Assembly (NCBI GenBank): GCA_965218495.1
Contig: OZ244626.1
Coordinates: forward strand, 1,273,122 to 1,337,121
From: Rhodothermales bacterium
Lineage (GTDB): Bacteria; Bacteroidota; Rhodothermia; Rhodothermales; Bin80
Direction of reading: 5' to 3'
Length of the DNA: 64,000 nt
In this document: in pieces, positions 1 to 64,000 of the stretch
How the letters are laid out: each line of letters begins with the position of its first letter
How positions within the stretch are numbered: position 1 is the stretch's first letter
Notes under the pieces: generated by a model
What the model was told of the DNA's origin: nothing
Databases searched by the model: none
Seen by the model: only the letters and a program-made list of their open reading frames with translations
Program-made: the position numbers and the translations under genes

Positions 1-207
1 GGTGGTCAATTGTTGCAGTATGTGCGTGCAGAGCTTCATCAGAAGCCGCCGCGAGTCACCGGAGGGATTGATCTGGGCGTCTGCAGGCGCCTCAGCCCTC
101 CCCATAACAGGCTGTGAGGGGTTCATATGATTGGAAAGGAATGGTGGAGACTAGGGTCCACCTCCACAGCAACTCTCCAATTCCCAACTTGAATTTGTGC
201 GATCCCG
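1..207 (-). mobile_element. IS256-like element, partial second copy (terminal ~207 bp entering the window)
   Basis: Bases 1-207 match 16805-17011 with two mismatches seen by eye. This covers the terminal inverted repeat and first 42 codons (ATG at 126, minus strand) of the upstream ORF of the complete element at 14345-17011. Homology stops at GATCCCG (201-207) in both copies. Confidence 0.85.
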
Positions 208-1067
208 GCTCTCGCCTGAGAAATACCAAACATCAGCCGGAGGAGGGTGCACGGTGCTCCAGCAATTCTGGCCACGCTACTGGCTTGCGGTAACGTGATC
301 CAAACGCGGGAATGCAATGACGTTACGAGATTCGGAGCAACGGTGCAGCGACTGACCGCGGCCTACGCAACGGCAAGCACGATCCGCAAAGGCAAGCATC
401 CGCGTCAAACTGCGGATACACAATCACCTCTGGTGGGGGTGAGCACACCTGTCCGTATCTGCCCAAAAAACGGCGCACTCGCAGCCTCAAATATACGCTA
501 ATGTAACATAAGGATAATTATGTTGCATTGATGACGGCCCTTGGCTACCACAAAACAAGAACACCTGCGCCCTCTCTTGTCTTGCCGCGGAAAACACAGT
601 GCAACGCAATGGCAGGCCCACCAGATTAGACATTACCGTGAGCTGTTAAAACCTGTGAGGGCGATTCGCAAACACGGGTCAGTAACCAAGACGGCCGCTG
701 TAGGCGCGCTACTCAAAGCTGCAATGCTCGTGCTCTCAGTGAGCACAGGGCTGCGAGTCACCGGGGTCTTGCACGAGATACCCATTGCGGCCTAGGCCCG
801 AAACACCCCCTCACGTTGATGCCGGCATACTCAACAGCGTGCCCGCGATAGCGCGGACACCAAACGCCACCGATTTGTGCCCCCTTGGAGATACTCCTTC
901 AATGAGCCAAGTCGCTGCGCTTCCTACGGTCGCGCGGGACGTCAGCGCGAATCAAAGCGCGAGTGCAGCGTGTGACGGCGTCTCCAACGACGCTGTTCGA
1001 CCCATCTGCGCCCCTGCTTGTATCAATTGCGGGCATGCTGGCGCTAAAACAATCTGCTGGGTACAGT

Positions 1068-1438
1068 TCAGCCGTTCGACAAGTCTAAATTGACTTGCCA
1101 ATTCACACCGAAACGATCCGTCAGAGCACCGAAATAGGCGCCCCAGAAAGTTTCCTGGATGGGCATTGTTACCGAGCCACCATCCGATAGCTTGCCAAAG
1201 ATGTCGTCCGCCTCTACCCGGCTTCCAGGTTGAATGGACAGCTAAAAATTGTTGCCAGTGACAGTCGGAGGACCGAAGCCATCCACGCTGTCGCTTCCCA
1301 TCAGAACGCTGGCACCTATCGGCAGTGAAACGTGCATTATGAGATCCTTCTGCTCTTCTGAAATGTTCATGTCAGCAGGGCCCTCTGCAAACGTGTTAAA
1401 GCTCTGGTACGTACCCTCAAAGCACGACCGATAAAATT
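1068..1438 (-). pseudogene. VOC/glyoxalase-fold (PhnB-like) protein, C-terminal part, disrupted
   Basis: Minus-strand frame reads ...EFYRSCFEGTYQSFNTFAEGPADM..IMHVSLPIGASVLMGSD..NNF*LSIQ..VTMPIQETFWGAYFGALTDRFGVNWQVN, a typical VOC/PhnB pattern. There is an in-frame TAG at 1242-1244, and the gene is cut at 1438 by the ISL3 insertion. Confidence 0.75.
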
Positions 1439-2844
1439 GGCTCTTCCCCTAATTAGATGGGTGCAGTGTTGTATTCAACGGGAAACGAAATGAGGTGATG
1501 CGGATTCATACCCGCTTCTTGCCTGTTTCAAGGCCATCATCACGATGGCGCACACGTTCTCTAACCCCAGCAACGATATGTCACAACTAAAGACTGATAT
1601 CGGTTGCCTCTTGGGCATCCAGACTCCCTGGAAGATTTCCGAGGTGACGTTTGCGCATGAGGCGCAAGAAGTCCGGATTCATGTAGCTTGCGAGGACGGC
1701 CATCAGCTGCCTTGTCCGGAGTGCGGCTTGGCGTGTCCGGGCTACGACCACCGTTCTCGGCAATGGCGTCACCTGGATTTGTGCGAGTATCGCACGATGG
1801 TGGTTGCGCAACTTCCCCGCGTGGAATGTCCGGAGCATGGAGTGCGCACCGTGTCGATTCCGTGGGCGGAACCTATGTCACGGTTCACTGCAGGGTTTGA
1901 GGCGCTGGTGATTGATTGGCTGCAGGAGGCGAGTGTGTCGGCGGTGTCCCGTCTGATGGGGGTGAGCTGGAATGCGATAGACGGGATCATGCAGCGCGCG
2001 GTGCAACGCGGCCTTGCGCGGAGGAAGGAACGGGATGTTGCCCATATTGGCGTGGATGAGACCTCTTTTCGCAAGCGTCATGCGTATGTCACCATTGTTT
2101 CGGATGCGAAGGCGGGAACGGTGCTGCATGTGGGCGAAGACCGTAAGAAAGAAACACTTACGCGTTGGTATGCTGGGCTCACTTTGGAGCAGCTGGAGGG
2201 CATCGAGAGTGTTAGCATGGACATGTGGCCGGCCTACATCAACGCCACGCTGGAGCATGTGCCAGAGGCGCAACGGAAGGTGGCCTTTGACAAATTCCAC
2301 GTAGTGAAATGTCTGGGAACTGCCGTGGACAAGGTTCGGCGCCAGGAGCACCGGGCATTGATGAAGGAAGGCTTGGAAGACCTCAAGGGAACCAAGTATG
2401 ATTGGTTGACTCACCCGGCCAACATGTCTGCTAAGCAGAAGGCGCGCTTCCAGCAGTTGCGTACCAGCACGTTGAAGACGGCCCGCGCGTGGGCTATCAA
2501 GGAAATGGCCCTGCAGTTGTGGCATTATGTCCACCGCACGTGGGCGCGCAAGGGTTGGGAGCGATGGTTGTCGTGGGCCATGCGGTGTCGGCTGGAACCG
2601 GTCAAGGCAGCCGCCAGAACCATCAAAACACACCTGTGGGGTATCCTCAATGCGATCATCCTGAAGGTGAGCAATGGCCCTGCGAAAGGCATCAACAGCC
2701 GGATCAAAACGATCAAAGTGCGCAGTAGGGGCTTCCGCAATAAACGGCGGTTTGCTAACGCCATTTACTTTCACCTCGGAGGCCTAGATCTATACCCCGA
2801 AAGCGTCCGCAAGTGAGTTTACCCACTAAAACAGGGGTAGAACC
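1439..2844 (+). mobile_element. ISL3-family insertion sequence (1406 bp)
   Basis: Imperfect ~28-bp terminal inverted repeats (GGCTCTTCCCCTAATTAGATGGGTGCAG vs reverse complement GGTTCTACCCCTGTTTTAGTGGGTAAAC). A perfect 8-bp direct repeat ATAAAATT lies at 1431-1438 and 2845-2852. The element carries one transposase ORF. Confidence 0.9.
1545..2816 (+). CDS. ISL3 family transposase
   Basis: 423 aa with an N-terminal Cys-rich zinc-finger region (CPECG...CPEHG), then IGVDETSFRKRHAYVTIV...SMDMWPAYI...KFHVVK, the characteristic ISL3 DDE layout. Confidence 0.95.
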   Translation: MAHTFSNPSNDMSQLKTDIGCLLGIQTPWKISEVTFAHEAQEVRIHVACEDGHQLPCPECGLACPGYDHRSRQWRHLDLCEYRTMVVAQLPRVECPEHGVRTVSIPWAEPMSRFTAGFEALVIDWLQEASVSAVSRLMGVSWNAIDGIMQRAVQRGLARRKERDVAHIGVDETSFRKRHAYVTIVSDAKAGTVLHVGEDRKKETLTRWYAGLTLEQLEGIESVSMDMWPAYINATLEHVPEAQRKVAFDKFHVVKCLGTAVDKVRRQEHRALMKEGLEDLKGTKYDWLTHPANMSAKQKARFQQLRTSTLKTARAWAIKEMALQLWHYVHRTWARKGWERWLSWAMRCRLEPVKAAARTIKTHLWGILNAIILKVSNGPAKGINSRIKTIKVRSRGFRNKRRFANAIYFHLGGLDLYPESVRK

Positions 2845-2905
2845 ATAAAATTCAAAAGGCTTCCCGGCAATTGCCCTTGAACGTAAGGTATGTGTCTATT
2901 CTCAT
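2845..2905 (-). pseudogene. VOC-family protein, N-terminal 17-20 codons left on the other side of the ISL3 insertion
   Basis: ATG at 2905 gives MRIDTYLTFKGNCREAF, a typical VOC/PhnB N-terminus. It rejoins EFYRSCFEG at 1438 once the IS and one target-repeat copy are removed, but a T4 run (A4 on the plus strand, 2854-2857) puts it one base out of frame. Confidence 0.7.
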
Positions 2906-3043
2906 GTGTGTCCTTTAAGCGAAGTGTCTGAGAGTATTGTGTAAGGCGTGCCGTATCAGTATCCAAGGTAGCGTGCGGCAACGCTGTTGTAATTTCCGAA
3001 TTCCACGCCCTGCCAGCCACCTACGACATGACGTACGCTGGCA

Positions 3044-3553
3044 TTACAACGCCGCGTGCTGCCACTGGTTCAGGCAGCGTACGATAGTATCCTCCAGCCA
3101 GACGTGGAATCGCGGCTTAACTGCGGCCACGGATTGCTTATAGTTGATCAGGAAGACTCTATCAGACAAAGGTATTGCCGATCCCATCTCCCGCTCGCGG
3201 TCGTCCGTTTCTACGCGCTGAAACCACGACACGGAGCAGGCTAGTACACCGTGCAATTCTCGTCCAATGCCGTGAAAGGCAAGCAATTCGGTTCAATTGG
3301 TGTTTCGCAGCACCAACCGCACCCAAGCGCGGTAGGAACTCGTGTTCGCATAGTAGTCCAGCGCCCGTGCAGTTTGGATGATCTGATACCGATAGAAATG
3401 GCTATGTTGGCTACGGTCGTCCGCGCCGCTAACATAGTAACTACCACTTTCAAGCAAGTCTGCCATTTCGCGCTTTAGATCGTTGACCACTTCATCCAAC
3501 TGATCTTCTGCCCGCCTATGCAGAGCTGGACCTGGCGGCCTCCCCTTCGGCAA
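3044..3553 (-). pseudogene. hypothetical ~169-codon frame downstream of fic, interrupted by one in-frame TGA
   Basis: ORFs 3293-3553 and 3044-3286 are in the same frame (both start coordinates are 1 mod 3). They are separated only by TGA at 3293-3295 plus two codons. No family was recognised. Confidence 0.3.
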
Positions 3554-3575
3554 CGAAAGAGTCCCGACGCTTTTG

Positions 3576-4487
3576 CTATTGTCGCCGCACTGACACGATT
3601 GATTCCGCTACGCGTCGCTCCTGCCGGACATCCTTGGCAATGCTCAAAGCACGAACGAAACAGTCATGCTGGATTCGGGTGAAGTGCTCAACCAGCGGCG
3701 CCAAATTGCCACAATCCGCAGTTTCCAGTGCGCCGATATATGCCGCCCGGTCCATGCTCCGTACCACCAGGGGGAACCAGCCGGCCTTAATAAACAACAG
3801 CGTCGCCTGTGAGCGCGCGACTCTTCCGTTGCCGTCCTGGAACGGGTGTATTTGCGTGAACCGGTGGTGCAGCCAAGCAGCCTCAACCTCGGGCGCAACG
3901 TCGCCGTGCTGGTGATGCATGCTGATCAGCCGCTCCATTTCCGAAGCGACATGCTCCGGCGGGCAGTGCTCGTGGATGGTACCATCCAGCCGCCGGGGAT
4001 TATTTGGCAGCACCTTGTATGCACCACGACAGAGTGGGACCGTTGTCTGCCGAGCGAGCGAGTCAATGCCCTCCACCGTCTCTTGATGCCTAGTTATCAG
4101 GGCGTGCAGCTCCTTTATGTAGCTCGTGGACAGCGACCGCTCTCCCTTAACGAAGTCGAACAAGCCATCAACAGCCGCCTCGTGATCGGTGATCATTGCA
4201 ACGACCACATCGGGGTTCGCGACGTGCTTGCGTCGAATCAGGTGCGCCTGGATCCCGTGCTCAATGAGCAATTGGATGATGCCACGGTCCAACGTATAAA
4301 GGCGCTCAATTAGTCCGGTGTCGATAGCCCACTCGCGCTTCAACTTCTCCTCGAACCGACTATAGGCTCCCTGATTGCGAGGCCGACGGCGCTGTTCTCG
4401 CCAGACCGAGGCCAAGGCGCCGAGCTCAGCCGTGGCCAGCTCCGCGTGCGAATGGTAATCTTCTATCGGCTTCCAAGCCTGAGACAT
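3576..4487 (-). CDS. Fic/DOC family protein (putative AMPylase)
   Basis: 303 aa carrying the canonical Fic active-site motif HPFQDGNGRVAR. Confidence 0.9.
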   Translation of the reverse strand: MSQAWKPIEDYHSHAELATAELGALASVWREQRRRPRNQGAYSRFEEKLKREWAIDTGLIERLYTLDRGIIQLLIEHGIQAHLIRRKHVANPDVVVAMITDHEAAVDGLFDFVKGERSLSTSYIKELHALITRHQETVEGIDSLARQTTVPLCRGAYKVLPNNPRRLDGTIHEHCPPEHVASEMERLISMHHQHGDVAPEVEAAWLHHRFTQIHPFQDGNGRVARSQATLLFIKAGWFPLVVRSMDRAAYIGALETADCGNLAPLVEHFTRIQHDCFVRALSIAKDVRQERRVAESIVSVRRQ

Positions 4488-5001
4488 GCCTGTCCTTCAC
4501 TAGCATTGTAGCAATGCAGGTTCCCCGACCTGTTTTCGAGCCTTGGGACATGCTGCAAGGGTATTACATCAGCTAAAGCTAGAATATGCACAACGCTATT
4601 ACTACACGCCACTGCAGCCGTTTTCCGACCACTCTCGCAACCGCGTGCCCCTTCTGCATGAGTTGAGTCCATGTGCCGGGTGCGTTGCTGGCTGGCTGGT
4701 TGGCAAACTTACTGAGTAGCGCTGTAGCTACGTCGACAAAAGCTGATCGGGTACGCCATTCATAGTACGCCCATGTCAACATATCCCAAGATGCCTCCGA
4801 ACCACCGCGACCACGGCACCACGTTCGATCAACCCAGCGCATGCTAAATGCATGCATGGTCCACACGTGGGTTGCTCTTGGGATCGGCAAGCGGAATTGC
4901 AATTTTATCAATCTTCACCATAGCGGGTCTCAATTCTGGGCGCACGCAGGAATCCTGGCCATATCTTGCTTTGTTGATTAACTTATGCATGCACAAGACG
5001 C

Positions 5002-5331
5002 ATGACCTCTGTCCCGGAAATTACCGTCCACGAGTTGAAAGCGCTTATGGATGCTGGCCAGACGCCTTTCATCCTGGATGTGAGGGAAGAGAAGGAGTAC
5101 AAGATCGCGAACCTCAACGGGCACCTTGTTCCTCTTAGGACTATCGTTAATCGCATGAGCGAGCTCGAACCATACAAAAACGATCTTATGGTCGTCCATT
5201 GTCGCAGTGGTGGTAGAGCTATACAGGCGGCTAGATTCCTGCAGGCTACCGGCTTTGCAAACGTAAAAAACTTGCGCGGCGGCACTCTCGCCTGGAGCAA
5301 AGAAATCGATCCGTCGATGCCCGTTTACTAG
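5002..5331 (+). CDS. single-domain rhodanese-like sulfurtransferase
   Basis: 109 aa with the active-site loop HCRSGGRA and the typical FILDVREEKEY ... NLRGGTLAW framework. Confidence 0.85.
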   Translation: MTSVPEITVHELKALMDAGQTPFILDVREEKEYKIANLNGHLVPLRTIVNRMSELEPYKNDLMVVHCRSGGRAIQAARFLQATGFANVKNLRGGTLAWSKEIDPSMPVY

Positions 5332-5461
5332 ACCTGTGGCACCTGGTCTAGCAGGCACTTTAGTTTTGATTATGAGGCAACATCGCCTCTGGCCCAACCA
5401 CTAAGGCTGTCCTTGCTCGTTTTGACCGCCTAGTTCGGGATTTCCCTAAGTTGATGAGGCA

Positions 5462-6406
5462 ATGCCCCGCCCGCTGTCAGATATGTGTAGGGCGCCCATC
5501 TTGGCGCTCGTTGGCCCAACGGCGGTCGGGAAGACGGCAATCAGCTTGAGAATCGCAGAGCGGCTCAATGCGGAAATCATCTCAGCCGACAGCCGCCAGG
5601 TCTACAAAGCGCTGACGATTGGTGTCGCCAAGCCATCTCCCCGTGAGCTTGGGCGTGTGCCCCATCACTTTGTTGGTGAACTTTGCCTCGAAGAAGGGTT
5701 CTCCGCTGGTGCATTTGCCGAAAGTGCCAACGCACGTATCAGTGGAATTGTACGTTCCGGGCGCACACCACTGATCGTCGGCGGCTCTACGCTTTACCTG
5801 CAGGCGCTGATCCACGGCCTTTCTCCCGTCCCACCGGCGGATGCGTCCACACGCATGGCGCTGGAAGCGCGGCTGAGCAGCGAAGGCAGCCTTGCTTTGT
5901 TTCAGGAATTGAAAACCATTGATCCCCAAAGCGCTGAGGCCCTTGACCCGACGAAGACCCAGCGGCTGATCCGTTCACTGGAAGTTTATTACCAAACTGG
6001 CAATACCCTCTCCTCCTACCTGGAGCGACGCACGCTTCCTCCCTACCGATACGACGTCAAAGTCCTAACCATGGACCGTGCCCGGCTCTACGAACGAATT
6101 GACAGGCGCGTAGACCGAATGCTTGAGGCTGGCCTCCTTGATGAAGTCCGCGGCCTGAAGGCACAAGGCTATGGGGCTACACTTCCGACCCTGCGGACAA
6201 TCGGCTACCAGGAAGCATTTGCCCATCTTGACGGCGAAATAGCCGAGACTGAAATGCTCCGCCTGATCAAGCGAAATACCCGCCGATACGCCAAGCGGCA
6301 ACTGACGTGGTTCAGGCGTTACGATGAGCAGCACTGGGTAGACATTGACGCCCCTAATATGACCCGTCTCGGCCGCTGGGGTGATGCCTTTAGCGGCGCA
6401 CTATAG
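5462..6406 (+). CDS. miaA: tRNA dimethylallyltransferase
   Basis: P-loop GPTAVGKT, then ISADSRQVYK..IGVAKPS and the C-terminal RRYAKRQLTWFR motif. The true start may be the internal Met at 5483. Confidence 0.93.
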   Translation: MPRPLSDMCRAPILALVGPTAVGKTAISLRIAERLNAEIISADSRQVYKALTIGVAKPSPRELGRVPHHFVGELCLEEGFSAGAFAESANARISGIVRSGRTPLIVGGSTLYLQALIHGLSPVPPADASTRMALEARLSSEGSLALFQELKTIDPQSAEALDPTKTQRLIRSLEVYYQTGNTLSSYLERRTLPPYRYDVKVLTMDRARLYERIDRRVDRMLEAGLLDEVRGLKAQGYGATLPTLRTIGYQEAFAHLDGEIAETEMLRLIKRNTRRYAKRQLTWFRRYDEQHWVDIDAPNMTRLGRWGDAFSGAL

Positions 6407-6493
6407 AGCGCATGCCGCTTCTGGGCCAGCGCACCTTGGCCGACCCGGGATCCAAGCGACTTCAGAGGCGAACTGCGACCAGACGCTGGCCCG

Positions 6494-7147
6494 CTAGAGC
6501 CTGCGAAACAGGTCTCGAAGCCTGAATTCCCACACCTTGAAGGCAGCTTCCCTGATGATGGCCTTGCTCATCTTGGACTGCCCTTCCGTGCGCTCGGTAA
6601 AGATGATTGGAATTTCCCTGAGGGTGAAGCCCTTGCGCCAGATGCGGAATTTCATCTCTATCAGAAATGAATACCCATTCGACTTTATGCGGCTGAAGTC
6701 AAGGCTCTCCAGCACGCGCCGGTGGTAACACAGAAATCCCGCCGTAACATCACGTACAGGCATACGCGTGATCACTCGGGTATAGATACCTGCAAAATAC
6801 GACAGCATCAGTCGCGACAGCGGCCAGTTGACAATTCGTACGCCGCCAATGTACCGAGACCCAATTGCCATGTCAGCCGTGCCGTCCCGGACCGGTTCCA
6901 CAAGACGCAGCAAGTCGTCCGGGTTGTGCGAGAGGTCGGCATCCATGCCACAGACGAATTCGTACTCTCCTCGCAGTGCATAGGCAAATCCTTTCAAATA
7001 GGCTGTGCCGAGTCCCAGTTTTTCCGCGCGCTCAATCATTGCAATGCGTCCGGGGTACGCTTCGGATAGCCCGTGAACAACCGCCGGTGTCCCATCCGGC
7101 GAACCGTCATCTACAACCAGCACATCCATGGCGCCCGGCTGCTGCAT
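6494..7147 (-). CDS. polyprenol-phosphate mannose synthase-like GT2 (Dpm1/Ppm1 family)
   Basis: VVDDGSPDGT...MDADLSHNPDD...GSRY motifs. The frame is open upstream to 7231 and there encodes the conserved LVIIPTYNEREN segment without any ATG/GTG/TTG (see finding). Confidence 0.85.
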   Translation of the reverse strand: MQQPGAMDVLVVDDGSPDGTPAVVHGLSEAYPGRIAMIERAEKLGLGTAYLKGFAYALRGEYEFVCGMDADLSHNPDDLLRLVEPVRDGTADMAIGSRYIGGVRIVNWPLSRLMLSYFAGIYTRVITRMPVRDVTAGFLCYHRRVLESLDFSRIKSNGYSFLIEMKFRIWRKGFTLREIPIIFTERTEGQSKMSKAIIREAAFKVWEFRLRDLFRRL

Positions 7148-7555
7148 GATCCGCTTGAGCGCGGTACCTACGTTCTCGCGCTCGTTATAGGTGGGGATAA
7201 TGACGAGAGTCCGTGAAATGAGGATAAGGGCTCAGTTCGAAAATATCCTGACACGCCTTTAACGTCCGAGCACGGGTTAGGCTCAGCATGCCAGCTCTGA
7301 TTGCCAAAGGTAGGGTGCACAGGTGACTTTTGGCTGCGCATGTGATCACCAGCCAGCCCGCGCAACGCTTTTCGCCCAGTCGAACACCGCGACGTCCCCT
7401 GCAGCGTAAAGCAGTCTTGGCCAAGGCAGTCCTGCGCAAACGCTGCGCCCTGTCGCTCACGCAATTCGGAAGCCCGCCGACCACTGGCGCCCGACAGGGA
7501 CCTTGCCGGCCTATGTGCGTACAACGCGCCCCGTGAAAGCGCCCTGCCCTCCTGT

Positions 7556-8490
7556 ATGCATCTCTCTGCCAAACGCGAAAGGATTTTCGTAACCGGACAC
7601 CGTGGGCTGTTGGTCTTGGCCGTTTTGCAAAGGCTAACGCACGACGGCTACGATATCCTTCACGTGCGAACTCGGCAAGAATTGGACTTGCACGATCAGA
7701 GCACACTGAACCGATTCTTTGATGCCGTACCCCCAGAAGACGTTGTGCTTGCCGCTGCACGGGTGGATAGCATCCTAGCGAATGACACCTATCCAACCGA
7801 CTCTATTGGGGGTAACCTGGCTATGCGAACGTGCGTCTTGCAGGCCGCGCAGAGAACAGGAGTCAAGCTCCTTCTTTTCTTGAGCAGCATGTGCGCTTAC
7901 GCGCGAGAGGCACCGCAACCACTAAAGGAGGACCATCTTTGCACATGGCCAGGAGAGCCCACCACTAGTACGCCGTGGCAAAGATCGAAGGCGCAAAGTA
8001 TTGCCAAGCAATGCGAGAGCAACAAGGACGCGATTTCTTGCTGCTGATGTCGGCGTATCTTTACGGACCGGGAGATAGTTTTGATCTGAAGGCCAGCCAC
8101 GTGCTGCCGGTGCTCTTGCGCAACGTGCAACAGGCAAAGTGCACCGGCGCACGACACTTTACGGTCTGGAGCACTGGCACGCCTCGACGCGAGTTCCTTT
8201 TCGGTAAAGACCTTGTAGGCGCTTGCCTGTTTGCTTTGCAGCAGCCCAAAGAGATGTTGTGTCAGGTTGCGCCAGATGGTCTCCTGAGCGTCGGCGTGGG
8301 ACATGATGTGGCCATTAGTGCGCTAGTCGATATTATTCAAGTTGTCGTGTGTACCATGTGCGCCGTACTGAATGATTCCTCAAAGCCTGACGGAACGCCT
8401 CGCAGACTAGTGGATGTCTCACGTAGACGCCACCTCGGATGGCGAGCGCCCGCCTCCCTGGAAGAAAGCATCAGCACAACCTTCGGCTGA
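7556..8490 (+). pseudogene. fcl: GDP-L-fucose synthase (GDP-4-keto-6-deoxymannose epimerase/reductase), frameshifted
   Basis: ORF 7556-8047 covers the N-terminal half (IFVTGHRG...NDTYP...EPT). ORF 7975-8490 in another frame covers the rest (YAVAKIEG...GTPRREFL...SKPDGTPRRLVD). The two are joined by 5 nt (ACTAG, 7964-7968) where a multiple of 3 is needed. Confidence 0.8.
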
Positions 8491-8510
8491 ATGCTCCAAA
8501 GCGATTTTGC

Positions 8511-9560
8511 ATGAAACGACCGGTTGCCCTTGTTACTGGCATCACTGGACAAGACGGCGCGTATCTGGCAGAACTCTTGCTGGACAAAGGCTACGTGGTG
8601 CACGGTATCAAGCGACGTGCGCGGCTGTTCAGCACCCAGCGCATTGACCACCTCTACCAAGAGCCCGCTGCGCAGGACGATAACTTTGTCCTGCACTTTG
8701 GTGACCTCACCGACTCCACGAACCTGATCCGCGTGGTGCAGGAAGTGCAGCCTGACGAGATCTACAACCTAGGGGCCCAAAGTCACGTCCATGTTAGCTT
8801 TGATACGCCGGAGTACACTGCCAACGCAGACGCCATTGGGGTTCTGCGCCTTTTGGAAGGTATCCGCATTCTCGGCCTGGCAGACTCCGTCCGTTTTTAC
8901 CAGGCATCCACAAGCGAGTTGTACGGCAATACCGCCACGAGCCCGCAAAACGAGCTTACCCCCTTTTGTCCTCGCAGTCCATACGGAGTTGCCAAGCTTT
9001 ATGCGTACTGGATCACGGTTAATTATCGCGAAGCGTACGGCTTTTTTGCCTGCAACGGCATCCTTTTCAACCACGAAAGCCCAATGCGCCGCGAGACATT
9101 TGTGACACGCAAGATCACGCGTGCGGCTGCACGTATCAAGCTGGGGCTGCAGAAATGTGTCTACTTAGGAAACTTGGATGCTTCACGCGATTGGGGTCAT
9201 GCCCGTGACTATGTCAAGGGGATGTGGCTGATGCTTCAACAGGATGCGCCAGACGACTTTGTGCTTGCCACCGGACAGGCCACCACCGTTCGCGCATTCT
9301 GCGACAGCGCCTTTGCTACATGTGGATTGGAATTGGAATGGCACGGCGAGGCGACCGGCGAACATGCCATCTGCAAGCAGACCGGGGAAACGGTTGTTGC
9401 AGTTAATGCGCGCTTCTATAGGCCAGCGGAATCCAATCTGCTGGTTGGCGACGCAAGCAAAGCGCGTACGGTTCTTGGCTGGGAGCCCCAGTACACGTTG
9501 GACGCAATGATTGAAGAGATGGTTGAAGCTGACCTTGAGGCTGCGGGTACTGACCGTTAG
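8511..9560 (+). CDS. gmd: GDP-mannose 4,6-dehydratase
   Basis: [36 protein letters not shown]... and [27 protein letters not shown] are classic Gmd blocks. The ATG at 8511 is chosen over the longer 8439 ORF. Confidence 0.93.
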
Positions 9561-10381
9561 GGCTGTTGCGTAACCACTGTATGGATACCTTCATATGACT
9601 CTCGCCCGCGCGACCTTAAAGACCTAACGGCCAGGAAATAGCCAGTCGCCGAGCGCTCTTGCGTGACATGCAGTTGTGCTTGGGGGATCGGTATGCAAAA
9701 TCCGCGTCAACGCTGAGCTGTACGCCGCGGCGACCTAAGTCACCAACAAACAGGTGAGGTTGCAGCTGATCATTCTAGATTGCTTTGGCCCACGGATGAC
9801 TTGTGCCGACCATATACGCAATCGGCGTAGCAACTACCAAATGGACCCGCATCGTAACAGATGACCCGCACCTGGGCCATAGTCATTCCGGCTGGTCGGC
9901 AGCCAGTACGTGCGGAATTCGGCGCAGTCTGCAGGCACTGCCGTTCGTGTCGCAAGGCAGTGTCAGATCTCTGGATCACTTCATTGCGTCACGTGAATTC
10001 ATACAGGACTGCTCGCCATTTTGAGACGGAATACGTTCGGGCTTAGAGCTGCATACCGCACTTGCAAATGATCCACGTCAACTAGGCTTGAGGTTGGCGC
10101 CATTTAAAATGAGTGAAGAGGGCGGCGAGATTTGAGGGGACCAGCGAGCAAAAACGAGCGGACTAGTTGGAACAGCGGCAAGTTTACTTCGCGATTGCGA
10201 GTGGCCTGAGTTGGACGCATACATTATTTCAGACACGCGTTGAGGACTGGCTGACGCACGCGCGACAATGCCTAGGAATTGCTTGTGGACAAAGTAAAGA
10301 CCAAAGGCGAGCCAGAATCCCACCCGTTCAGGTAGGCCCCGCAGGAAAGGCCGGAAATGTCCAGGGCTTGCCCTTTGGACA

Positions 10382-12202
10382 TCACTCCAGAACAAAGAGC
10401 CGTTGCCTGTGAATCAGCCAGCCCCGGGATCCTTCCGCAAGGATCGACATGCCAATGGACTCAAATTGCGTTCGCCAGTCATCTGCCGTACGAAACGCCA
10501 AGTATTTTTCCTGCGCTGCCATACGGCACCAGTGCCGCATGCGATTCGCAGCCTTGTCAAGTGCCATGAGTACCTTGAGACCAAGAGGGCTTCGGTAAAC
10601 GGACTCCACAACGATCACTCGCTGCTGCGACACGCGCCGTGCCTCTTGCAAGACTTCTGTGGCGTCCTTTGCATGGTGCAGCACAAAATAGAGCAAAACT
10701 ACATCGAATGTTCCGGAATTCCAAGGTAGTTTGCCGGACTCACAAAGCGTATGCCTAAGCCCCGTCCTATTCATGTCGACGATGTCCGCAAGGGTCACCT
10801 CCGCCTGCATAACCCGCTGGATGTGCTCTCCGACATAGCCTTCTCCGCATCCGAGGTCCAAAATGACCATCGGCTTCTCAAGTCTTGGCAAATAGGGCCT
10901 GATGAACCACACCTTCCTCCGTGCCCTGTACCGTAAGATCAACTGCAGCAAACCCTGCCCATGCTGAATGCCAGCAAGTACGAGTCCCCCACCCCACCCG
11001 ACGATTACGAATTCCCAGTAGGGGCCGCCAACATACAGCAAGTATGTCCCCATGGACAATGCACCTATCCAGTACCAAGGCCACGCGGGACGGTGCAGAA
11101 AGGTTCCAAGGAAGAGAACTGAGAGCAGGTACCAAGGGTGCACCGTCGTGGTCAGCACCAAGTATAGCCCGATTCCGACAAAGAAGGCCTTTTCCATCGT
11201 CCATCGACACCAATAGTCGAGGGCATATAGAATTGGCAGCCCCATCAAGAAACACCATCGAAGCGCCGGACCAATCTGTTTGCTGTAGTCCGCTCCAGCA
11301 ATCCAATAAAAGACCTGCTTGATCGTGTAGTAAAGCCCTGCATTGAATTCGAAAAAGCGAGTGTACAGGTCCAAGGACTCCCTGACGTTGGTTAGCACGT
11401 ATGGTGCGGCGTACGGTATGGCAAAGAGCCCCAAGGCCACGGCGCCAGGCCATACGGCGCGCCACCCGAGGCGCCGCCACAGAAGTGGAAACAGTACGAC
11501 GGGAAACAGTTTGACCCAAGTCGCGGTGGCCAGTGCGACAGAAGCCCAGGCGCTTTTCCCTGCTCGGCTGGCACATATCACTACCACTAAGGCCAACAGG
11601 AGAAGCGACTCCGTGTGGCCTTGTCCTGCCGTTTCGAGCAGCACTAGGGGATTCCAGGCATACAGCATCAAGGACCGAGTGCTGACAAGTCTGGCTAGTA
11701 AGAGTAATGCCATAAGTTCAGCAAGTACGAGGATGCCCTTGATGGCGAAGTGACTGGCCATCCATCCCTGGCTGCTAAACAAGCTTCCGAACGCAAACAC
11801 GAACTGGGAGACCGGCGGATAGACAGAATAGAATGACTTCGAGTTGAGCCGTTCGTATACATCTTCCCCGTGAATAATCTCGAGCTCGGCCGCTTCTGGT
11901 TTGAACTCATACGGATTGACGTGCTGAGCTTGCACAAGCCCATCCCACACGTACCGATACGCATCGTCGGATAGCGACGGCGGTAGCCATACCAAGGCCA
12001 GCCGGAATATAACGGCGAAAAGCAAGACATCGAACCTAGTGATGTCCTGCCGCCACCAAAGCCAAACTAAAGCACCACTACCTGATAGTGCTACGACTAC
12101 TAGCGTCGGAAGCTGCGTACGATCCTGTGCCAGAACAGCAAGCACGAAGATGGCCCCTGTGAGGAGAACAAGTAAACCAGTGGTAAGTCTCGATCGCGTC
12201 AT
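10382..12202 (-). CDS. polytopic GT-C/DUF2029-like membrane glycosyltransferase fused to a C-terminal class I SAM methyltransferase
   Basis: 606 aa. The N-terminal ~440 aa are multi-TM with the loop motif LSDDAYRYVWDG..NPY. The C-terminal ~160 aa carry VILDLGCGEG...FDVVLLYFVLHH (methyltransferase motifs I and post-II). Confidence 0.8.
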   Translation of the reverse strand: MTRSRLTTGLLVLLTGAIFVLAVLAQDRTQLPTLVVVALSGSGALVWLWWRQDITRFDVLLFAVIFRLALVWLPPSLSDDAYRYVWDGLVQAQHVNPYEFKPEAAELEIIHGEDVYERLNSKSFYSVYPPVSQFVFAFGSLFSSQGWMASHFAIKGILVLAELMALLLLARLVSTRSLMLYAWNPLVLLETAGQGHTESLLLLALVVVICASRAGKSAWASVALATATWVKLFPVVLFPLLWRRLGWRAVWPGAVALGLFAIPYAAPYVLTNVRESLDLYTRFFEFNAGLYYTIKQVFYWIAGADYSKQIGPALRWCFLMGLPILYALDYWCRWTMEKAFFVGIGLYLVLTTTVHPWYLLSVLFLGTFLHRPAWPWYWIGALSMGTYLLYVGGPYWEFVIVGWGGGLVLAGIQHGQGLLQLILRYRARRKVWFIRPYLPRLEKPMVILDLGCGEGYVGEHIQRVMQAEVTLADIVDMNRTGLRHTLCESGKLPWNSGTFDVVLLYFVLHHAKDATEVLQEARRVSQQRVIVVESVYRSPLGLKVLMALDKAANRMRHWCRMAAQEKYLAFRTADDWRTQFESIGMSILAEGSRGWLIHRQRLFVLE

Positions 12203-12649
12203 GGGTAATCACATGCTGCATCGTGGCAGCTGGGCCAGCCAAGCGCAACAAAACTACAACGATTGACCTTCGGGGATAAGTTGGGTGCACGCTGCTGGCT
12301 GGCGCAAGATACTTCGGGGCGCTGCCCCCAGCGAGCGACGGATGCACCAGGTAGTCGCTTGTGCTTTGACACTCACCAACACTGTCGTTCTTCATCAGGC
12401 CATCTCAGGGTACCGGACGAATAGAAACTCAAGTCAGTGCCGCAGCCATGGGTTGCAGACTGCACCATTGCCGCAGAAGATGTAAATCACGCAGCGGCTG
12501 ACTGCATACGCAAAGCGCAATAGCCCATTGCAACTGCCGAATTGTGTGCGCCCCATGAACTGGCACCGCTTGCGAGCATGCGAGCCTCCAAAAAGCGAGC
12601 TTAACACAGTGGGTCAGTGGACGAGCACCTCGCTGTACGATTGCGCAAT

Positions 12650-13444
12650 TCAACTAGGTCTGAAGTGCTTCTCTGCGAATGCTCGGTTGAAAACAATTTC
12701 GTCGCCATCCTCTTGGAGCCAAGGCCACAGGTCCGCTGGAATGTTCGGCTTCGTCGCCACCATGGCGAACGAGTTGCATTGACGCTTGAATAAGAATGTG
12801 ACCAACTTCGCAATGGGCGCCGCGAAGTAGAGCAAGCTGAGCTTGAGTCCACTTTTTCTGAGCCCGGCCATTTCGTACGGTAGGTTAAGTCCATAGAAAA
12901 ACCGGAAACCGTGCTTTCCAAGCGGATTGAAGGACTTTATCACCTTCTTGAATTCTACCTCCGTCCACCGATAGATGAAGTTTGGAATGGGAGTATTGTC
13001 AACACCTTCATACGCAAAGTCGTGGTCAATGACAGATTCGAGTTCGTATGAAGGGGAAAGTCCCAAACGATTGGCAAGCCGCATCGTAGCGCTGTCGCGT
13101 GATTCCACAACAATCACTACCCGTCGCGCCACCCGGTACATCTCAACGAGTGCTCGATGGGGAGACCGACAATGATGCAGGCCGTCAGCCACAAACGCTA
13201 CGTCGAAGCTCCCGTCTGCGAATGACAAACACTGCGCGTCTTCGCGGCTCCATCGAAATGGAGCAAACTGTCCCGCATGCATACGTTCATCCAGATTTGT
13301 GACTAGCACATTAGCAAATCCAAGTTTGTTGAAGAGCGCATGCTCCGCGATTCCAGCACAGACGGTAAGAATGCTGTCCGACTCCCGCACCGTGCCGTCC
13401 TTTAAGAGAGCCACCAGAATGGATTCGACGAAGCTTGCGCGCAT
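12650..13444 (-). CDS. class I SAM-dependent methyltransferase
   Basis: 264 aa with ILTVCAG (motif I-like) ...FDVAFVADGLHH...EMYRVARRVVIVVE. Confidence 0.8.
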   Translation of the reverse strand: MRASFVESILVALLKDGTVRESDSILTVCAGIAEHALFNKLGFANVLVTNLDERMHAGQFAPFRWSREDAQCLSFADGSFDVAFVADGLHHCRSPHRALVEMYRVARRVVIVVESRDSATMRLANRLGLSPSYELESVIDHDFAYEGVDNTPIPNFIYRWTEVEFKKVIKSFNPLGKHGFRFFYGLNLPYEMAGLRKSGLKLSLLYFAAPIAKLVTFLFKRQCNSFAMVATKPNIPADLWPWLQEDGDEIVFNRAFAEKHFRPS

Positions 13445-13633
13445 GAAGACCTAGTGACTAGTTGGCACGAACGAGATCACGCGATGGCAGACAAGGAGTG
13501 TGCAAGCAAAAATGGAACACGATGCTTTGAAGCTTAGTGAATTTGGACGCATTTCGCTGAATACTAAAGGTTTGGAGGAGCGAAGAGCCAGACTGGAGCA
13601 CAGCGTAACCTCTAGCGTAATCCTTTTCCTGTC

Positions 13634-13989
13634 ATGAAAAACGACCCGACTACGCTCACGAACGGGGCGCCTGAAGCGTCCGCCGCGGAGGTGATTCCAC
13701 GCGCTCGCCGCCGCCGGTTCTCCGTCAAGTACAAGCTACGAATTCTCCGGAAAGCGGATGAATGCACGGGCGGCACGGCCGTTGGCGCACCGCTGCGCAG
13801 GGAGGGCAGGCTGGGCACCGGCAAACGGGACAACGACGAAGTAGTCCTACTGGAGGCCCAGCTGGAAGCTGCTCACAGGACGATCGAAGGCCTGAGGAGC
13901 AGACTCGGAAAGGCCGAGCTGATCATTGACGTTCAAAAAAGATCTCGAGCGCCTTTGGGATCGGGATTCAGGAAAGCGAAAGCCCATGA
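13634..13989 (+). pseudogene. IS3-family orfA (HTH/leucine zipper), frame-disrupted
   Basis: RRRFSVKYKLRILRKADE...LLEAQLEAAHRTIEGLRSRLGKAELIIDVQK is a typical IS3 OrfA. The expected C-terminus (KKISSAFGIGIQESESP*) is in a different frame from the body, and a middle segment appears to be missing. Confidence 0.6.
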
Positions 13990-14340
13990 AGATCGCGGCA
14001 GTGAAGCTGCTGGCAAAGGATCTTGGTATGGCTCCCGCCTGCAAGGTCGTAGGTATCCCTCGTTCGACCTACTACTACAGCTTACAGGTGCCGGCACGCA
14101 CGCCGCGGAAGCAGCGGCGTGGACGAAGCCTTCGCCAATTGCCAGTAGCGCAACGAGCGGAGATCCGCGCACTGTTGAACTCGGAGCGGTTCAGGGATCT
14201 GCCCCCACGGCAGATCTATGCCACGCTCCTGGACGAAGGCACCTATGTGTGCCATTGGCGCACGATGTACAACATCCTCCACGAGTACGACGAAGTGCGA
14301 GAGCGCCGCAATCAACGTGTTCATCCCCCGTACAAGAAGC
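13926..14340 (+). pseudogene. IS3-family orfB, N-terminal part
   Basis: ACKVVGIPRSTYYY...RAEIRALLNSERFRDLPPRQIYATLLDEGTYVCHWRTMYNILH...HPPYKK, then broken by the IS256-like insertion. The reading resumes as PELLATVPNKVWS*DITKL at 17012. Confidence 0.7.
13935..13941 (+). promoter_or_regulatory. A6G slippery heptamer (IS3-type -1 frameshift signal), relic
   Basis: AAAAAAG lies at the orfA/orfB overlap. It is in X XXY YYZ register with the frame that is -1 to orfB, but not with the frame of the present orfA body. Confidence 0.4.
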
Positions 14341-14660
14341 GGAACGGGATTGCACATTTTTAAGTTGGGTTTCGGCAGCTTCTGCCGAGATGGGCCCTCA
14401 AAGTAGATATCTTTTGGCAATGGATTGCGCTACGGGCCGAGTGTGTGGGTGCAAATGGGACGGTGCAAGCTTATATGGGCCCAATTGCGTGCTCGCACGC
14501 GGATTTTCGGGCGTAGGCAGGCTCGTGGAGTGACTTTCCGGGCATGATATCCCGCAGGTATCCTCTGATTGCACGCGTAAGCGGCGATCTTGGCAGGGTG
14601 CAGCGCCTCAGAGCGTCCAGACAGCTGCGGGTTTTGCGTTATGCCAGCGTCAGCAGCGCG

Positions 14661-15965
14661 CTACTGCGCGCGGCATCCAGCGGCAGGTGTTGCCTTTGCA
14701 GCCCTTTGGGGCTGGCAGACCGAATCCCCACTAACCCATCGACCCCCGGAGGTGCTCAGGACCTTGGTCAGCTCCTTCATGTCCTCCCGGCGTATCGGCT
14801 TCAGATTCGACTCGTACTGCATGAATATCGCCCCGCACCAGCGCTGACGCATCCCCGATGACCTCCAGCGCTTCACGTTCCGTGATCGGTTCGCAATAAT
14901 GCTGTTGAGGTTCTCGATGATGTTCGTCGTCTTCAGACTGTCTCTGACAGCCTGGTTCCGCACCCCCAACCGGTGAAGTGTCAGCGTATCCTCCAAACCC
15001 TCCTCCAGACTGCGTGCGGCTTTCGGGCACGACCGCTGCAGCGCTTCATGCAGCGACACAAGCGCCGCCCGTGCCTCCGCGTACGTGGGTAGCTCCCAAG
15101 CCGCCTGAAGCCGACGCTTCATATGCGTGGCCGCTGGCTCGCTTTTGATGTGACGCGTCACATTGGTACGCTTGTGCCATTGGCAGCGCTGGAATACGAC
15201 CGCATCCCCAAACACCGCGCCGATCCCCTTGCGAAGCCCGCGGCTGCCGTCCACCTGTACCAACAGCTTGTCGGTATGGGTGAAGCCCCGATGCAACAGA
15301 TCCTGCAACAGCGATTCCACCTGCGCACTGTTCTCGGTACGGCTTTCCGCAAAGCCCAGGACGACCTTCTCGCCCTCGGTCGTGATGCCCATCGCTACGA
15401 TCATCTGCATATCGGCCAGATACTTGCCATCAAGCAGGAGCACCGCAAAGGTGTGCTGATCGAAGCGGCGCGTCTCAAATGCCTTCAGTAGCGCTGCCGT
15501 CTGCGTCATGAAGGCGTTGCCTATGCTGCTGGCACTCAACCCCATACTATCGGTGAAGACTTGGGCCGCCTGCCTGTAATTGCGCCGCGAGAGTCCACAC
15601 AGCAACCCCCTGGTCACGCTTTCCCGGTCCATAAGCCCACGCTTGCGCAAGAGGCGGTACGTTTGCAGAGGACGCTCCTTTCGGGTTCGTACATTCCGCA
15701 CGCGCGGAACGCGGACCGCAATGCGCTCCAAACCGACGCGGATGGAACCCGGATTCGTCCCCCAGCGCTGAAAGCCGGTCTTACGGTGCTTCCCACGTGC
15801 GCCGCAAATGAAGCGGGCTTCGGCTTCCATGACCCATGTGGCCATCTTGGTAAGAAGATCATCGAGATATCCAAGGCAGCTGGCCAGGCCGATGAAATTC
15901 CTTTGCGCAAGCCCGCGAAGGTCCTCGATGAGTGATTGATCCAGCATAGGGGTATGGGTCATCAT
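14661..15965 (-). CDS. IS256 family (Mutator-type) transposase
   Basis: 434 aa with LLLDGKYL...VAMGITTEGEKVVLGF...LLVQVDGSRGLRKGIGAVFGDAVVFQRCQWHKRTNV, the IS256 DDE blocks. Confidence 0.9.
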   Translation of the reverse strand: MMTHTPMLDQSLIEDLRGLAQRNFIGLASCLGYLDDLLTKMATWVMEAEARFICGARGKHRKTGFQRWGTNPGSIRVGLERIAVRVPRVRNVRTRKERPLQTYRLLRKRGLMDRESVTRGLLCGLSRRNYRQAAQVFTDSMGLSASSIGNAFMTQTAALLKAFETRRFDQHTFAVLLLDGKYLADMQMIVAMGITTEGEKVVLGFAESRTENSAQVESLLQDLLHRGFTHTDKLLVQVDGSRGLRKGIGAVFGDAVVFQRCQWHKRTNVTRHIKSEPAATHMKRRLQAAWELPTYAEARAALVSLHEALQRSCPKAARSLEEGLEDTLTLHRLGVRNQAVRDSLKTTNIIENLNSIIANRSRNVKRWRSSGMRQRWCGAIFMQYESNLKPIRREDMKELTKVLSTSGGRWVSGDSVCQPQRAAKATPAAGCRAQ

Positions 15966-16930
15966 ACGGCGTTGAGGTTGATGAGAATCTCACGAAGTTG
16001 TGGCAGATAGGCCGCATGGGCCACACGGCGCAGCTGAGCCTCGTGTTCCAACAGTGCCAGTGCCATCTGTTCGCGTCGCTGGAAAACGGCGCTGGCCGGG
16101 GTCTGCAACCTGCGACTGATGGCATCCATGAAGCGCATCACGCGCAGCCCTCTGTCGAGCTTGAGCAGCATGCCCGTGCGTTGAATCGTCAGAGATTGCT
16201 CCAGGCCCTCCCACAGAACCTTCGCTGCGGACCGATTGACGCGCGTCAAGTCCTGGTGAATACGGGTGAGTGCGCGTTCAGCTTCCCGGGCATCGAACCC
16301 ATTCCATGCCTGGCGGAGGCGATTGCGATACACAGGAACAAGGTCTTCCGGAAGACCACAGGTGACTTGATCCAATAGCGTATTGAGACAGCGCTGTATA
16401 GCGACCCTGGGGCCGAACACCTGGCGCACCGCCGATTGCAGTCCCGTACTGCTGGGCAGCACACAGAGCAGCCCGTCGGCGGCCGAAAGACCACGATCGG
16501 ACAGCGACTGCACAAAGGACGTAAGAGCAGAGACGTTCTCAGGGTAGCACGCTATAAGGCCAAGTATGCGGCGATAGCCCGTGATGGTCAGACCCGCTCC
16601 AAGAACGATGTTAACGCCGCGTGGGCACAGCCCGCGCAGCCAAATCGCAACGATCGGGTCGTCTTGCAGACTGCGCGAATGCAACAGCTGCCACGCTTCA
16701 TTCAACTGCGCCGAGTCCGGCTTTGTGTCCTGGGCCGCAGCAGAAGCCTTGATCACTACGGGCGGTGGCACCGGCTGCTGATGCGCTACCGGAATGGGCC
16801 AGTCAGTGGTCAATTGTTGCAGTATGTGCGTGCAGAGCTTCATCAGAAGCCGCCGCGAGTCACCGGAGGGATTGATCTGGGCGTCTGCAGGCGCCTCAGC
16901 CCTCCCCAAAACAGGCTGTGAGGGGTTCAT
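15962..16930 (-). CDS. IS256-transposase-like paralog lacking the catalytic acidic residues
   Basis: 322 aa that align by eye to the transposase core (IWLRGLCP...LGAGLTITGYRRILGL...LCVLPSSTGLQSAVRQVFGPRVAIQRC). R/P replace the D residues, and QRCxWHKxxN is degenerate. The stop overlaps the transposase ATG (ATGA at 15962-15965). Confidence 0.75.
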   Translation of the reverse strand: MNPSQPVLGRAEAPADAQINPSGDSRRLLMKLCTHILQQLTTDWPIPVAHQQPVPPPVVIKASAAAQDTKPDSAQLNEAWQLLHSRSLQDDPIVAIWLRGLCPRGVNIVLGAGLTITGYRRILGLIACYPENVSALTSFVQSLSDRGLSAADGLLCVLPSSTGLQSAVRQVFGPRVAIQRCLNTLLDQVTCGLPEDLVPVYRNRLRQAWNGFDAREAERALTRIHQDLTRVNRSAAKVLWEGLEQSLTIQRTGMLLKLDRGLRVMRFMDAISRRLQTPASAVFQRREQMALALLEHEAQLRRVAHAAYLPQLREILINLNAV

Positions 16931-17011
16931 ATGGTTGGAAAGGAATGGTGGAGACTAGGGTCCACCTCCACAGCAACTCTCCAATTCCCAACTTGAATTT
17001 GTGCGATCCCG

Positions 17012-17265
17012 CCGGAACTGCTGGCTACCGTCCCCAATAAGGTCTGGTCCTAGGACATCACCAAGCTGCGCGGACCGCAGAAGTGGAGCAGCTATAAGCT
17101 GCTCGTAATGCTGGATATCTACAGCCGATACGTAGTGGGCTGGATGGTAGCACCCGGGGAATCCGGCGGTCTGGCAGCAGAATTCATCGCCGCCACGTGC
17201 GAGCGCCAGGGCATTCGTCCGCAGCAACTCACGATTCATTCCGACCGTGGCCCTGCCATGATATC
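17012..17265 (+). pseudogene. IS3-family orfB, middle (rve integrase core) fragment
   Basis: PELLATVPNKVWS*DITKLRGPQKWSSYKLLVMLDIYSRYVVGWMV...LTIHSDRGPAMIS. An in-frame TAG at 17051-17053 sits where W is expected. The fragment is cut at 17265/17266 by IS1380 copy A. Confidence 0.8.
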
Positions 17266-17361
17266 TAACCCGGATAAATCACCCGGGTGCGAAGAATTGG
17301 AACCCAAGCCCCACGTAAGTGTATGATTAATAATCATTTATAACCATCCTGTGCACTGCGC

Positions 17362-17724
17362 GTGAACAACACAGACTGTCATACTGAAGAGCTTCGTTTC
17401 GAGGACTTGGGGCGGCGTAAAGTGGTCGGAAAGTTCGACGGCGGCCCTATGTCCTCGGACGCAGGTGTTCTCTTGTTGCGGGAGGCCGACCGGATGTTCG
17501 ACGTCATAGGCCGTTTTGCCGCCTGCTTCACCGACCACCGTGATCCCAGCAGGGTCGAGCATACCGTGGAGGCGATGCTCAGGCAACGTGTCTACGCGAT
17601 ATGCTTGGGCTACGAAGACGTGAACGACCATGACCGTCTGCGGGACGATCCCGTGTTGGCCATGGGCGTGGGCTGCGAAGATGTAATAGGTGCGCACCGG
17701 GCACGGGAGCGCGACCAGGGACAT
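17362..17724 (+). CDS. IS1380 family transposase, exon 1 (121 codons)
   Basis: FDGGPMSSDAGVLLLREADRMFDVIGRFAACFTDHRDPSRVEHTVEAMLRQRVYAICLGYEDVNDHDRLRDDPVLAMGVG is the hallmark IS1380 N-terminus. The frame ends at the codon boundary before GTGTG. Confidence 0.8.
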
Positions 17725-18409
17725 GTGTGCCACGTAGTGGCGCGAAAGTGATGTTCTTTAACATAGCTTGAGTGTTGCGTAACTGCATTGAGGATGGAGG
17801 TAGGTCCTCCGCAGCCGCTGTGCAGGCGGAGGCTGCAAACCACCCACTGCTGCTGGGCTTTAAGGGTCTGGTGGTGAGCGAGCTGGGAAAAGGCGGAGCT
17901 ATGACTCTGTCAGGTGTGGATCGTAGAGTCGAACGCAAGTGAACCGCTGACTAAGTGTCGAAAGGTCTTAGACGATGTCAAAACCGGGGTTTATGTCCTG
18001 CTCCGGGACGAGGTCGGGGGCGACCTGCTTATTGCCCGATCGGCATCCGGCATGGAGGCGGCGAGAATGCGATCTGGGCCTCAATGCGGAACGTGGGAAC
18101 CTGTCGGGGCGATGCAAAGGGAGTGTCACAAGTGGAAGTCCCACAAGTGATTGAGTACCAATGCGCCCCACGGGGGCGGATCGGCTTGTAGTAGCGATGA
18201 AACGGGGTAATGCCCGTGGAGCGAAGAGGCCGACTCGGCTGGCTGACTGGATGAGGCAACCGCGTTGCGGGAGGACCTCACCTGCGAAGCAAGGGCTTGG
18301 TCGTTGGCTGGTCCAACGGCGGAGTGGGCCGAGAAGAGCCGTATGAGGCGAGAGTCTCACGTACGGTTCCGTGAGGGCCTGGGGGTGAAATTCCCCCGGG
18401 CTACTCGAC
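17725..18409 (+). mobile_element. ORF-less group II intron (intron Y, 685 nt)
   Basis: 5' GTGTG; domain V GAGCCGTATGAGGCGAGAGTCTCACGTACGGTTC at 18336-18369; domain-VI-like hairpin GGGCCTGGGGGTGAAATTCCCCCGGGCTACTCGAC with an unpaired A 7 nt from the end. No RT ORF, and the flanking exons join in frame. Confidence 0.8.
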
Positions 18410-19501
18410 CCGCTGGCGGGTTCGAGCACACTGAACCGACTGGAGCTCGGCTCCAAAGGAGGGGCCGCATCGCATAGGTACAAGCGCATCGTAGCGGACC
18501 CTGAAAAGATCGACACCATGCTCGCGGACTTGTTCATGGATGTAACGGGCGAGGAGCCAGAGCATATCGTGTTGGATCTCGATGCTACCGATGACGCGAT
18601 TCACGGCCAGCAGGAGGGGCGCTTCTTTCATGGTTACTATGGCCACTACTGCTACTTACCGCTGTACATCGTTAGCGGAAAGCATGTGTTGACCTCTCGT
18701 TTGCGCCCCTCCAACGTGGACGCATCAAAGGGTGCCATAGAGGAGTTAGCGCCGGTGGTAGCGCGTATCCGTGCGAGGTGGCGGCCGCACGTGCCGATCT
18801 GGGTTCGTGGAGACGCAGGCTTTTGCCGCGATGATATCATGGCATGGTGCGAAGCACAGGGCCTGCACTATATCTTTGGTATGGCTCGCAATGCGCGACT
18901 GAAACGCATCGTTGAGGAGGCTATGGAGCAGAGTCAGGCCACCTGCGAGGCCAGCGGGCAGCCTTCGCGGCGCTTCCGCAGCTTCGAGTACCAGACGAAG
19001 GACAGCTGGAGCTGTGCTCGGCGCGTGATAGCCAAGGCGGAATGGCTGCCTGGACCGCGCGGCTATAACGCGCGATTCGTGGTCACCAATTTCAGCGAAG
19101 ACGCGTACGACGCGCGCACGCTATACGAAGATTTGTATTGCGCGCGTGGAGACATGGAGAACCGGCTCAAGGAGCAGCAGCTTACCCTGTTCGCTGACCG
19201 CACCTCTACGTCCATGATGGAGAGCAACCAGTTGCGCCTGTACTTCTCTACGGTCGCCAACACCCTGATGACCATCATCAAGACCTTTGGCTTGCAGGGC
19301 ACCGCGATGGCGCAGGCGCAGTGCGCTACTATCCGTGTGCGGCTACTGAAGATCGCAGCACTGGTGGTGGTAAGCGTACGCCGAGTCCGCCTGCTCTTGC
19401 CCGAGGCCTATCCCTGGCAGCAACTGTTCGCGCGCGTGCTAAGCAACCTGCGCGGCGCTGTGCACACCACCCAGGTCGGCGCGCGCGCCTCACCTTCATA
19501 G
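18410..19501 (+). CDS. IS1380 family transposase, exon 2 (363 codons + stop)
   Basis: PLAGSSTLNRLELGSKGGAASHRYKRIVADPEKIDTMLADLF...IVLDLDATDDAIHGQQEGRFFHGYYGHYCYLPLYI...RLRPSNVDASKG...VRGDAGF. The frame is open from 18410, the same frame as ORF 18518-19501. Confidence 0.85.
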   Translation, partial: PLAGSSTLNRLELGSKGGAASHRYKRIVADPEKIDTMLADLFMDVTGEEPEHIVLDLDATDDAIHGQQEGRFFHGYYGHYCYLPLYIVSGKHVLTSRLRPSNVDASKGAIEELAPVVARIRARWRPHVPIWVRGDAGFCRDDIMAWCEAQGLHYIFGMARNARLKRIVEEAMEQSQATCEASGQPSRRFRSFEYQTKDSWSCARRVIAKAEWLPGPRGYNARFVVTNFSEDAYDARTLYEDLYCARGDMENRLKEQQLTLFADRTSTSMMESNQLRLYFSTVANTLMTIIKTFGLQGTAMAQAQCATIRVRLLKIAALVVVSVRRVRLLLPEAYPWQQLFARVLSNLRGAVHTTQVGARASPS

Positions 19502-19529
19502 GCACTTCCGGACCCGACTTACTCCACAG

Positions 19530-20180
19530 ATTAACGGTACCACATGGTGGTTGCTGGATACGTGTATCCAAGAAGCACCGGTGCGCGAACAAAAGCCTTG
19601 ATTCCCGCTCGAAACATGCCCGAAACAGCGCTTGCTGCCGCCGACTATTCGCTCTGGAAGGCGGGAATCAGCATTCGCATTCCCAGATCGTGACCCATTG
19701 GCTACAGACGCCTCGAATTATGGCGATTCAAGAGCTTGGTGAGCGATGCGGGTTAAGGCTCACCTGCTCGTCCCGAAGACTCAGATAGTGTTGAACGGCG
19801 TCCTTGAAGATCACCCGATGATCGTCCTCCGCATGGTAGACGCGCTTCAGCTCACCCAGTCGCAACAAGCGACACAAGTTGTAGACATCTTCCTGATCAC
19901 TCTTGCGTGCGCTCTTGCTGATCAGGGCGTTCTGGCGCGGATCACACATGGTGAGCTCGTCCACGTATGCCCGCAGCAGTCCCGCCAGCCACGTGGCCAG
20001 CGTGGACTCCTCGAACACCAGAAGCTTTTCTTTTGTCTTCACGGCTACAATCTGGCTGATCAGGTTGCCTTCGGTCAGTGGAAACTTCTCCCGTAACACC
20101 AACTAGCCACGCGTATCCATGCCTCCGAGGACATAGTGGCTGGCGTGGGCGTCCAGGCCAAGGTAAATCCGATTCTGCAT
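19530..20180 (-). pseudogene. IS110-family (DEDD) transposase remnant
   Basis: MQNRIYLGLDAHASHYVLGGMDTRG*LVLREKFP...LLVFEESTLATWLAGLL...CDPRQNALISKSARKSDQEDVYNL resembles an IS110 N-terminal domain. There is an in-frame TAG at 20103-20105 and later frame breaks. The 3' end is cut by the IS1380-A terminus. Confidence 0.6.
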
Positions 20181-20284
20181 TGGGGGCCTCCCTGCGGTTT
20201 AGGTAACGAATAACGGACCACTACGTTTCGAAGCACGTGTCCGCTTTTTACATTACCTGTGGAGTAAGTCGGGTCTGGAAGTGC

Positions 20285-21305
20285 CTATGAAGGTGAGGCG
20301 CGCGCGCCGACCGTGGTGGCGTGCACAGCGCCGCGCAGGTTGCTTAGCACGCGCGCGAACAGTTGCTGCCAGGGATAGGCCTCGGGCAAGAGCAGGCGGA
20401 GACGGCGTACGCTTACCACCACCAGTGCTGCGATCTTCAGTAGCCGCACACGGATAGTAGCGCACTGCGCCTGCGCCATCGCGGTGCCCTGCAAGCCAAA
20501 GGTCTTGATGATGGTCATCAGGGTGTTGGCGACCGTAGAGAAGTACAGGCGCAACTGGTTGCTCTCCATCATGGACGTAGAGGTGCGGTCAGCGAACAGG
20601 GTAAGCTGCTGCTCCTTGAGCCGGTTCTCCATGTCTCCACGCGCGCAATACAAATCTTCGTATAGCGTGCGCGCGTCGTACGCGTCTTCGCTGAAATTGG
20701 TGACCACGAATCGCGCGTTATAGCCGCGCGGTCCAGGCAGCCATTCCGCCTTGGCTATCACGCGCCGAGCACAGCTCCAGCTGTCCTTCGTCTGGTACTC
20801 GAAGCTGCGGAAGCGCCGCGAAGGCTGCCCGCTGGCCTCGCAGGTGGCCTGACTCTGCTCCATAGCCTCCTCAACGATGCGTTTCAGTCGCGCATTGCGA
20901 GCCATACCAAAGATATAGTGCAGGCCCTGTGCTTCGCACCATGCCATGATATCATCGCGGCAAAAGCCTGCGTCTCCACGAACCCAGATCGGCACGTGCG
21001 GCCGCCACCTCGCACGGATACGCGCTACCACCGGCGCTAACTCCTCTATGGCACCCTTTGATGCGTCCACGTTGGAGGGGCGCAAACGAGAGGTCAACAC
21101 ATGCTTTCCGCTAACGATGTACAGCGGTAAGTAGCAGTAGTGGCCATAGTAACCATGAAAGAAGCGCCCCTCCTGCTGGCCGTGAATCGCGTCATCGGTA
21201 GCATCGAGATCCAACACGATATGCTCTGGCTCCTCGCCCGTTACATCCATGAACAAGTCCGCGAGCATGGTGTCGATCTTTTCAGGGTCCGCTACGATGC
21301 GCTTG
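20285..21305 (-). pseudogene. IS1380 transposase (copy B), distal part of exon 2
   Basis: YKRIVADPEKIDTMLADLF... to the stop, near-identical to copy A 18479-19501. The upstream 50 codons of ORF 20285-21466 are read-through into the ISNCY-like terminus. Confidence 0.85.
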
Positions 21306-21553
21306 TACCTAGTGATTGCCCGAAAAAGGCCTATTGGGAGCAATATGCGGGCAGATTGTGGATGGGCGGTAAGCCTGTAGTCGCGGTCAGGGGTGTGCGC
21401 AAGGCGCGCAGCCCCCGAATATGAGTGGATTCGGCACAAATCCGTGGCCTTCAGCCAGCTTTTCATGCCATTGCACTACAAAGAGGATATAGGTTTGCGC
21501 TCTCCCCATTGCAAGGAGTCTGGCTTGCTCCCGTGACGGCGCTTGGTAGGGCC

Positions 21554-22036
21554 TTACTGCGCCCTACTGCGTGCCTGGTGCCACTTTCGTCGGCGCGCTT
21601 CCTTCTGCTTCAGAACCTGACCTATGCGGTGCACATTGGTGGCCACCACTACCAGTGCCAGCGTCCTGTCGAAGCCGGTCTTGCCATGGGTGCGCACTAG
21701 TGCCATCCCCCGGTGATGGAGGTTATTGATCGCCGACTCTACGGCCGGGTGTTGACGCCGGGCTGCCACGAAGTCCGGATGGGTCTCCCGTTCGCGGTCC
21801 GCTTCACGGAGCCGCCCCTTTCGGGGCATCACGTTTAGGTCCAACAACTTGTCAAGCTGCTCGCGATTCTCTGGCGTGTAAAACCCCTTGTCCATACTGC
21901 ATGATGCCAGCGCCGGGTAGCGCCGCTTCGCCTCTGCAAGGAACGGCACGATCATGTCCTGGTCGCCACCTTCGTGTTGCACGTAGTGGCGCAGAATGAA
22001 TTGGTGCTGATCCTCCAGCACGCACACCGGTACCCC
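21554..22036 (-). CDS. ISNCY-like transposase, exon 2 (160 codons + stop)
   Basis: GVPVCVLEDQHQFILRHYVQHEGGDQDMIVPFLAEAKRRYPALASCSMDKGFYTPENREQL...HPAVESAINNLHHRGMALV is the C-terminal DDE part. The N-terminal 207 codons of ORF 21554-22657 are intron read-through. Confidence 0.8.
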   Translation of the reverse strand, partial: GVPVCVLEDQHQFILRHYVQHEGGDQDMIVPFLAEAKRRYPALASCSMDKGFYTPENREQLDKLLDLNVMPRKGRLREADRERETHPDFVAARRQHPAVESAINNLHHRGMALVRTHGKTGFDRTLALVVVATNVHRIGQVLKQKEARRRKWHQARSRAQ

Positions 22037-22704
22037 ATCCCGGTAGCCCCCAGGTTTCCCCGGGGGCCCCGGACAGATCCGGACGTGCGCGCTAACGCAT
22101 CCGGCTCCTCCCTTGGGTCGCGCTGCCGCGCATGACGTTAGCAGGTCGGCAAGCCGACCCGCAGCCGTAACCGATTCATCCCTGGGACGCGCAAAATCCG
22201 GCACTGAGTCCGGTACGTGTGGGACTGCACGATTTCCCCTTGGGTGCGACGCTTCGCTCCACTGACTCCGCCACGAGGGCACCCCCGCTTTGTTCGTCGG
22301 CTTCACAGCTACGTATCGTCGCATCTGACTTCTCCTTGCCGTACGTCCTCCGCTCGGCTTTCGCCTTGGCTTTGGCGGCCCCGCCCGTAGCGCTGGGCAA
22401 CAAGAAGATCTCCCAGGTCCCAGCAGGATATGTACATGCGTCCATGGGGTCCCGGACACCGTGGGCCTGTCCGCCGTCTCACCATAACGATGACGGACAT
22501 GTTGCCTTCGACCGAGCTGAAAGCCTCGGCGACCCAGATTACATGTTTTTCGGTGCTCAATAACCCTGGCCACACGCACCGCTACCGACGCTTCGCGCCC
22601 ACCCTCACGGGTGGCCACGCACGGCTCGCGGAGATATGTACCTGGTTTCAGTTTCATAACACGGGACTTTCACCCGCTATATCCTGCCAGTTAGCCTGGC
22701 GCAC
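22037..22704 (-). mobile_element. ORF-less group II intron (intron X, 668 nt)
   Basis: On the minus strand: 5' GTGCGCCAGGCTAACTGGCAGG...; domain V-like GAGCCGGATGCGTTAGCGCGCACGTCCGGATC (22076-22107); domain-VI-like CCGGGGCCCCCGGGGAAACCTGGGGGCTACCGGGAT ending ...AT. No RT ORF, and the exons join in frame. Confidence 0.75.
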
Positions 22705-23646
22705 CAACTCTGCCATCACGCCCGCCTTCCCTTTGTCGATCCAGCGCGTGTGGGGCTCATGCACGGAGAAGAGCTTCTGGCCGTGCGGAATCTTCTCGCC
22801 CTTGATCAAACGGCGCGACACCTGGTCTATCAGCTGCTCTCCAGTCCGCAAATACCACGACACCTCCGCGCTTTCAACATCGTTTTGCCTCAATATCGCC
22901 TGCGTGGCCGCTGCCTTCGACACGATAGTGCGGCAAAGTGCCAGGTAGTTTGCCACTTTCGACGTACTACGCCACTGCCGGGAAGTGCGCACGCGATAAA
23001 AGGCGCGCTCCATTTTCTTGATCCAGGCCTGCGACTTGCGCCAGCCCGCTATCGCATGCTGTTGGCAAAGACGCGCCAGCTTCCTGATCAGACGGCGCAG
23101 CGCATCCCACAGCAAACGGACATCGGTGGGCCACTCCACATGGGTCTTCGCAACCGCTGAGTCGGCCCGGCAGTGAAGCGGATCCGATGACCTGTGCTTC
23201 AACAGCTGATGCCCACGGGCCACCACCACCGCATTGATCTGCCGCAGCGCTTCCTCGGTAAGCAGACGCACGTTGTCAATAACGGTCTGCAGGCGATACT
23301 GGTGCTTATCTCCAAAATCTGCATGCCCCAGCATCTGGCGCAACGCCGTGTGAAAGTTCGCCAATTCCACCAGACGGTCGAAGTCGCAGTCGAGCGCCTT
23401 CTGCAGCGTGCCCAGCACGAAGATCCGCCACAGGCACAGGCCCGGGCGACCACGCCGCAAATTGACCTTCGCGCCTAACTGCTCCCGCAGAATCGCGAAC
23501 ACCCGCTCGCGGGTCTCGCGGTGCGTGAAGATGTCCTGCAGTCCACGCAGTACGGCCGGAATATCGTCTCTGGACCGAGCGTCAAAGCTGATCTCTCCAA
23601 TGGGCGTGTGCCCAAGCTCAAACTGTGGCTCGAAGATCGCGCGCAT
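22705..23646 (-). CDS. ISNCY-like transposase, exon 1 (314 codons)
   Basis: MRAIFEPQFELGHTPIGEISFDARSRDDIPAVLRGLQDIF...RADSAVAKTHVEWPTDVRLLWDA...FSVHEPHTRWIDKGKAGVMAEL. The last codon TTG ends at 22705, directly before GTGCG. Confidence 0.8.
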
Positions 23647-23888
23647 GGCAGTAAATCGGGCGAATGTTGGGGCAGAAGCGTACTAATCACGCCAATAACG
23701 GTACTAAGATCGGAAAACGGCGCAACATTCGCTAAAACAATGCAGGCAGCCGTTGGGGAAACTGCCCCGAAAACAGCCGCTCGACACTCCAAAATGCCCG
23801 ATTTTCCGCCGCACGCGCCCGTACATCCGCCCTATGCGCCCAAGACTGCCGGTCTGCAGAGCCGATCAGGCATTTTTCGGGCAAGCAC

Positions 23889-23986
23889 TACCTATGCGAT
23901 GCGGCCCCTCCTTTGGAGCCGAGCTCCAGTCGGTTCAGTGTGCTCGAACCCGCCAGCGGGTCGAGTAGCCCGGGGGAATTTCACCC
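23889..23986 (-). other. IS1380-B exon 2 proximal 71 nt plus the last 27 nt of intron Y
   Basis: The reverse complement is identical to copy A 18383-18480 (GGGTGAAATTCCCCCGGGCTACTCGAC|CCGCTGGCGGG...CGCATAGGTA). It is bounded by the IS4-like element on one side and the ISNCY-like element on the other. Confidence 0.8.
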
Positions 23987-25487
23987 ATAAGCGCTAACTT
24001 GTTTAAATACTGGGGAAATAGCGTTCAACTTGGTTAATTCTAGCTCTTGGAGGCGCAGCCAACATTCCCGAGATTTCGGGCCATTGCTCGATCATCTCGG
24101 CCAAGGAGAACCCTGGCTCAATCGCCTGCCCGACTTGGTTGAGGGCGAATTTGAATTCCCTCCATGTACTGGGTGTGCGCCCGCACATCATAGCCCCAGG
24201 GGGAAAGTGTCCGTGCGTGACGGACGATCTTTTCGGTCAACAGCGCGACCAGTAACTTCCCGTATAGCCAAGCTTTCGCGCTCTCGTCATCGAATTTCGG
24301 CAGGTGGCCCAGCTGGGCTAACGATTTGAAACGCTTAAACACCAGTTCAACCTGCCAGCGTAGTCGGTACCACTCGAGCACAGCGGTCGCTGAAAACTTC
24401 TCCGTTGGGAAGGTGGTGAATAAGATGACGTACCGGGCGTAACGCAAGGTTTCTTCCCGTGGCTTCTTTCCCTTCCGCTGAGCAGTCTGATAAATCTTGG
24501 TATGCGCCTCTTCCATCGCTTCATCCGTTTTACGAAGCGCACAGATACGGCCCTTCACGGGGGTCTCTGCCTTGACGGCTGCGGTCCAGACTCCCACAGC
24601 CCCAGCCTGCAGTAAGGACTCCACCGACGCTAACAGGTCAATGGGCTGGCCGGATTCCGTCTCAAAGCGCAGCGCACCTGTGTTCACGCGCACCGTCACG
24701 TAGCCGCCGGCTGTCTCCACATGTTGAATTCCAGAACCGGTCGCATAGCCGCGGTCCGCCAGTATGTAGTCACCCGCACGGACGGGAAATTGCTTGAATG
24801 ATTCACCCGTGCCCGCCCCCTTCGTTCCAGTTAACTTGAAAAAATCACAGCCTAGTGAAGGCAGGGTAACACTGTAATGCAACCGCCACATTGATCCCGT
24901 GCGGCCAGGCTCCCGTACTACGGTAGCATCGAACGCCCGTACTTGCAGCCCCTCGCTGGCAGATACCTCAATGCCATGCTCCTTAAATAGCTCCATGCAT
25001 AATGCGTAGAGCCAGTTCCGTGACTTCTGCAGCCGCTTGAGCAGGGCTACGTCCGATAAGTCGGCCAGATGAGCCTGGCGCGCTCGCACGACGGTCTCCC
25101 GCAGTGAGTGCCCGCATCTCCAAGTGGATCAGCAGCGTCCGCAAGAGGTTTTCCGGTGACTTATCCTTACGCAGCCCGCGCAGTGCGCCGGTATTCACGG
25201 CCAGTTGCTGCCAATTCGCAGGCAAGAACGACGCCAACACGCCCCAGTCCTTGTCAGCTGGCGCTCTGGTAACGGTTCCCTTCATCAGGCGTCAATCGTT
25301 TAGCGACGAAGTAGCGACATATTTATCCCGATCATGGGTGCACAGGATGGTAGATGGCCCGACCTTTGTGATTCCCAGTGCACGAAATTGTCTACTGCAA
25401 GCGGCATCGGTGTTCCCGGTTACCTCGACTCCAGGTAAACCAAAGCAACATACAGGAATCGTGTCAGATAAACAAGTTAGCGCTTAT
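23987..25487 (-). mobile_element. IS4-family insertion sequence (~1.5 kb)
   Basis: Perfect terminal inverted repeats of about 19-21 bp ((CC)ATAAGCGCTAACTTGTTTA at 23985/23987 and its reverse complement ending 25487/25489). One transposase gene. Confidence 0.85.
24118..25285 (-). pseudogene. IS4 family transposase, one frameshift near 25090-25125
   Basis: ORF 24983-25285 (MKGTVTRAP...LLRTLLIHL) continues in another frame as ...GHSLRETVVRARQAHLADLSDVALLKRL... (24118-25089). DDE context DATVV / LADRGY and the signature YRLRWQVELVFKRFK (Y-2-R-3-E-6-K). Confidence 0.8.
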
Positions 25488-25488
25488 G

Positions 25489-25812
25489 GCGGTACGCCCC
25501 CGGCTGGCCCGCCTTGGGAATACGGTGCGCGCGGACCGGCTGGGGCGTGTAGGTGCCGTCTTTGAGCTCCTGATGCATACGCTCCAGGTTCGCTTCAAGC
25601 GATGCCTCGAACGTCGCCAGGGTCTCTCCGTCCACACCGCCCGCCCCCCGTCCTTGCTTCACCTTCTTCCAGGCCAACTCCAGATTCTTCCGCTTGTACA
25701 CCTTGTCCACTAACGAGTGGACCTTCCGCTCACCTGTTGGATTGAGCCAATGTGACAGTCTCCTGGGCCGATGATGTACGGGTCTTTCACTAAAGGAACT
25801 GTTCCACCTCAT
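25489..25812 (-). pseudogene. group II intron reverse transcriptase/maturase, N-terminal fragment only
   Basis: SLVDKVYKRKNLELAWKKVKQGRGAGGVDGETLATFEASLEANLERMHQELKDGTYTPQPVRAHRIPKAGQPGAYR (RT domains 0-2), then runs into the IS4 terminal repeat (..HKR*). The start codon is uncertain. Confidence 0.75.
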
Positions 25813-25926
25813 CGACTTTACTCGCTGATCGCAATCTCTCCATTCCAAACCACCTTTGCCGACTGCCTTCCCCGACCCACCCGGCCGCCGCTTGCGCGGT
25901 CACCCGACTTTCGACGGGCTTGTGGT
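25767..25926. repeat. 160-bp direct repeat, copy 1 (inside intron Z)
   Basis: Identical by eye to 26135-26294 (offset 368 bp). Lower-identity homology continues ~55 bp further down (25712-25766 vs 26080-26134). Confidence 0.85.
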
Positions 25927-26134
25927 GTCGGGTCGGAGGAGGCGCCCCGAAGGGCTAACCTCCGTCCGCCGCTCAAACGGCTCGTACGGTTTTCCCGTAA
26001 GCCGCTTTCACAAAGGTGTCTCGTGGAGGGTTCAAGGAAGGTTTCAGTGGAATCAATCGTACATGGCCGTACTCCACTGTGGTGTAGACCTTCCTCTCCC
26101 CTGTTGGATTGTGCCCAATGCGACAGTCTCCTCA

Positions 26135-26294
26135 GCCGATGATGTACGGGTCTTTCACTAAAGGAACTGTTCCACCTCATCGACTTTACTCGCTGATCGC
26201 AATCTCTCCATTCCAAACCACCTTTGCCGACTGCCTTCCCCGACCCACCCGGCCGCCGCTTGCGCGGTCACCCGACTTTCGACGGGCTTGTGGT
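26135..26294. repeat. 160-bp direct repeat, copy 2 (inside intron Z)
   Basis: See 25767-25926. This repeat explains the duplicated ORF prefixes MEWRDCDQRVKSMRWNSSFSERPVHH in ORFs 25477-25848 and 25818-26216. Confidence 0.85.
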
Positions 26295-26804
26295 ACTATG
26301 CAGTCGTCCGACGACTCGCCACGCATCCGTTCCCACTTCCCCTTACGGGTTATAGGGGCTGTTATCCCGGTGCCACCCGGGAACGTGACGAGCCCTCCTG
26401 GGGTCACTGCCAGATCTTCCGTACCGTGCCGTTCGCACACACCTTGGTACGACGGGTGGATAAGAACGCCTTCGCCGCCATAGTGCCGGCTCGACCTTGC
26501 CCCGTCTTTGGCCGACCGATTCGTCCGTGGGGTCGCCCCCTTGACTACGGCCCGGTACTGCTCCGCAAGCCCTTCAGATTCCACCTCGCGGTGGACACCC
26601 TGCCCTCCGGTTGTCTCGCGACAATGTCCCGACTTAGCGCCTGTCTTGGCTGTTTCCGTCGTTTCCAACTCGGTGCCCGTTTAGACCTTTGCTTATCGGT
26701 ACATCCCGGCCGACGAGGCATTACCCCCGTCTTTGGATATGGCACCCCCTATCCGGGCGCCAGTGGGACTTGAACCCACCTGATCTGGGCGCTGCCCAGC
26801 ACAC

Positions 26805-27272
26805 ACTACAAGCCGATCCGCCCCCGTGGGGCGCATTGGTACTCAATCACTTGTGGGACTTCCACTTGTGACACTCCCTTTGCATCGCCCCGACAGGTTC
26901 CCACGTTCCGCATTGAGGCCCAGATCGCATTCTCGCCGCCTCCATGCCGGATGCCGATCGGGCAATAAGCAGGTCGCCCCCGACCTCGTCCCGGAGCAGG
27001 ACATAAACCCCGGTTTTGACATCGTCTAAGACCTTTCGACACTTAATCAGCGGTTCACTTGCGTTCGACTCTACGATCCACACCTGACAGAGTCATAGCT
27101 CCGCCTTTTCCCAGCTCGCTCACCACCAGACCCTTAAAGCCCAGCAGCAGTGGGTGGTTTGCAGCCTCCGCCTGCACAGCGGCTGCGGAGGACCTACCTC
27201 CATCCTCAATGCAGTTACGCAACACTCAAGCTATGTTAAAGAACATCACTTTCGCGCCACTACGTGGCACAC
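26805..27272 (-). mobile_element. intron Y, 5' 468 nt (copy in IS1380-B)
   Basis: The reverse complement is colinear with 17725-18192 with no indels. One substitution is inferred from the T/I difference between the shadow ORFs 17914-18150 and 26847-27083. Confidence 0.85.
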
Positions 27273-27635
27273 ATGTCCCTGGTCGCGCTCCCGTGCCCGG
27301 TGCGCACCTATTACATCTTCGCAGCCCACGCCCATGGCCAACACGGGATCGTCCCGCAGACGGTCATGGTCGTTCACGTCTTCGTAGCCCAAGCATATCG
27401 CGTAGACACGTTGCCTGAGCATCGCCTCCACGGTATGCTCGACCCTGCTGGGATCACGGTGGTCGGTGAAGCAGGCGGCAAAACGGCCTATGACGTCGAA
27501 CATCCGGTCGGCCTCCCGCAACAAGAGAACACCTGCGTCCGAGGACATAGGGCCGCCGTCGAACTTTCCGACCACTTTACGCCGCCCCAAGTCCTCGAAA
27601 CGAAGCTCTTCAGTATGACAGTCTGTGTTGTTCAC
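27273..27635 (-). pseudogene. IS1380 transposase (copy B), exon 1
   Basis: Translation is identical to copy A exon 1 (ORF 27246-27635 equals ORF 17362-17751). The gene is non-functional because the downstream intron and exon 2 are disrupted. Confidence 0.85.
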
Positions 27636-27731
27636 GCGCAGTGCACAGGATGGTTATAAATGATTATTAATCATACACTTACGTGGGGCTTGGGTTCCAA
27701 TTCTTCGCACCCGGGTGATTTATCCGGGTTA

Positions 27732-27998
27732 ACCTTGCAATGACTTATGGAGAAGCGATCTGGCACGGATGGAGAACCCACGACTTACCCTTGCGATAGC
27801 TTGGCATATTGCCAGCGAGCTCGCGTCTTCAGATAGTGGCAGCTCCCGACGAATCCGAAATCATGCGTTACGGCCGACCTTGGCCCAGCACGCGAATGCC
27901 AGAGTGATTCACCGTCGAAGGCGCCCGGTCGCCTCTCCATAGGTCAAGACACAAATGCTTCATGTAATCTTAACTTGACATAGGGTCCAACTATACCA
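27732..27998 (+). pseudogene. probable 3' tail of the host IS3-family orfB and right end of the IS3 element (decayed)
   Basis: Reads ...AIWHGWRTHDLPLR*LGILPAS... and ...IMRYGRP...MPE*F, resembling the rve C-terminal WYNxxRPHxALGxxTP and ...PERF blocks. A possible terminal repeat ..GGGTCCAACTATACCA is comparable to the left end TGAATTTGGACGC. Weak evidence. Confidence 0.35.
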
Positions 27999-28265
27999 GC
28001 ACTAGCAAGATGTGCACCATCGCTTCCGTTGGCCAATTTTTCGGATCTTACTCGCCGGCGTTGTTTTCGCTGGGAAAACTTGCGGAACACAGTAAGCACG
28101 GACAAGTAGGCTCCATAAACGGGCGGCAGCCATGCATGAAGACGACCACCTTGAATTTCAACCAAGTTCTTGCTATCTTCTTGTGTGCCCGGCTTGGGAC
28201 TTGGCCCATGGCATCCTTACCATAACCGACTCTGCCCTTAGGGGCACGTCACATCTTGTAGCATC

Positions 28266-31200
28266 ATGAAAGGACTCAGACTGACCGCTATCGCCGTAGT
28301 GGCGATCATGTTTTTACCGCTTGCCATCACGCTATTGCCGGACGCTCCGACTCCCGATTCGGTGTCAGATCCTCTGGCATTCCGATCCGAGAAGTCCCGA
28401 ATGGTGTCAAGCCCGCAGGGCCACCCGAACCTGTTTTTCGAGTATTTCAGAGACATCAGGGCATCGGAAGACGGTGAAGTCGAGTACCCGCCGGGCTATC
28501 GGTATACTGAGTATAAGAAGGCAATGGCAACTGCGAAGACTTCTGGAGGCACGCTCAACTGGGTGGAGCGAGGCCCTGGCAACGTTGGCGGACGAACGCG
28601 TCCTCTACTAGTCGATCCGGATGATCCAGACTTGCACACGTGGTGGGCTGGTTCCGTGGCCGGCGGCCTGTGGAAGACCATTAACGGAGGGTTGGCATGG
28701 CAGTACCAAACGGATGACCTGCCAGTCATGTCGGTCACCAGCCTGGCGATGGCGGAGAGTAATCACGACGTCATCTACATGGGCACCGGTGAAGGCTATG
28801 GCAATATTGACGGCGTAGATGGTAATGGAATCTTTAGGTCCACTGACAGAGGAGTGACTTGGGAGCACTTGGCCGCTACCACCGCGAACGCTGATTTCCG
28901 ACATGTAAACCGGTTGGCCGTTGATTCTGCGAATCCGGATGTGGTAGTGGCCGCTACCGGTGCAGGCATATTTCGCACCACCGATGGAGGCATGTCCTGG
29001 ACCGAAGTATACGAGGGGCCGGGGCGCGTGCAGGACTTGCGCGCACAGCCGGGCAACTTCAGTATGCAGATAGCTGGTGTAGACGGTAATGGAATACTCT
29101 ACTCCACAGACGCTGGCATGACGTGGGAATTCTCCTCCGTAGTCTGGACTAGCGGCTTAGGTCGCATTGAACTAGCATATTCAACGTCCCATCCCAGTAT
29201 CGCGTATGCTGCCGTCGACGGAAGCACCGCTGCACTCTATCGAAGTAGCGATGGTGGCGTAAATTGGGCACCGACCGTAGATTCATCCCCCTTCCCCTTT
29301 TCTTGGCTCGGGTTCCAAGGCTGGTACGATAACACGCTGGCGGTGCATCCATTTAAGCCTGACACGGTGTTTGTTGGAGGAATATTTTTGTGGCGAAACA
29401 TTCTATCCGGGGAAACCATAACCGTGTCTGGACCTTCCGAATTCAGCTACGGTGGCGCTGAGTCGTGGCTTAATTTCGTTAACTTTGGTGCGTCTGCTTT
29501 TGGCGGCACCCTGTCTTACCTGGATCTAGATGCCATTGATGTGTCAGAGGCGGACTACAACAACATTGAGATCCGATTTGGTCAAGGAATGCAGAAGGCG
29601 CACCGCTTCTGGGTTTCCGAAACCGCTGGCACATTCGGAAATGGCGGCTCAGGCATCCCGTTCAGCGAGTTCATGTACGCGGACTACGTTGACGTTCCAT
29701 TGCAAGTGTGGGATATCGATAACAACCGTCAGCTGAATTTCTCCTTCCGCGATCAAGCCGACGATGGCGAATTCAACCTGATTGAATTCTTCTCGTCAGA
29801 GGATCCGGGCACGCGCGATACGCAGAGTCGCGAGTACATGTTCATTCACAAATCTGATTACGACGCAACTAATCCACAGGACAGCATCGCCCAAGATGGC
29901 GGCCTGGTGCATGGAATGCTGTACTTCATGTGGCCTACGCTTCTTGACTCCACTGCCACATGGGACCCGATGAACCTGCCTAACCAGACCCTTTCAATTT
30001 CGTATAGCGTTACCGAAGGCCTTGGTCGAACACTAGACGGTGAAATCGATCCTAACAGCAACACGCACGTGGATCACCACAATATATTGCCAATCCCAAT
30101 TAACGCTGCACAAAATGAGTTCTGGATCTTAAATGCCAACGACGGTGGCGTAGCAGTGTCTACGGACGGCGGCCAGTCTTTCAGAGAAGCGGATAACGCA
30201 TTTGCGGGCTACAACACCGCGCAATTCTACGGAGTGGCGAAAAAGCCCGGTAGCCCCATTTACATCGCCGGATCGCAGGATAACGGAACATGGCGGTCTT
30301 TCGGCAATCCAAATAACAGGCGTGGGTGGATATTTGCGCTTGGCGGCGACGGTTTTGAGACGATATGGCACGCTACTGATCCAGACAGGATTATGGGATC
30401 GATTCAATTCAATAATATTTTGCGAACTGTCAACGGTGGCGTCAGCTGGCAGTCCACAGCGGCGGGTGGGCTCGGAGCCGGGCAGTTTATTACCACACTT
30501 GCTAGCTCCGATATGGCACCCAACAATGTATACACTAGCAATGCCAATGGCGTGGCGTATTCCAGAGATTTTGGAGCGACCTGGACCTTGACCTCAATCA
30601 CTGAAAGCTGGGGGTTTTGGTCAGGTGGCAAAGTTAGGGTATCTATTGCGGACTCGAACGTGGTTTGGGCAGGATATGGCTTGGACTCCAGCCCCAACCG
30701 TAAGCTGCACATCTCGAGGGATCAAGGGGTGTCGTTCGAAGCGGTGGCCTTGCCTACCATGAATCGGGCGCCCGAGACGATTATTTCCGGGCTGGCTACG
30801 CATCCTACCGAGAGCGGCACTGCGTATGCGCTGTTCTCACGCTACGGCTACGCAAGGGTCCTGGAAACAAAGGATTACGGGCAGACGTGGACTGATCTTT
30901 CAAGCTTTGATACGACGGGAGCAAGCACGAATGGCTTTCCTGATGTGGCCGTTCACGACCTGCTGGTGATGCCGCATGCAACGAATGTGTTGTGGGCAGG
31001 CACTGACATTGGCCTTTTCAAGTCTAAGAGCTACGGCAAGGAGTGGAACTACGCGCACAACGGCCTGCCGGCAGTCTCCGTTTGGCGAATGAAGTTTCGC
31101 GATGATGAGGTCATCCTAGGTACGCATGGCCGTGGCGTATGGACCGTGCCGGCTAGCGAGATTGACGTCGCAATAGAGGAGGAGTCGGCGGAGTTGCCGT

Positions 31201-31466
31201 CTGGATTCAGCCTCGCTCCGAACTATCCGAATCCCTTTAACGCCTCCACCACCATCCAATTCAAGGTGCCGAGCGAAGCACGAGTACGACTGACTGTCTT
31301 TGATGCAATCGGACGGAAGGTGTCCGTGCTGACCGACAGGGTTTACCCTCCTGGAGAGTACGACTTGAACTGGAACGCCAACGACTTCGCGAGCGGTGTC
31401 TACTTCTATCGCATGGAATCAGAAGGCAAGCTCATCCACACGCACAAGATGACACTGGTGAAGTAG
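28266..31466 (+). CDS. secreted Asp-box/BNR-repeat (sortilin/VPS10-like beta-propeller) protein with T9SS C-terminal sorting domain
   Basis: 1066 aa with a signal-like N-terminus. Repeated SxDxGxTW-type boxes (STDRGVTWE, TTDGGMSWT, STDAGMTWE, SSDGGVNWA, STDGGQSF, SRDFGATWT, TKDYGQTWT). The C-terminus NYPNPFNASTTIQFKVP...VYFYRMESEGKLIHTHKMTLVK matches the Por/T9SS CTD pattern. Confidence 0.85.
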   Translation: MKGLRLTAIAVVAIMFLPLAITLLPDAPTPDSVSDPLAFRSEKSRMVSSPQGHPNLFFEYFRDIRASEDGEVEYPPGYRYTEYKKAMATAKTSGGTLNWVERGPGNVGGRTRPLLVDPDDPDLHTWWAGSVAGGLWKTINGGLAWQYQTDDLPVMSVTSLAMAESNHDVIYMGTGEGYGNIDGVDGNGIFRSTDRGVTWEHLAATTANADFRHVNRLAVDSANPDVVVAATGAGIFRTTDGGMSWTEVYEGPGRVQDLRAQPGNFSMQIAGVDGNGILYSTDAGMTWEFSSVVWTSGLGRIELAYSTSHPSIAYAAVDGSTAALYRSSDGGVNWAPTVDSSPFPFSWLGFQGWYDNTLAVHPFKPDTVFVGGIFLWRNILSGETITVSGPSEFSYGGAESWLNFVNFGASAFGGTLSYLDLDAIDVSEADYNNIEIRFGQGMQKAHRFWVSETAGTFGNGGSGIPFSEFMYADYVDVPLQVWDIDNNRQLNFSFRDQADDGEFNLIEFFSSEDPGTRDTQSREYMFIHKSDYDATNPQDSIAQDGGLVHGMLYFMWPTLLDSTATWDPMNLPNQTLSISYSVTEGLGRTLDGEIDPNSNTHVDHHNILPIPINAAQNEFWILNANDGGVAVSTDGGQSFREADNAFAGYNTAQFYGVAKKPGSPIYIAGSQDNGTWRSFGNPNNRRGWIFALGGDGFETIWHATDPDRIMGSIQFNNILRTVNGGVSWQSTAAGGLGAGQFITTLASSDMAPNNVYTSNANGVAYSRDFGATWTLTSITESWGFWSGGKVRVSIADSNVVWAGYGLDSSPNRKLHISRDQGVSFEAVALPTMNRAPETIISGLATHPTESGTAYALFSRYGYARVLETKDYGQTWTDLSSFDTTGASTNGFPDVAVHDLLVMPHATNVLWAGTDIGLFKSKSYGKEWNYAHNGLPAVSVWRMKFRDDEVILGTHGRGVWTVPASEIDVAIEEESAELPSGFSLAPNYPNPFNASTTIQFKVPSEARVRLTVFDAIGRKVSVLTDRVYPPGEYDLNWNANDFASGVYFYRMESEGKLIHTHKMTLVK

Positions 31467-31511
31467 GCAACCTGCAACGGAAGCATGCTCATGAGCGCCA
31501 TTGTAGGCTTC

Positions 31512-31549
31512 AATGCCCCTGCCCGGCAGCTGCCAGGCAGGGGCATTTT
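31512..31549 (+). terminator. rho-independent terminator after the first BNR gene
   Basis: Perfect 12-bp stem AATGCCCCTGCC / GGCAGGGGCATT, extended by the inner palindrome GGCAGCTGCC and followed by TTTT. It lies 46 bp after the stop codon. Confidence 0.7.
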
Positions 31550-32407
31550 GCTGGCTTACCATCGTGAAAGGCTATTCCTTACGTTCACAGGCGATCGCAC
31601 CTCAGTGCCATTGGCATAACGCTGCGAAATACAGCCGGGGCACCAGCGGCCCTGCCCCTGCCCCACTTGAATCCCTACTGTGGATTGATTGAGCAGTGCT
31701 TCGCCACGTTTAACCCACACCTGATCAACGTCAATACATGATGGCGCCGGCGACAATTAAAATTGGATTAAGAGAGAGGCCGAGATTCGAGGCGGAGCAG
31801 CGAGCTGCGGAGCCTCGAAGCTCGAGGCCGAACAGATTGTTTCGGCCCTATTCCGCAGTGCGTGACGGCGGACGTGACAGGTGTTTCCAATGGAAGGGGC
31901 GCCCGCATACAGCCGGATCGGAAGGACCATCCACCCGCACATGAGAACAATCAGGCCCTGGGACGTCCCGTATCCTGTCCTGAAGCTTCAACACACGGCC
32001 AGCTGCCTCTCAGAGCGTGTGCAAATCGTCTCTGGACGGACGATCGTGTGCCTAAGGCCGCGTAAGCGGTGTCTGGAGGGCTGCCAATGGGCCTAAATGA
32101 GCTTGTACAGGCCCCTCTTCGCACAAACGGCCGGGTTTGGTCACCTACCGTCCTAAAACACCGGCAAACAGCCTGCGGACTGCTGCGCAGAGCGTGTAAA
32201 TCGCCCCCGGACGGACAGTGGTACGGATAGGGTCGCGGAATCGCCGCGTGAGGCGCCTTTATCCGGCCAAGAAGGGCGCTTACATCGACATTGGCACGGG
32301 TGTGCCCGAGTTTGCCAAGTGTCCCGAACTGGCGCCAGGCGCTCACCTCGCGCCTTCCTGAAGGCTCTGGGACCACATCCCAAGGCAGGACCGCGGACGC
32401 TGCCTAC

Positions 32408-33211
32408 TCAGGGTGCAGGTTCACCCGCGGCCTGGGCTTCACTCTGGGCCTCTTGGCGCCGCTTGGAGGCCTCCAGACGGTAGCTGGGCACGTTCAGCTC
32501 CAGAATCACGCTGTGATGTACCAAACGGTCTATGGCCGCGGCCGTCGTCATCGGGTCCTTGAAGATGCGCTCCCACTGGCTGAAGGCCAGATTGCTCGTA
32601 AGCAGCACGCTGCCCCGCTCGTAGCGCTGCGACAGCAGCAGGAACAGCACCTCCATCTCCTGGCGGCTGTGCTGCACGTAACCGATGTCGTCGATAATGA
32701 GCGCCTCAAAGCGCGCGAGCCGCTTCAGGAGCTTGGGCAGGCGCAGCTGCTGTTTGGCCCATAGCAGCTCCTGCACCAGTGTGCTGCAGTTGTAAAAGAT
32801 CACGCGACGCCGCTGGAAGATCAGCTCCCGGCCCAGGGCACACACCAGGTGCGTCTTGCCGCTGCCGGGAGGGCCGAAGGCCAGAACGTTCTCCTTGCGG
32901 TCCAGGAAGCCTCCCTCCAGGAGCACACGCAGGTGGTGATCTATCCGCAGGGGCAACCGGCCACGATCGAACGTGTCCAGCGTCTTCTCCAGCGGCAGCC
33001 GAGACGCACGCAGCCAACGCTGGATGCGGTTGCTGTGGCGCTCCTGCTGCTCCTGTTCCACCAGCTCCAGCAGAAAGCGCTCAAAGCTCATGGCCTCCCG
33101 GCGGGCCGTATCGGCCTTCTCCCTGAAGCAAGCACGTATCGCCGGCATGCGGAGCTCCTTGAGCCCTGCCTGCAGGGACCGCTCCAGCTCTGCTGCCGAG
33201 AGCGTCTTCAT
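32408..33211 (-). CDS. istB: IS21 family helper ATPase IstB
   Basis: 267 aa with Walker A FGPPGSGKTHL, Walker B LIIDDIGY, and a DnaA/AAA-like IstB layout. The start overlaps the istA stop (33208-33211). Confidence 0.93.
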   Translation of the reverse strand: MKTLSAAELERSLQAGLKELRMPAIRACFREKADTARREAMSFERFLLELVEQEQQERHSNRIQRWLRASRLPLEKTLDTFDRGRLPLRIDHHLRVLLEGGFLDRKENVLAFGPPGSGKTHLVCALGRELIFQRRRVIFYNCSTLVQELLWAKQQLRLPKLLKRLARFEALIIDDIGYVQHSRQEMEVLFLLLSQRYERGSVLLTSNLAFSQWERIFKDPMTTAAAIDRLVHHSVILELNVPSYRLEASKRRQEAQSEAQAAGEPAP

Positions 33212-34722
33212 CGCACTGCGGTCGTCGTGAGCGAAGCCGTCGTCGATGGCTCCAGAAGGCCGTCGTACGTGCTCAGATCCACCACAGGAGGCGCTACCAG
33301 ATAATCCGGAACTTGCAGCGTCCGGTCCAGCAGCGCCTCTACGGCCTCTGCCGTAATGGCCTCCTTGCCCTTCAGCAGCACGCTGAGGGCGGCGTCTACG
33401 CCCGATTCGCTCTCCTTGGCTGCCAGGTGCAGCACACGCAGATACGCCTTGTCGGCCTTCAGAGGCGCTTTGTGCGCCCGACGCAACGCGTCATAGGCCA
33501 TCCGGAACCGGTGGGTGGGAAAGAGATCGGCCCGGTACCGGTAGTGGGCAAACGCACCCGGTTTGCGCACCAGCGAGTCGATCACATGCCGATACTCGAT
33601 CCGGTGCTTGCTTCTTCCATGCAGCCGCGGCATGCGCTCCATGAGACGCTGCCCGAATCGCACCTCGACAGCCTCGCCGAACAGACGGATGTCGACCTGT
33701 TCGCCGATAAGTCGGCTCGGCACCGAATAGCTGTTGTTCCGCACCCGGATCGTGCTGCCCTTCGATACCCGCACGCGCATCGCCTTGTAGCTTTCCAGTC
33801 GGCGCTCCGGAAGCGGCCCCAGATAGGCCCGCTCCTGCTTGAGGCGCTCCTTGCGCGGCGCATTCAGCTGCGCAAACAGCTGCTCGAGGAAAGCCTCATA
33901 GGCCTGCCGGCTCTCAAAGTCATTGCTTCCGCGCAGGATGAGCTGGTTCTTCATGGCCAGCTTCAGCCGGTAGTGCCGCTGCTCCACCTTGCCGTTCTCG
34001 TGCGGACTCCGCACCTGCGTATGCCGCGCTTCCATGCCGCAGTGGCGCATCAAGGCCTGGTAGCGATCCGTAAAGGCCTCGCCGCCGCCACGCTGCAGCT
34101 TGCGTACCGCAGCGCTCAGGGAGTCCGTCTGGTGCAGCCTTGGCACGCCTCCACAGGCGTGAAGGGCCTGCTGCAGGCCCTCCGAAAGCGCCTCGAAGCT
34201 CTCCGATCGGCAGACGGTACCCGTCTCCCAATTGGAATACGGCAGCACGAAGTGGTACAACAGATGCGGAAGCGGCGCCCCCCGGATGGTCACGCCCAGC
34301 CCGTTCATGCACGTAAAGTCCGATTGGGCTCGGTCTCCCGGCTCATACTCCTGGGCAAAAAACACCTCCTTCGCCGGGCCTTCGGTGGCTCTCCACTGCT
34401 TGACACGCAGCTGCAGCGTGCGCAACTGTCCCGGCTGGAACGCGTCCGGATGCCGGCGCTGCAGCTCACCAAAAAGCGCCTTGACCTCCAGATTGGGATT
34501 AACCTTCAGAAAAGCCTCGACCTCCTCCCACACGGCAGCAAACGGATCCTTGCGCGTACGCCACGTGTGCGGCTTCTTCGTCTCGCTTGGAAGCTTGCCC
34601 AACCGCACGTACTTGCGCGCGGTAGTCTCGCACATGCCGGCCTTCGCCGCTGCTGTCGCTATGGGCTCTCCCTTCTTCAATACCAACCTGCGTAAAAGCA
34701 GGACCTGCGCATCCTGTACCAT
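33208..34722 (-). CDS. istA: IS21 family transposase IstA
   Basis: 504 aa with an N-terminal HTH (ATAAAKAGMCETTARKYV) and an rve/DDE core (AQSDFT...LYHFVLPYSNW...QTDSLSAAV...ENGKVEQRH). Confidence 0.93.
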   Translation of the reverse strand: MVQDAQVLLLRRLVLKKGEPIATAAAKAGMCETTARKYVRLGKLPSETKKPHTWRTRKDPFAAVWEEVEAFLKVNPNLEVKALFGELQRRHPDAFQPGQLRTLQLRVKQWRATEGPAKEVFFAQEYEPGDRAQSDFTCMNGLGVTIRGAPLPHLLYHFVLPYSNWETGTVCRSESFEALSEGLQQALHACGGVPRLHQTDSLSAAVRKLQRGGGEAFTDRYQALMRHCGMEARHTQVRSPHENGKVEQRHYRLKLAMKNQLILRGSNDFESRQAYEAFLEQLFAQLNAPRKERLKQERAYLGPLPERRLESYKAMRVRVSKGSTIRVRNNSYSVPSRLIGEQVDIRLFGEAVEVRFGQRLMERMPRLHGRSKHRIEYRHVIDSLVRKPGAFAHYRYRADLFPTHRFRMAYDALRRAHKAPLKADKAYLRVLHLAAKESESGVDAALSVLLKGKEAITAEAVEALLDRTLQVPDYLVAPPVVDLSTYDGLLEPSTTASLTTTAVR

Positions 34723-35119
34723 CTCGATTGTGGATTGACTGAACTAACCGCCAGTCCACGCACAAGACGACCTCAGGTCCCGCTATTTTTAATTGTCGCT
34801 GTCGTTATTAATAAATGTCGCCAATCACACACCCTTTGGATCCAGCCCTGCACTGGATACAGGTCCAGAACAATCGCGACCCAGCACCCAGTTGGCGTGC
34901 TCCAGAGCCTATCGCCTCACGAAGTCAGGATACGTGCACGGCCGAATCCTTTGGCTGCTTCTGGTTGGACCTTCAACGAGCAGCTGGCGGGCCGAAGAGC
35001 TTCAGATGGCAACCCATAGCCGCCTAGCCAACAGCAACTGAGCGTGCGTCTAAGAGAGGATTTTTGTATATTGAGCGTGGTTTACCGGAGCAATTCCATC
35101 TCACCTAGCCAGCGGAGCC

Positions 35120-38100
35120 ATGACTAACGCACAGCGCATCCTTGTTGCGATTACGGGTCTTCTTGCTCTGCCGTTTCTGATTTTCCAGCTCGCATCAGAT
35201 GACGCCAGTCAGGCCGAGGAGCCAGTGATGCCTCTTAGAGTCCACGAGTCCCCGCAGCGGTCGAGCACCGCCCAGGGGCACCCGGAGCTCTTCCTAGAGG
35301 TCCACCACGATATCCGCGCGTCAGAGGATGGCAAAGTCGACTATCCGATGGGGTATCAAATCCACGAATACAGGAAGGCACTGGCCGCAAGCAAGAGTGC
35401 AGGAGCAACGCTCAACTGGGTGGAGCGCGGCCCCGGAAACGTAGGTGGTCGCACGCGGGCAATCCTGGTTGACCCGGACGACCCAGACATGCACACATGG
35501 TTTGTAGGGACCGCCGGTGGTGGCCTGTGGTGGACGCAAAACAGGGGCTACTCGTGGGGATACCTCACCGACAATCTGCCGGGGCTGGCTGTAACGACCA
35601 TCGCTATGGCCGAGAGCAATCACGACATTCTTTACATAGGCACGGGCGAAGGCTTTGGCAACGTTGACGCCGCAGGAGGCGTTGGCATCTTTAAGTCGTA
35701 TGACCGCGGCCAATCATGGGAACACCTCCTTTCGACGGCTACCGACACGCTTTTCCGCTACGTTAACCGCTTGGCGGTGGACCCCACGGACCCCCACATC
35801 GTCGTTGCGGCGACAAATGAGGGCATCTACCGAACAACCGACGGCGGACTCCTATGGACAGAGGCTTATGCCTCAGAAGGTCGAGTACAAGACCTTCGGG
35901 CACAACCGGGTAACTTCAACACCTTAATAGCCAGCGAGAACCCGGGGGGCATCCTCCGTTCGATGGATGGAGGCGCAACCTGGACACGTGCCATTCCCAC
36001 CAGCGAGATTCTTGGCGGCAGCCTGCGCATAGAATTGGCATTTTCTCCCTCCAATCCTGCCATTGCGTACGCGAGCGTCCAGCAACCCGTCGGGGCTGCT
36101 CTTTTGCGTAGCGACGATGGTGGTGCCTCATGGAAAAACACACGGGGTGTCGGTGGTTTAGGAGGAATCAACTGGCTGGGTTTCCAAGGATGGTACGACA
36201 ATACGTTGGCGGTTCACCCATTTGCTCCAGACACAGTTTTCGTGGGCGGCATCGTTCTTTGGCGAACTATGATGACCGGAGATGTTATTGACATTGCTGA
36301 ACCCTCGAATTTTCAAGGGTTCTTGCCCGGGCAGACGGATGGAATCATTGGCTACATTAGCGGCCTTGGAAATTACTTTGGTTTTTTGGGCACCCTGGTC
36401 TTGGCTGGATTCGAAGATGCAGCATTCTCTGATATAGAATCGGCCGACTATTCCTCCGTCGAGATACGGTTCGGGCAGGGGACACAAATGGCTCACCGCT
36501 TTAGTTCGAATGACTCACAATGGCAAGACATCTCTTGCTTTTTGGATCCAACCAATGCGCCGGTGCCGCATGCACGCAACGAATATCAGGACTACGTTGA
36601 AGTGCCATTCACCGTCTGGGACATCGACACAGGACGTCAACTGGCGGTATCGTTCCGCGACGCGGCCAGAGACAGCACGTTCAATCTAATCCCATTCACC
36701 ACTACTGGGTCTTGCGATGTGGTATCCAATGAACAGCTCTTCGTTCACAAGTACGACTACGATGCAACGGTCCCGCACGATTCCGTAGCGCAGGACGGCG
36801 GGGTTACACGTGGAATGATGTATATGATACTCCCGTTTCTAGCCAACTCCGGTGCGACATGGGACCCGGACAGCATTCCAGAGCAGACCGCTCGTATCAC
36901 ATTTGCGCGCGCGAACGGACTTTACGCGAGAACCGTTGACAGAGAAATCGATCCGGTGCCCAGCAGGGCGCACGTTGACCACCATTCCATTGTTCCAGTT
37001 GTCCCAGACCCGGGAAGCAGTGACTTTTGGATACTGGACGCAAATGATGGCGGTGTATCCATATCTACAGACGGCGGAGAGTCCTTTCTTGAGACCGATT
37101 TTCGATTTGCTGGATTCAACACCTCCCAGTTTTATGGTGCAGACAAGGCACCCGGAATTGCCCGGTATGTTGGCGGTACGCAGGACAACGGCTCGTGGTT
37201 GTCGTACGGCAATCCGAACAACCGACGGGGTTGGATCTCGGTCCCACCCCAGGCGGACGGGTTTGAAGCAATCTGGAACTCGCGAGACCCGAATAAAATC
37301 ATGACTTCATGGCAATTCAACAATATTATGTATACGCACACCGGGGGAGCGAGTTTTATCGGCGTAACCGTTGGTTTTGGAATTTTCGTGACATCGATGG
37401 ATAGCTCGCCACATGCTCCTGACACTGTTTACATTGTTGCTCAGGAAGGTGTGTGGCGGTCTCCGGATTTTGCACTGACTTTCACCCTTACCCCCATTGA
37501 TTCCGCGTGGGCACCCACGAATATTGGCAAAGTCAGGGCCTCATCGGCAACCGACACCGTAGTTTGGGCTGGCTATGGATTGGACGATTCACCCGCGCGA
37601 ACGCTGTGGTATTCAACAGACGCTGGCGAATCGTTCTCTCCGTCGGCGCTTCCTACGATTCCCAACGCCCCGCAAACTATCATTTCCGGGCTGGCAACTC
37701 ACCCAGCGGAAGTTGCAACAGCCTATGCACTGTTTTCGCGGCCTAGGCGGCCCAAGATCCTGCAGACGACTGACTTCGGTCAGAACTGGCAAGATATCTC
37801 CGGCTTTTCCGAGTCGACCGATGGGACAAGCACCAGAGGCTTTCCCGACGTGGCGGTGTACGACCTGCTGGTGATGCCGCACGCTCCCCATGTGATGTGG
37901 GCGGCTACAGATGCTGGCTTGTTTCAGACCAAGAGCTACGGCAACGAGTGGAACTACGCGCACAATGGACTGCCGGCTGTATCTGTATTTCGACTGAAAT
38001 ACCGCGACGATGAAATCGTCGCCGCAACGCATGGTCGTGGCGTGTGGTCCGTGCCGTGGGGAGAGATTGATGTGTCGATTGAATCGGACGACTTTACTGA

Positions 38101-38374
38101 ACTACCAAAGTCATTCAGCTTGGAGCAGAATTACCCGAACCCGTTCAACCCCACGACGACCATCACCTTTTCCGTGCCGGAAGAGGCGCGAGTCAGGCTT
38201 ACGGTGTTTGATGTAATCGGGCGAAGGATAGCAGTCCTAACTGACCAGGCCTATTCGGCGGGCGCTCACGAGTTGAACTGGGATGCCAGCGCTCATGCCA
38301 GTGGCGTTTATTTCTACCGCATGGAGGCCGCAGGCAAGCTGGTCCAGACGCAGAAGATGACACTGGTGAAGTAG
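35120..38374 (+). CDS. secreted Asp-box/BNR-repeat protein with T9SS C-terminal sorting domain (paralog of 28266-31466)
   Basis: 1084 aa, colinear with the first paralog (shared blocks NWVERGPGNVGGRTR, WLGFQGWYDNTLAVHPF, HNGLPAVSV). CTD NYPNPFNPTTTITFSVP...VYFYRMEAAGKLVQTQKMTLVK. Confidence 0.85.
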   Translation: MTNAQRILVAITGLLALPFLIFQLASDDASQAEEPVMPLRVHESPQRSSTAQGHPELFLEVHHDIRASEDGKVDYPMGYQIHEYRKALAASKSAGATLNWVERGPGNVGGRTRAILVDPDDPDMHTWFVGTAGGGLWWTQNRGYSWGYLTDNLPGLAVTTIAMAESNHDILYIGTGEGFGNVDAAGGVGIFKSYDRGQSWEHLLSTATDTLFRYVNRLAVDPTDPHIVVAATNEGIYRTTDGGLLWTEAYASEGRVQDLRAQPGNFNTLIASENPGGILRSMDGGATWTRAIPTSEILGGSLRIELAFSPSNPAIAYASVQQPVGAALLRSDDGGASWKNTRGVGGLGGINWLGFQGWYDNTLAVHPFAPDTVFVGGIVLWRTMMTGDVIDIAEPSNFQGFLPGQTDGIIGYISGLGNYFGFLGTLVLAGFEDAAFSDIESADYSSVEIRFGQGTQMAHRFSSNDSQWQDISCFLDPTNAPVPHARNEYQDYVEVPFTVWDIDTGRQLAVSFRDAARDSTFNLIPFTTTGSCDVVSNEQLFVHKYDYDATVPHDSVAQDGGVTRGMMYMILPFLANSGATWDPDSIPEQTARITFARANGLYARTVDREIDPVPSRAHVDHHSIVPVVPDPGSSDFWILDANDGGVSISTDGGESFLETDFRFAGFNTSQFYGADKAPGIARYVGGTQDNGSWLSYGNPNNRRGWISVPPQADGFEAIWNSRDPNKIMTSWQFNNIMYTHTGGASFIGVTVGFGIFVTSMDSSPHAPDTVYIVAQEGVWRSPDFALTFTLTPIDSAWAPTNIGKVRASSATDTVVWAGYGLDDSPARTLWYSTDAGESFSPSALPTIPNAPQTIISGLATHPAEVATAYALFSRPRRPKILQTTDFGQNWQDISGFSESTDGTSTRGFPDVAVYDLLVMPHAPHVMWAATDAGLFQTKSYGNEWNYAHNGLPAVSVFRLKYRDDEIVAATHGRGVWSVPWGEIDVSIESDDFTELPKSFSLEQNYPNPFNPTTTITFSVPEEARVRLTVFDVIGRRIAVLTDQAYSAGAHELNWDASAHASGVYFYRMEAAGKLVQTQKMTLVK

Positions 38375-38894
38375 CGCTCCAGGGGGTAGGGTGCGAGCAC
38401 CTGCCTCCTGCGCTTCGCGCCTAGTCACGAATGAAGCTTCTTGTCTCACCGCAGACTGCCCGCTTCAAGCGACCGAGTGGCCCTCTTCAAGCGGTCAGGT
38501 GGGCCATTCTAGTGGCACAAGATGGCTCAATTGATCGGATTACGAGGACACCTCGTAAGCAGCAAAGACGGAGCACCTGTGCTGACCAGACAGGCATGGC
38601 TCAGGCGTGCATGAGCATGGCATGACACTCAGCCCCCGGATTCGTGCGCTGCATTCAAGATGTATGCTTTGGGACCCCAAGGAAATGGTATGCATCAGGA
38701 TATTTGCACCCTCTGCGCAAGGGCTGTGGTCCTGAAACAGGAGCCGACCCAGGCCATGAGACTGGTAGCCACAGCGTTGCAGCAATTCTCGAGAACTTGA
38801 CCCGTTGTAGAGCCGGGTCAACAAAGCCTACGCAACTGACCGCGCTCCAGTATCCAGCGTGTAGGCGTAGAGTGTAGTGACGCTTCTGCCGGCC

Positions 38895-40412
38895 TTAGGC
38901 GGGCGCTACGCCCTCGACCACAGGTAACGCCTCCACATCGTCGAGCGGAACTATGCTGAAGCCCGTGAAACCATAAATCGCCGAAATTAACGGGCTCACG
39001 TAGTTGAAAACAGCATACGGTAAGTATACCAGCGTCGGCACGCCCAAGGTGGCCGCCATGAAGGCACCGCAGGTGTTCCATGGGACTAGTGCAGAGGTTA
39101 GCGTGCCGGAATCCTCCAGCGCCCGGGACAGGTTCTTCGGGTGCAGACGACGGCGCTCAAACTCCGCACGGAACATCCTGCCCGGAACCACGATGGCGAT
39201 GTACTGATCCGACGCGATGACGTTCATGGAAATACACGTCGCCAGCGTAGTGGCGATCATGCTGCCAGTGGTCTTGGCAGCACCCATGATTCGCGCTGCA
39301 ATAACTTTCAGAAATCCTGTCTTCTCCATGGAAGCGCCGAACATCATCGCCGATATCACCAGCCAGATTACGTTGAGCATGCTGGCCATGCCACCGCGCG
39401 TAAGAAGATCGTCAAGCGCCGAATTCCCGGTACTCGCCTCATACCCAGCATAGAGCGCCATCCAGAAGCCCTTCAAGAGGGCAAGCGCACGCGGAAGCGT
39501 AGTATCTCCAACATATGCAAGCACGACCTCCTGCTGGAAAACTACGGCGAACACGCCCCCGAGCAGCGTACCGATAAGCAGGGCCGGAAATGCAGGTACC
39601 TTCTTGTAGATCACGAAGAGTACGACGCCCAACGGTATCAGAAGATACCACCCAAGGGTAAAGGTCCGGCTCAAAGACTGAAGCATCGTCTCCAAACCGG
39701 CGGCGCCACCGACAGCAGGGCCGCGCAGAAATCCGAGGACTGTGAAAACAATGAGCGCGATGACAATTGTCGGCACCGTAGTCCAGAGCATGTGACGAAT
39801 GTGCGTGAACAGTTCCGTCCCAACCATGGCAGGCGCCAGGTTGGTTGTGTCTGAAAGTGGCGAAAGCTTATCGCCAAAGTAAGCACCGGAAATGATAGCC
39901 CCTGCCGTGACGCCGAGGCTCAGCCCGAAGGCCGCTGCAACGCCTACCAAGGCGACGCCTACCGTGCTTGCTGTAGTCCATGAACTACCTGTCGCGATGG
40001 CGACCAGTGCGCAGATGACACAGCAGGCAGCATAAAAGATCTTGGGGCTAAGAATCTGTAGCCCGTAGTAGATCATGGTGGGTACTATCCCTGACATTAT
40101 CCACGTCCCGATCAGCGCACCGACAACCAAGAGAATAAACACGGCGCCCATGGCCAGCGCCACGCCATTAACCATTGCCCCCTGCAGCTCCTTCCACGTA
40201 AACCCCAAACGCATGCCGACAACAGCTGCAGCCATACTGGACAACATCAGCGCAATCTGGTTCGGCCCATAGGACGAATCCGAGCCGAACAGTGCTACGG
40301 AGCTCGCCAAGAGCGCGACCAAGATGAGAACAGGCACCAGCGCATGCAAGAGCGACGGTGTCCCACGAGGTTCTTCGCTGGTAGCATGCATTTCCGTAGA
40401 AGGCGGGTGCAA
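38895..40412 (-). CDS. nhaC: Na+/H+ antiporter, NhaC family
   Basis: 505 aa, polytopic, with IGTWIMSGIVPTMIYYGL...ATGSSWTTASTVGVAL...GAYFGDKLSPLSDTTNLA typical of NhaC. Confidence 0.85.
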   Translation of the reverse strand: MHPPSTEMHATSEEPRGTPSLLHALVPVLILVALLASSVALFGSDSSYGPNQIALMLSSMAAAVVGMRLGFTWKELQGAMVNGVALAMGAVFILLVVGALIGTWIMSGIVPTMIYYGLQILSPKIFYAACCVICALVAIATGSSWTTASTVGVALVGVAAAFGLSLGVTAGAIISGAYFGDKLSPLSDTTNLAPAMVGTELFTHIRHMLWTTVPTIVIALIVFTVLGFLRGPAVGGAAGLETMLQSLSRTFTLGWYLLIPLGVVLFVIYKKVPAFPALLIGTLLGGVFAVVFQQEVVLAYVGDTTLPRALALLKGFWMALYAGYEASTGNSALDDLLTRGGMASMLNVIWLVISAMMFGASMEKTGFLKVIAARIMGAAKTTGSMIATTLATCISMNVIASDQYIAIVVPGRMFRAEFERRRLHPKNLSRALEDSGTLTSALVPWNTCGAFMAATLGVPTLVYLPYAVFNYVSPLISAIYGFTGFSIVPLDDVEALPVVEGVAPA

Positions 40413-40421
40413 AAAGTTTAC

Positions 40422-42128
40422 CTAAGTCCTCTTCTGGCCTTTTCGAGTCTGCTGACGCTCCCGCGTGATGCGCAGGTAGTCGTCCCGAGTGATGTCAGAC
40501 CCAAAAGCACTGAAATAGTCGTCCGTGAGCTTCTTCGCGATGCCAGACAGCAGTACCAACGCCAGCACGTTTGGTATCGTGAGCAGCGCCAACGCGGTAT
40601 CACCCAGATTCCAGATCACATTCAGCGAGACTACCGCTCCGACGAAGTGCATCACAACAAAAAGCAGCTTGTAAGGCAAGATGGCCGGACGGCCAAAAAT
40701 GTACATCGCACTGCGATCACCATAGTAGCTCCAGGAGATTGCGGTAGAGATTCCAAAGAGCAGGACACTGATCACGACGATGAAGTTGCCTAAGCGTCCT
40801 AGTCCGGTCGAAAATGCGAGCGCCGTAAGCGGAGCGCCATTCTCTACCGCGGGGCCGTAAAGCGTCTCGTAGCTCTGGCCATTTTCGGCCACAGCAACCT
40901 GGGCATCTGGACGGATCTCTCCCGTAAACGGCAGGGTCTGACCTTGATCCGTATACAGCTCTGTTACCGGCACTTCATGCCACGCAAAGTGCACGCCTCC
41001 CATCTGTTGCCCTTCTCGAACCTCAATGGCATCGGGCACATCCTCAGCTGGCCAGTATCCCTGATCCGTCTCCATCACATAGGAATAATCACCCTCCGTA
41101 AACGAAAGGACCGTGTCGGTGGTCGTGTTCCACACTCCCGTAGAAAGGACCACAAGTGCCGTTATCGTACAGATGACGATCGTATCAATGAATGGCTCCA
41201 AGAGAGCTACGACACCTTCTGAAACGGGCTCTTCCGTCTTGGCCGCCGAATGCGCTATTGGAGCAGAACCCTGACCAGCCTCGTTCGAAAAGAGCCCGCG
41301 CCGAACTCCCCACAGAAGCGTCTGAAGCAGGATTCCAATACCCGTGCCCGCAACACCAGCCGTCGGATTGAACGCCTCTTTGAAGATCAGGCCCAGAGCA
41401 GGCAGGACAGTGTCGAAGTTAATAGCCAAGATCGCCAGCCCGCCAAGTACGTAGATGGCCGCCATGGTCGGAGCCAATATACCGGTGACTTTTCCGATTC
41501 TTCTGATGCCGCCCAGGATGACCAGTGCCACCACGCCAGCCGTAATAAGGCCGGTGACCCAGGTAGCCGCGCCGAACTCCGCATTCATCAGGTCCGCCAC
41601 CGTATTCGCCTGGATGGCGTTACCGGTCAATAGCGCCGTTACGACCACACCGGCTGCGACGAAAACAGCCAGCGGCTTGAACTTGGCGCCCAGTCCGCGC
41701 TCGATATAGTACATCGGACCGCCGGACACCGTACCCACCATCTTTCCAGCGCCCTTCTCTACGTGCCGGAACCGCAGGGCCAAAGTGACCTCCGTATACT
41801 TTGTGGCCATTCCCAAAAGCGCCGTCATCCACATCCAGAAAATCGCTCCAGGTCCGCCCCAATGGATGGCAATAGCCACCCCCGCGATGTTGCCGATACC
41901 GACCGTCGCGGAAAGGGCGGTGGTCAGGGCCTGAAAGTGCGTAACATCCCCGGTGTCATCGGGATCGTCGTATTTGCCCATGGCCACCTTGATGCCGTGG
42001 CCCATGCGTCGAAACTGGATAAACCCCAGACGCAGCGTCAGAAAAACACCCGTCCCCAACAGCATGATCAGGAGCGGGTACTTGATTAGCTCATCGATAA
42101 AACCCTGAATCTGAACAAGCGTATCCAT
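40422..42128 (-). CDS. alanine/glycine:cation symporter (AGCS family) with an extra ~85-100 aa loop
   Basis: FQALTTALSATVGIGNIAGVAIAI..GGPGAIFWMW and FSNEAGQGSAPIAHSAAKT are AGCS signatures. 568 aa versus roughly 450-480 remembered for typical members. Confidence 0.88.
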   Translation of the reverse strand: MDTLVQIQGFIDELIKYPLLIMLLGTGVFLTLRLGFIQFRRMGHGIKVAMGKYDDPDDTGDVTHFQALTTALSATVGIGNIAGVAIAIHWGGPGAIFWMWMTALLGMATKYTEVTLALRFRHVEKGAGKMVGTVSGGPMYYIERGLGAKFKPLAVFVAAGVVVTALLTGNAIQANTVADLMNAEFGAATWVTGLITAGVVALVILGGIRRIGKVTGILAPTMAAIYVLGGLAILAINFDTVLPALGLIFKEAFNPTAGVAGTGIGILLQTLLWGVRRGLFSNEAGQGSAPIAHSAAKTEEPVSEGVVALLEPFIDTIVICTITALVVLSTGVWNTTTDTVLSFTEGDYSYVMETDQGYWPAEDVPDAIEVREGQQMGGVHFAWHEVPVTELYTDQGQTLPFTGEIRPDAQVAVAENGQSYETLYGPAVENGAPLTALAFSTGLGRLGNFIVVISVLLFGISTAISWSYYGDRSAMYIFGRPAILPYKLLFVVMHFVGAVVSLNVIWNLGDTALALLTIPNVLALVLLSGIAKKLTDDYFSAFGSDITRDDYLRITRERQQTRKGQKRT

Positions 42129-42288
42129 AAGAAGGGTAACTGGTGGCTAGGATCTTGCACGGCAATATACACGGTGGCCACGGGCTTGGCAACTGGGCGG
42201 CTAATTCCCGCTAAGGCATGTTCGCGCTTCGCGCCTGCACAGCAAATTCACCTCTGGGATAGCCTGTGCATCTTTGCTCACCTGAGCT

Positions 42289-43356
42289 TCATCCCTCTCG
42301 GTCGTGACGCACACGGTGCTGCCGCACTATGTCAACCGCCAGCAGTATCGCCTTCAGCAAGCTTCGCGGCGAAGCAACACCCTTGCCGGCAATATCGAAT
42401 GCTGTGCCATGATCCGGCGATGTCCGCACGATCGGCAGACCCGCCGTGAAGTTGACGCCTTCCTCGAATGCCAGCGTCTTAAACGGGACCAATCCCTGAT
42501 CGTGATACATGGCGAGCACCGCATCGTAGTGTCTGTAGCGGGCGGCGCCAAAAAAACCGTCGGCAGGAAACGGTCCGAACGCCAGCCATCCGTTGCTGCA
42601 GCAGCCCCGGATCGCCGGCGTGATCTCCTCTATCTCTTCTCTACCCAGCACCCCGCCCTCACCGGCATGCGGGTTCAAACCCAGCACGGCAATCTTGGGC
42701 CTGGGGATACCAAAATCTCGCTTGAGACTTTGGCCCAGCCTGACAATACACTGCGTGACTGAATCGGCGCTGATCAGCCCGGCTGCGCGCTGGAGCGGGA
42801 CATGAATGCTTGTCAATCCCACGCGCAGTGTATCGGCAACCATCATCATCAGGTGGGTCGTTGTCCGGGTGCGATGGGCCAAGAACTCTGTATGGCCGGG
42901 AAACTCATAATTCGCAAGCGCAATCGCGTGCTTGGAGATCGGCGCCGTTACCACGGCATCGACCTTTCTGTCCACGGCCAAATCTGTTGCTACTCGTACC
43001 GCTTCCATTGCAAGATGCCCCGATTCACGCGTGGCCTGCCCCACCGCCAGCCGCGCTTTCTTGCCCGGTAAAGTATCGATGACCCTGGTTTGGCCTTCGC
43101 GAAGTGGAGCCAGCAAATCTTGCGCGACACGAAGCTTCAGGGTGGTCAGGCCGTACTGGTGGGCAAAGTGTCTGAACACATGCGCCGAGCCAATCAGTAC
43201 CGGCTCGAAATAACGCCTGACGCGCCGGTCCTCCAAGGCCTTAAGCACAATCTCAGGACCGATGCCATTGGGATCGCCATGTGTAATGGCCACACGCGGC
43301 CGGTACACCTGTACGCGCTCCTCAGCCTGCACTATCGCTGGAAACGTCAGATCCAC
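42289..43356 (-). CDS. pdxA: 4-hydroxythreonine-4-phosphate dehydrogenase
   Basis: THGDPNGIGPEI...VTAPISK...GHTEFLA...VLGLNPHAGEGG...MYHDQGL motifs. The GTG start overlaps the pepA stop by 1 nt. Confidence 0.88.
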   Translation of the reverse strand: MDLTFPAIVQAEERVQVYRPRVAITHGDPNGIGPEIVLKALEDRRVRRYFEPVLIGSAHVFRHFAHQYGLTTLKLRVAQDLLAPLREGQTRVIDTLPGKKARLAVGQATRESGHLAMEAVRVATDLAVDRKVDAVVTAPISKHAIALANYEFPGHTEFLAHRTRTTTHLMMMVADTLRVGLTSIHVPLQRAAGLISADSVTQCIVRLGQSLKRDFGIPRPKIAVLGLNPHAGEGGVLGREEIEEITPAIRGCCSNGWLAFGPFPADGFFGAARYRHYDAVLAMYHDQGLVPFKTLAFEEGVNFTAGLPIVRTSPDHGTAFDIAGKGVASPRSLLKAILLAVDIVRQHRVRHDREG

Positions 43357-44846
43357 TAGCGCTTTCTCGCGCTGGCCATCGTGGTCAGGAATTCTACCAT
43401 GAGCCGTACTCCAAAACCGGTAGCGCCCTTTGGCCGGTATGGCATTGCGTGCTGAAGGAAGGCGGGGCCCGCGAAGTCAACGTGCAGCCAGTCATAGTTG
43501 ACAAAAAACTCCAGGAACTTTGCCGCCTGGATGGCACCTGCCTCGCGGCGCGTACCGATGTTCTTGATGTCCGCCACGTCACTTTTCATGTCCTCTGCGT
43601 AATGTGCATGCATCGGCAAGGGATGCACGAGATCACCGCTGTTGTTTCCCGCTACGCAAAGGTCGCTAATGGGTCCCCGGTTTGTCATGACCGCTGCCAC
43701 CCTGCTACCGAGTGCTACTCGCTGCGCACCCGTCAGAGTCGCCAGAGAGACAACCAGCTCGGGTCTGTATATTTTTGCATACGAAAGCCCATCGGCCAAA
43801 ACCATCCGGCCTTCCGCATCGGTGTTCAATACCTCCGCAGTGTTGCCCGAGTGCATTGTAATCACATCCCCAGGCACATAGGCCCATTCGCCTGGGCGGT
43901 TGTCCGTAGCAGGCACCAACCCCACTACGTACAGCGGAAGCTCAAGGCGGGCCAAGGCCTCCATGATCCCAACGACCGCCCCACCACCCGCCATATCTGA
44001 CTTCATGAATTCCATGGAATTCTTGGTCGGCTTGAGCGAAAGGCCGCCGGTATCAAAGACTATTCCCTTCCCCACCAGCACGAGTGGTCGGTTGTTCACC
44101 GCATTGGTGGGCTGCCATGCCATCTCGATGAACACCGGGGGCTCTGGGCTGCCCCGGTTTACTGCTAGAAGGCCACCCATCTTCTCATCTTCGATCGCCG
44201 CCTTGTCCCATACCGTTACCTCAAACCCGCACTTCTTACCGAGCCGCTCGGCGGCTTTGCCGAGCAGCGTCGGGGTCTTCTCATGTGGCGACATATTCAC
44301 CAGGTCACGCGCCGTACATGTCGCTTCCGCGATCACACGCCCCCGCTCCGCGCCACGCCGGACTGCCTTCTCGTGCTCACCCGCGTGTAACACCAGGCGT
44401 TCTGTCCGGTCGTGTGCGCTATCGTCATCGGTTCTGTACCGCCGGAACTCGTACGACGCCAGCACAAACCCTTCCACCAAAGCCTGTCCCATCACTTCGC
44501 TTGCCATGCCGAGCTTAGGGACACGAATCGCTGCCGTGGTGCCATCAGTCCTCTTCGCCACTAAGGCCCCGGCCGCGGCTGCTTCGCGCAGCCTTTCTGC
44601 GTCGACCCTGTGTTCTGGACCAAGCCCCACGAAGGCCACGCGCTGCGAACGCGAAGCACCAGGATAGACCAGCGCTGTTTCTCCCAGCTTACCGGTAAAG
44701 TCCGCAAGTGCCAGCTCCAGCGCTTCACCTATTGCGCCACCAATATTCTCTGCTGTTACACGTGCAGCACCCTCCACCACTGGCACCAGCAACAGATTCA
44801 CGTCAAGCTTTGACAGCGGCAACGTGGTTACAGAAACCTTCATCAT
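43356..44846 (-). CDS. pepA: leucyl aminopeptidase (M17)
   Basis: VGKGIVFDTGGLSLKP...MKSDMAGGG...NTDAEGRMVLAD...ATLTGA motifs. Confidence 0.9.
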   Translation of the reverse strand: MMKVSVTTLPLSKLDVNLLLVPVVEGAARVTAENIGGAIGEALELALADFTGKLGETALVYPGASRSQRVAFVGLGPEHRVDAERLREAAAAGALVAKRTDGTTAAIRVPKLGMASEVMGQALVEGFVLASYEFRRYRTDDDSAHDRTERLVLHAGEHEKAVRRGAERGRVIAEATCTARDLVNMSPHEKTPTLLGKAAERLGKKCGFEVTVWDKAAIEDEKMGGLLAVNRGSPEPPVFIEMAWQPTNAVNNRPLVLVGKGIVFDTGGLSLKPTKNSMEFMKSDMAGGGAVVGIMEALARLELPLYVVGLVPATDNRPGEWAYVPGDVITMHSGNTAEVLNTDAEGRMVLADGLSYAKIYRPELVVSLATLTGAQRVALGSRVAAVMTNRGPISDLCVAGNNSGDLVHPLPMHAHYAEDMKSDVADIKNIGTRREAGAIQAAKFLEFFVNYDWLHVDFAGPAFLQHAMPYRPKGATGFGVRLMVEFLTTMASARKR

Positions 44847-45934
44847 GTATCGGTTAGCATAGTTAGGTAGGCTTCGTCGTCCGGCGCAAGCTCCTCGTCA
44901 CTCTGCGCGCCTAACAAGTCGATGTGCCTGGGTGCTGACGCAATCAAGCGGCTGATGACCCGTTCCAAGGGGTCATGTACAAAAGCTCCCGCTGCATTGT
45001 GGTGCCCCCCACCCCCTAGCGACCGTGCCCACTGATCAACAGCATGTTCGCCCTTTGAGCGAAAACTTACTTTGGTGCCCAAGCGCGTCTCCGAAAACAC
45101 TAGTGCAACTTCCACGGCATCGATGGACATGGCGAAGTCGACAAAGCCTTCCGTGTCCTGGTATTCGGCTGACACTTCCCGGAGCATGCGTTGTGTTATC
45201 ACGATGTAAGCTAGCTTGCCATTGTAGCGCAGCGTAAGCGTGTTCATGACGGAGGCTAGCAGGCGCGGCCACTCCTGCCCACGCCCCTCATAGATAGCTG
45301 CATATACCGGGGCCGGCAGCTGGCTGCCGCGTTCCAACAAGTCCGCCACCACTCGGTGCACCGATGGTGTCACCGTGCTGTAGCGAAACGAGCCTGTATC
45401 GGTTAGGATAGCCACGTACAAGGCCGTTGCAATGGCACCAGTGAGCAGTTCCGCATTCCAGACCTTGATAAGCTCGTACACCAGCACACCGGCTGCGGCC
45501 GCATCTTCACGCACGAATCTATGGTCAAACCACGCCTCGGGATTCCGGTGATGGTCAATAAGCACCTTAATCGCAGGGGAGTCCTTCACCGGGCCCACCA
45601 AGTCTCGTCCCAAGCGGTGTCCGGCGTTTACGTCCACTACAACAATGGCCTGAGCCGCTTCCAAAAAATGACGCTGGGCAAGTAAGCCTTCAAAAACTTC
45701 AATGCTTTCTGCGCCTTCCATCCACTCAAGAGAGCAAGGAACGGCGTGCGCGTTGATCATGCACACTTGCTTGCCAAGCCGCCGTAAAAACAGCCCGAGT
45801 GCTAGCTGAGAGCCAATGGCGTCCCCGTCTGGACGAATGTGCGTCGTGATAGCGACGCGTGAACAACTGCGCAGGACCTGAACAATGTCCCCAACCATAG
45901 GCGTAATACAGCCCGAGTGCGATGCGGAATACAA
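44843..45934 (-). CDS. nrnA: DHH/DHHA1 phosphoesterase (NrnA-like oligoribonuclease / pAp phosphatase)
   Basis: THIRPDGDAIGS, VVDV, LIDHHRN and a C-terminal GGGGHHNAAG (DHHA1). The stop overlaps the pepA start (ATGA). The true start is possibly the internal Met at 45898. Confidence 0.75.
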   Translation of the reverse strand: MYSASHSGCITPMVGDIVQVLRSCSRVAITTHIRPDGDAIGSQLALGLFLRRLGKQVCMINAHAVPCSLEWMEGAESIEVFEGLLAQRHFLEAAQAIVVVDVNAGHRLGRDLVGPVKDSPAIKVLIDHHRNPEAWFDHRFVREDAAAAGVLVYELIKVWNAELLTGAIATALYVAILTDTGSFRYSTVTPSVHRVVADLLERGSQLPAPVYAAIYEGRGQEWPRLLASVMNTLTLRYNGKLAYIVITQRMLREVSAEYQDTEGFVDFAMSIDAVEVALVFSETRLGTKVSFRSKGEHAVDQWARSLGGGGHHNAAGAFVHDPLERVISRLIASAPRHIDLLGAQSDEELAPDDEAYLTMLTDT

Positions 45935-46265
45935 CGCTCGAGCGCATCCCTTGTTCGTGCTCCGCGGTCTGCGCGCAGGTCAGGAGCCATACAGAACCTC
46001 TCCATGTCTATGTTTTAAAGCCTCTCTAACTATGGAGACTGCCAGTCTTGAAGCACTTCCCGCCGGTTGTGCACAGGAATAGCGTACGGCCACAATTGCC
46101 AGCATCATGCTGCCAAGACCGTCGCAAGTGCACCGTCCTGGGACCAAAGCGCCGCGAGTGATGGCTATCCCACCAGGACTCTACCCCACGGGGGCGGAGT
46201 GCCTTAGTTCAAAATGCCACTCTGGAATTGCGCGGCAACCGCACCCGTTCCTCGCACCTTTGTGG

Positions 46266-47567
46266 TCAGATCTGTCTCCAGCTTTCGGACTGGCGGCAAA
46301 GCACCGACTCCGGTGCAACGTCTTCGCGCAGCAGTGCCCGACAGACATGCTCCATACGGGCGCCCTGCGAGCCCTTTACCAGGAAAACATCCCCCTGTCC
46401 TGGCCGGAGCGGGACTCCAGCACTGAGTGCCGCTACTGCCTGGTTCGAATCGGCGAAAACGGCTACCACTCCATGGTCAACCCCTGGCAGCGATGCGGCC
46501 GCTGCAGCCATGTGCTCTCCGACAAGGATCACGCTGTCTGCCACCTCTGTGGCCGCCTGGATGATTTTGGTATGCTCTGCATGCGACCCTGCGCCGAGCT
46601 CCAGCATGTCGCCCAAGCAGGCGATGCGGCGCGCCCCGGGCTGACGCTGAAGCACGCTGAGTGCAGCACGTGTAGATGCTGGGGAGGCATTGTAGGAATC
46701 GTCAATCAGCGAACACCCAGACACCCCTGGGAGTCGGCTTAGACGTCCCTTTGCGGGTCGCAATGCAGCCAAGCGATCGTTGATTTCTTCAGGCGGCATA
46801 CCCAATGCGTGCCCCACCGAAAAGGCGGCAAGTGCCAGGTAAATCGCGTGGTCTCCCAAGAGCGGGATCGGACGCTTAATGAGGCAAGGCCTGATGTCGC
46901 AAACCATTCCGGTACCGAAGCGCAGCGTACGTCCGGGGCTCAGGGCAGCCATGGCGTCCACACGCGCATCATCTGCGTTCAAACAGGCGGTTCCAGCCGG
47001 CGTAAGTGCCTGAACTATCTCCGACTTGGCGCTAGCGACGTCGTCTATGGTCCCAAATGTCTCCAAATGGACGCCATGCACATTTGTAACGACCGCGATG
47101 TCTGGCGGAAAGTGCCGGCAGAGCCCGGCTATGTCTCTAGGCTTGCAAGCGCCCATCTCCAAAACCACCTTGGTATCACGGCTGTAGTCACTATTGAGCA
47201 GCGTCAGTGAAATACCCAACATCGTGTTCAGGTTACCCTTGGTGGACAGCACAGAAAACCGCCCTCGGAGCACCGTGGTGATTGCATTCTTCGTGCTGGT
47301 CTTGCCGATAGACCCTGTGATTGCGACCACAGACGGGCCTACCGCCAAGAGTTTCTTGCGCGCTTCTTTTGCCAGGTACTGCACAGAATTTTGGACCTGG
47401 ACGACTGTCACATCTGGCGCAGCGACCACCGGCCGCTCGACAACTACGCGCCGAGCGCCTCGCTTGATGGCCTCCTCAACAAAGGTGTGCCCATCGTGTC
47501 GCACTCCGCGGATGGCCACATACGTCTCACCTGGACGAATGGTGCGCGTATCAGTGGAATAGCGCAT
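46266..47567 (-). CDS. murF: UDP-N-acetylmuramoyl-tripeptide--D-alanyl-D-alanine ligase
   Basis: DTRTIRPGETYVAIRG...HDGH, ITGSIGKTSTK P-loop, LEMGA, DDSYNASP. Confidence 0.88.
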   Translation of the reverse strand: MRYSTDTRTIRPGETYVAIRGVRHDGHTFVEEAIKRGARRVVVERPVVAAPDVTVVQVQNSVQYLAKEARKKLLAVGPSVVAITGSIGKTSTKNAITTVLRGRFSVLSTKGNLNTMLGISLTLLNSDYSRDTKVVLEMGACKPRDIAGLCRHFPPDIAVVTNVHGVHLETFGTIDDVASAKSEIVQALTPAGTACLNADDARVDAMAALSPGRTLRFGTGMVCDIRPCLIKRPIPLLGDHAIYLALAAFSVGHALGMPPEEINDRLAALRPAKGRLSRLPGVSGCSLIDDSYNASPASTRAALSVLQRQPGARRIACLGDMLELGAGSHAEHTKIIQAATEVADSVILVGEHMAAAAASLPGVDHGVVAVFADSNQAVAALSAGVPLRPGQGDVFLVKGSQGARMEHVCRALLREDVAPESVLCRQSESWRQI

Positions 47568-47575
47568 TGCCGGAC

Positions 47576-48655
47576 CTAGCGGTTTCGTCTGAGCGCAGCG
47601 TCTAGCCTGTGACGCTCCAAAGCGTCAGAGACGAGTTCGTCAACCAGACCGGTAAAGCTCAGGCCCGAATGCGCCCAAAGAAGCGGAAACATGGAATGCC
47701 GCGTGAAGCCTGGAATCGTATTGATCTCGTTGATCCACAGCCGCTCCGCCGCATCAAGAAAGAAGTCTACACGCGCCATGCCCGCACAGCAAAGCGCTCG
47801 ATATGCGCGAACTGCGAGCACTTTGAGCCTGGATGCAGTATCGTACGAAATATCGGCCGGAATCATGAGGGACGTGGCGGCTTCATCCTGGTACTTGGCC
47901 TGGTACGAATAGAATTCGTGCGTGGTAACAATCTCTCCGGGCACCGATACACGCGGGTTGCTGGTACCGACTACCGCACACTCGATTTCGCGCCCACTAA
48001 TGAATTCTTCCACGACCACTTTGTGATCGTACTTAAATGCGAGCGCGAGTGCTGCCTCAAAGCCTTCCCTCCCTGTCACCTTCGAGATTCCGATTGACGA
48101 TCCAGTGTTGGCTGGCTTCACGAACAGTGGTCGCCCCAGCGCTTCCTTGCACAGGTCGTAGGCATCCGCTGCGCTCTGGCCTTTGCGTACTACCAGCCCT
48201 TGCGCGGTAGGCAACCCTGCCTGAAGGAGTAGCCGCTTCATCACGTCTTTATCCATCCCAATGGCCGACCCCAAAACCCCGGCCCCAACGTAGGCGATTC
48301 CATACGTTTGAAGCAGCCCCTGCACGGTACCATCTTCCCCATTGGGTCCGTGCAGCACCGGAAACACCACATCCAGCGTAATAAGGGTCTCGCCCTGCGA
48401 AGCGGCCGCAACCAGCGCAGCCTTACCGCGCTGCGGGACGAGGAAGATGGCGCGACCAGCACCACCGGCTGGCCAGCCCCCATCAGCTGCTGGCTGAAGG
48501 AGCGTCCAGGTACCATCCCGCTCGATACGGATCAGCGATACGTCGTAGCGGGTCTTGTCCGTAGCCGCGTATATCGCGCGCGCAGACACGACGGATACCT
48601 CGTGCTCTGCCGACTGGCCTCCAAATAATAGCCCGATCTGCGTCCTGACAGTCAT
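47576..48655 (-). CDS. ddl: D-alanine--D-alanine ligase
   Basis: GGQSAEHEVS, PVLHGPNGEDGTVQGLL, FVKPANTGSSIGI, EINTIPGFT. Confidence 0.92.
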   Translation of the reverse strand: MTVRTQIGLLFGGQSAEHEVSVVSARAIYAATDKTRYDVSLIRIERDGTWTLLQPAADGGWPAGGAGRAIFLVPQRGKAALVAAASQGETLITLDVVFPVLHGPNGEDGTVQGLLQTYGIAYVGAGVLGSAIGMDKDVMKRLLLQAGLPTAQGLVVRKGQSAADAYDLCKEALGRPLFVKPANTGSSIGISKVTGREGFEAALALAFKYDHKVVVEEFISGREIECAVVGTSNPRVSVPGEIVTTHEFYSYQAKYQDEAATSLMIPADISYDTASRLKVLAVRAYRALCCAGMARVDFFLDAAERLWINEINTIPGFTRHSMFPLLWAHSGLSFTGLVDELVSDALERHRLDAALRRNR

Positions 48656-48767
48656 CCGATGAGCAACAGGTGGTCAGATCTAGCCTCCACTACCACAGGC
48701 ATACGACAGCAGTGGCCCTGAAAACACTAAGGATAGCATGGGCGGCCGCACGCATGGCTGGTCAAGC

Positions 48768-50072
48768 CTAGGCATTTGCCACGAGCTGCCCGTTGTTGTA
48801 TATGGCCCATGCCTTGCCGACCATCTTTTCGCCAATGAATGGCGTATTGCTGCTCTTCGACCGGACATGGCCGGCCTCAAAGGTCCACTCCGTAGTTGCA
48901 TCAAAGATTGTAAGGTTCGCCCTTGCCCCTTCACGGATCTCCGGTACAGGAATACGTAAAATTCGCCTGGGCGCAATGCAGAGCTTAAACACCGCCGCTG
49001 CAACGCTCAAATGTCCCTCGGCAATAATGTGGCGGCCCGTCAAGCCCCAGGCTGTTTCAAGGCCTATGATACCGAATGGCGCTGCGGTGAATTCCACCTC
49101 TTTTTCAAAGGAGGCATGCGGCGCGTGATCTGTACAGATCACGTCAATCGTATCGTCCCGCAGTCCTCGCTTGATGCCGTCCAAATCCTTGGCCGTTCTT
49201 AGGGGCGGGTGCATCTTGGTTGTGGTGGAAAACCCGCTCTCCTCCACGGCCTCGTCCGTTAGCGTAAAATGGTGGATACAGACTTCCGAAGTTACATTGA
49301 TACCCTTCGCTTTGGCATGGCGTACCAAGTCCACGCTGGCCGCGGTGGAAATATGCGGGACATGCAGACGCCCCCCGGTAAGCTCTGCAAGCAGCAGGTC
49401 CCGTGCAAGCATAGACTCTTCTGACAGCGCGGGTACAGGGACAATTCCCAGACGCGCGGAAACATCTCCCTCATTCATGTGGCCCTTCGCCCCCATCGCC
49501 GTGTCCTCCAGATGGTTGACGACCGGTCGATCCAGCATGGACGCATATTCCAATGCACGCCGCATCAGATGCCCATCCTGCACTGGCGATCCATCATCGC
49601 TAAAGGCCACGGCGCCGCATTCGGCCAGTTCGTGAAGCGGTGCCAGTTCAACGCCTGCCCGATTTCTTGAGATGCACGCTATGGGGTAGACATCTACGGG
49701 CAAGCGTGCCGCACGCTTTTGTATGGCAAGGACGACCTCCTTGGAGTCGATGGGCGGATCGGTGTTAGGAAGGCAAGCGACTGCAGTAAATCCACCAAAG
49801 GCCGCAGCCCGACAACCCGTTACAATCGTTTCCTTGTGCTCGAAGCCCGGCTCGCGCAGGTGAACGTGCATATCCATCCAGCCCAGCGAGATGAGCCTCC
49901 CTTCCGCGTCGTACACCTGGATGCCTGGTGCTGTAATCTGCTGGCCTATCTCGGCGATGACGCCACCCTTAATATGGACGTCTGCACGGCGCATAGTGCC
50001 CGATTCTGGATCAAGCAGTATTCCGCCCCGGATAAGCCAATCCTGCATCGTCTGCGGCTTGCGTAAGATCAA
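48768..50072 (-). CDS. pyrC: dihydroorotase
   Basis: DMHVHLREPGFEHKETI...GGFTAV..LPNTDP...FSDDG...CTDHAPH. The true start is possibly the internal Met at 50048. Confidence 0.88.
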   Translation of the reverse strand: MILRKPQTMQDWLIRGGILLDPESGTMRRADVHIKGGVIAEIGQQITAPGIQVYDAEGRLISLGWMDMHVHLREPGFEHKETIVTGCRAAAFGGFTAVACLPNTDPPIDSKEVVLAIQKRAARLPVDVYPIACISRNRAGVELAPLHELAECGAVAFSDDGSPVQDGHLMRRALEYASMLDRPVVNHLEDTAMGAKGHMNEGDVSARLGIVPVPALSEESMLARDLLLAELTGGRLHVPHISTAASVDLVRHAKAKGINVTSEVCIHHFTLTDEAVEESGFSTTTKMHPPLRTAKDLDGIKRGLRDDTIDVICTDHAPHASFEKEVEFTAAPFGIIGLETAWGLTGRHIIAEGHLSVAAAVFKLCIAPRRILRIPVPEIREGARANLTIFDATTEWTFEAGHVRSKSSNTPFIGEKMVGKAWAIYNNGQLVANA

Positions 50073-50376
50073 GCAATATACCGCACTGAGGCCAAAAGGA
50101 CCATTTGTGCACCTTGCAGCACGTGCAACTTTCCATCTAGACCCCTGTTCAATCGCGAGAAATTGCCTTCCGGCCTACCCATGACCGTGCGATACACCGT
50201 CATTCTCTGCACGCCGATTTTGGGCCTGACGAGTGTCAAAGCGTTCTTTGCGTAATACCGCCTGGAACACGAATCATGGGATGTATTAGTGATCTCAGCC
50301 CAGACCGGGCCAGCGTGCTGACTTCGTTTGTTTGCCCCACACCGCCATTCCCGGCTAAAACCAACAACTCCCTGCT

Positions 50377-51120
50377 ATGGCTGTTACAACCCTTGAGCCT
50401 AACGATATCCATGTCCTCGTCGTTGATGACGAAGTAGACGTTACAGAGGTCATTAGTCACTTTTTTGAACGTGAGGGCTACAACGTCACGGTAGCCTACG
50501 ATGGCGAGGACGCGCTGCAGAAGGTCAGTTCCACGATCAATCTGATCTTGCTGGACATCATGCTTCCTAAGCTTGACGGCTTTCAAGTCTGCCAGCAGTT
50601 GCGCTCACGCGTTGAGACGGAGACCATCCCGATCATCTTCTTCAGCGCTAAGGTCGAAGACGAAGATCAGATTCGCGGCCTTATGGTGGGCGGTGATGAC
50701 TACCTCACCAAGCCTGTTTCGCCCCACGTGATTCTGGCCCATGCCCGTGCCGTGCTGCGCCGCAGTGGCGTGGAAGAAAGCAAGACGCTGACCGTAGACA
50801 ACCTCACGATCTACGAAGAAGAGTACCGCGTGTCGTATGATGGAGAAGATCTTGGGGTGACACTCACCGAGTTTGAGTTGCTGCGCTATCTCGTTCGGCA
50901 CCCACGCAAGGCTTTTCGTCGGAAGCAACTCCTTGAAACCATCTGGAAGGATGCCATGATGGTCACCGAACGGACCGTTGACGCACACATAAAAAATCTG
51001 CGGGAAAAGCTCGGCCCTTTTGCCGCCCATATCCAAACAATAAGGGGTGTAGGGTACCGTTTTGTGCATGATGCCGACGATACCAGTGGGTTGGATGTCC
51101 CCGCTGAAGGGTCTGGGTAG
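50377..51120 (+). CDS. OmpR/PhoB-family response regulator
   Basis: Receiver domain (VVDDE...LLDIMLPKLDG...AKVED) plus a winged-helix output (LTEFELLRYLVRHP...VDAHIKNLREKL...IQTIRGVGYRF). Confidence 0.9.
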   Translation: MAVTTLEPNDIHVLVVDDEVDVTEVISHFFEREGYNVTVAYDGEDALQKVSSTINLILLDIMLPKLDGFQVCQQLRSRVETETIPIIFFSAKVEDEDQIRGLMVGGDDYLTKPVSPHVILAHARAVLRRSGVEESKTLTVDNLTIYEEEYRVSYDGEDLGVTLTEFELLRYLVRHPRKAFRRKQLLETIWKDAMMVTERTVDAHIKNLREKLGPFAAHIQTIRGVGYRFVHDADDTSGLDVPAEGSG

Positions 51121-51162
51121 GTCCTGAGGTAGAGTTACTGGTGCCGTGTCTTCGCTGGCGAT

Positions 51163-52620
51163 ATGCACTGGATTCGTAAGCTCCAGGAGTTGATATTCCC
51201 CAAGCGCGCTTCCACGCAAACGTGGATGTTCTTGACGCTTGCGCTCCTGGTCACGCTATCTATCGCTTGCGTGGCACTGTACGTGCTTTTTATTCACGGA
51301 AGCCAGGTCCAGGACGCCGCACACTCAGCGTATATGGCGCAGGCTTCGCAGATTGCCAAAATCATTGACGAGGCCAAAACCGACAGTGCGCAAGCACGAG
51401 TGACCGCGGCCCTGTCAGACGCGATGCAGCTGCATATCGTGGTCGCTCGTGGTGATTCCGTGATGTGGAGCAGCAAGCCCGAAACATTCGGGAGCTCTGT
51501 TGCACCGGAAGAATGGCCGCAGGTATGGCAACAGCTGAAGAGCAATGGCCACTCATTTGTTAACTGGCAGACCCCTGCCGGCGGGCGAAGGGTACTCCTC
51601 TCTATGGACCTGCCCGGCTCTGGCGTGACTGTTGTAGTAGAGCGACTCGAAAGCCCACTTCATATCGAAGCGCGCCGCTCACGATGGACACTCTTGTTGG
51701 GCATGATCATGGCGTTACTCATGGCCATGGTCAGCAGCTGGGTAATGGCTGACAAGGTTACAACGCCACTCTTGGCTATAGGGCGAAGCGCAAAGGACAT
51801 CATCGCGGGCAACCTGGACACGCCGATACGCGTCGAAACGCGCTCCGCAGAGATTCAAGACCTTGCTGCTCATCTGGACCGGATGACCGTCAGCAATTTG
51901 GAGAAGATCAAGGAGCTGGAACGGCTCACGCGGCTGCAAGGCGAATTTATCGGAAACGTTTCCCACGAGGTCCGCAATCCGATATTTACCATCAGCGGGT
52001 ACCTGGAAGCACTCGGCTCTCCAGATCTTGGTGGTGCCAAGCGCAAGCGCTTTGCGGCCAATGGGCTTATGAACCTTGCGCGCCTGGGCAACTTGTTTGA
52101 GAGCCTGATTGAGATAGCGCGCCTGGAGTACCGAGAGGATTGGATCAAGCCGAGCAGGTTTAACATGGCGGAGTTGATGGACGAAGTGACAGATATGCTC
52201 CGCCCAAAAGCCGCGGAAAAGGGCATCACAATACACCTTGCTGGCAACGCTCTTTTTGTGCAGGCAGATCGCGACAGGATTCGGCGGGTACTCGTGAACC
52301 TGATTGATAATGCTATCGTCTACAGCGACCACGGTACCGTGTTTTGCCGCCTTGCGCGCCAGAAAGATAAGGTGCGAATTGAGATAGTCGACCAAGGTCG
52401 TGGCATCAGCGAGGTGCACCAGGAACGTATCTTTGAACGATTTTTCCGAGTTGAGCCCGACCGTTCACGCAAGAGTGGCGGGGCGGGCTTGGGGCTTTCC
52501 ATCGTAAAACAGATTCTTCAGGCCCATAAGGAGCGAATCACTATCGAAAGTCAGGTGGGCCAAGGCACGCGATTCTGGTTTGAGTTGCCTTACGTCGGCG
52601 AGCGGGCGCCGGTGCGCTAA
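51163..52620 (+). CDS. sensor histidine kinase (TM-sensor-HAMP-HisKA-HATPase)
   Basis: H-box FIGNVSHEVRNPI, N-box LVNLIDNAI, G-boxes VDQGRGI and GGAGLGLSIV. It lies 43 bp after the response regulator. Confidence 0.88.
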   Translation: MHWIRKLQELIFPKRASTQTWMFLTLALLVTLSIACVALYVLFIHGSQVQDAAHSAYMAQASQIAKIIDEAKTDSAQARVTAALSDAMQLHIVVARGDSVMWSSKPETFGSSVAPEEWPQVWQQLKSNGHSFVNWQTPAGGRRVLLSMDLPGSGVTVVVERLESPLHIEARRSRWTLLLGMIMALLMAMVSSWVMADKVTTPLLAIGRSAKDIIAGNLDTPIRVETRSAEIQDLAAHLDRMTVSNLEKIKELERLTRLQGEFIGNVSHEVRNPIFTISGYLEALGSPDLGGAKRKRFAANGLMNLARLGNLFESLIEIARLEYREDWIKPSRFNMAELMDEVTDMLRPKAAEKGITIHLAGNALFVQADRDRIRRVLVNLIDNAIVYSDHGTVFCRLARQKDKVRIEIVDQGRGISEVHQERIFERFFRVEPDRSRKSGGAGLGLSIVKQILQAHKERITIESQVGQGTRFWFELPYVGERAPVR

Positions 52621-52757
52621 GACTTGCATCCCTGCAGTGGATACAGGCTGGAACCCCGGACGGGTCACGTGAGTATTTGTCTGCCGGCTTGCACATCTGG
52701 TTATTCCAGCACTGGCCGGTTCTTAGAAGGTCTGCCCCGGTTGCAAAAAATGCGCAC

Positions 52758-54920
52758 ATGGCGCACCGCCTACTCGATACAGGACTGACTGACAAGCACC
52801 AACCCGTCAGCCAACCCGTTGACGCCACTCAAAATGGCGTCAACGGTAGCCAGTTGCACGACGCGCCTGTGGACAGCGGTATCACCGGTGCCGGGCTTGA
52901 CGTAAAGCTTGTAGGTCCGGCGGACTTCGACGCGGCGACACTCCTGCATGTTTTTCGCACGATGCTGACCGCGCGGCGTCTGGATAACAAAATGCTGGCG
53001 CTACTCAAGCAAGGCAAGGGTTTTTTTCACATTGGGTGTGCAGGGCATGAGGCAACACAGGCGGCCATAGGGCTGCTCTCCCGCCCGGGACACGATTGGT
53101 TCACCCTGTACTATCGAGACCTGGTGATGGCGCTCATGCTAGGCCAGACCGTGGAAGACACCCTTTTGGACCATCTGGCCAAAGCCAGCGGCGGCAACTC
53201 CGGCGGGCGTCAGATGCCTCAGCATTTCTGCTCGCGCGAAAGAAACGTCTTTTCCGTCGCTTCCTCAGTTGGCTCCCAATACTTACCCTCTTTGGGCATG
53301 GGCCTTGCCATCCAACGACAAGCGACCGACGCCTATGTGCTCTGCTCAAGTGGGGATGGCGCAACGTCTCAAGGCGATTTTCACGAGGCGCTGAATTGGG
53401 CCGCGCGCAGCAGCGCACCTGTTCTTTTTCTGGTTCAGGACAACAAGTACGCCATATCAGTACATGTATCTGACCAGACGGCTGGCGGCACGCCTTACAA
53501 GGTCGCCGCTGGGTATGAGGGCTTGGTGCGCTACAGGGTAGACGGGACAGACTTTTTTAAGGTGTATGCGGTGGCAACGGCGGCAATCGATCACATGCGC
53601 CAAGGAAACGGCCCCGTCTGCCTTGTTGCAGATGTTGTACGACTCTTTCCGCATTCATCATCAGACAATCACCTCAAATACCGAACGGAGAAGGAGCTCA
53701 TTCAGGCTCGCGAGGTTGATCCTATCTCGCGCATGGAGACAGCTCTTCTTGAAGCCGGCATCTTGACTGCGGCAGAGTCAGAAGCCATGCGCGCGGATAT
53801 CACTCGGCAGGTCAATGAGGCCGCCGTATGGGCGCAGGAACAACCCGATCCTCTGCCCCAATCGGCCACCGAGCACGTATTCTTTGGCGGTGCCCCTCCC
53901 GTAACGGAAGACCGAGAGTTTTCGGGCGGTAGCCCTATCGTTATGGTTGATGCAATCAATCACGCGCTCCACGAAGAGATGGAGCGAGATGACAGAGTGC
54001 TGGTCTATGGCGAGGATGTCGCTGGCCCAAAGGGCGGAGTATTTACAGCCACCAGAAAGCTGACCGCCCGCTTTGGTCAAGAAAGGTGCTTCAACTCGCA
54101 GCTGGCCGAGGCATCAATCGTTGGTACTGCGGTGGGATTCAGCGCAGCGGGTTATAAGCCGGTGGTAGAGATCCAGTTTGCGGACTACATCTGGCCTGCA
54201 ATGCAGCAGCTGCGCAGTCAGGTATCATCGCTTCGGTACCGGTCCAACAACGACTGGAGCTGCCCAATGGTTGTCCGCGTGCCCGTTGGAGGATACATTC
54301 ATGGCGGACCCTGCCATTCCCAGCATGTAGAAAGCATCTTTGCGCACATGCCGGGGTTCCGCGTCGTGTTGCCTTCGACTGCCGCCGACGCCAAAGGGCT
54401 CCTGAAGACGGCGATTAGAAGCCAAGACCCGGTGCTGTTTCTGGAGCATAAGGCCTTATATCGGTCGATTGCCGCTCGCACCCCTGAGCCGGACGCTGAC
54501 TACCTGCTGCCATTCGGCAAGGCCCGCATTTGCCGCGAAGGCCACGATCTGTCGATCGTCACCTACGGCTACATGGTCCACAAGTGCCTGGGCGTGGCAC
54601 ATTCGTTGGCCCGAGAAATGGACGCTTCAATTGAGGTGATCGACCTTCGAACGATCATGCCAGTCGATATGGACACGGTCATCCAGTCAGCCCGACGTAC
54701 CAACCGAGTCCTGGTGGTTCACGAAGACCACGAGTTCATCGGCTTTGGAGCAGAGCTTTGTGCGCAGGTTGCTGACACGGCATTCGAGTACCTCGATGCG
54801 CCGGTGCGCCGCCTCGCGAGCAAGTTCGCCTACGTGGCCTTTGCCGACCCGCTGGAACGCGCCATCTTGCCACTGGAAGAGGACATCATGGCCGCAACCC
54901 GGGCCCTCCTCCACTATTGA
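52758..54920 (+). CDS. fused alpha-beta E1 component of a 2-oxoacid (branched-chain-type) dehydrogenase
   Basis: The N-terminal half has the TPP motif SGDGATSQGDFHEALNWA...LFLVQDNKYAIS. The C-terminal half is transketolase-like beta (VYGEDVA..GGVF...FNSQLAEASIVG...PVGGY.HGG). The Met at 52758 is chosen, and the ORF is open from 52677. Confidence 0.85.
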   Translation: MAHRLLDTGLTDKHQPVSQPVDATQNGVNGSQLHDAPVDSGITGAGLDVKLVGPADFDAATLLHVFRTMLTARRLDNKMLALLKQGKGFFHIGCAGHEATQAAIGLLSRPGHDWFTLYYRDLVMALMLGQTVEDTLLDHLAKASGGNSGGRQMPQHFCSRERNVFSVASSVGSQYLPSLGMGLAIQRQATDAYVLCSSGDGATSQGDFHEALNWAARSSAPVLFLVQDNKYAISVHVSDQTAGGTPYKVAAGYEGLVRYRVDGTDFFKVYAVATAAIDHMRQGNGPVCLVADVVRLFPHSSSDNHLKYRTEKELIQAREVDPISRMETALLEAGILTAAESEAMRADITRQVNEAAVWAQEQPDPLPQSATEHVFFGGAPPVTEDREFSGGSPIVMVDAINHALHEEMERDDRVLVYGEDVAGPKGGVFTATRKLTARFGQERCFNSQLAEASIVGTAVGFSAAGYKPVVEIQFADYIWPAMQQLRSQVSSLRYRSNNDWSCPMVVRVPVGGYIHGGPCHSQHVESIFAHMPGFRVVLPSTAADAKGLLKTAIRSQDPVLFLEHKALYRSIAARTPEPDADYLLPFGKARICREGHDLSIVTYGYMVHKCLGVAHSLAREMDASIEVIDLRTIMPVDMDTVIQSARRTNRVLVVHEDHEFIGFGAELCAQVADTAFEYLDAPVRRLASKFAYVAFADPLERAILPLEEDIMAATRALLHY

Positions 54921-54970
54921 TCTACTGCCAATTCTCGTACAGCTCCAGCAGAGGCAGGTATACTCCTGGC

Positions 54971-56137
54971 CTATGCCATGGCCAGGGCGGCGGTCAGATC
55001 GGCTTCCAGGTCCTGGACATCTTCCACGCCAACCGATAGCCGTATCAGACTGTCACTGAGTCCTATGGCCGCCCGCTTTTCCTTTGGGATGGAAGCGTGC
55101 GTCATCGTCGCCGGGTGTCCGATGAGGCTTTCCACGCCGCCGAGGCTCTCGGCCAACGTAAAGATTTGCGTAGCCGAGAGCACGCGCATCGTAGCGTCCA
55201 TGCTGTCATTAGCCAAGCAGAACGAGATCATCCCCCCGAAGTCTGACATCTGGTGCTTTGCCAGCATGTGACCGGCATCAGACGTGAGCCCAGGATAGTA
55301 TACACGCCCGACTTTTGGGTGCGAGTCAAGGAACAGGGCTAGGCGGCGGGCATTGGCACAGTGTCGCTCCATTCGAACGTGCAGCGTCTTGGAGCCCCTC
55401 AAGAGCAGGAAACAGTCTAGCGGCCCCGGAACCGCGCCGGCGCACATCACCTGAAATCGCAGCTGCTCCGCCCAATCATTGCGGTTGGTACAGACCGCGC
55501 CACCAATTACATCCGAATGCCCTCCGATGTACTTCGTCGTGGAATGCAAAACCAGATCCGCACCTAAGGCCAACGGCAGCTGCAGATACGGTGTGGCAAA
55601 TGTGTTGTCCACCACCACATCTGCCTCGTGGATTCTGGCTATCTCGACGACGGCCGCGATGTCTATCACATGCAGCAGGGGATTCCCTGGCGTCTCCAGC
55701 CAAAGAAGACGTGTACCCGGCAGCATACGCTGCTTTACGGCATCCAAGTCTCTCATGTCAACAAAGGACGACAGAATGCCGAGAGGGCCATACACCCGCG
55801 TAAGAAGCCGGTAGTTACCCCCATAGAGGTCACTTGAGCACAGGACATGATCACCGGGCCTCAGGCACTTCAGAATTGCATCTGCCGCCGCTACTCCTGA
55901 AGCAAAGGCCACCGCATGATTGGCACCCTCCAAGGCCGCCAGGTTAGCCTCTAGCGCCGTTCGCGTAGGGTTGGATACCCGTCCATATTCGAATCCCTTG
56001 TGCTCACCAGGGCGCGTCTGCGCGTACGTTGAACTCTGATAAATCGGTGTCATTATGGCACCAGTCCCAGCATCTGGTGCTTGCCCAGCGTGCACCGCCT
56101 TGGTACCAAACCCCCAGGACGTGTCCATTGCAGACAT
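54971..56137 (-). CDS. PLP-dependent transsulfuration enzyme (cystathionine gamma-synthase/beta-lyase/O-acylhomoserine thiolyase family)
   Basis: FGTKAVHAGQ...TPIYQSSTY...GFEYGRVSNPTR...HSTTKYIGGHSDVIGG (PLP lysine)...SLGGVESL. The Met at 56137 is chosen, and the ORF is open to 56215. Confidence 0.85.
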   Translation of the reverse strand: MSAMDTSWGFGTKAVHAGQAPDAGTGAIMTPIYQSSTYAQTRPGEHKGFEYGRVSNPTRTALEANLAALEGANHAVAFASGVAAADAILKCLRPGDHVLCSSDLYGGNYRLLTRVYGPLGILSSFVDMRDLDAVKQRMLPGTRLLWLETPGNPLLHVIDIAAVVEIARIHEADVVVDNTFATPYLQLPLALGADLVLHSTTKYIGGHSDVIGGAVCTNRNDWAEQLRFQVMCAGAVPGPLDCFLLLRGSKTLHVRMERHCANARRLALFLDSHPKVGRVYYPGLTSDAGHMLAKHQMSDFGGMISFCLANDSMDATMRVLSATQIFTLAESLGGVESLIGHPATMTHASIPKEKRAAIGLSDSLIRLSVGVEDVQDLEADLTAALAMA

Positions 56138-56192
56138 ACTCTTCGCCTTACATCCCTCCGCGGAAGCAATCAGACATGGAACCCTTCCCCCT

Positions 56193-57446
56193 CTACTGAC
56201 CGCCAAACGCCGCACACTCCGTCACGGCATCCGCCTTCGATCGCTGGTTGGTATGTCCGTATGCACGAAATAAGGCGCGGCAGATATCGCGTGGCTGCTC
56301 CAAAGCGTCCTCTGCCAGGTTCTTTGCTATTTCAAGGTGCTCTATAGCGCCATGAAAAAGGGATTGGCGGCGAACATCCAGCTCCTTCTGACGGGTCTCC
56401 ATCCGCGCCTGGGTACTAGCTGCCAAATCGCTACGCTGGCGATCCAGCGAGTCACTGATGGCATTGTAGGCCTCAATGACGCCTACCGCCTCGTTTATCA
56501 TCGCCGCCCCCAGGTTGAAGCGTGCTTTTGTGTAGCCGGGATCCAGTCGCACCGCATCCGCAAGCTTTGCGATAGCACCTATGTAGTCCTGCACGGTCAA
56601 AAGTAGTGTGCCATAGTTGTACAGGTACACCCTGTCCTCCCGCTTTTCCTCATACTGAGACTCAAAATACGCGATTGCTTCTTGTGGCTCACCGGCGTGA
56701 GCGTAGTAGTTTAGCAGCATATCACGCAGCTCAGCGTCTCCCGCATGGTGCTGAAGGCCCCTTTCCAGTACTCGAACTGCCCGCAGGTAAAGCTGTGACC
56801 GATCAGATTCGACCGCGGTCCGGCTCGCTATCAAATCCATTACCCTCGCCAGATACACGAATAGCTCTCGAGCCGTATGACCCAAGCTTAACGCTGCTTC
56901 ATATGCCTCCACAGCGCGGGAGAACATGCCCCCACTGTAGTACGCCATAGCCTCATTCACATAAGCGCTGACTGAGTCCGGCAGCACGGTCGACGCATTG
57001 CGAAACAGCATTGCGGCCACTGTGAATGCATCTTGCACCTCCTCCGCGCCCACATTTACAGCCTCGCTGTATGCCTCTATTCCCGCGTTAAACTCACGCA
57101 GATATACGACATGCAGGCGGCGTTCGACATCCTGAAACCGTGAGGCATCGATCTCCACGCTACGCCGGTAAGCCTGCGCCATCTCTTCCATAAGCGCAGC
57201 CCGTTCGTCCATATTGGTGGTTTCGGACAGCAGTCCCAGTACGATCTCTCCCTTTAGCGCCAGCGCTTCGCTGTTGTTGGGGTCCGCTTCTAAAGCCTTG
57301 GCGATGTTTTCGAGCGCTCGGGAGAAATCCTTGCTTCTGAGGTCAAGCTTAGCCCCCTCTAGGTTTGGATCACTGCCGCAGCGGGCGATACCTAGGCACA
57401 GAAGCGCAACGCATATCGAGACAACAATGTGTCGGGCACGGGGCAT
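56193..57446 (-). CDS. TPR-repeat protein with N-terminal signal sequence
   Basis: 417 aa with a hydrophobic N-terminus ending ..LGIARCGS, followed by repeated A/Y/L-rich 34-residue-type units (ALENIAKALEADPNNSEALALKG..., AIAKLADAVRLDPGYTKARFNLG...). Confidence 0.7.
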   Translation of the reverse strand: MPRARHIVVSICVALLCLGIARCGSDPNLEGAKLDLRSKDFSRALENIAKALEADPNNSEALALKGEIVLGLLSETTNMDERAALMEEMAQAYRRSVEIDASRFQDVERRLHVVYLREFNAGIEAYSEAVNVGAEEVQDAFTVAAMLFRNASTVLPDSVSAYVNEAMAYYSGGMFSRAVEAYEAALSLGHTARELFVYLARVMDLIASRTAVESDRSQLYLRAVRVLERGLQHHAGDAELRDMLLNYYAHAGEPQEAIAYFESQYEEKREDRVYLYNYGTLLLTVQDYIGAIAKLADAVRLDPGYTKARFNLGAAMINEAVGVIEAYNAISDSLDRQRSDLAASTQARMETRQKELDVRRQSLFHGAIEHLEIAKNLAEDALEQPRDICRALFRAYGHTNQRSKADAVTECAAFGGQ

Positions 57447-57871
57447 AGTATCTGAGAAGTAGTTGCGTTGAAATCACTATGACAACGGCGCCCCAAAAAT
57501 GTTCTACGATACCGCCCGCCAAGCGGGGCCTTCGTGTCGCTCACAAGACAGGCACATCCACGTCCGTTCACTAAAGACCACTCCGAATGCAGCCCGCAAT
57601 GCCAATCCACCACAGGTGGCCCGCTCTACAATACCCGCCGACCATGCGGCCTGCCATCTCACAATAGCAAATCCAATTGGGCCCAGCGCTCTGCGCGAAT
57701 GCATAGTCAGCCTCCTACCTCAAGGCTGACCAGCCACAAACAGAGACGGCCAAGGGGCGTGAATGTCCCCTTGGCCGCTACCGATTCTTTACGCTACCAG
57801 AAGCCGCCAGTCCCCAGCACACACGCAGGATCCGGCCGAGCTAACTGGAGGCCCAATAGTATATTCGCCAG

Positions 57872-58954
57872 CTAAAGTGTTGCAGCCACCGTTAAGAACT
57901 GGACATCGTCAAAGTAGTCCGTAGGCGCCATCGCGTAGTCTATACTCACCTGCGTACCGCTGACATCGATGTTAAGCCCTGCCCCAAACGTGTATCCTTT
58001 CCACATCGAGACCTCGGCATTCTCCACGTATTCGTAGCCTCCACGCACGAACAGGATGTTGCGTAGCCCAAGCTCCATCCCGCCACTAAACTGGTCCTGG
58101 TCGAAGCTATTCGACCGGAAGTTTCCTAGCACGGTCAGAGTCGCACTACCAGCCACCTGACGGGTGTAAGCCATGCCGAAATTCAGCAGCGTGGGGTACT
58201 CGCTAGCCTCTGCCTCGATGTTCACAGCGTTGGCATTGGCATTCCCCGGCTGGGACGGCAATTGTACGCGCTTCGTAAGTCCTGTGCCGCCGAACTGGAG
58301 CTCGTTGCCGATATTCTTTAGCGCTACACCGATCCGCAAGCCAGACTCGCCGACCGCATACGTCATTCCAGCGTCAAACACGATGCCCGACGCCGATACG
58401 TCGTCAATCGTCTCACTGACAATCTTAACGGTTGCACCAGCAGCGATGCGATCTGTGAGAACGCGGGCATACGTGAGGCCGACCGATGCAAACGACACAT
58501 TAAAAGTCACATCCGACTTCTCAGGTGCAGACTCGCTCTGTCTTGCTATGTCCCCTAAGTCCCACGCCGCAACAGTCACCGCGAGGTGATTGTCACTGCC
58601 TATGCGCTGACCAAAGCCAAAGTAGTTGACTCCAACGTCGGCCACATAATTCATTCGGCTGAACAGCGCGGTCGTTCCCGTATTGTTTACGAGTCCGGCT
58701 GGGTTGGCATACAGGGCCTCGATACCGTTCATATCTGGCAAGGCGCTTGTGGTTGTCGCCCCCAAAGACACGTACCGCGCGGTGAGCGGTACCAGTAACT
58801 CAACAGCGCCGGACGTTCCGACGCGGTTTTGGTCCGGCTTGTCTGTTCCACCGCCTTCTTGAGCCCATGCGCTATGCGTCGTGCCAGCAATCAAAAGCAT
58901 GAGCAGCACGGTGCAAAAGCTCACTCGGCGGCCTGCAGAGGTTAGAGTTTTCAT
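57872..58954 (-). CDS. PorV/PorQ-like outer-membrane beta-barrel protein
   Basis: 360 aa with a signal peptide, then GTSGAVELLVPLTARYVSLGATTTSALPDMNGIEALYANPAGL (the PorV-family N-terminal pattern as remembered). Alternating beta-strand pattern to the C-terminus. Confidence 0.65.
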   Translation of the reverse strand: MKTLTSAGRRVSFCTVLLMLLIAGTTHSAWAQEGGGTDKPDQNRVGTSGAVELLVPLTARYVSLGATTTSALPDMNGIEALYANPAGLVNNTGTTALFSRMNYVADVGVNYFGFGQRIGSDNHLAVTVAAWDLGDIARQSESAPEKSDVTFNVSFASVGLTYARVLTDRIAAGATVKIVSETIDDVSASGIVFDAGMTYAVGESGLRIGVALKNIGNELQFGGTGLTKRVQLPSQPGNANANAVNIEAEASEYPTLLNFGMAYTRQVAGSATLTVLGNFRSNSFDQDQFSGGMELGLRNILFVRGGYEYVENAEVSMWKGYTFGAGLNIDVSGTQVSIDYAMAPTDYFDDVQFLTVAATL

Positions 58955-59004
58955 TGGGTTAGTCCCTTTTTTGCTAGAAATACGTTGTTGAAGGGCAGCG
59001 TAGA

Positions 59005-59030
59005 GCGGGTCCCCGTCACCGGGGACCCGC
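59005..59030. other. GC-rich intergenic hairpin between the 1156-aa gene and the PorV-like gene
   Basis: GCGGGTCCCCG-TCAC-CGGGGACCCGC (11-bp stem, 4-nt loop). The T-tract is on the plus-strand side only (CTTTTA), so its role as a terminator for the minus-strand operon is doubtful. Confidence 0.35.
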
Positions 59031-59039
59031 CTTTTACCG

Positions 59040-62000
59040 CTAGTACGTGTTCAGCTGAATACGCTTCTTGATGACAGCAAACTTCATCGTCGTTTCGCCT
59101 ACGTCAGGCACAGTGATGTGAATCAGGTAGAGTCCGCTGGCAATGGGAAGGTTGTACTCCGTGACCATGTTCCAGGAAATGTTCGCTATCCCCGGCGAGT
59201 TCTTTTCAATGGTCTTCACCAGCGTTCCATTAAGGGTAAAGACCCTGATCGTCGCCACATCAGGCATGTTCGTAAACCGCACGTTGTTGGTGAGCTGGCT
59301 AACCTCGTAGTCCGACACACCCTTGTAGGGGTTCGGCACTATGCCGATGTCTTTCAGCCGTTCCCGCGCCCGGTCTCCTTCAGGCTGCGTTGCACCATAG
59401 CCCTCGGTGGAGAAGGCATACATGTCACCGGCCTGATTCTGCTTGTTTGTTACGACCCGGAAAATCGTCCCCGGCTCCGGCATATCGCGCGCATATGGAG
59501 GCGCAGTTCCCTCATTCCATGCACAAAGCACGGTACGAGCAAACACCTCCTGATAAGGGGCTAGCGCTGCATTATCGATAAGCTCCGTCCACCAGTCGTC
59601 GTGTCCTGTGGAGCCAACGCTCTGGTCTCCCGGGAGGATCCAGTAGATCCAGTCCGTAAACGGATCGTTAGCAGCGCTTGAGGCCTCGTGGTCACCTCCT
59701 ATGTCGTAGATGCCCTGCTCTGACCCACCGCCACATCCATTGGTGTCGCAGATCCAGGCCACCATCTGTATGTCGTCGCTGCGGTCACCAGGCGTATTTA
59801 TGCCGGCCCTCCAAAGCGTGAAGGGGACCTCCACGATTCCACCGTCTTCAAACGCCCGCCATGCCAGGCAGTCGCTGGCAGGATCAATAGTGCCATCCAT
59901 CTGATCTACGCATTCCTGCGTGAACCGCTGCTCATAGTCGTATGAGCCCAAAAGGGGAAGCCAGGCGCCGCCCCGTGTGGCACGCCCCAGGAATGAAGCT
60001 CCATCAGTAACGGGGCCGTAGGGCTGCGCGGCTCCGCCTGCATGATATCCCCACACCGCGCCATTCGTCTGCTGGCGATCTCTTGAGCCTACTACCAAAC
60101 CCTGCTGATCCGGGAAAGCGGCCCAGCCCCAGCCAGCATAATCCGGCGGGTCCAGCGGACCGGCCGCGTTGGCAGTCACTTGAAAATCCTTAAATCCTGC
60201 CGGCGGGCCAAACACATCGAAAGTCAAACCCTCCCCAGAATATACTGACGCCCGTAGCGGCGCCGCGAACGGAAGATCTCTGCCGTTGAATAGCGTTGTT
60301 TCGCCATCTCGCTTAATATCGTACGTGATGGCAACTGCGGCAGCATCGGCCGCCTTCGCAATTGCCTCTGGCTTCGCGGGGTCAACTACGTCGCCTTCCC
60401 CAGCAAAAGCACTGCCGGCACCCTGCTTGCCAAAATCATGTTCGTAGAATTCGACAGAATAGCCGCCATTGACCATGTTAATCGGGTTCGTAACGTGCCC
60501 AAAAAACTGGCCATCACCCAAAGCCACTACGGCGTCTCCAACGAAGTCAGGCGGTCCCTCACCGAGAAGCGCTAGCGCTGCATCGGATACATCCTTGGTA
60601 GGCTTAGCCGGAACAACCGACAAACGTGTAGACGGTCCCCGATACACCTGAGGAAATGAAGGTTCGTTGTAGGAGTACGCCTGAATGCCGAAATGGTAGG
60701 TCGTGTAGTTTGTTAGGCCTGTAACCGTGTATGAATTGCCAACGCCGGCATCGGTACCCGTAGCTGTGACCTCGGAAGGCTCACCAGGGAAACCTTCAAC
60801 TACGCGTGTCACGCCATTTACTATGTCAAACGTCTTAAGTACCCTGCCAACATCGTCTTGCACGTTGTCGAACTGGATCACGTCATACCCCTCAAACAAA
60901 TAGTCTTTGTCGTCATCAGGGGTAAAGGGATCGTCGGCGCTATAGGACTCCAAAAAGTTGTTCGACCGCGGAGAGTTTGTCCACTCCAAGATTACCGACT
61001 GGTCCGCAGGCGTCGCACTTAACTGAGGTGGAGCCGGTGGCAATGGGATCTCGAAGTTGATATCGAAGGCCGCCTGTGCCAGTTCATCGGCCTGCTTCAT
61101 CTTGGTGACAGAGTTGAAGTTGTTTTCACCCCTGGCCCAGACTATGCCGAAGACAATCTGCTGAAAGTCTCCCGGATTGATTGTAAACGGACCAGTAGAC
61201 ATAGCGAACCGGCGGTCGGCTGCCACGATGTCCGTCCCAGCGTCATCCGCGTTGCATTCTGACCAGAACTGGCAGGTTTCGTCGCTCTCACCAACATCAC
61301 CAAAAAACATGTAGTCCACAGGCGTTTGAGAGAAATCTCGCCCATCTCCTCCTAACGTCATCCTTACCCCGTCCCGCCAGCGGCCACGCATATAGTTGTA
61401 GTAATCTTCGCCGGTTTGCGGGTCCCCGGTAACGGTGCTGTTGTTGTTGTAGTACGCAAAGTGGGCCATTTCCAGATTTCTGAAATCTGGAACCTTAACG
61501 CCACTTACCTTGGCCGTATCACCAACACTCGGCACGATGGGCCCCTGGAAAAAGTCGTACCCTGCTGCCGGCACCGGGCTGCCGTATCCGCTACCGCCTT
61601 CGTCTTCGTTATCGGAGTTCCACACGAAGCCAACGCCGCGCACGGTATCAGAGCCAACCCAGTCGTCCTGGAAATTCCCCAAGTCAGGATCGGAGTAAAT
61701 TGCCATATAGGCATCCGTAAGCGGGACCTTCCCCTTATAGTATACATCATACTTGTAGAACGTCGCATTGCCGATGGGCCCGGCAGCGTTGAACGCAAAC
61801 ACCAACGCGTGAACTTCCAGTCCAACAGGAGGCGTACCGGAACTAGTATGCTCATTCCCGCGATCATTCATTATCCACCAAATTGATTGGTCACCTAGAA
61901 TCGCAGGGCGCTCGCCCGATGCCAAATCTATAACGCGCGCTGCCCGCGTTGCCAGCGGCTGGTCAATTATGGAAATAAGCTCACCGCCGTCCTCATCTAT

Positions 62001-62510
62001 CGATCCATCACCATCATCGTCAGCTCCGTTACCGGGCGCTGCATATGTTGGTGCCCCCAACCCGGTAGGCCAGTCGCGCAAGTCCGGCGGCGCAGTACCT
62101 GTGGCGTCATAGTTGTCGATATCCACTAGGCTCACGTTGTACATCCGGTCGTATTCCGCGCAGTCATCCGGCGGCTCGCCATTGTCGTCCAGCGGACCGG
62201 CCCAGAACTCATAGTTGCCGTAGCGTGCTGCAGCCATTCTTAGCTGGCCCCCTACCAACCCACCGATCCAGATGCCAGAGTTAAAAATCGCACTCGCGCC
62301 GCCTCCCTTAGGGACTTCGTACACGGCTGGCGAGCCGCGCCAGAACAGGTTGCCGTTGTTGAGTATGCGTGCCCGGACGTTGTTGATGTCCAAGTAGGAC
62401 TCGCTAAGAGGCCGGGCGCAGGTCCCGACCTGCTGGGCCTCCGCTGTTCCCACTCCAATCAACAGGAGCAGCAGAGTCGTTAGCCTGAATGCTTTTCGAG
62501 AATGTTGCAT
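59040..62510 (-). CDS. large secreted protein with T9SS-type C-terminal domain, function unknown
   Basis: 1156 aa with a signal peptide (LLLLLIGVGTAEAQQ) and an acidic DDDGDGSIDEDG stretch. The C-terminal ~90 aa (VPNPYKG...VRFTNMPDVATIRVFTLNGTLVKTIEK...ASGLYLIHITVP...KFAVIK) resemble a T9SS sorting domain. Confidence 0.75.
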   Translation of the reverse strand: MQHSRKAFRLTTLLLLLIGVGTAEAQQVGTCARPLSESYLDINNVRARILNNGNLFWRGSPAVYEVPKGGGASAIFNSGIWIGGLVGGQLRMAAARYGNYEFWAGPLDDNGEPPDDCAEYDRMYNVSLVDIDNYDATGTAPPDLRDWPTGLGAPTYAAPGNGADDDGDGSIDEDGGELISIIDQPLATRAARVIDLASGERPAILGDQSIWWIMNDRGNEHTSSGTPPVGLEVHALVFAFNAAGPIGNATFYKYDVYYKGKVPLTDAYMAIYSDPDLGNFQDDWVGSDTVRGVGFVWNSDNEDEGGSGYGSPVPAAGYDFFQGPIVPSVGDTAKVSGVKVPDFRNLEMAHFAYYNNNSTVTGDPQTGEDYYNYMRGRWRDGVRMTLGGDGRDFSQTPVDYMFFGDVGESDETCQFWSECNADDAGTDIVAADRRFAMSTGPFTINPGDFQQIVFGIVWARGENNFNSVTKMKQADELAQAAFDINFEIPLPPAPPQLSATPADQSVILEWTNSPRSNNFLESYSADDPFTPDDDKDYLFEGYDVIQFDNVQDDVGRVLKTFDIVNGVTRVVEGFPGEPSEVTATGTDAGVGNSYTVTGLTNYTTYHFGIQAYSYNEPSFPQVYRGPSTRLSVVPAKPTKDVSDAALALLGEGPPDFVGDAVVALGDGQFFGHVTNPINMVNGGYSVEFYEHDFGKQGAGSAFAGEGDVVDPAKPEAIAKAADAAAVAITYDIKRDGETTLFNGRDLPFAAPLRASVYSGEGLTFDVFGPPAGFKDFQVTANAAGPLDPPDYAGWGWAAFPDQQGLVVGSRDRQQTNGAVWGYHAGGAAQPYGPVTDGASFLGRATRGGAWLPLLGSYDYEQRFTQECVDQMDGTIDPASDCLAWRAFEDGGIVEVPFTLWRAGINTPGDRSDDIQMVAWICDTNGCGGGSEQGIYDIGGDHEASSAANDPFTDWIYWILPGDQSVGSTGHDDWWTELIDNAALAPYQEVFARTVLCAWNEGTAPPYARDMPEPGTIFRVVTNKQNQAGDMYAFSTEGYGATQPEGDRARERLKDIGIVPNPYKGVSDYEVSQLTNNVRFTNMPDVATIRVFTLNGTLVKTIEKNSPGIANISWNMVTEYNLPIASGLYLIHITVPDVGETTMKFAVIKKRIQLNTY

Positions 62511-62563
62511 TGTCTTTCCTTTTAATTTAAGAGTGCAGCGAAGTGAAGTCGGAATTGCAGTTC

Positions 62564-64000
62564 CTAGAAGTCGAATCGGATTCCCAGGCGCGTCAGACGC
62601 GGGATCCCATAGTTGCCCAAGGAGCGGTTACGATGGCGGTAAGCCACCGGATAAAACGGAGAGCTGTTACCAACTTCCTGCTGACCTTCAGCCGTGGCCA
62701 GATATCCATCGTCGCCAGGCAGTCCGGTGTAGCGCCACACGTTCTGGATGTTAACCGTGTTGAGAAGGTTCTGAATCCAGAGGAATGCCGTGACGCGGCT
62801 TCCATCGGATACGCGGAACCGGCGCTGCACACGAACATCGATCCGAGTGTTCCAAGCCATGCGGTCATTGTTGATCGCCCCGCTTGGCAGCGGCGCACGA
62901 GACACACCGACAGGGATCGGGTTTAAAATGCCAGTATACGGAAACCCGCTTCCCGCAGTCGCCAGGATGCTGAAGCCCATGTTCTGCAAGAGGTTGGTGC
63001 CAATCAGCACCGGTCCTTCGCCTTGCCCAAGCGAATAATCCACCGACATGTTAAACTTGTGACGCTGGTCAAAGTTGAGCGGGCTGATAAAGTTGGGCGG
63101 TGTTTCGTCGATCCAGACGATAGCACCCGTGGTGAGGTCCCCTGAACCAGTTCCCCTCGCAAACGACAAGGTGTAGTTGGCGTTGATCGTCACACCGGCA
63201 GTGCGCCGCAGGTCGTAGCTAAACTCGAGACCCTTCACGGTTCCGAAGTCCACGTTTTCGAAGCGGGAATAGGTGCTCGGGCTTGCCCCACGAATGTCAC
63301 GAAGTTGAACCAGGTTGTTGATCTGATGGAAAAAACCGTTGAGCGTCAGAGCCGATCGTGGCCCGACACGCTGCCGAAAACCGATCTCATACTTGGTCGT
63401 ATTCGTTGGACTCAGGCTCGGATTTGACGAACAACCAGTCGCGCCTAGGCAACGGATATCAGCATTAGCCCTGCCGGGCCGCTGGGTCACTACCCCGTAG
63501 CTCGCGAAGAAGAGAGCCTGATCCGTAATCGGGAAGCTGACACCGACCCGAGGCATGAGTGTCCAAATCGGCTTAAAGTCCTCAAACATTTTCCGGACAA
63601 CCCTGTCATCTTTAATTCGGACAAGACCGTTTAGCAGGACTTCGGCCGCTTGTACGCCCTGCCCATTGATGTCGTAGAAGTTGCCGTTAAGATCCCTGTA
63701 ACCAACCACATCGTCCCCGCTAAAGTACACGGCGTAGTCATCCTCGATGCCTGCCGGCAATGTGACCCCTGCCTCTTCGGCCCGCACAATCGGGCGCCGC
63801 GCGTATTTGTCTCTCCAGACAAGGCGGTTGTTGTCGTACACATCAAGCCGCAAGCCCAGGTTGATCACAATGTCCCTGAACTCAATCTTATCCTGCATGT
63901 ACCCGCCGAAAAGAATCGGCTTGTGCGGCGCCCGAAGGTAGCTCTCTTCGGGCTTGTCTTTGGCATTACTCAGGTAGCCATCTTCCGTAAAGTAGTGCGC
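62564..64000 (-). CDS. TonB-dependent receptor, C-terminal barrel portion (gene continues beyond the window)
   Basis: The frame is open to base 64000. Beta-barrel pattern with a terminal ...LTRLGIRFDF (aromatic C-terminal residue) and typical TBDT blocks (GLRLDVYD, FFASYG, NLLN). Confidence 0.8.
   Translation of the reverse strand, partial: AHYFTEDGYLSNAKDKPEESYLRAPHKPILFGGYMQDKIEFRDIVINLGLRLDVYDNNRLVWRDKYARRPIVRAEEAGVTLPAGIEDDYAVYFSGDDVVGYRDLNGNFYDINGQGVQAAEVLLNGLVRIKDDRVVRKMFEDFKPIWTLMPRVGVSFPITDQALFFASYGVVTQRPGRANADIRCLGATGCSSNPSLSPTNTTKYEIGFRQRVGPRSALTLNGFFHQINNLVQLRDIRGASPSTYSRFENVDFGTVKGLEFSYDLRRTAGVTINANYTLSFARGTGSGDLTTGAIVWIDETPPNFISPLNFDQRHKFNMSVDYSLGQGEGPVLIGTNLLQNMGFSILATAGSGFPYTGILNPIPVGVSRAPLPSGAINNDRMAWNTRIDVRVQRRFRVSDGSRVTAFLWIQNLLNTVNIQNVWRYTGLPGDDGYLATAEGQQEVGNSSPFYPVAYRHRNRSLGNYGIPRLTRLGIRFDF

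Follow-up and report, generated by a model that had tools for sequence, protein, structure and literature searches.

Split transposase gene and its uninterrupted counterpart

Within the window, by which we mean the whole 64-kb stretch of Rhodothermales DNA that was analysed, an insertion sequence of the IS1380 family (copy A; Table 1) carries its transposase gene in two pieces. Positions 17725-18409 of the forward strand, the 685 nt between these pieces, are a complete ORF-less group II intron. The sequence-only reading had proposed just such an arrangement, with the split at a codon boundary, and covariance models, folding and uninterrupted homologues confirm the observation in every feature and coordinate that it named; its wider interpretation holds in part. 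The host element measures ~1.8 kb without the intron and has imperfect terminal inverted repeats, TAACCCGGATAAATCACC and GGTGAGCGATGCGGGTTA (13/18 matching), and a clear target duplication was not found at its ends.

As had been predicted, excision of the interval fuses ...RERDQGH with PLAGSSTLNRLE... in phase 0, for a product of 484 aa. This product covers positions 4-431 of 435 of PF13701 in one stretch (480.7 bits) and positions 3-418 of 419 of the IS1380 model NF033539 (374.7 bits, family cut-off 180), for which a single stretch is obtained only with the spliced product; it is also collinear with homologues P0001-P0044. In-frame read-through from exon 1 meets a stop 9 codons into the intron (17749-17751), so that full-length transposase from copy A needs splicing, a dependence already claimed from the sequence. 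Neither the exon 1 read-through ORF nor the exon 2 ORF had a record in look-ups for exact protein matches, and the ORFs of the interval itself gave neither a Pfam match nor similarity to reverse transcriptases (RTs). For annotation, this means that the two transposase "fragments" are one gene, and that the 685 nt between them are not intergenic DNA.

The empty site is preserved in a near-identical IS copy, L001, on another contig of sample ERZ25067264, the same sample that holds contig L113, which matches the window. The DNA of 17265-17724 plus 18410-19697 aligns to L001 as one contiguous block (5904-6363, then 6364-7649), and the empty-site sequence of L001, gcgaccagggacat/ccgctggcg (slash at the junction), is identical to the window exons. 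Relative to this allele the intron insertion is exact and without target duplication, which excludes that 17725-18409 is ordinary coding sequence. The protein of this copy, the uninterrupted homologue P0001 (483 aa, 96% identity, from a cluster of 74 member sequences), runs contiguously across 17724/18410 and reads ...RERDQGHPLASSSTLNRLE... at the junction. L001 could supply transposase in trans. Two candidates for further split copies, P0004 (92% identity) and P0101, were rejected, since both genes lack an intron and are frameshifted or truncated.

Table 1. Features of the intron, its host element and the second intron copy (window positions).
Feature	Position	Strand	Description and basis
IS1380-family IS, copy A	17266-19755	+	collinear with uninterrupted L001 5904-7708; inverted-repeat alignment
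Transposase exon 1	17362-17724	+	GTG start, 121 codons, ends ...CAG GGA CAT
IBS2 candidate GACC	17713-17716	+	exon positions -12 to -9; pairs with GGUC in EBS2 loop
IBS1 GGACAU	17719-17724	+	6/6 Watson-Crick with EBS1, plus seventh pair G-U at 17718
Intron	17725-18409	+	RmInt1-type (class D / IIB3-like) ribozyme; Rfam, exact empty site, covariation
Domain I	17730-18096	+	consensus structure mapped to window; RF01999 match at 17796-17915 inside
EBS2 loop candidate GAAAGGUCUUA	17960-17970	+	family pairing comparison
EBS1 AUGUCC	17993-17998	+	pairs with IBS1; column-wise family support
EBS3 G	18055	+	pairs with IBS3 C18410, first base of exon 2
Domain II	18097-18177	+	consensus structure
Domain III	18181-18233	+	consensus structure
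Domain IV	18234-18333	+	~100 nt, no ORF; compared with L111, L053 and L090
D4a hairpin CAACCGCGUUGCGGGAGGA	18257-18275	+	in RT-encoding relatives just 5' of the RT start codon
Domain V	18335-18370 (core 18336-18369)	+	AGC triad, CG bulge; RF00029, consensus fold
Domain VI	18372-18407	+	bulged branch-point candidate A18403; folds
Transposase exon 2	18410-19501	+	363 codons and stop; carries DDE domain
Copy B, last 39 intron nt (3' half of D6)	23960-23998	-	followed by exon 2 start (23959-23889); 95% complementary to 18371-18480
Copy B, intron nt 1-468	26805-27272	-	in second, inverted IS1380 copy with exon 1 at 27635-27273

Ribozyme architecture and exon recognition

Both ends of the intron follow group II rules: the 5' end is GUGUG (17725-17729; rule GUGYG), as the sequence-only reading had it, and the 3' end is ...CUCGAC at 18409 (rule AY). 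Two Rfam covariance models match above their gathering thresholds and over their full length. RF01999 (group-II-D1D4-2) finds domain I with 104 bits (E 2e-20), and RF00029, whose gathering score is 40, finds domains V and VI at 18334-18409 with 63.5 bits (model positions 1-77), the last matched base being the last base of the intron.

Covariation in a consensus of 10 ORF-less relatives supports all six domains, with 189 pairs of which 97 are compensatory. The share of paired cells reaches 96.7%, compared with 82.1% in shuffled controls (0/500 reach the observed value) and 36-44% when the partners are slid, a control that gives 17-29 compensatory pairs. Relatives preserve the structure by compensatory changes, so that it is not a product of chance. 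The window copy breaks 7 of the 189 consensus pairs, inside the family range of 1-13. The textbook domain V that had been recognised by eye shows the AGC triad and the 2-nt bulge, and all its pairs are kept in the covariation comparison; the pair closing its base is A-C in the window copy versus A-U in most relatives. The unpaired A that had been placed 7 nt before the 3' end, in a domain-VI-like hairpin, is A18403, which stays unpaired in both the minimum-free-energy and the consensus folds and occupies a column invariant in the 10 relatives. Domain IV retains the D4a hairpin with its Shine-Dalgarno-like GGGAGGA, a region that serves for binding of the intron-encoded protein (IEP) in related RT-encoding introns.

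The exon-binding sequences tie the RNA to its site. In 13 relatives, the EBS1 columns form on average 5.08 of 6 pairs with the 5' exon of the intron concerned, versus 2.28/6 with non-cognate exons. The EBS3 column is the sole variable column that is Watson-Crick with the first base of the 3' exon in 11/11 introns (G-C, C-G and U-A). For EBS2-IBS2 the family means are 4.85 bp with the own exon and 3.58 bp with non-cognate exons, and in the window copy this pairing is weak, at 4 bp. Exact IBS2 complements at 18296-18312 (TGGTCG, CTGGTC) were rejected as EBS2 because of their location in domain IV and their lack of conservation among relatives.

Relatives, maturase supply and genomic neighbourhood

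By structural class, the window RNA is of the RmInt1 type (bacterial class D, IIB3). Against the full RF01999 model, RmInt1 of Sinorhizobium meliloti (1884 nt) scores 113.7 bits, compared with 104 bits for the window intron, and two RT-bearing relatives (L111 and L053) match as well. The closest of these, L111, encodes an En-less RT of 414 aa that is 53.6% identical to the RmInt1 IEP. The C-terminal motif of class D IEPs is LX3AX3PXLF[V/A]HW (PMC4615759), and the L111 protein, which ends in ...LRRVRARFPGLFAHW (PGLFAHW), fits it except at one position, with R for A. These protein features concern the RT-bearing relative, as the window intron itself is without an IEP.

No intact RT lies within the 64-kb window, and searches with the L111 RT as query did not find a cognate partner (>90% RNA identity). 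The best RT-bearing relatives are ~71-75% identical to the window intron in D1-D3. P0126 and P0122, which come from samples of the same project, were rejected as cognate RTs given that their introns are only ~75% identical to it. RT-encoding relatives are present in related Rhodothermales genomes and samples, and bacterial ORF-less introns usually share their genome with a related intron that encodes an RT (PMC4424553). Since D4a with GGGAGGA is kept and such relatives exist in related Rhodothermales genomes, splicing assisted in trans by a related RT, as the sequence-only reading had presumed, is plausible.

The ORF-less family is multi-copy, and its EBS1 and EBS3 vary in step with insertion sites, many of which lie in transposase genes. 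Relatives with 82-83% identity have inserted into transposase genes of IS630 and ISNCY type, into the RT ORF of another intron and into one another. Clean deletion of the ORF from the RT-encoding L111 accounts for the ORF-less form (L015 type) of the same genome, OY760427.1, and among ORF-less relatives in distant phyla D4a is always retained, as are some 5-6 codons from the start of the RT. On two finished MAG chromosomes, relatives have the same architecture. The domain V 34-mer is identical in 108 genome blocks; as it is common to many unrelated introns, genome-contig matches were sorted by BLAST, in a collection that does not include the window's own genome. The related genome OZ244148.1 has 11 blocks that match the 34-mer, at least 9 of them with ORF-less family copies; no class-D-type RT occurs in these 11 blocks, where the only RTs show 29-35% identity. 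One and the same site is occupied by a family member in five ISNCY copies of OZ244148.1, and L064, one of these members, has EBS sequences that do not match its own exons, as does L096. JGI metagenome contigs gave no match for a lineage-specific 26-mer around EBS1 or for a family-invariant 22-mer.

We speculate, while regarding this as improbable, that the ORF-less class-D-type introns of Rhodothermales form a guild nearly confined to transposase genes (IS1380, ISNCY, IS630) and other introns, which would persist without a cognate RT by riding on IS transposition or by using a non-cognate RT. If so, intron splicing and DNA transposition would be mutually coupled. The hints in this direction are the OZ244148.1 blocks without a class-D RT, the occurrence of two unrelated ORF-less introns in two transposase genes of the window, and at least one family copy with misfitting EBS.

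Around copy A, the window is a nest of mobile elements, many of them broken. A second, inverted IS1380 copy contains the same intron in degraded form (copy B): 927 nt, comprising the left end of the IS and the 5' part of the intron, are 100% complementary to 17266-18192, D4-D5 have been lost, and three further insertions are present. The independent 9.5-kb contig L113 carries the same 468 nt of the intron. A third intron is nested inside copy B, and a second, unrelated ORF-less intron splits an ISNCY transposase elsewhere in the window. IS copy A is flanked by fragments of two different elements, one IS3-type and one IS110-type, and the locus has thus undergone rearrangement.

Origin of the insertion and comparison with known systems

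The window holds a structurally intact ORF-less class D/IIB3-like intron that very probably arrived by retrohoming, would be spliced with the help of an RT acting in trans and most likely behaves as a retroelement. Its entry into the IS1380 transposase gene would have proceeded by reverse splicing into DNA and subsequent reverse transcription, guided by EBS1/2/3-IBS1/2/3 pairing. On the transposase pre-mRNA, the intron would fold and A18403 would attack the 5' splice site (17724/17725); ligation of the exons at 18409/18410 would then restore the 484-aa transposase, and unspliced RNA would give only a 129-aa N-terminal fragment. The RT/maturase would come from a related intron with an RT gene at another place in the genome, and the same protein would also have mobilised the window copy. 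Most likely, the IS is simply a place where the intron can insert without harm, and the transposase output of copy A is reduced or abolished by the intron.

Retrohoming may also have been followed by loss of splicing, either because the partner RT disappeared or through subtle damage to the ribozyme, in which case copy A would be an inactivated pseudogene on its way to the decay that copy B already shows. We regard this as somewhat unlikely. The lack of an RT in the window and of a cognate RT among the relatives would fit, as would the OZ244148.1 blocks, where the 11 matches (at least 9 with ORF-less copies) come without a class-D-type RT, the EBS misfit of L064 and L096, and the state of copy B, which has lost D4-D5 and gained three insertions in a rearranged locus. 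However, in the window intron all six domains are intact and 182 of the 189 consensus pairs are kept, EBS1 and EBS3 fit the site perfectly, and neither transposase exon contains a stop or a frameshift, at 96% identity to the intact copy; the absence of an RT, moreover, covers only 64 kb of a contig of more than 1 Mb. A rather improbable alternative is that the intron spreads mainly as DNA inside transposing IS copies, with transposase from spliced mRNA or from intact copies in trans and with RNA-level retrohoming as a secondary route. Two oppositely oriented IS1380 copies carry this intron at one and the same site, with 927 nt 100% identical, an intact IS1380 copy exists in the same sample, and in OZ244148.1 the five ISNCY copies share one intron site at which the EBS of L064 do not fit. 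Yet repeated retrohoming into a homing site predicts identical sites equally well, the covariation of EBS1 and EBS3 with different sites across the family shows that insertion was guided by RNA, and the transposition history of copy A itself is unreadable, given its mismatched flanks and the lack of a clear target duplication.

The sequence-only reading went further and saw IS mobility as controlled by intron splicing. In an extended form of this reading, the intron would be kept because splicing efficiency, set by the supply of maturase in trans, tunes transposase production and thus limits the spread of IS1380. Full-length transposase from copy A does require splicing, and an equivalent proposal, based on experiments, exists for RmInt1 in ISRm2011-2 (PMC4238363). 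A purpose-built regulatory switch is nevertheless less likely than retroelement behaviour, and taken by itself very improbable. Uninterrupted copies exist (P0001 and its cluster of 74), the near-identical L001 in the same sample could provide transposase in trans, copy B presents the arrangement in decay, and the family inserts into many unrelated mobile-element genes, as opportunistic retroelements would. The in-frame junction at a codon boundary adds nothing for regulation, because splicing removes any group II insertion precisely, and restoration of transposase may be negligible, because exon ligation stays below 1% in the RmInt1 precedent (PMC4238363). That the whole arrangement is a chimeric join of repeats, produced by long-read metagenome assembly, is scarcely conceivable: the region is packed with repeats and copy A is flanked by different elements, but the junction of exon 1 and intron occurs twice in the window and again on the independent contig L113, the boundaries coincide to the base with the ribozyme ends and the empty site, and the same architecture recurs in relatives of two finished MAG chromosomes.

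The closest precedent for the retroelement reading is RmInt1 of S. meliloti (class D, IIB3), which resembles the window intron in its RF01999 class and its 5' GUGUG; its IEP has a counterpart in the En-less RT of ~414 aa of those RT-encoding introns that come closest to the window intron, in L111 with the class D motif except at one position. Both introns sit inside a transposase gene whose complete product, owing to in-frame stops, can be made only after splicing (PMC4238363); an RmInt1 relative, Sr.md.I1, is located in an IS66-type transposase ORF. In ISRm2011-2, less than 1% of the exons are ligated, and RmInt1 behaves chiefly as a retroelement, silencing the IS in which it resides (PMC4238363, PMC3035460), although splicing control of IS mobility has been proposed for this pair as well (PMC4238363). 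The two systems differ in that RmInt1 has 1884 nt with an IEP and the window intron 685 nt without an ORF, and also in host element (ISRm2011-2 versus IS1380) and organism (S. meliloti versus a Rhodothermales bacterium). An engineered RmInt1-deltaORF of 0.74 kb, with the IEP provided in trans (PMC3035460), is similar in size to the window intron.

The TeI3 ORF-less introns of Thermosynechococcus elongatus and their TeI4 driver IEPs offer a second parallel, being likewise multi-copy, with the ORF deleted in domain IV, with diverged EBS and good EBS/IBS matches, and with twintrons and insertions into intron ORFs; in both families ORF-less copies outnumber RT-encoding ones (PMC2882425). The TeI introns, however, are of class CL/IIB1 with En-containing IEPs and are mostly intergenic, transposase targets not being mentioned (PMC2882425), whereas the window family is D-like and mostly found in transposase genes. 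Trans-mobilisation has been demonstrated experimentally in T. elongatus (Mohr et al., 2010; PMC2882425) and would apply to the window intron by analogy. As far as the nested introns of Methanosarcina, both ORF-less and RT-encoding, are described in a later account, they home into introns and intron RT ORFs (Dai and Zimmerly, 2003, via PMC4424553), as do L092, L095, L087 and the intron within copy B; that case is archaeal and its flanking exons are reported there to lack coding ORFs (PMC4424553), whereas the outermost host here is a transposase gene. IStrons, too, combine a self-splicing ribozyme with an IS, and their splicing mitigates insertion damage, but they consist of a group I intron and an IS200/IS605-type element with the opposite nesting, the IS being carried by the intron, and with DNA-based mobility (PMC4227781).

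The mechanism is not new, as introns inside IS elements and ORF-less introns mobilised in trans had each been established before, and the arrangement is already known from other bacteria; the window intron itself is a real mobile intron. ORF-less introns of this sort have been described as rare in bacteria (PMC4424553), and the window provides a clean case from nature of an ORF-less intron of the RmInt1 class within a transposase gene.

An ORF-less group II intron in an IS1380 transposase gene

The interval 17725-18409 (+) spans 685 nt, starts with GTGTG and ends in ...GGGCTACTCGAC. An Rfam run over the entire window at gathering thresholds placed two matches within it, both covering the full model: RF01999 (group-II-D1D4-2) at 17796-17915 with 104 bits, and RF00029 (domains V/VI) at 18334-18409 with 63.5 bits, the latter ending on the final base of the interval. 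The domain V hairpin, GAGCCGTATGAGGCGAGAGTCTCACGTACGGTTC, lies at 18336-18369. In the minimum-free-energy fold (z-score -5.2), A18403, located 7 nt before the intron 3' end, is unpaired in the final hairpin. ORFs within 17725-18409 gave no Pfam match, and none resembled a reverse transcriptase (RT).

Joining 17362-17724 to 18410-19501 in phase 0 (junction ...RERDQGH/PLAGSSTLNRLE) yields a 484-aa transposase that aligns in one stretch with positions 4-431 of 435 of PF13701 (480.7 bits) and with positions 3-418 of 419 of the NCBIfam IS1380 model (374.7 bits). A protein search retrieved the uninterrupted homologue P0001 (483 aa, 96% identity at 100% query coverage) and many more at 56-66% identity, all of them continuous across the junction. 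The P0001 gene lies on ENA contig ERZ25067264:ctg831742 (L001), in which window 17265-17724 corresponds to 5904-6363 and window 18410-19697 to 6364-7649, so that the bases flanking the intron are adjacent; the empty-site sequence gcgaccagggacat/ccgctggcg is identical in both. This contiguous site therefore delimits the insertion as exactly 17725-18409, without target duplication, as would be expected for retrohoming.

Covariance-model matches, fold, empty site and homologue alignment together bear out the sequence-only reading of the interval as an ORF-less group II intron. That transposase synthesis from this element (copy A) would need splicing also follows, since read-through from exon 1 meets a stop after nine codons (ORF 17362-17751).

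Features of the intron, of its surroundings and of its closest family
Feature	Location	Strand	Remark
Window intron D1	17730-18096	+	consensus structure in window coordinates
Window intron D2	18097-18177	+	as D1
Window intron D3	18181-18233	+	as D1
Window intron D4	18234-18333	+	as D1
Window intron D5	18335-18370	+	as D1
Window intron D6	18372-18407	+	as D1
IS3-type integrase fragment	17108-17265	+	adjoins left end of copy A
IS110-type transposase fragment	19756-20256	-	fills gap between right ends of both IS1380 copies
IS1380 copy B	27731-20257		inverted relative to copy A
Nested third intron type	25480-26804	-	GTGTGC start; twintron-like, in domain III of copy-B intron
IS4-family element	23999-25492	-	terminal inverted repeats ATAAGCGCTAACTTGTTTA
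ISNCY element in copy-B exon 2	21312-23888	-	
Second ORF-less group II intron, unrelated class	22037-22704	-	668 nt; 5' GTGCG; splits ISNCY transposase
ISNCY transposase exons around 668-nt intron	23646-22705 and 22036-21554	-	
Closest family members L035, L050, L055, L064, L076, L087, L092, L095, L096	OZ244148.1		
L035	OZ244148.1		interrupts IS630-type transposase
L050, L055, L064, L087, L095	OZ244148.1		interrupt ISNCY-type transposase; five copies, one site
L092 (3978-4662)	OZ244148.1		interrupts RT ORF of third intron type (window 25480-26804 type)
L087, L095	OZ244148.1		family members nested in each other (L095 5115-7241 and L087 4175-6737: copy in another's D6 loop; copy in another's D1)

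Relatives, exon recognition and class

An exact-match scan with the D5 34-mer, covering one genome per species, returned 108 blocks, which were grouped by BLAST. None of them holds a copy identical to the window intron, and the source genome therefore lies outside that collection. The closest family (ORF-less, ~685 nt, 82-83% identity) resides on the Rhodothermales MAG chromosome OZ244148.1, while a second Rhodothermales chromosome, OY760427.1, holds ORF-less copies of ~670 nt and ~71% identity together with RT-containing copies (L111, L061, L041). Both forms also occur beyond these Rhodothermales. There, the ORF-less relatives (L005, L025, L033, L067, L094, L104) are of the same ribozyme class, stem from MAGs of unrelated lineages (Anoxymicrobiaceae, a betaproteobacterium, Methylococcales, Polarisedimenticolaceae) and all retain the domain IV hairpin D4a and the initial 5-6 or so RT codons; their ORF loss could go back to a single old deletion or to repeated similar ones.

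The RNAalifold consensus of ten ORF-less members comprises 189 pairs building six domains, with compensatory changes in 97. Paired cells amount to 96.7%, against 82.1% in column shuffles (observed value reached in 0 of 500), and shifting partners by 1-3 columns lowers pairing to 36-44% of cells. Seven of the 189 pairs are disrupted in the window copy, within a family range of 1-13.

With regard to exon recognition, the exon-binding site EBS1 AUGUCC (17993-17998) pairs 6/6 with IBS1 GGACAU (17719-17724). Averaged over 13 relatives, the EBS1 columns form 5.08 of 6 pairs with the cognate 5' exon, compared with 2.28 for non-cognate exons; the cognate pairs are as different as CACCUU/AAGGUG, UAGCCU/AGGCUA and UAGUCC/GGACUA. 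A test of every alignment column against the first 3'-exon base singled out one variable position that forms a Watson-Crick pair in each of the 11 introns examined; in the window intron it corresponds to G18055 opposite C18410, an EBS3-IBS3 pair as IIB introns typically have. The candidate EBS2 loop (17960-17970) pairs only as GGUC:GACC in the window copy, and its family signal is modest (4.85 vs 3.58). These pairings show that the window intron is matched to its site and that the family has been retargeted repeatedly. EBS1/EBS2 sequences of L064 and L096 do not fit their own exons, which suggests recombination between copies or DNA-level movement.

RF01999 also matches, at 113.7 bits, a 1884-nt intron on a Sinorhizobium meliloti plasmid (L112 1940-3823), whose length, 419-aa ltrA product and occurrence in nine copies on that plasmid agree with RmInt1. 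The size and class of the RmInt1-encoded protein (IEP) are published (PMC4615759, PMC3035460). The RT of L111, the closest RT-bearing relative, has 414 aa, lacks an En domain, is 53.6% identical to the L112 IEP and ends in ...PGLFAHW, the class D motif (PMC4615759). Immediately 5' of the RT start codon, RT-bearing relatives carry a Shine-Dalgarno-like hairpin, CAACC-loop-GGGAGGA, which the window intron retains (18257-18275), reaching D5 ~60 nt further on. The ORF-less copies of OY760427.1 equal the RT form minus its ORF, broken between about codon 7 and the last five codons. Class match, kept hairpin and ORF-less form thus identify the window intron as a natural delta-ORF derivative of a class-D-type intron, similar in size to the engineered RmInt1-deltaORF of 0.74 kb (PMC3035460).

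Head-to-tail RT-encoding class-D-type introns were seen on ENA contig ERZ25069412:ctg820682_0x_c (L119 and L120; 9850 nt), with a period of 1876 nt and units ~96% alike; ...GGGCGACTCGAC runs straight into GCGTGACACGC..., without exon sequence between copies. The contig name gives 0x coverage, and the array may reflect an artefact of unpolished reads or be a multimer, tandem or circular.

Copy B and the surrounding mobile elements

Copies A and B share 927 identical bases, which take in the left end of the IS, exon 1 and the first 468 nt of the intron. After nt 468, in D3, the copy-B intron is broken, and the third intron type starts at 26804. RF02001 matches this third intron weakly (24.8 bits); it also contains a D5-like hairpin around 26010-25975 and, at 25747-25926 and 26115-26294, a direct repeat of 180 nt that suggests a partial tandem duplication. 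Its RT N-terminal fragment (TIGR04416 positions 2-62) is cut by the IS4-family element. The latter encodes a transposase (24121-25089), the N-terminal part of which may lie frameshifted at 24986-25285, and an adjoining deletion took out D4-D5 of the outer copy-B intron, of whose 3' end only the last 39 nt (23998-23960) remain.

The ISNCY element is bounded by TAGGTA direct repeats with a counterpart in copy A (18475-18480); they are its 6-bp target duplication. Its 668-nt intron matches RF02005 (group-II-D1D4-6) with 161 bits and a D5/D6 model with 34.5 bits, below threshold. The spliced transposase (474 aa) covers positions 1-444 of 444 of NF033593 at 409 bits, either half alone remaining below the cut-off, and no insertion occupies this site in a related ISNCY (L055). 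The IS110-type element cuts copy B at its right end. The left and right flanks of copy A are therefore unrelated, which indicates rearrangement; the locus is a rearranged pile of mobile elements, in which copy A is the sole IS1380 copy of the window that could still be expressed.

Elsewhere, a 206-nt direct repeat of 99% identity (2-207 and 16806-17011, 16.8 kb apart) probably marks the end of a further repeated element. The product of window 28266-31466 (+), a secreted protein of 1066 aa, combines BNR/sortilin-like repeats with a C-terminal Por_Secre_tail (T9SS) domain, which fits a Bacteroidota/Rhodothermota-type host.

Proposed splicing control and probable homing site

The L111 RT, searched by tblastn against the window, found a sole match, a 40-aa fragment at 25507-25626 that is part of another intron. 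Such RTs abound in protein searches; two from samples of the same project were rejected as partner, since D1-D3 of their introns show ~75% identity to those of the window intron. Maturase help in trans would accord with the retained D4a and with precedent (PMC2882425, PMC4424553).

The sequence-only reading went further and placed IS mobility under the control of splicing, a proposal already made for RmInt1 in ISRm2011-2 (PMC4238363, PMC3035460). This extension is weakened by an intact IS copy in a sample where a different contig matches the window: L001 and the 9.5-kb L113 both derive from ERZ25067264, and intact and interrupted IS1380 therefore coexist there. The best-supported interpretation is that of an ORF-less class-D-type retroelement for which the transposase gene is a harmless homing site, and whose mobilisation, as well as splicing, if any, probably relies on an RT supplied in trans.

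In RmInt1/ISRm2011-2, exon ligation stays below 1%, and the intron is viewed by its authors as a retroelement limiting the host IS (PMC4238363, PMC3035460). Precedents have been published for each of the individual features: introns in IS transposase genes, ORF-less bacterial group II introns, trans-acting IEPs and twintrons. That ORF-less copies are so abundant, and favour transposase genes, in these Rhodothermales genomes is mildly unusual.

Follow-up and report, generated by a model that had tools for sequence, protein, structure and literature searches.

What interrupts the transposase gene on the minus strand of this locus, and could the gene still yield its protein? The window that we analyzed, a stretch of 64,000 nucleotides from a Rhodothermales bacterium, carries a minus-strand ORF at 22654-23646 that reads ...KGKAGVMAEL and then enters GTGCGCCAGGCTAACTGGCAGG, just as a preliminary description of this DNA had stated. 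Our analyses revealed that the interval 22704..22037 on the minus strand is a group II intron that has no ORF and falls in the Rfam RF02005 lineage. Below, we call it intron Z and the other intron type nearby intron Y.

Covariance models and conserved ends delimit a 668-nt intron

Intron Z (22037..22704, minus strand; 668 nt, GUGCG...GGGAU) was delimited on the basis of matches to RF02005 and RF00029, an intron-less allele, and the predicted fold. RF02005 matched 22670-22447 (minus strand) with 161 bits and an E value of 1.7e-46 for the whole window (cut-off, 49 bits), and the alignment spans model positions 1 to 225 of 225, which cover the domain I-IV architecture. Chance can hardly account for such a score, which is level with that of a relative encoding a reverse transcriptase (RT) (162.7 bits). 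With the model for domains V and VI, RF00029, a search confined to 901 nt gave a match of 34.5 bits at 22109-22037 (minus strand; E = 7e-5), which terminates precisely at the proposed 3' splice site, 22037. At its gathering score (cut-off, 40 bits), RF00029 misses these domains, so that the match appears only in the permissive local search. Because RT-encoding relatives score 36.0 and 41.1 bits with the same model, the shortfall is a property of the class and not of Z itself. The group II assignment made in the preliminary description is therefore strongly matched by the covariance-model search that it called for.

The ends of the intron are conserved, with GUGCG at 22704-22700 (consensus GUGYG) and AU at 22038-22037 (consensus AY), and its 3' part reads ...GAGCCGGATGCGTTAGCGCGCACGTCCGGATC TGT CCGGGGCCCCCGGGGAAACCTGGGGGCTACCGGGAT. 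The interval of 668 nt, the unpaired A 8 nt from the 3' end (22044), and the terminal AT are all found in the sequence as first described. Since intron and exon 2 both start with G, the boundary is formally ambiguous by 1 nt; the GUGCG consensus together with the register of exon-binding site 1 (EBS1, see below) settles it for the coordinates given earlier. The statement that Z lies in frame is correct for the phase of the junction, as both exons are multiples of three, but not for the intron, whose length is 3n+2 and whose in-frame translation has multiple stops, so that read-through from exon 1 meets a stop after 16 intron codons. Z was also described as unrelated to intron Y. Indeed, the two belong to separate Rfam D1-D4 families (RF02005 for Z and RF01999 for Y), and blastn detected no similarity between them.

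The interrupted gene encodes an ISNCY transposase and has an intron-less allele

Joining the flanks at 22705/22036, as the preliminary description proposed, yields an uninterrupted ORF of 474 amino acids reading ...GVMAEL/GVPVCVLEDQ.... Exon 1 (22705..23646, minus strand; 942 nt, codons 1 to 314) ends in ...GVMAEL and is 95.9% identical to positions 15-1051 of the metagenome locus L001; exon 2 (21554..22036, minus strand; 483 nt including the stop codon) starts with GVPVCVLEDQ... and is 93.1% identical to positions 1051-1776 of L001. The label "ISNCY-like" also proved apt: the spliced product matched NCBIfam profile NF033593 over positions 1 to 444 in one stretch with 409 bits (cut-off, 325), and the cut-off was exceeded with the spliced product only. 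A Pfam search of the spliced 474-aa transposase gave no match.

Is the interval part of the protein in other members of the family? The junction falls in the most conserved motif of the ISNCY transposase family, and all 17 aligned homologues, taken from 1486 with E <= 1e-10, cross AEL/GVP free of gaps and with no insertion; nothing homologous to the interval was found in these 17 sequences. A metagenome allele (L001/L002), ~93-96% identical on the flanks, lacks exactly these 668 nt, which answers the earlier suggestion to compare the gene with intron-less copies. The target in this allele is identical to that of Z and unoccupied (GATGGCAGAGTTG/GGGGTACCGGT), the empty site reading GATGGCAGAGTTG/GGGGTACC from exon 1 to exon 2. 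Two further searches concerned the unspliced form. An exact-sequence look-up of the exon-1 read-through ORF returned no record, as did look-ups of MurF and leucyl aminopeptidase. A scan for the junction of exon 1 and intron, ATGGCNGARTTGGTGCGCCAGGC, gave seven metagenome matches (L095-L101) that have no transposase, intron similarity, or Rfam match; we take these as chance matches because, by a rough estimate, ~7 are expected for 21 specified bases in a collection this large. For annotation, the gene would otherwise be called two fragments or a pseudogene, and it is better entered as an intron-interrupted ISNCY transposase gene that is intact once spliced.

Intron Z lies in a complete insertion sequence nested in a second one

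The interrupted gene belongs to a complete ISNCY-family insertion sequence (IS) at 21312..23888 on the minus strand. It measures 2577 bp, of which 1909 bp are left once the intron is taken out. Its terminal inverted repeats of 21 nt, found by repeat search with the ends read directly, are GTGCTTGCCCGAAAAATGCCT on the left in transposase orientation (23868..23888, minus strand) and GTGATTGCCCGAAAAAGGCCT on the right (21312..21332, plus strand), and homology to the intron-less allele L001 stops exactly where the IS has its right end. Direct reading revealed a 6-bp target-site duplication, TACCTA, on both sides of the element (21306..21311 and 23889..23894). The element is nested in a second, inverted copy of an IS1380-family element, an arrangement that had been overlooked; the uninterrupted IS1380 copy shows cttgTACCTAtgcgatg once (18475-18480), as a preserved empty site.

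The earlier statement that each intron sits in a different transposase gene is borne out, Y splitting an IS1380-family transposase gene and Z the ISNCY one. The host site of Z is an exon of an IS transposase and not an intron, and thus Z is not part of a twintron. In the neighborhood, the disrupted IS1380 copy is accompanied by IS4 and IS256 elements and by another copy of intron Y, which is broken. A match of L072 to window positions 14339-16043 had been considered as chromosomal synteny with OZ253559.1 and was dropped, as the match is an IS256-family element.

The ribozyme retains an intact fold

Is the ribozyme itself intact? Domain I has approximate limits of 22414..22699 on the minus strand (intron nt 6-291), set by the RF02005 alignment, the minimum free energy fold, and the RNAalifold consensus. 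Domain V (22076..22107, minus strand; 32 nt) carries the AGC triad at 22106-22104, a 2-nt AC bulge at 22086-22085, and an A at 22078 opposite the G of the triad. Domain VI (22039..22072, minus strand) is a helix of 14 bp with a GAAA loop, in which the bulged A at 22044 would be the branch point. Over the whole alignment, 95.9% of cells were paired and 101 of 194 pairs had changed on both sides; in a control with slid register, pairing fell to 34-42%, with 34-39 pairs changed on both sides. In the alignment of domains V and VI (A2), 8 of 14 pairs of the domain VI helix had changed on both sides (98% of cells paired), and the two domains together had 11 such pairs (95% of cells paired). Only 3 of the 183 pairs conserved in the lineage are broken in Z. 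Of six RT-encoding copies, the most distant breaks 19, and the others break 1 to 9. At the basal pair of domain VI, Z alone has C-G, a double change of its own from G-C. When this compact, G+C-rich intron was compared with 20 shuffles, its predicted fold was the more stable (z = -2.6). By these measures, Z is structurally intact.

The preliminary description had cautioned that the base opposite the G of AGC is A. The A is present, but it does not mark damage, since 26 of 26 relatives have it without exception, copies with intact RT ORFs among them. In alignment A2, 3 of 13 pairs of domain V had changed on both sides, and the G.A was unpaired in all 26 sequences. Three deviations of domain V are in fact lineage-wide: a length of 32 rather than 34 nt, a G.A where G-U is the norm, and a UAGC/UAAC loop instead of GNRA. 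A plasmid intron of Sinorhizobium, likewise of RF02005, has this G.A in its domain V as well. Judged from these alignments, the A opposite the triad G is a trait of the lineage and not damage. A noncanonical G.A under the catalytic-triad G, conserved across an Rfam family, offers a testable point on the catalytic core.

Exon-binding sites covary with the exons

How would Z have recognized its target? EBS1, 5'-CAGCUC-3' (intron nt 186-191; 22514..22519, minus strand), lies in the 8-nt loop of the hairpin preceding GAAGGCAACA and pairs at 6 of 6 positions, one G-U among them, with the intron-binding site IBS1, GAGUUG (22710..22705). An exact Watson-Crick search for exon complements in Z had found none, because G-U pairs had to be allowed. 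Among 19 intron/exon pairs, 86 of 114 EBS1-IBS1 positions were paired, compared to 51.2 +/- 5.1 with shuffled exons, a value reached by 0 of 5000 shuffles; EBS1 was also the top signal in an unbiased scan. The second-best run of the scan, an EBS2-like ACAUG (intron nt 159-163; 22542..22546, minus strand) opposite exon positions -9..-13, pairs at 3 of 5 positions in Z and in 58 of 95 cases overall (36.6 +/- 4.0 expected; 0 of 5000 shuffles), its position having been chosen post hoc, which makes it weaker evidence. An EBS3-like C (intron nt 251; 22454, minus strand) pairs with the first base of exon 2, G (22036). This column, chosen post hoc as the best single one against exon position +1, pairs in 17 of 19 copies (9.9 +/- 1.8 expected; 1 of 5000 shuffles). 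A second hairpin loop, CGUUAUGGUGAG, was rejected as an EBS, being invariant among copies with different exons.

With these contacts in hand, we return to what the interval is. Might it be no intron at all, but some insertion of another kind or an extra coding segment of the transposase that is peculiar to this lineage? The RF02005 match (E = 1.7e-46), the multiple in-frame stops, the precise absence of the interval from a 94%-identical allele, the absence of an insertion there in all 17 homologues, and the covariation of the exon-binding contacts with the flanks together rule this out for practical purposes, and we found no points in its favor.

Intron Z is one of several copies with the same domain IV deletion junction

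Z has no RT ORF in domain IV, whereas its RT-encoding relatives are 1912-1924 nt long and carry a 451-aa ORF. One of these, a 1924-nt relative in L002, encodes a 451-aa protein with an RVT_1 match of 130 bits, a GIIM match of 22.3 bits (cut-off, 23), and no HNH/endonuclease (En) match. In domain IV of Z, ~27 nt are left over from the 5' part of that ORF (22164..22190, minus strand) and align with the GTG start region of the L002 gene for the intron-encoded protein (IEP). They are followed by a hairpin, GCGGGUCGG-CUUG-CCGACCUGC (22141..22162, minus strand), that closes the domain at the deletion junction in the domain IV alignment. From these alignments, we conclude that Z descends from RT-encoding relatives.

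Several ORF-less copies, Z among them, share one domain IV deletion junction, which had escaped earlier notice. The junction is homologous, with common breakpoints, in Z and in the copies of L072, L087, L020, and OZ244148.1, and its hairpin shows compensatory changes between subgroups (judged by eye from the alignment and not counted). The closest ORF-less relatives of Z, L072 and L087 (87-88% identity), have other EBS1 loops matched to other exons. OZ253559.1, a genome with only 86% identity in MurF, has at another site a copy that matches nucleotides 1-471 of Z with 99.4% identity. Both findings speak for mobility of the ORF-less form. ORF-less copies stand beside IEP-encoding ones in other Rhodothermales genomes, e.g., OZ244148.1. 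Introns of these lineages also nest within one another: in L002, a Y-type intron hosts a Z-type one; in L082 and L009, Z-type introns are interrupted after Z nt 471 by Y-type ones; and in L017, L076, and L020, ORF-less Z-type copies lie within Z-type RT ORFs.

Did Z arrive already shortened, or did a full-length intron, RT gene included, land here and lose that gene only afterwards, in place? In the wider lineage, the ORF has been lost more than once: a neighbor-joining tree, in which the ORF-less copies are not monophyletic, and the domain IV junctions show at least three independent losses. We therefore dropped the proposition that all ORF-less copies form one clade, as L017 and the Spirochaetia and Bryobacterales copies have other junctions; the single junction is limited to the window's Z and the Rhodothermales metagenome-assembled copies other than L017. 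Against loss in place, the hairpin and breakpoints of Z recur in the L072, L087, L020, and OZ244148.1 copies, which lie at unrelated sites and differ by 12-26%. The same junction at unrelated sites makes independent deletions very unlikely, and we regard loss in place as highly improbable.

The intron class is probably E

To which intron class does this lineage belong? The RF02005 lineage of Z is IIB-like, with IEPs that lack an endonuclease domain, and probably of bacterial class E. The IEP of the Z-type relative in L002 has an RT domain and a weak maturase domain and no endonuclease domain; Z itself encodes no IEP. The IEP of the Sinorhizobium plasmid intron of the same Rfam family is 57% identical to the Z-type IEP, and this S. 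meliloti match, which was considered as RmInt1, is a different intron. We infer class E because the introns reported from S. meliloti all fall into classes C, D, E, and G (PMC5894124), and further because the IEP of the other intron type has 419 aa, the size of the RmInt1 protein. In the literature searched, we found no mapping of Rfam D1-D4 families to intron classes.

Does intron Z splice, and with whose protein?

Our preferred explanation, which we consider likely as a whole, is that Z is an intact ORF-less intron, retro-inserted into the ISNCY transposase gene, that carries an old domain IV deletion and is spliced with an IEP acting in trans. Reverse splicing and retro-insertion would have placed Z in the sense strand of this gene, at a site that fits its EBS1 (6 of 6 positions) and EBS3. 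Z descends from an RT-encoding intron whose domain IV underwent an old deletion; the start region of the ORF stayed in place, and a short hairpin now closes the domain. Unspliced mRNA would give a 330-aa product, made of 314 exon-1 codons and 16 intron-encoded residues; the full 474-aa transposase would thus need splicing. Because Z encodes no maturase, both splicing and further mobility should depend on a related IEP supplied in trans from elsewhere in the genome. What Z is, where it begins and ends, how its exon-binding sites match the host site, that its fold is intact, and that it derives from RT-encoding introns all follow from the sequence evidence; its splicing in this organism and a maturase gene elsewhere in the genome are presumed.

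Where might such a protein come from? The 64-kb window contains no group II RT/maturase gene, an absence missed in the preliminary description; the sole trace is a 55-aa fragment at 25510-25674 that resembles the IEP of the other intron type. Four loci from the closest genome, among the matches listed, hold no intact Z-type IEP. Related Rhodothermales genomes do carry intact Z-type IEPs, one of them alongside ORF-less copies, and L034 and L058 are among the loci with an intact ORF of this type.

These absences are compatible with another explanation, that Z is intact but a dead insertion, with no compatible maturase or with negligible splicing, and that the ISNCY transposase is permanently interrupted and its IS an immobile relic. 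The location of the IS, within a disrupted IS1380 copy beside IS4, IS256, and a broken second intron Y, points the same way; in such surroundings of broken mobile elements, nothing requires that the IS be active. Moreover, RmInt1 ligates <1% of exons in vivo (PMC4238363), so that an intron able to splice may still keep the gene around it largely silent, and in vitro class IIE introns spliced by hydrolysis only, with 3 of 6 failing to splice (PMC3753933). Set against this are the clean 474-codon frame, with a dN/dS of 0.28 relative to the intron-less allele (a value that also spans the time before insertion); the 180 of 183 conserved pairs kept, along with the compensatory change in domain VI that Z made on its own; the 99.4%-identical copy elsewhere, in a genome with a MurF only 86% identical, which argues for very recent activity of the sub-lineage; and the coexistence of ORF-less and IEP-encoding copies in other Rhodothermales genomes, e.g., OZ244148.1. 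We judge a dead insertion to be unlikely, though a possibility to be taken seriously.

Could Z instead do without a protein, self-splicing in vivo as was proposed for C.te.I1 of Clostridium tetani? A trans-acting maturase would then be unneeded. Some class IIE ribozymes self-splice in vitro after deletion of the ORF, 3 of the 6 tested being catalytically active (PMC3753933); one bacterial ORF-less intron is known from a genome with no IEP (PMC4424553); and the compact, G+C-rich fold of Z, with its z value of -2.6, would suit such a reaction. Self-splicing of IIE introns in vitro, however, took 500 mM monovalent salt and 100 mM Mg2+ (PMC3753933). Z and its ORF-less relatives have kept, in domain IV, the region where the lost ORF started. 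In subgroup IIA introns, the IEP binds there and the site is critical (PMC2882425), which suggests continued dependence on protein if the IIA result carries over to this lineage. That ORF-less copies have been retargeted also implies that some RT has copied them. Protein-free splicing therefore seems to us improbable, and splicing assisted in trans remains our preferred reading.

DISCUSSION

What would splicing in trans mean for the history of these introns? As a tentative proposal, to which we give slightly less than even odds, Z could be one copy of a long-lived non-autonomous lineage. This lineage would have begun with a single ORF deletion in an En-less, class-E-like intron (~668 nt), persisted through up to ~25% divergence with repeated changes of EBS1, moved between Rhodothermales genomes, and been spliced and mobilized in trans by the IEPs of related introns. 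If true, this would run counter to the view that bacterial ORF-less derivatives are rare and short-lived (PMC4424553), and Z in the window would act as a maturase-dependent gate on the synthesis of the ISNCY transposase. Such copies could also be undercounted, one reason being that domain V of this class scores near or below the usual RF00029 cut-off. We found no report of such a case from the phylum Rhodothermota in the literature searched.

A close known parallel to the setting of Z is RmInt1 of Sinorhizobium meliloti (class D/IIB3), which likewise belongs to a IIB-like lineage with En-less IEPs and sits on the sense strand of an IS transposase gene, where its in-frame stops make transposase synthesis dependent on splicing (PMC4238363, PMC5894124). 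In the ISRm2011-2 transposase gene, these stops make splicing of RmInt1 essential for mobility of the IS (PMC4238363). The two differ in that RmInt1 is autonomous, with its own 419-aa IEP, whereas Z has none; in ribozyme family, Z being of RF02005 and probably class E rather than D; and in host, an IS630-Tc1 element versus an ISNCY element. The behavior of RmInt1 was shown by experiment, whereas that of Z is predicted.

In their origin, the copies related to Z resemble the TeI3 ORF-less introns of Thermosynechococcus elongatus (CL/IIB1), which arose by one deletion and are spliced and mobilized by IEPs in trans (PMC2882425). Both sets have a single ORF deletion with common breakpoints and ORF remnants in domain IV, EBS sets that differ by site, RT-encoding relatives alongside, and nested (twintron) arrangements (PMC2882425). 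TeI3 belongs to another class, as the TeI4 IEP has D and En domains and the Z-type IEP neither, and to another phylum. TeI3/4 copies are 85-100% identical within one genome, whereas the ORF-less copies of Rhodothermales come from several genomes and share 74-88% identity. Mobilization in trans by driver IEPs has been demonstrated for TeI3; for the Z lineage, we infer it.

Z can further be likened to class E (IIE) introns such as Cl.be.I2 and S.me.I4, to which it probably belongs as described above. The mutual nesting of Z-type and Y-type relatives recalls Methanosarcina, where ORF-less and RT-encoding introns home into group II introns (PMC4424553); those hosts are archaeal and not bacterial, and Z itself is un-nested, in a protein-coding gene of an IS. 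The understanding of how group II introns work is left unchanged by these comparisons: Z is a new example of a known arrangement and not a new kind of element. It adds a non-cyanobacterial case of ORF-less copies that share one deletion junction and have different target specificities, and this among introns of a class with En-less IEPs.

An ORF-less group II intron in the ISNCY transposase gene

On the minus strand, the ORF at 23646..22654 reads ...KGKAGVMAEL and then runs into GTGCGCCAGGCTAACTGGCAGG. The 3' part of the interval, 668 nt on, carries GAGCCGGATGCGTTAGCGCGCACGTCCGGATC followed by a long hairpin; an A located 8 nt from the end is unpaired, and the last two bases are AT. Removal of this interval (22704..22037, intron Z) joins an exon of 942 nt to one of 483 nt, each divisible by three, into an ORF of 474 aa. 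The preliminary description had reported the ORF end, the 668-nt interval, the unpaired A, the AT and the 474-aa join, all of which we recovered. It had also called the intron in frame, which holds for the phase of the junction only, because the length of Z is 3n+2 and translation running on from exon 1 meets a stop after 16 codons.

Z is a group II intron, as the covariance models confirmed. An Rfam search of the whole window matched RF02005 (group-II-D1D4-6) at 22670-22447(-) with 161 bits (E = 1.7e-46; cut-off, 49 bits). In a local search, RF00029 (D5/D6) matched 22109-22037(-) with 34.5 bits (E = 7e-5), a score under the cut-off of 40, and the end of the match coincided with the proposed 3' splice site. 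Within the window, Z occurs only once.

With the spliced protein as the query, we recovered a 474-aa homologue (P0001) that is 94% identical. The DNA of this homologue, on an ENA metagenome contig (L001/L002), is collinear with the window, such that 23740..22704 matches L001 15..1051 (95.9%) and 22036..21310 matches L001 1051..1776 (93.1%). This allele lacks exactly the 668 nt of Z (the position is ambiguous by 1 nt, as each flank starts with G), and its empty site is identical to the flanks of Z over 30 nt on the upstream side and 11 nt on the downstream side. The junction AEL|GVP falls in the most conserved motif of the transposase family, KGKAGVxAELGVPVCVLEDQHQFIL, where none of 17 aligned homologues carries an insertion. 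No counterpart of the translated interval, which would have argued against an intron, was seen in these homologues, and the identification of Z as an intron is well supported.

Nested mobile elements around intron Z

The spliced product matched the NCBIfam model of ISNCY transposases, NF033593, over profile positions 1-444 in one stretch (409 bits; cut-off, 325 bits), in agreement with its earlier naming as a 474-aa ISNCY-like transposase; a Pfam search of the same protein gave no match. The insertion sequence spans 21312-23888. It is bounded by terminal inverted repeats of 21 nt, and 6 bp (TACCTA) are duplicated at its flanks. Its host is an IS1380-family element present in two inverted copies, and the unfilled TACCTA site is intact at 18475-18480 in the other copy. 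Since IS1380 hosts ISNCY and ISNCY hosts Z, the elements are nested as IS1380 ⊃ ISNCY ⊃ intron Z. Comparison of the split gene with the intron-less allele gave a dN/dS of 0.28, which would fit a functional gene, although the value also covers the time before the insertion.

The IS1380 transposase gene is itself split, by intron Y (17725-18409(+); 685 nt, GTGTG...CUACUCGAC), which matches RF01999 plus RF00029 and has an exon ORF on each side (17362-17751 and 18518-19501). The earlier claim of two introns in two different transposase genes is therefore correct. The two IS1380/Y copies have a common 927-nt arm of 100% identity (17266-18192 and 26805-27731), and the second, running from 27272 downward on the minus strand, is broken up by later insertions. 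An IS4-family element at 23985-25489 (perfect 21-nt terminal inverted repeats CCATAAGCGCTAACTTGTTTA; 323-aa transposase ORF at 24118-25089(-)) sits within remnants of the second Y copy, and in a Rhodothermaceae MAG (L021) the end of the same element disrupts domain VI of a Z-type intron. A 55-aa group II reverse transcriptase (RT) fragment at 25510-25674(-), 42% identical to the Y-type intron-encoded protein (IEP) of L002, adjoins a 368-nt tandem duplication (25706-25926 and 26073-26294; 180-nt copies, 98% identity). The fragment and the duplication probably remain from a longer form of intron Y that contained an ORF.

The window also carries an ISL3-family transposase gene (1545-2816(+)) and an IS256-family transposase split into two ORFs (14661-15965 and 15962-16930(-)). 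OZ253559.1 contains an IS256 element with 95.5% identity to this one (L072 1-1706); we rejected this match as synteny, the matching stretch being the element itself. Three large proteins with type IX secretion C-terminal sorting domains or PorZ-like ends are encoded at 28266-31466(+), 35120-38374(+) and 59040-62510(-), two of them with a glycosyl-hydrolase-like region, in keeping with a chromosome of the FCB group (Rhodothermota). From about 40 kb onward come housekeeping genes (murF, leucyl aminopeptidase and PDH E1).

Ribozyme integrity and exon recognition

The consensus fold of the ribozyme parts in a 20-sequence alignment contains 194 pairs, with 95.9% of cells paired and 101 pairs changed on both sides, compared to 34-42% and 34-39 pairs in slid registers; the structure was derived from the alignment on which it is scored, which favors it. 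Among the 183 pairs formed in at least 80% of sequences, 3 are broken in Z, 1-9 in five of the six RT-encoding copies and 19 in the sixth and most distant one. For D5/D6 (26 distinct sequences), 95% of cells were paired versus 29-46% when slid, 11 pairs were changed on both sides, and none of 500 shuffles reached the observed values. The basal D6 pair is C-G in Z alone and G-C (or G-U) in the others, a compensatory double change on Z's own branch.

The preliminary description had cautioned that an A stands opposite the G of the catalytic AGC in D5 (22076-22107). The A is real, yet it does not indicate damage. It is unpaired in all 26 sequences, RT-encoding copies included, adjacent pairs covary, and the same A occurs in an intron of this Rfam family on a Sinorhizobium meliloti plasmid (CP140951.1; L102 3822-3896); the IEP of that intron and the Z-type IEP share 57% identity. 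The A is therefore a trait of the intron family rather than a lesion in Z. Distant RF02005 members likewise have G.A under the triad G and RF00029 scores near or below the cut-off (34.5-41 bits). A survey that applied the RF00029 gathering score would miss members of this family, ORF-less copies above all.

The hairpin that precedes GAAGGCAACA has an 8-nt loop whose sequence varies with the upstream exon. Pairing of loop positions 3-8 with exon positions -1 to -6 was found in 86 of 114 cells, compared to 51.2 ± 5.1 in exon shuffles (0/5000 reached the observed value) and 36-47 in shifted registers. In Z, this EBS1 pairs at 6/6 positions (CAGCUC with GAGUUG). The contact was also the top signal in an unbiased scan of all domain-I columns against all flanking positions. 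The same scan yielded an EBS2-like run (Z nt 159-163 with exon -9 to -13; 58/95 versus 36.6 ± 4.0 shuffled) and an EBS3-like column (Z nt 251 with exon +1; 17/19 versus 9.9 ± 1.8), both chosen post hoc and thus of less weight than EBS1. Z itself has C-G at the EBS3-like position and 3/5 pairs in EBS2.

Relatives of intron Z and mutual nesting

A scan of the genome collection with a domain-I motif, picked as independent of D5 and ORF content, returned at least 92 loci. Rhodothermales MAGs account for many of those listed, and Spirochaetia, Paracoccaceae, Bryobacterales and other groups for the rest. Pairing of 5' and 3' intron parts in the listed loci gave 34 combinations, including 13 of 645-669 nt, taken as complete ORF-less introns, and 6 of 1912-1924 nt, taken as complete RT-encoding introns. 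One relative in L002 (1924 nt; RF02005, 162.7 bits) has a 451-aa ORF with RVT_1 (130 bits), a weak GIIM match and no endonuclease domain.

This full-length intron (7713-5790) is the inner member of a twintron (L002 8141-4407(-)), inserted in a Y-type intron upstream of the latter's own 419-aa IEP gene; the twintron shares its contig with the intron-less ISNCY allele. The reverse arrangement occurs in OZ253559.1 (L082 ~2945 and L009 ~2605), where a Y-type intron (GTGTGCC...) lies in a Z-type intron directly after Z nt 471 (...CCCAAGGGGAA|). This position, unoccupied in the window's Z, looks like a recurrent homing site for Y-type introns. The RT ORFs of some Z-type introns also hold ORF-less Z-type copies (L017 6716-6072, L076 1855-1193 and L020 7061-7726). 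The targets of the lineage are mostly other mobile elements. By eye, a full-length copy (L071) sits in a putative IS110-type transposase gene.

Four Z-type copies depart from the 5' end GUGCG, with GAGCG (L002 7713, L023 4683 and L076 3883) or GAACG (L017 7566). At least two lie within another intron or immediately next to one, and the change may be either inactivating or tolerated.

Loss of the ORF and probable recent spread

ORF-less copies have common breakpoints, with homology to full-length copies stopping near 535-546 and restarting near 1814-1846. The D4 junction, at which about 27 nt of the ORF start precede a capped hairpin, is homologous in Z, L072, L087, L020 and the OZ244148.1 copies, and changes between sub-groups there look compensatory by eye (uncounted). 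Junctions differ in the L017, Spirochaetia and Bryobacterales copies, and a neighbor-joining tree does not unite all ORF-less copies; therefore, the ORF was lost several times. The ORF-less copies of Rhodothermales MAGs (L017 excepted) and Z trace to one deletion event.

Z, L072 and L087 are 87-88% identical, yet their EBS1 loops and host exons all differ, for which the simplest explanation is that the element moved after losing its ORF. MurF places the window in Rhodothermales, with OZ253559.1 as the nearest genome at only 86% protein identity. In OZ253559.1, Z nt 1-471 are present with 99.4% identity in an unrelated, apparently non-coding site (exon/EBS1, 4/6), and a Y-type intron breaks this copy after nt 471. 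Because this identity far exceeds the housekeeping background, it points to recent spread of the Z sub-lineage. The broken copy ends upstream of D4, and the D4 junction common to Z's older relatives suggests that it was ORF-less.

Proposed splicing in trans and comparison with known systems

No group II IEP gene was found in the window beyond the 55-aa fragment, nor an intact Z-type IEP in the four OZ253559.1 loci examined. Thus, it is from the behavior of the family that we infer that Z splices and depends on a maturase in trans. Intact Z-type IEPs occur in five other loci, from at least four other Rhodothermales assemblies. Bacterial ORF-less introns are nearly always accompanied by related IEPs (PMC4424553), and splicing and mobilization in trans have been demonstrated for Thermosynechococcus introns (PMC2882425). 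The alternative that Z is effectively a dead insertion keeps real weight, because, as RmInt1 in ISRm2011-2 shows, an intron in a transposase gene may splice poorly enough to mainly limit the IS (PMC4238363).

In the literature searched, we found no reports on group II introns in Rhodothermales. The location of Z in an IS transposase gene resembles the classic pattern of RmInt1 and other class D introns in transposases and integrases (PMC4238363). Its relatives, with single-deletion ORF-less copies, divergent EBS sequences and twintrons, resemble the introns of Thermosynechococcus (PMC2882425), and the mutual nesting of Z-type and Y-type introns resembles that in Methanosarcina (PMC4424553). 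Z differs from all three in its intron family (RF02005, probably class E) and phylum, and is a combination of known features in another intron family and another phylum.

Follow-up and report, generated by a model that had tools for sequence, protein, structure and literature searches.

Intron Y, a group II intron, is present twice in the 64,000-nt stretch of Rhodothermales bacterium contig OZ244626.1 analyzed here (the window). One of its two copies, copy B, breaks off partway and runs into sequence absent from copy A that leads to the N-terminus of a reverse transcriptase (RT). The locus raises the question of whether the sequence beyond the break is a second intron that homed into Y, or the domain IV and intron-encoded protein (IEP) that Y itself once carried. 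The initial annotation took the first position and described an RT-encoding group II intron, Z, inserted inside Y. The analysis presented here points to what remains of a nest of mobile group II introns with a four-step history, a statement to which, taken as a whole, we assign a probability of roughly 70%. The coordinates of the features discussed are collected in Table 1.

Table 1. Features of the two copies of intron Y, the Z-family elements and the insertion sequence (IS) in the window
Feature	Position	Strand	Details and basis
Intron Y copy A, intact, ORF-less, 685 nt	17725..18409	+	Within an IS1380-like transposase gene
Last 27 nt of intron Y (copy B), 3′ half of domain VI, ...GGGCTACTCGAC	23960..23986	-	Sequence
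Insertion sequence, ~1505 bp	23985..25489	-	Split DDE transposase, 25285->24983 and 25089->24118
Full-length Z fragment (nt 511-948)	25490..25926	-	R2, then IEP from ATG 25812 to codon 108; 97.9% identical to L024
Domain VI of Z-mini	25927..25970	-	Bulged A 25933, 7 nt before the 3′ end; 3′ terminus ...CGAC at 25927
Domain V of Z-mini, AAGCGGCUUACGG-GAAAA-CCGUA-CG-AGCCGUUU	25975..26007	-	33-nt hairpin, AGC triad, 2-nt CG bulge
Z-mini, complete 878-nt ORF-less group II intron, GTGTGCTGGG...CCTCCGACCCGAC	25927..26804	-	blastn against full-length L024
R1, domain IVa segment of Z-mini (Z nt 511-690)	26115..26294	-	Direct repeat, alignment, tblastn
EBS1 ACUAUG (Z nt 321-326), 9-nt hairpin loop	26479..26484	-	Pairs with Y IBS1 UGUAGU, 26805-26810
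Outer intron Y copy B, nt 1-468	26805..27272	-	5′ GTGTGCC at 27272; 99.9% identical to copy A 17725-18192

The break in intron Y

Locus L029 contains a copy of the host IS that has no intron and in which A 17724 is joined straight to A 18410; this fixes the ends of Y in copy A (17725 and 18409) and its start in copy B (27272). Removal of 17725–18409 brings the transposase exons into frame, and both exon ORFs match DDE_Tnp_1_4. A GTGCG at 17690 was considered as the 5′ end of Y and rejected, since it leaves the transposase exons out of frame and the intron-less copy gives GTGTG at 17725. Both copies of Y match RF01999 at 104 bits (17796–17915 in copy A, 27201->27082 in copy B). Copy A also matches RF00029 (18334–18409, 63.5 bits), with domain V at 18334–18367.

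On the minus strand, copy B (27731->26805) is 99.9% identical to copy A (17266–18192) over 927 nt, and the match breaks off immediately after ...GGCTTGTAGT at 26805. Beyond this point, copy A reads AGCGATGAAACGGGG and copy B reads GTGTGCTGGGCAGCGCCCAGATCAGGTGGG, the latter being an intron start (GTGTGCTGGGCAGCGCC...) whose GTGTG lies at 26804, directly past the break. The initial annotation had noticed both the departure of copy B from copy A and the new GUGYG start, and both are confirmed. The sequence ...GGCTTGTAGT, at the 3′ end of the 468-nt segment of Y, serves as the 5′ exon and IBS1 for Z. In copy A, the corresponding site at 18192|18193 is empty (CTTGTAGT|AGCGATG), and its frame reads LVV|AMKRGNARGAK (in longer form, ADRLVV|AMKRGNARGAK), a remnant of an IEP N-terminus.

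Matching to copy A resumes at A 18383 = B 23986, and A 18383–18480 is 100% identical to B 23986–23889. Copy B is without 190 nt of Y (A 18193–18382, equivalent to Y nt 469–658, domain V included), and is therefore not the product of a clean insertion. Judged by its missing domain V, Y copy B is presumably dead and would be unable to splice. The IS that precedes the resumed match has perfect 21-bp terminal inverted repeats (23985–24005 and 25469–25489) and a transposase matching DDE_Tnp_1 (E 8e-16). It interrupts the Z IEP at 25489, after 108 codons, and the point at which the RT reading ends (25488/9) is the terminal inverted repeat of the IS. The left flank of the IS is codon 108 of the Z IEP and the right flank is domain VI of Y; no target-site duplication was found at the flanks of 23985–25489. 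Given that the IS is bordered by Z RT on one side and Y domain VI on the other, with no target duplication, it follows that a deletion or recombination between IS copies removed the intervening DNA. A second IS, with a 6-bp duplication, is also present in the flanking layout.

A tblastn search with the Z IEP found no intact RT in the window, and the 108-codon Z IEP at this locus is in all probability dead. The initial annotation had proposed that the maturase of Z might act as a trans-acting helper for ORF-less introns; for the copy present here this fails, as its ORF ends after 108 codons. In annotation of the window, 27272–23960 is appropriately described as dead mobile-element debris without a functional maturase gene.

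Family Z, its boundaries and its targets

A protein search with the 82-aa RT fragment gave only fragments of ≤144 aa, and led to two metagenome contigs (L001 and L002) that share the 5′ end GTGTGCTGGGCAGCGCC and differ in their upstream flanks, all of which end in GTAGT. When one genome per species was searched for the conserved 5′ end of Z, 58 loci emerged, or 60 with L001 and L002 included. The first 17 nt of Z are identical in all 60 loci, beside unrelated flanks, and 47 distinct 20-nt 5′ flanks are represented. The 3′ terminus, TCCTCCGACCCGAC, is identical in each of the 31 loci with a readable 3′ end, and is followed by host sequence. The exact ends GTGTGCTGGG…CCGACCCGAC recur in about 60 loci. 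The Z-bearing metagenome-assembled genomes (MAGs) are labeled as Alphaproteobacteria, Rhodothermales, Bryobacterales, Entotheonella, Gammaproteobacteria, Myxococcales and Chloroflexota; among MAGs of the first six groups, the 5′ 510 nt of Z display 82–89% nucleotide identity. The bacteria carrying Z may share a sponge habitat. Rhodothermales OZ253559.1 and the window are nearly the same in sequence, with 99% identity in the first 510 nt and 100% in the RT N-terminus.

Intact copies of Z with defined ends comprise full-length members of 2024–2029 nt and ORF-less derivatives of 878–916 nt, the latter including 914–916-nt forms in Bryobacterales and the 878-nt type in Rhodothermales (L029). In the full-length layout, nt 1–510 form domains I–III and nt 511–690 a segment termed R, and the IEP starts at about nt 625, with domains V and VI after it. 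The 452-aa IEP of L024 matches RVT_1 (1.7e-43) and GIIM (1.4e-19), and has no endonuclease domain. The group II RT N-terminus recognized in the initial annotation is genuine: residues 1–108 of a full-length relative's IEP align at 25812->25489 with 100% identity (tblastn). The ~1.1 kb of non-coding sequence described upstream of it is not a simple leader, as it holds a 180-nt repeat and domains V and VI, and the IEPs of relatives start much closer to the 5′ end.

Recognition of the target by Z is supported by covariation. The stem closing the EBS1 loop covaries, and across 39 distinct site/intron combinations 96% of the EBS1/IBS1 cells are paired, five cells having changed on both sides. None of 500 shuffles reached the observed values, and slid controls gave 12–68%. 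Compensatory changes are found at positions −2 and −3 (e.g., CGTACT/AGTATG, CATGGT/ACCATG, TGTAAT/ATTATG and CTTATT/AATATG). Complementarity to the Y sequence upstream of the junction, which the initial annotation had singled out for EBS1 and EBS2, is thus present and covarying for EBS1. For EBS2–IBS2, the candidate pairing of AUCUGA (nt 226–231) with YCRGAY at −17 to −12 has unusual spacing and no convincing covariation. Target positions −13 to −7 vary among Z copies with identical introns.

A consensus fold of Z nt 1–515 contains 150 pairs, 26 of which show compensatory change, and the predicted domain I helix closes columns 2–418, enclosing ~400 nt. Group IIC introns have a small domain I and a short (3–4 nt) IBS1, and insert just after a terminator or attC hairpin. 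The modeled Z ribozyme does not look like a class C ribozyme, since its domain I spans ~400 nt, its site is set by a 6-bp EBS1–IBS1 pairing, and its targets lie in IEP coding sequence. Among PDB sequences, the Z IEP matches best the GsI-IIC RT (6AR1, E 2e-64) and 7UIM (E 3e-61); like the Z IEP, these group II intron RTs are compact RT plus maturase proteins without an En domain. IEP and ribozyme disagree in this respect, class IIC being indicated only by the nearest PDB relatives of the protein. Covariance-model annotation of Z domains I–IV with RF02001 (D1D4-3), over the full model length, scored 22–27 bits against a threshold of 32 (24.8 for the window, 26.7 for L001 and 22.3 for L002).

Over the 47 distinct flanks, the target consensus at −6 to −1 is CRTAGT. 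Joined without Z, the flanks read ...(E/K)SDSAIV|AMKxANKG, which is the extension found at the N-terminus of other group II intron RTs. Of 18 loci scanned, 10 have a host-intron Rfam signature (RF02005, RF02003, RF02001 or RF01999) directly upstream of Z and in the same orientation, and these signatures distinguish at least four host intron types (D1D4-6, D1D4-4, D1D4-3 and D1D4-2). In silico removal of Z restores ORFs of 492–505 aa; intact host IEPs are recovered in L007, L028, L039 and L044, and the L028 ORF contains RVT_1 and GIIM. In the Y-like hosts of L024, L032, L050 and L029, both Z junctions are present and the outer intron is continuous once Z is taken out. The window has the 5′ junction (Y nt 468|Z nt 1), and its Z-mini runs on the 3′ side into Z nt 511, not Y. 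A minority of Z sites are not intron-like.

Most hosts of Z are other group II introns, in which the cut falls near codon 12 of the RT gene. The EBS1 loop ACUAUG pairs with C-R-T-A-G-T, a sequence that recurs in the coding stretch for the RT motif (E/K)SD..IV|A.K..N. Z would thereby home near codon 12 of other IEPs, or, where an intron such as Y has no ORF, into what is left of this stretch. A motif of this kind is also present in Z itself: nt 493–511 (GTCGGACGACTGCATAGT|A, reading SSDDCIV|PQ) fit the family target consensus, and are the sole match to the target pattern in the window. An ORF-less intron at 22670->22037 was considered as a Z site and rejected, its remnant CGTAGC|T being degenerate. 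Because the same ends recur beside 47 distinct flanks, EBS1 and IBS1 covary, and hosts are restored by removal of Z, we regard Z as in all likelihood a separate mobile group II intron of ~2.03 kb that encodes an endonuclease-less RT/maturase.

Z-mini, the adjoining Z fragment and their history

The initial annotation saw in the sequence past the break a full-length Z that had homed into Y. The presence of a separate mobile intron in Y stands; the full length does not, and the window instead contains a complete ORF-less derivative, Z-mini, followed by nt 511–948 of a second copy. In blastn alignments with full-length L024, nt 1–731 match 26804->26073, nt 1881–2029 match 26075->25927, and nt 511–948 match 25926->25489. 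Z-mini is therefore full-length Z nt 1–731 joined to nt 1881–2029, and ends ...CCGACCCGAC at 25927. The L029 mini is 98–99% identical to it and also sits in a Y-like intron. R1 contains a remnant of the IEP start, with IEP residues 1–32 matching at 26180->26082 (tblastn).

The 188 nt between the two repeats fold, as a single sequence, into a hairpin, a domain V-like hairpin and domain VI (z = −5.1). In the Z-family alignment, three domain V pairs covary and the bulged A of domain VI is invariant in 13 aligned members. RF00029 matches the homologous 3′ end of L058 at 40.6 bits (threshold 40), and gave no match for the Z-mini domain V in the window at E≤1. Of the elements at the locus, Z-mini alone appears to retain all ribozyme parts together with an EBS1–IBS1 match to its 5′ exon, and the A at +1 behind it is kept. 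It could still splice or move if supplied with a Z IEP made elsewhere in the genome; were it to splice, the ligated product would read ...GUAGU|ACCACAAG. By analogy with Thermosynechococcus elongatus (PMC2882425), Z-mini would be a more plausible beneficiary than Y of a family Z IEP encoded at another locus. Z-mini keeps the domain IVa segment R, of which Y shares none.

R1 (26294->26115) and R2 (25926->25747) form a 180-nt direct repeat with 98% identity. R2 starts on the base immediately after the 3′ end of Z-mini (25927), and the full-length Z fragment that it opens starts exactly at the internal homing site of Z, nt 510|511. The alignment identifies R2 as a mosaic of mini-type and full-type sequence. 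We consider it very probable that the locus is, structurally, a Z-family twintron in Y composed of a complete Z-mini and a fragment of full-length Z cut by an IS.

The specific history that we propose for this structure is more tentative, and we favor it by a modest degree. A full-length Z would have retrohomed into Y at nt 468|469, after which an ORF-less Z-mini, moved in trans by a Z IEP, would have retrohomed into the site at nt 510|511 of that Z. The adjacent, near-identical 510-nt Z 5′ segments would then have merged to one, by homologous recombination or cDNA integration, giving the order Y 5′ segment, Z-mini, full-length Z from nt 511. An IS would finally have landed in the Z IEP, and the rest of Z, together with the 190 nt of Y, would have been lost through a deletion beside the IS or recombination of two IS copies. 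Nested homing is favored because the 3′ end of Z-mini abuts Z nt 511, the homing site of the family. No intact Z-in-Z nest was found in the 60 loci, and metagenome searches for its 5′ or 3′ junction patterns gave 0 matches. As a possible trace of recombination, a chimeric Z 5′ segment was looked for with diagnostic differences between the full-length and mini forms of the related Rhodothermales MAG. No clean example emerged; the diagnostic sites were too few, and L029, the sole further mini from Rhodothermales, is divergent. With no intact nest, no clear footprint and a mosaic R2, the order of events, including the collapse step, is one that we infer. The mosaic would also allow gene conversion or another route, and template switching, gene conversion and assembly collapse are alternatives of low to moderate probability.

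A common origin of Y and the sequence beyond its break in one ancestral full-length intron, with copy A as an internal-deletion derivative, had been raised in the initial annotation as a counter-reading. It would suit the position of the break, which lies within the domain IV region of Y, the usual place of an IEP, and the IEP N-terminal remnant that Y retains there. It is contradicted by the sequence past the break, which has its own GUGUG and its own domains I–III, V and VI, and by the fact that Z, bounded by the same ends each time, occupies at least four host intron types as well as some non-intron sites. In copy A, moreover, the Y remnant reads uninterrupted over the empty site, as do those of L024 and L032 after subtraction of Z, and further unoccupied Y-like copies exist in L009 and L055; we regard the single-intron origin as exceedingly improbable. 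The two 180-nt direct repeats, spaced by 368 nt, could in principle record a 368-nt tandem duplication by replication slippage in a single full-length Z in Y, with no second intron involved. However, the 188 nt separating the repeats do not duplicate neighboring sequence; they are the 3′-terminal segment of Z (nt 1881–2029, comprising the end of the ORF and domains V and VI), which in full-length members lies ~1.15 kb further on. The start of the second repeat coincides exactly with the family 3′ end and with the homing site, Z nt 511, and a mini with the same deletion is found independently in L029, all of which makes slippage highly improbable.

Two further explanations address the junction between Z-mini and the full-length fragment. 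Group II RTs are known to switch templates end to end, and an RT retrohoming a full-length Z into Y could have switched, at an RNA broken at nt 511, to the 3′ end of a free Z-mini RNA and copied this to the Y 5′ exon in one step. The junction, which places Z nt 511 directly after the final nucleotide of Z-mini, is of the form that this would produce, and the lack of a tandem Z-in-Z nest among the 60 loci and in the metagenome junction scans is in keeping with it. Such a switch demands that the RNA break coincide with the homing site, a coincidence that nested homing does not need, and we consider it unlikely. An assembly artefact, in which repeated Z copies were collapsed or mis-joined, is conceivable in a genome rich in near-identical Z, Y and IS repeats, particularly as the same loci and scans show the arrangement nowhere else. 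A mis-join through shared sequence would nevertheless yield an ordinary full-length Z or Z-mini, unless a real Z-in-Z nest exists, and the flanking layout (IS, deletion, and second IS with its duplication) is coherent; we therefore judge an artefact to be quite unlikely. Nested homing of Z-mini into a full-length Z, followed by collapse, remains our preferred account of the locus.

Relation to known intron nests

Few bacterial twintrons are known to us. The locus itself is a fresh example of a known phenomenon and not a new kind of element. What makes the wider Z family moderately interesting is its use of other introns as hosts, together with its spread over several distantly related labeled bacterial groups. 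It is interesting to speculate that Z is an undescribed hyperparasitic intron lineage that homes on the RT (E/K)SD..IV stretch, has invaded at least four unrelated host families as well as itself, and has spread horizontally, with the window providing a snapshot of nesting and collapse; we give this proposal even odds.

Homing into the start of the IEP of another intron has been worked out in a single cyanobacterium (PMC2882425), and nested homing into other introns is described in a single archaeon (PMC4424553). The Z family offers many natural replicates of such events, with 47 target flanks, four host types, and inner introns that are full-length or ORF-less. Occupied and empty sites are found in the same genomes, and the EBS1–IBS1 code can be read from the sequences. 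Such a family could serve to examine how an intron lives on introns, whether it lowers IEP expression of the host intron, and how nests are resolved.

In the archaeon Methanosarcina acetivorans, nests are attributed to introns that homed repeatedly into other introns, with the nests then cut back through homologous recombination between intron copies, and the exons on either side are without housekeeping function (Dai & Zimmerly 2003 in Zimmerly & Semper 2015, PMC4424553). The arrangement in the window, a mini intron followed by a fragment, fits this model as given there. In the archaeal nests up to five nested introns are still visible (PMC4424553), whereas the nest in the window has collapsed and was hit by an IS and a deletion, so that recombination is deduced from the outcome. 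The group II twintron of Trichodesmium erythraeum is bacterial and is spliced sequentially (Pfreundt & Hess 2015, PMC4649490). In contrast to this splicing twintron, the outer intron in the window, having no domain V, would be unable to splice.

A close parallel is provided by T. elongatus, in which ORF-less TeI3 introns lie inside TeI4 introns (Mohr, Ghanem & Lambowitz 2010, PMC2882425). As in family Z, an ORF-less derivative is found a few codons into the domain IV IEP ORF of another group II intron, and ORF-less copies arose by internal deletion of ORF-containing relatives; in T. elongatus these are mobilized in trans, and one IEP there is likewise interrupted by an IS (PMC2882425). While the T. 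elongatus system involves related intron families in one genome, Z occupies at least four host types in MAGs of several distant groups and, unlike in T. elongatus, both its full-length and its ORF-less forms serve as inner introns.

The intron Y host element and its intron-less relative

The transposase gene of copy A, one of two IS1380-like elements in the window, is split by an intact ORF-less group II intron (intron Y), and its exons join in frame (...RERDQGH|PLAGSSTLNRLE). A 91% identical copy of the element without intron Y is present in a Rhodothermales MAG (locus L029, 547-2111); this intron-less relative provides the empty site of intron Y and demonstrates the in-frame joining of the exons.

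A further insertion and intron in copy B

The second element, copy B, carries an insertion that looks like another IS. The TAGGTA found at both of its sides corresponds to copy A 18475-18480. Searches of the two ORFs of this insertion against Pfam gave no match. Its gene is interrupted by a third ORF-less group II intron, which retains an N-terminal remnant of an intron-encoded protein (EKSDATIRS...; 22300-22335, minus strand). Within the same interval, the position equivalent to the insertion site of Z, a mobile group II intron family that targets CRTAGT|A in other introns, reads CGTAGC|T, and thus represents a degenerate, unoccupied Z target.

At its C-terminus the 1066-aa ORF may be similar to a type IX secretion sorting domain; such a similarity would suit a Rhodothermales/Bacteroidota-like source.

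Features of the window discussed in this part
Feature	Position	Strand	Basis or remark
Direct repeat pair	2-207 / 16806-17011		206 nt, 99%; repeat finder
Copy A, IS1380-like element	17266-19529	+	DDE_Tnp_1_4
Insertion in IS1380-like copy B, 2577 bp	21312-23888	minus	6-bp duplication TAGGTA on flanks
Gene of 2577-bp insertion	23646->22654 + tail of 22657->21554	minus	ORFs
Third ORF-less group II intron, RF02005 match	22670->22447	minus	161 bits
Third ORF-less intron, weak domain V	22109->22037	minus	34.5 bits, under threshold
1066-aa ORF	28266-31466	+	Adjoins mobile-element cluster
Direct repeat pair	30922-31177 / 37827-38082		256 nt, 76%; repeat finder

Possible spread of Z within and between genomes

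In a single Rhodothermales MAG (OZ253559.1), the 45 nt on the 5' side of four Z copies (L009, L036, L045, and L055) are one and the same Y-like sequence, and three of the four copies are of the full-length type; at L009 the Z match is limited to nt 1-79. Y-like copies without Z also occur in OZ253559.1, at L009 (2600-3125) and L055 (7545-7999). This arrangement suggests either that the composite has spread as a unit or that Z has repeatedly re-invaded. Across the Z-bearing MAGs (loci L003-L060), whose labels include several distant bacterial groups, the 5' 510 nt of Z are 82-89% identical at the nucleotide level. The naming of these MAGs (for example Entotheonella, RHO3_bin, and CAR1_bin) hints at an origin in sponge microbiomes and at horizontal spread of Z inside one habitat.
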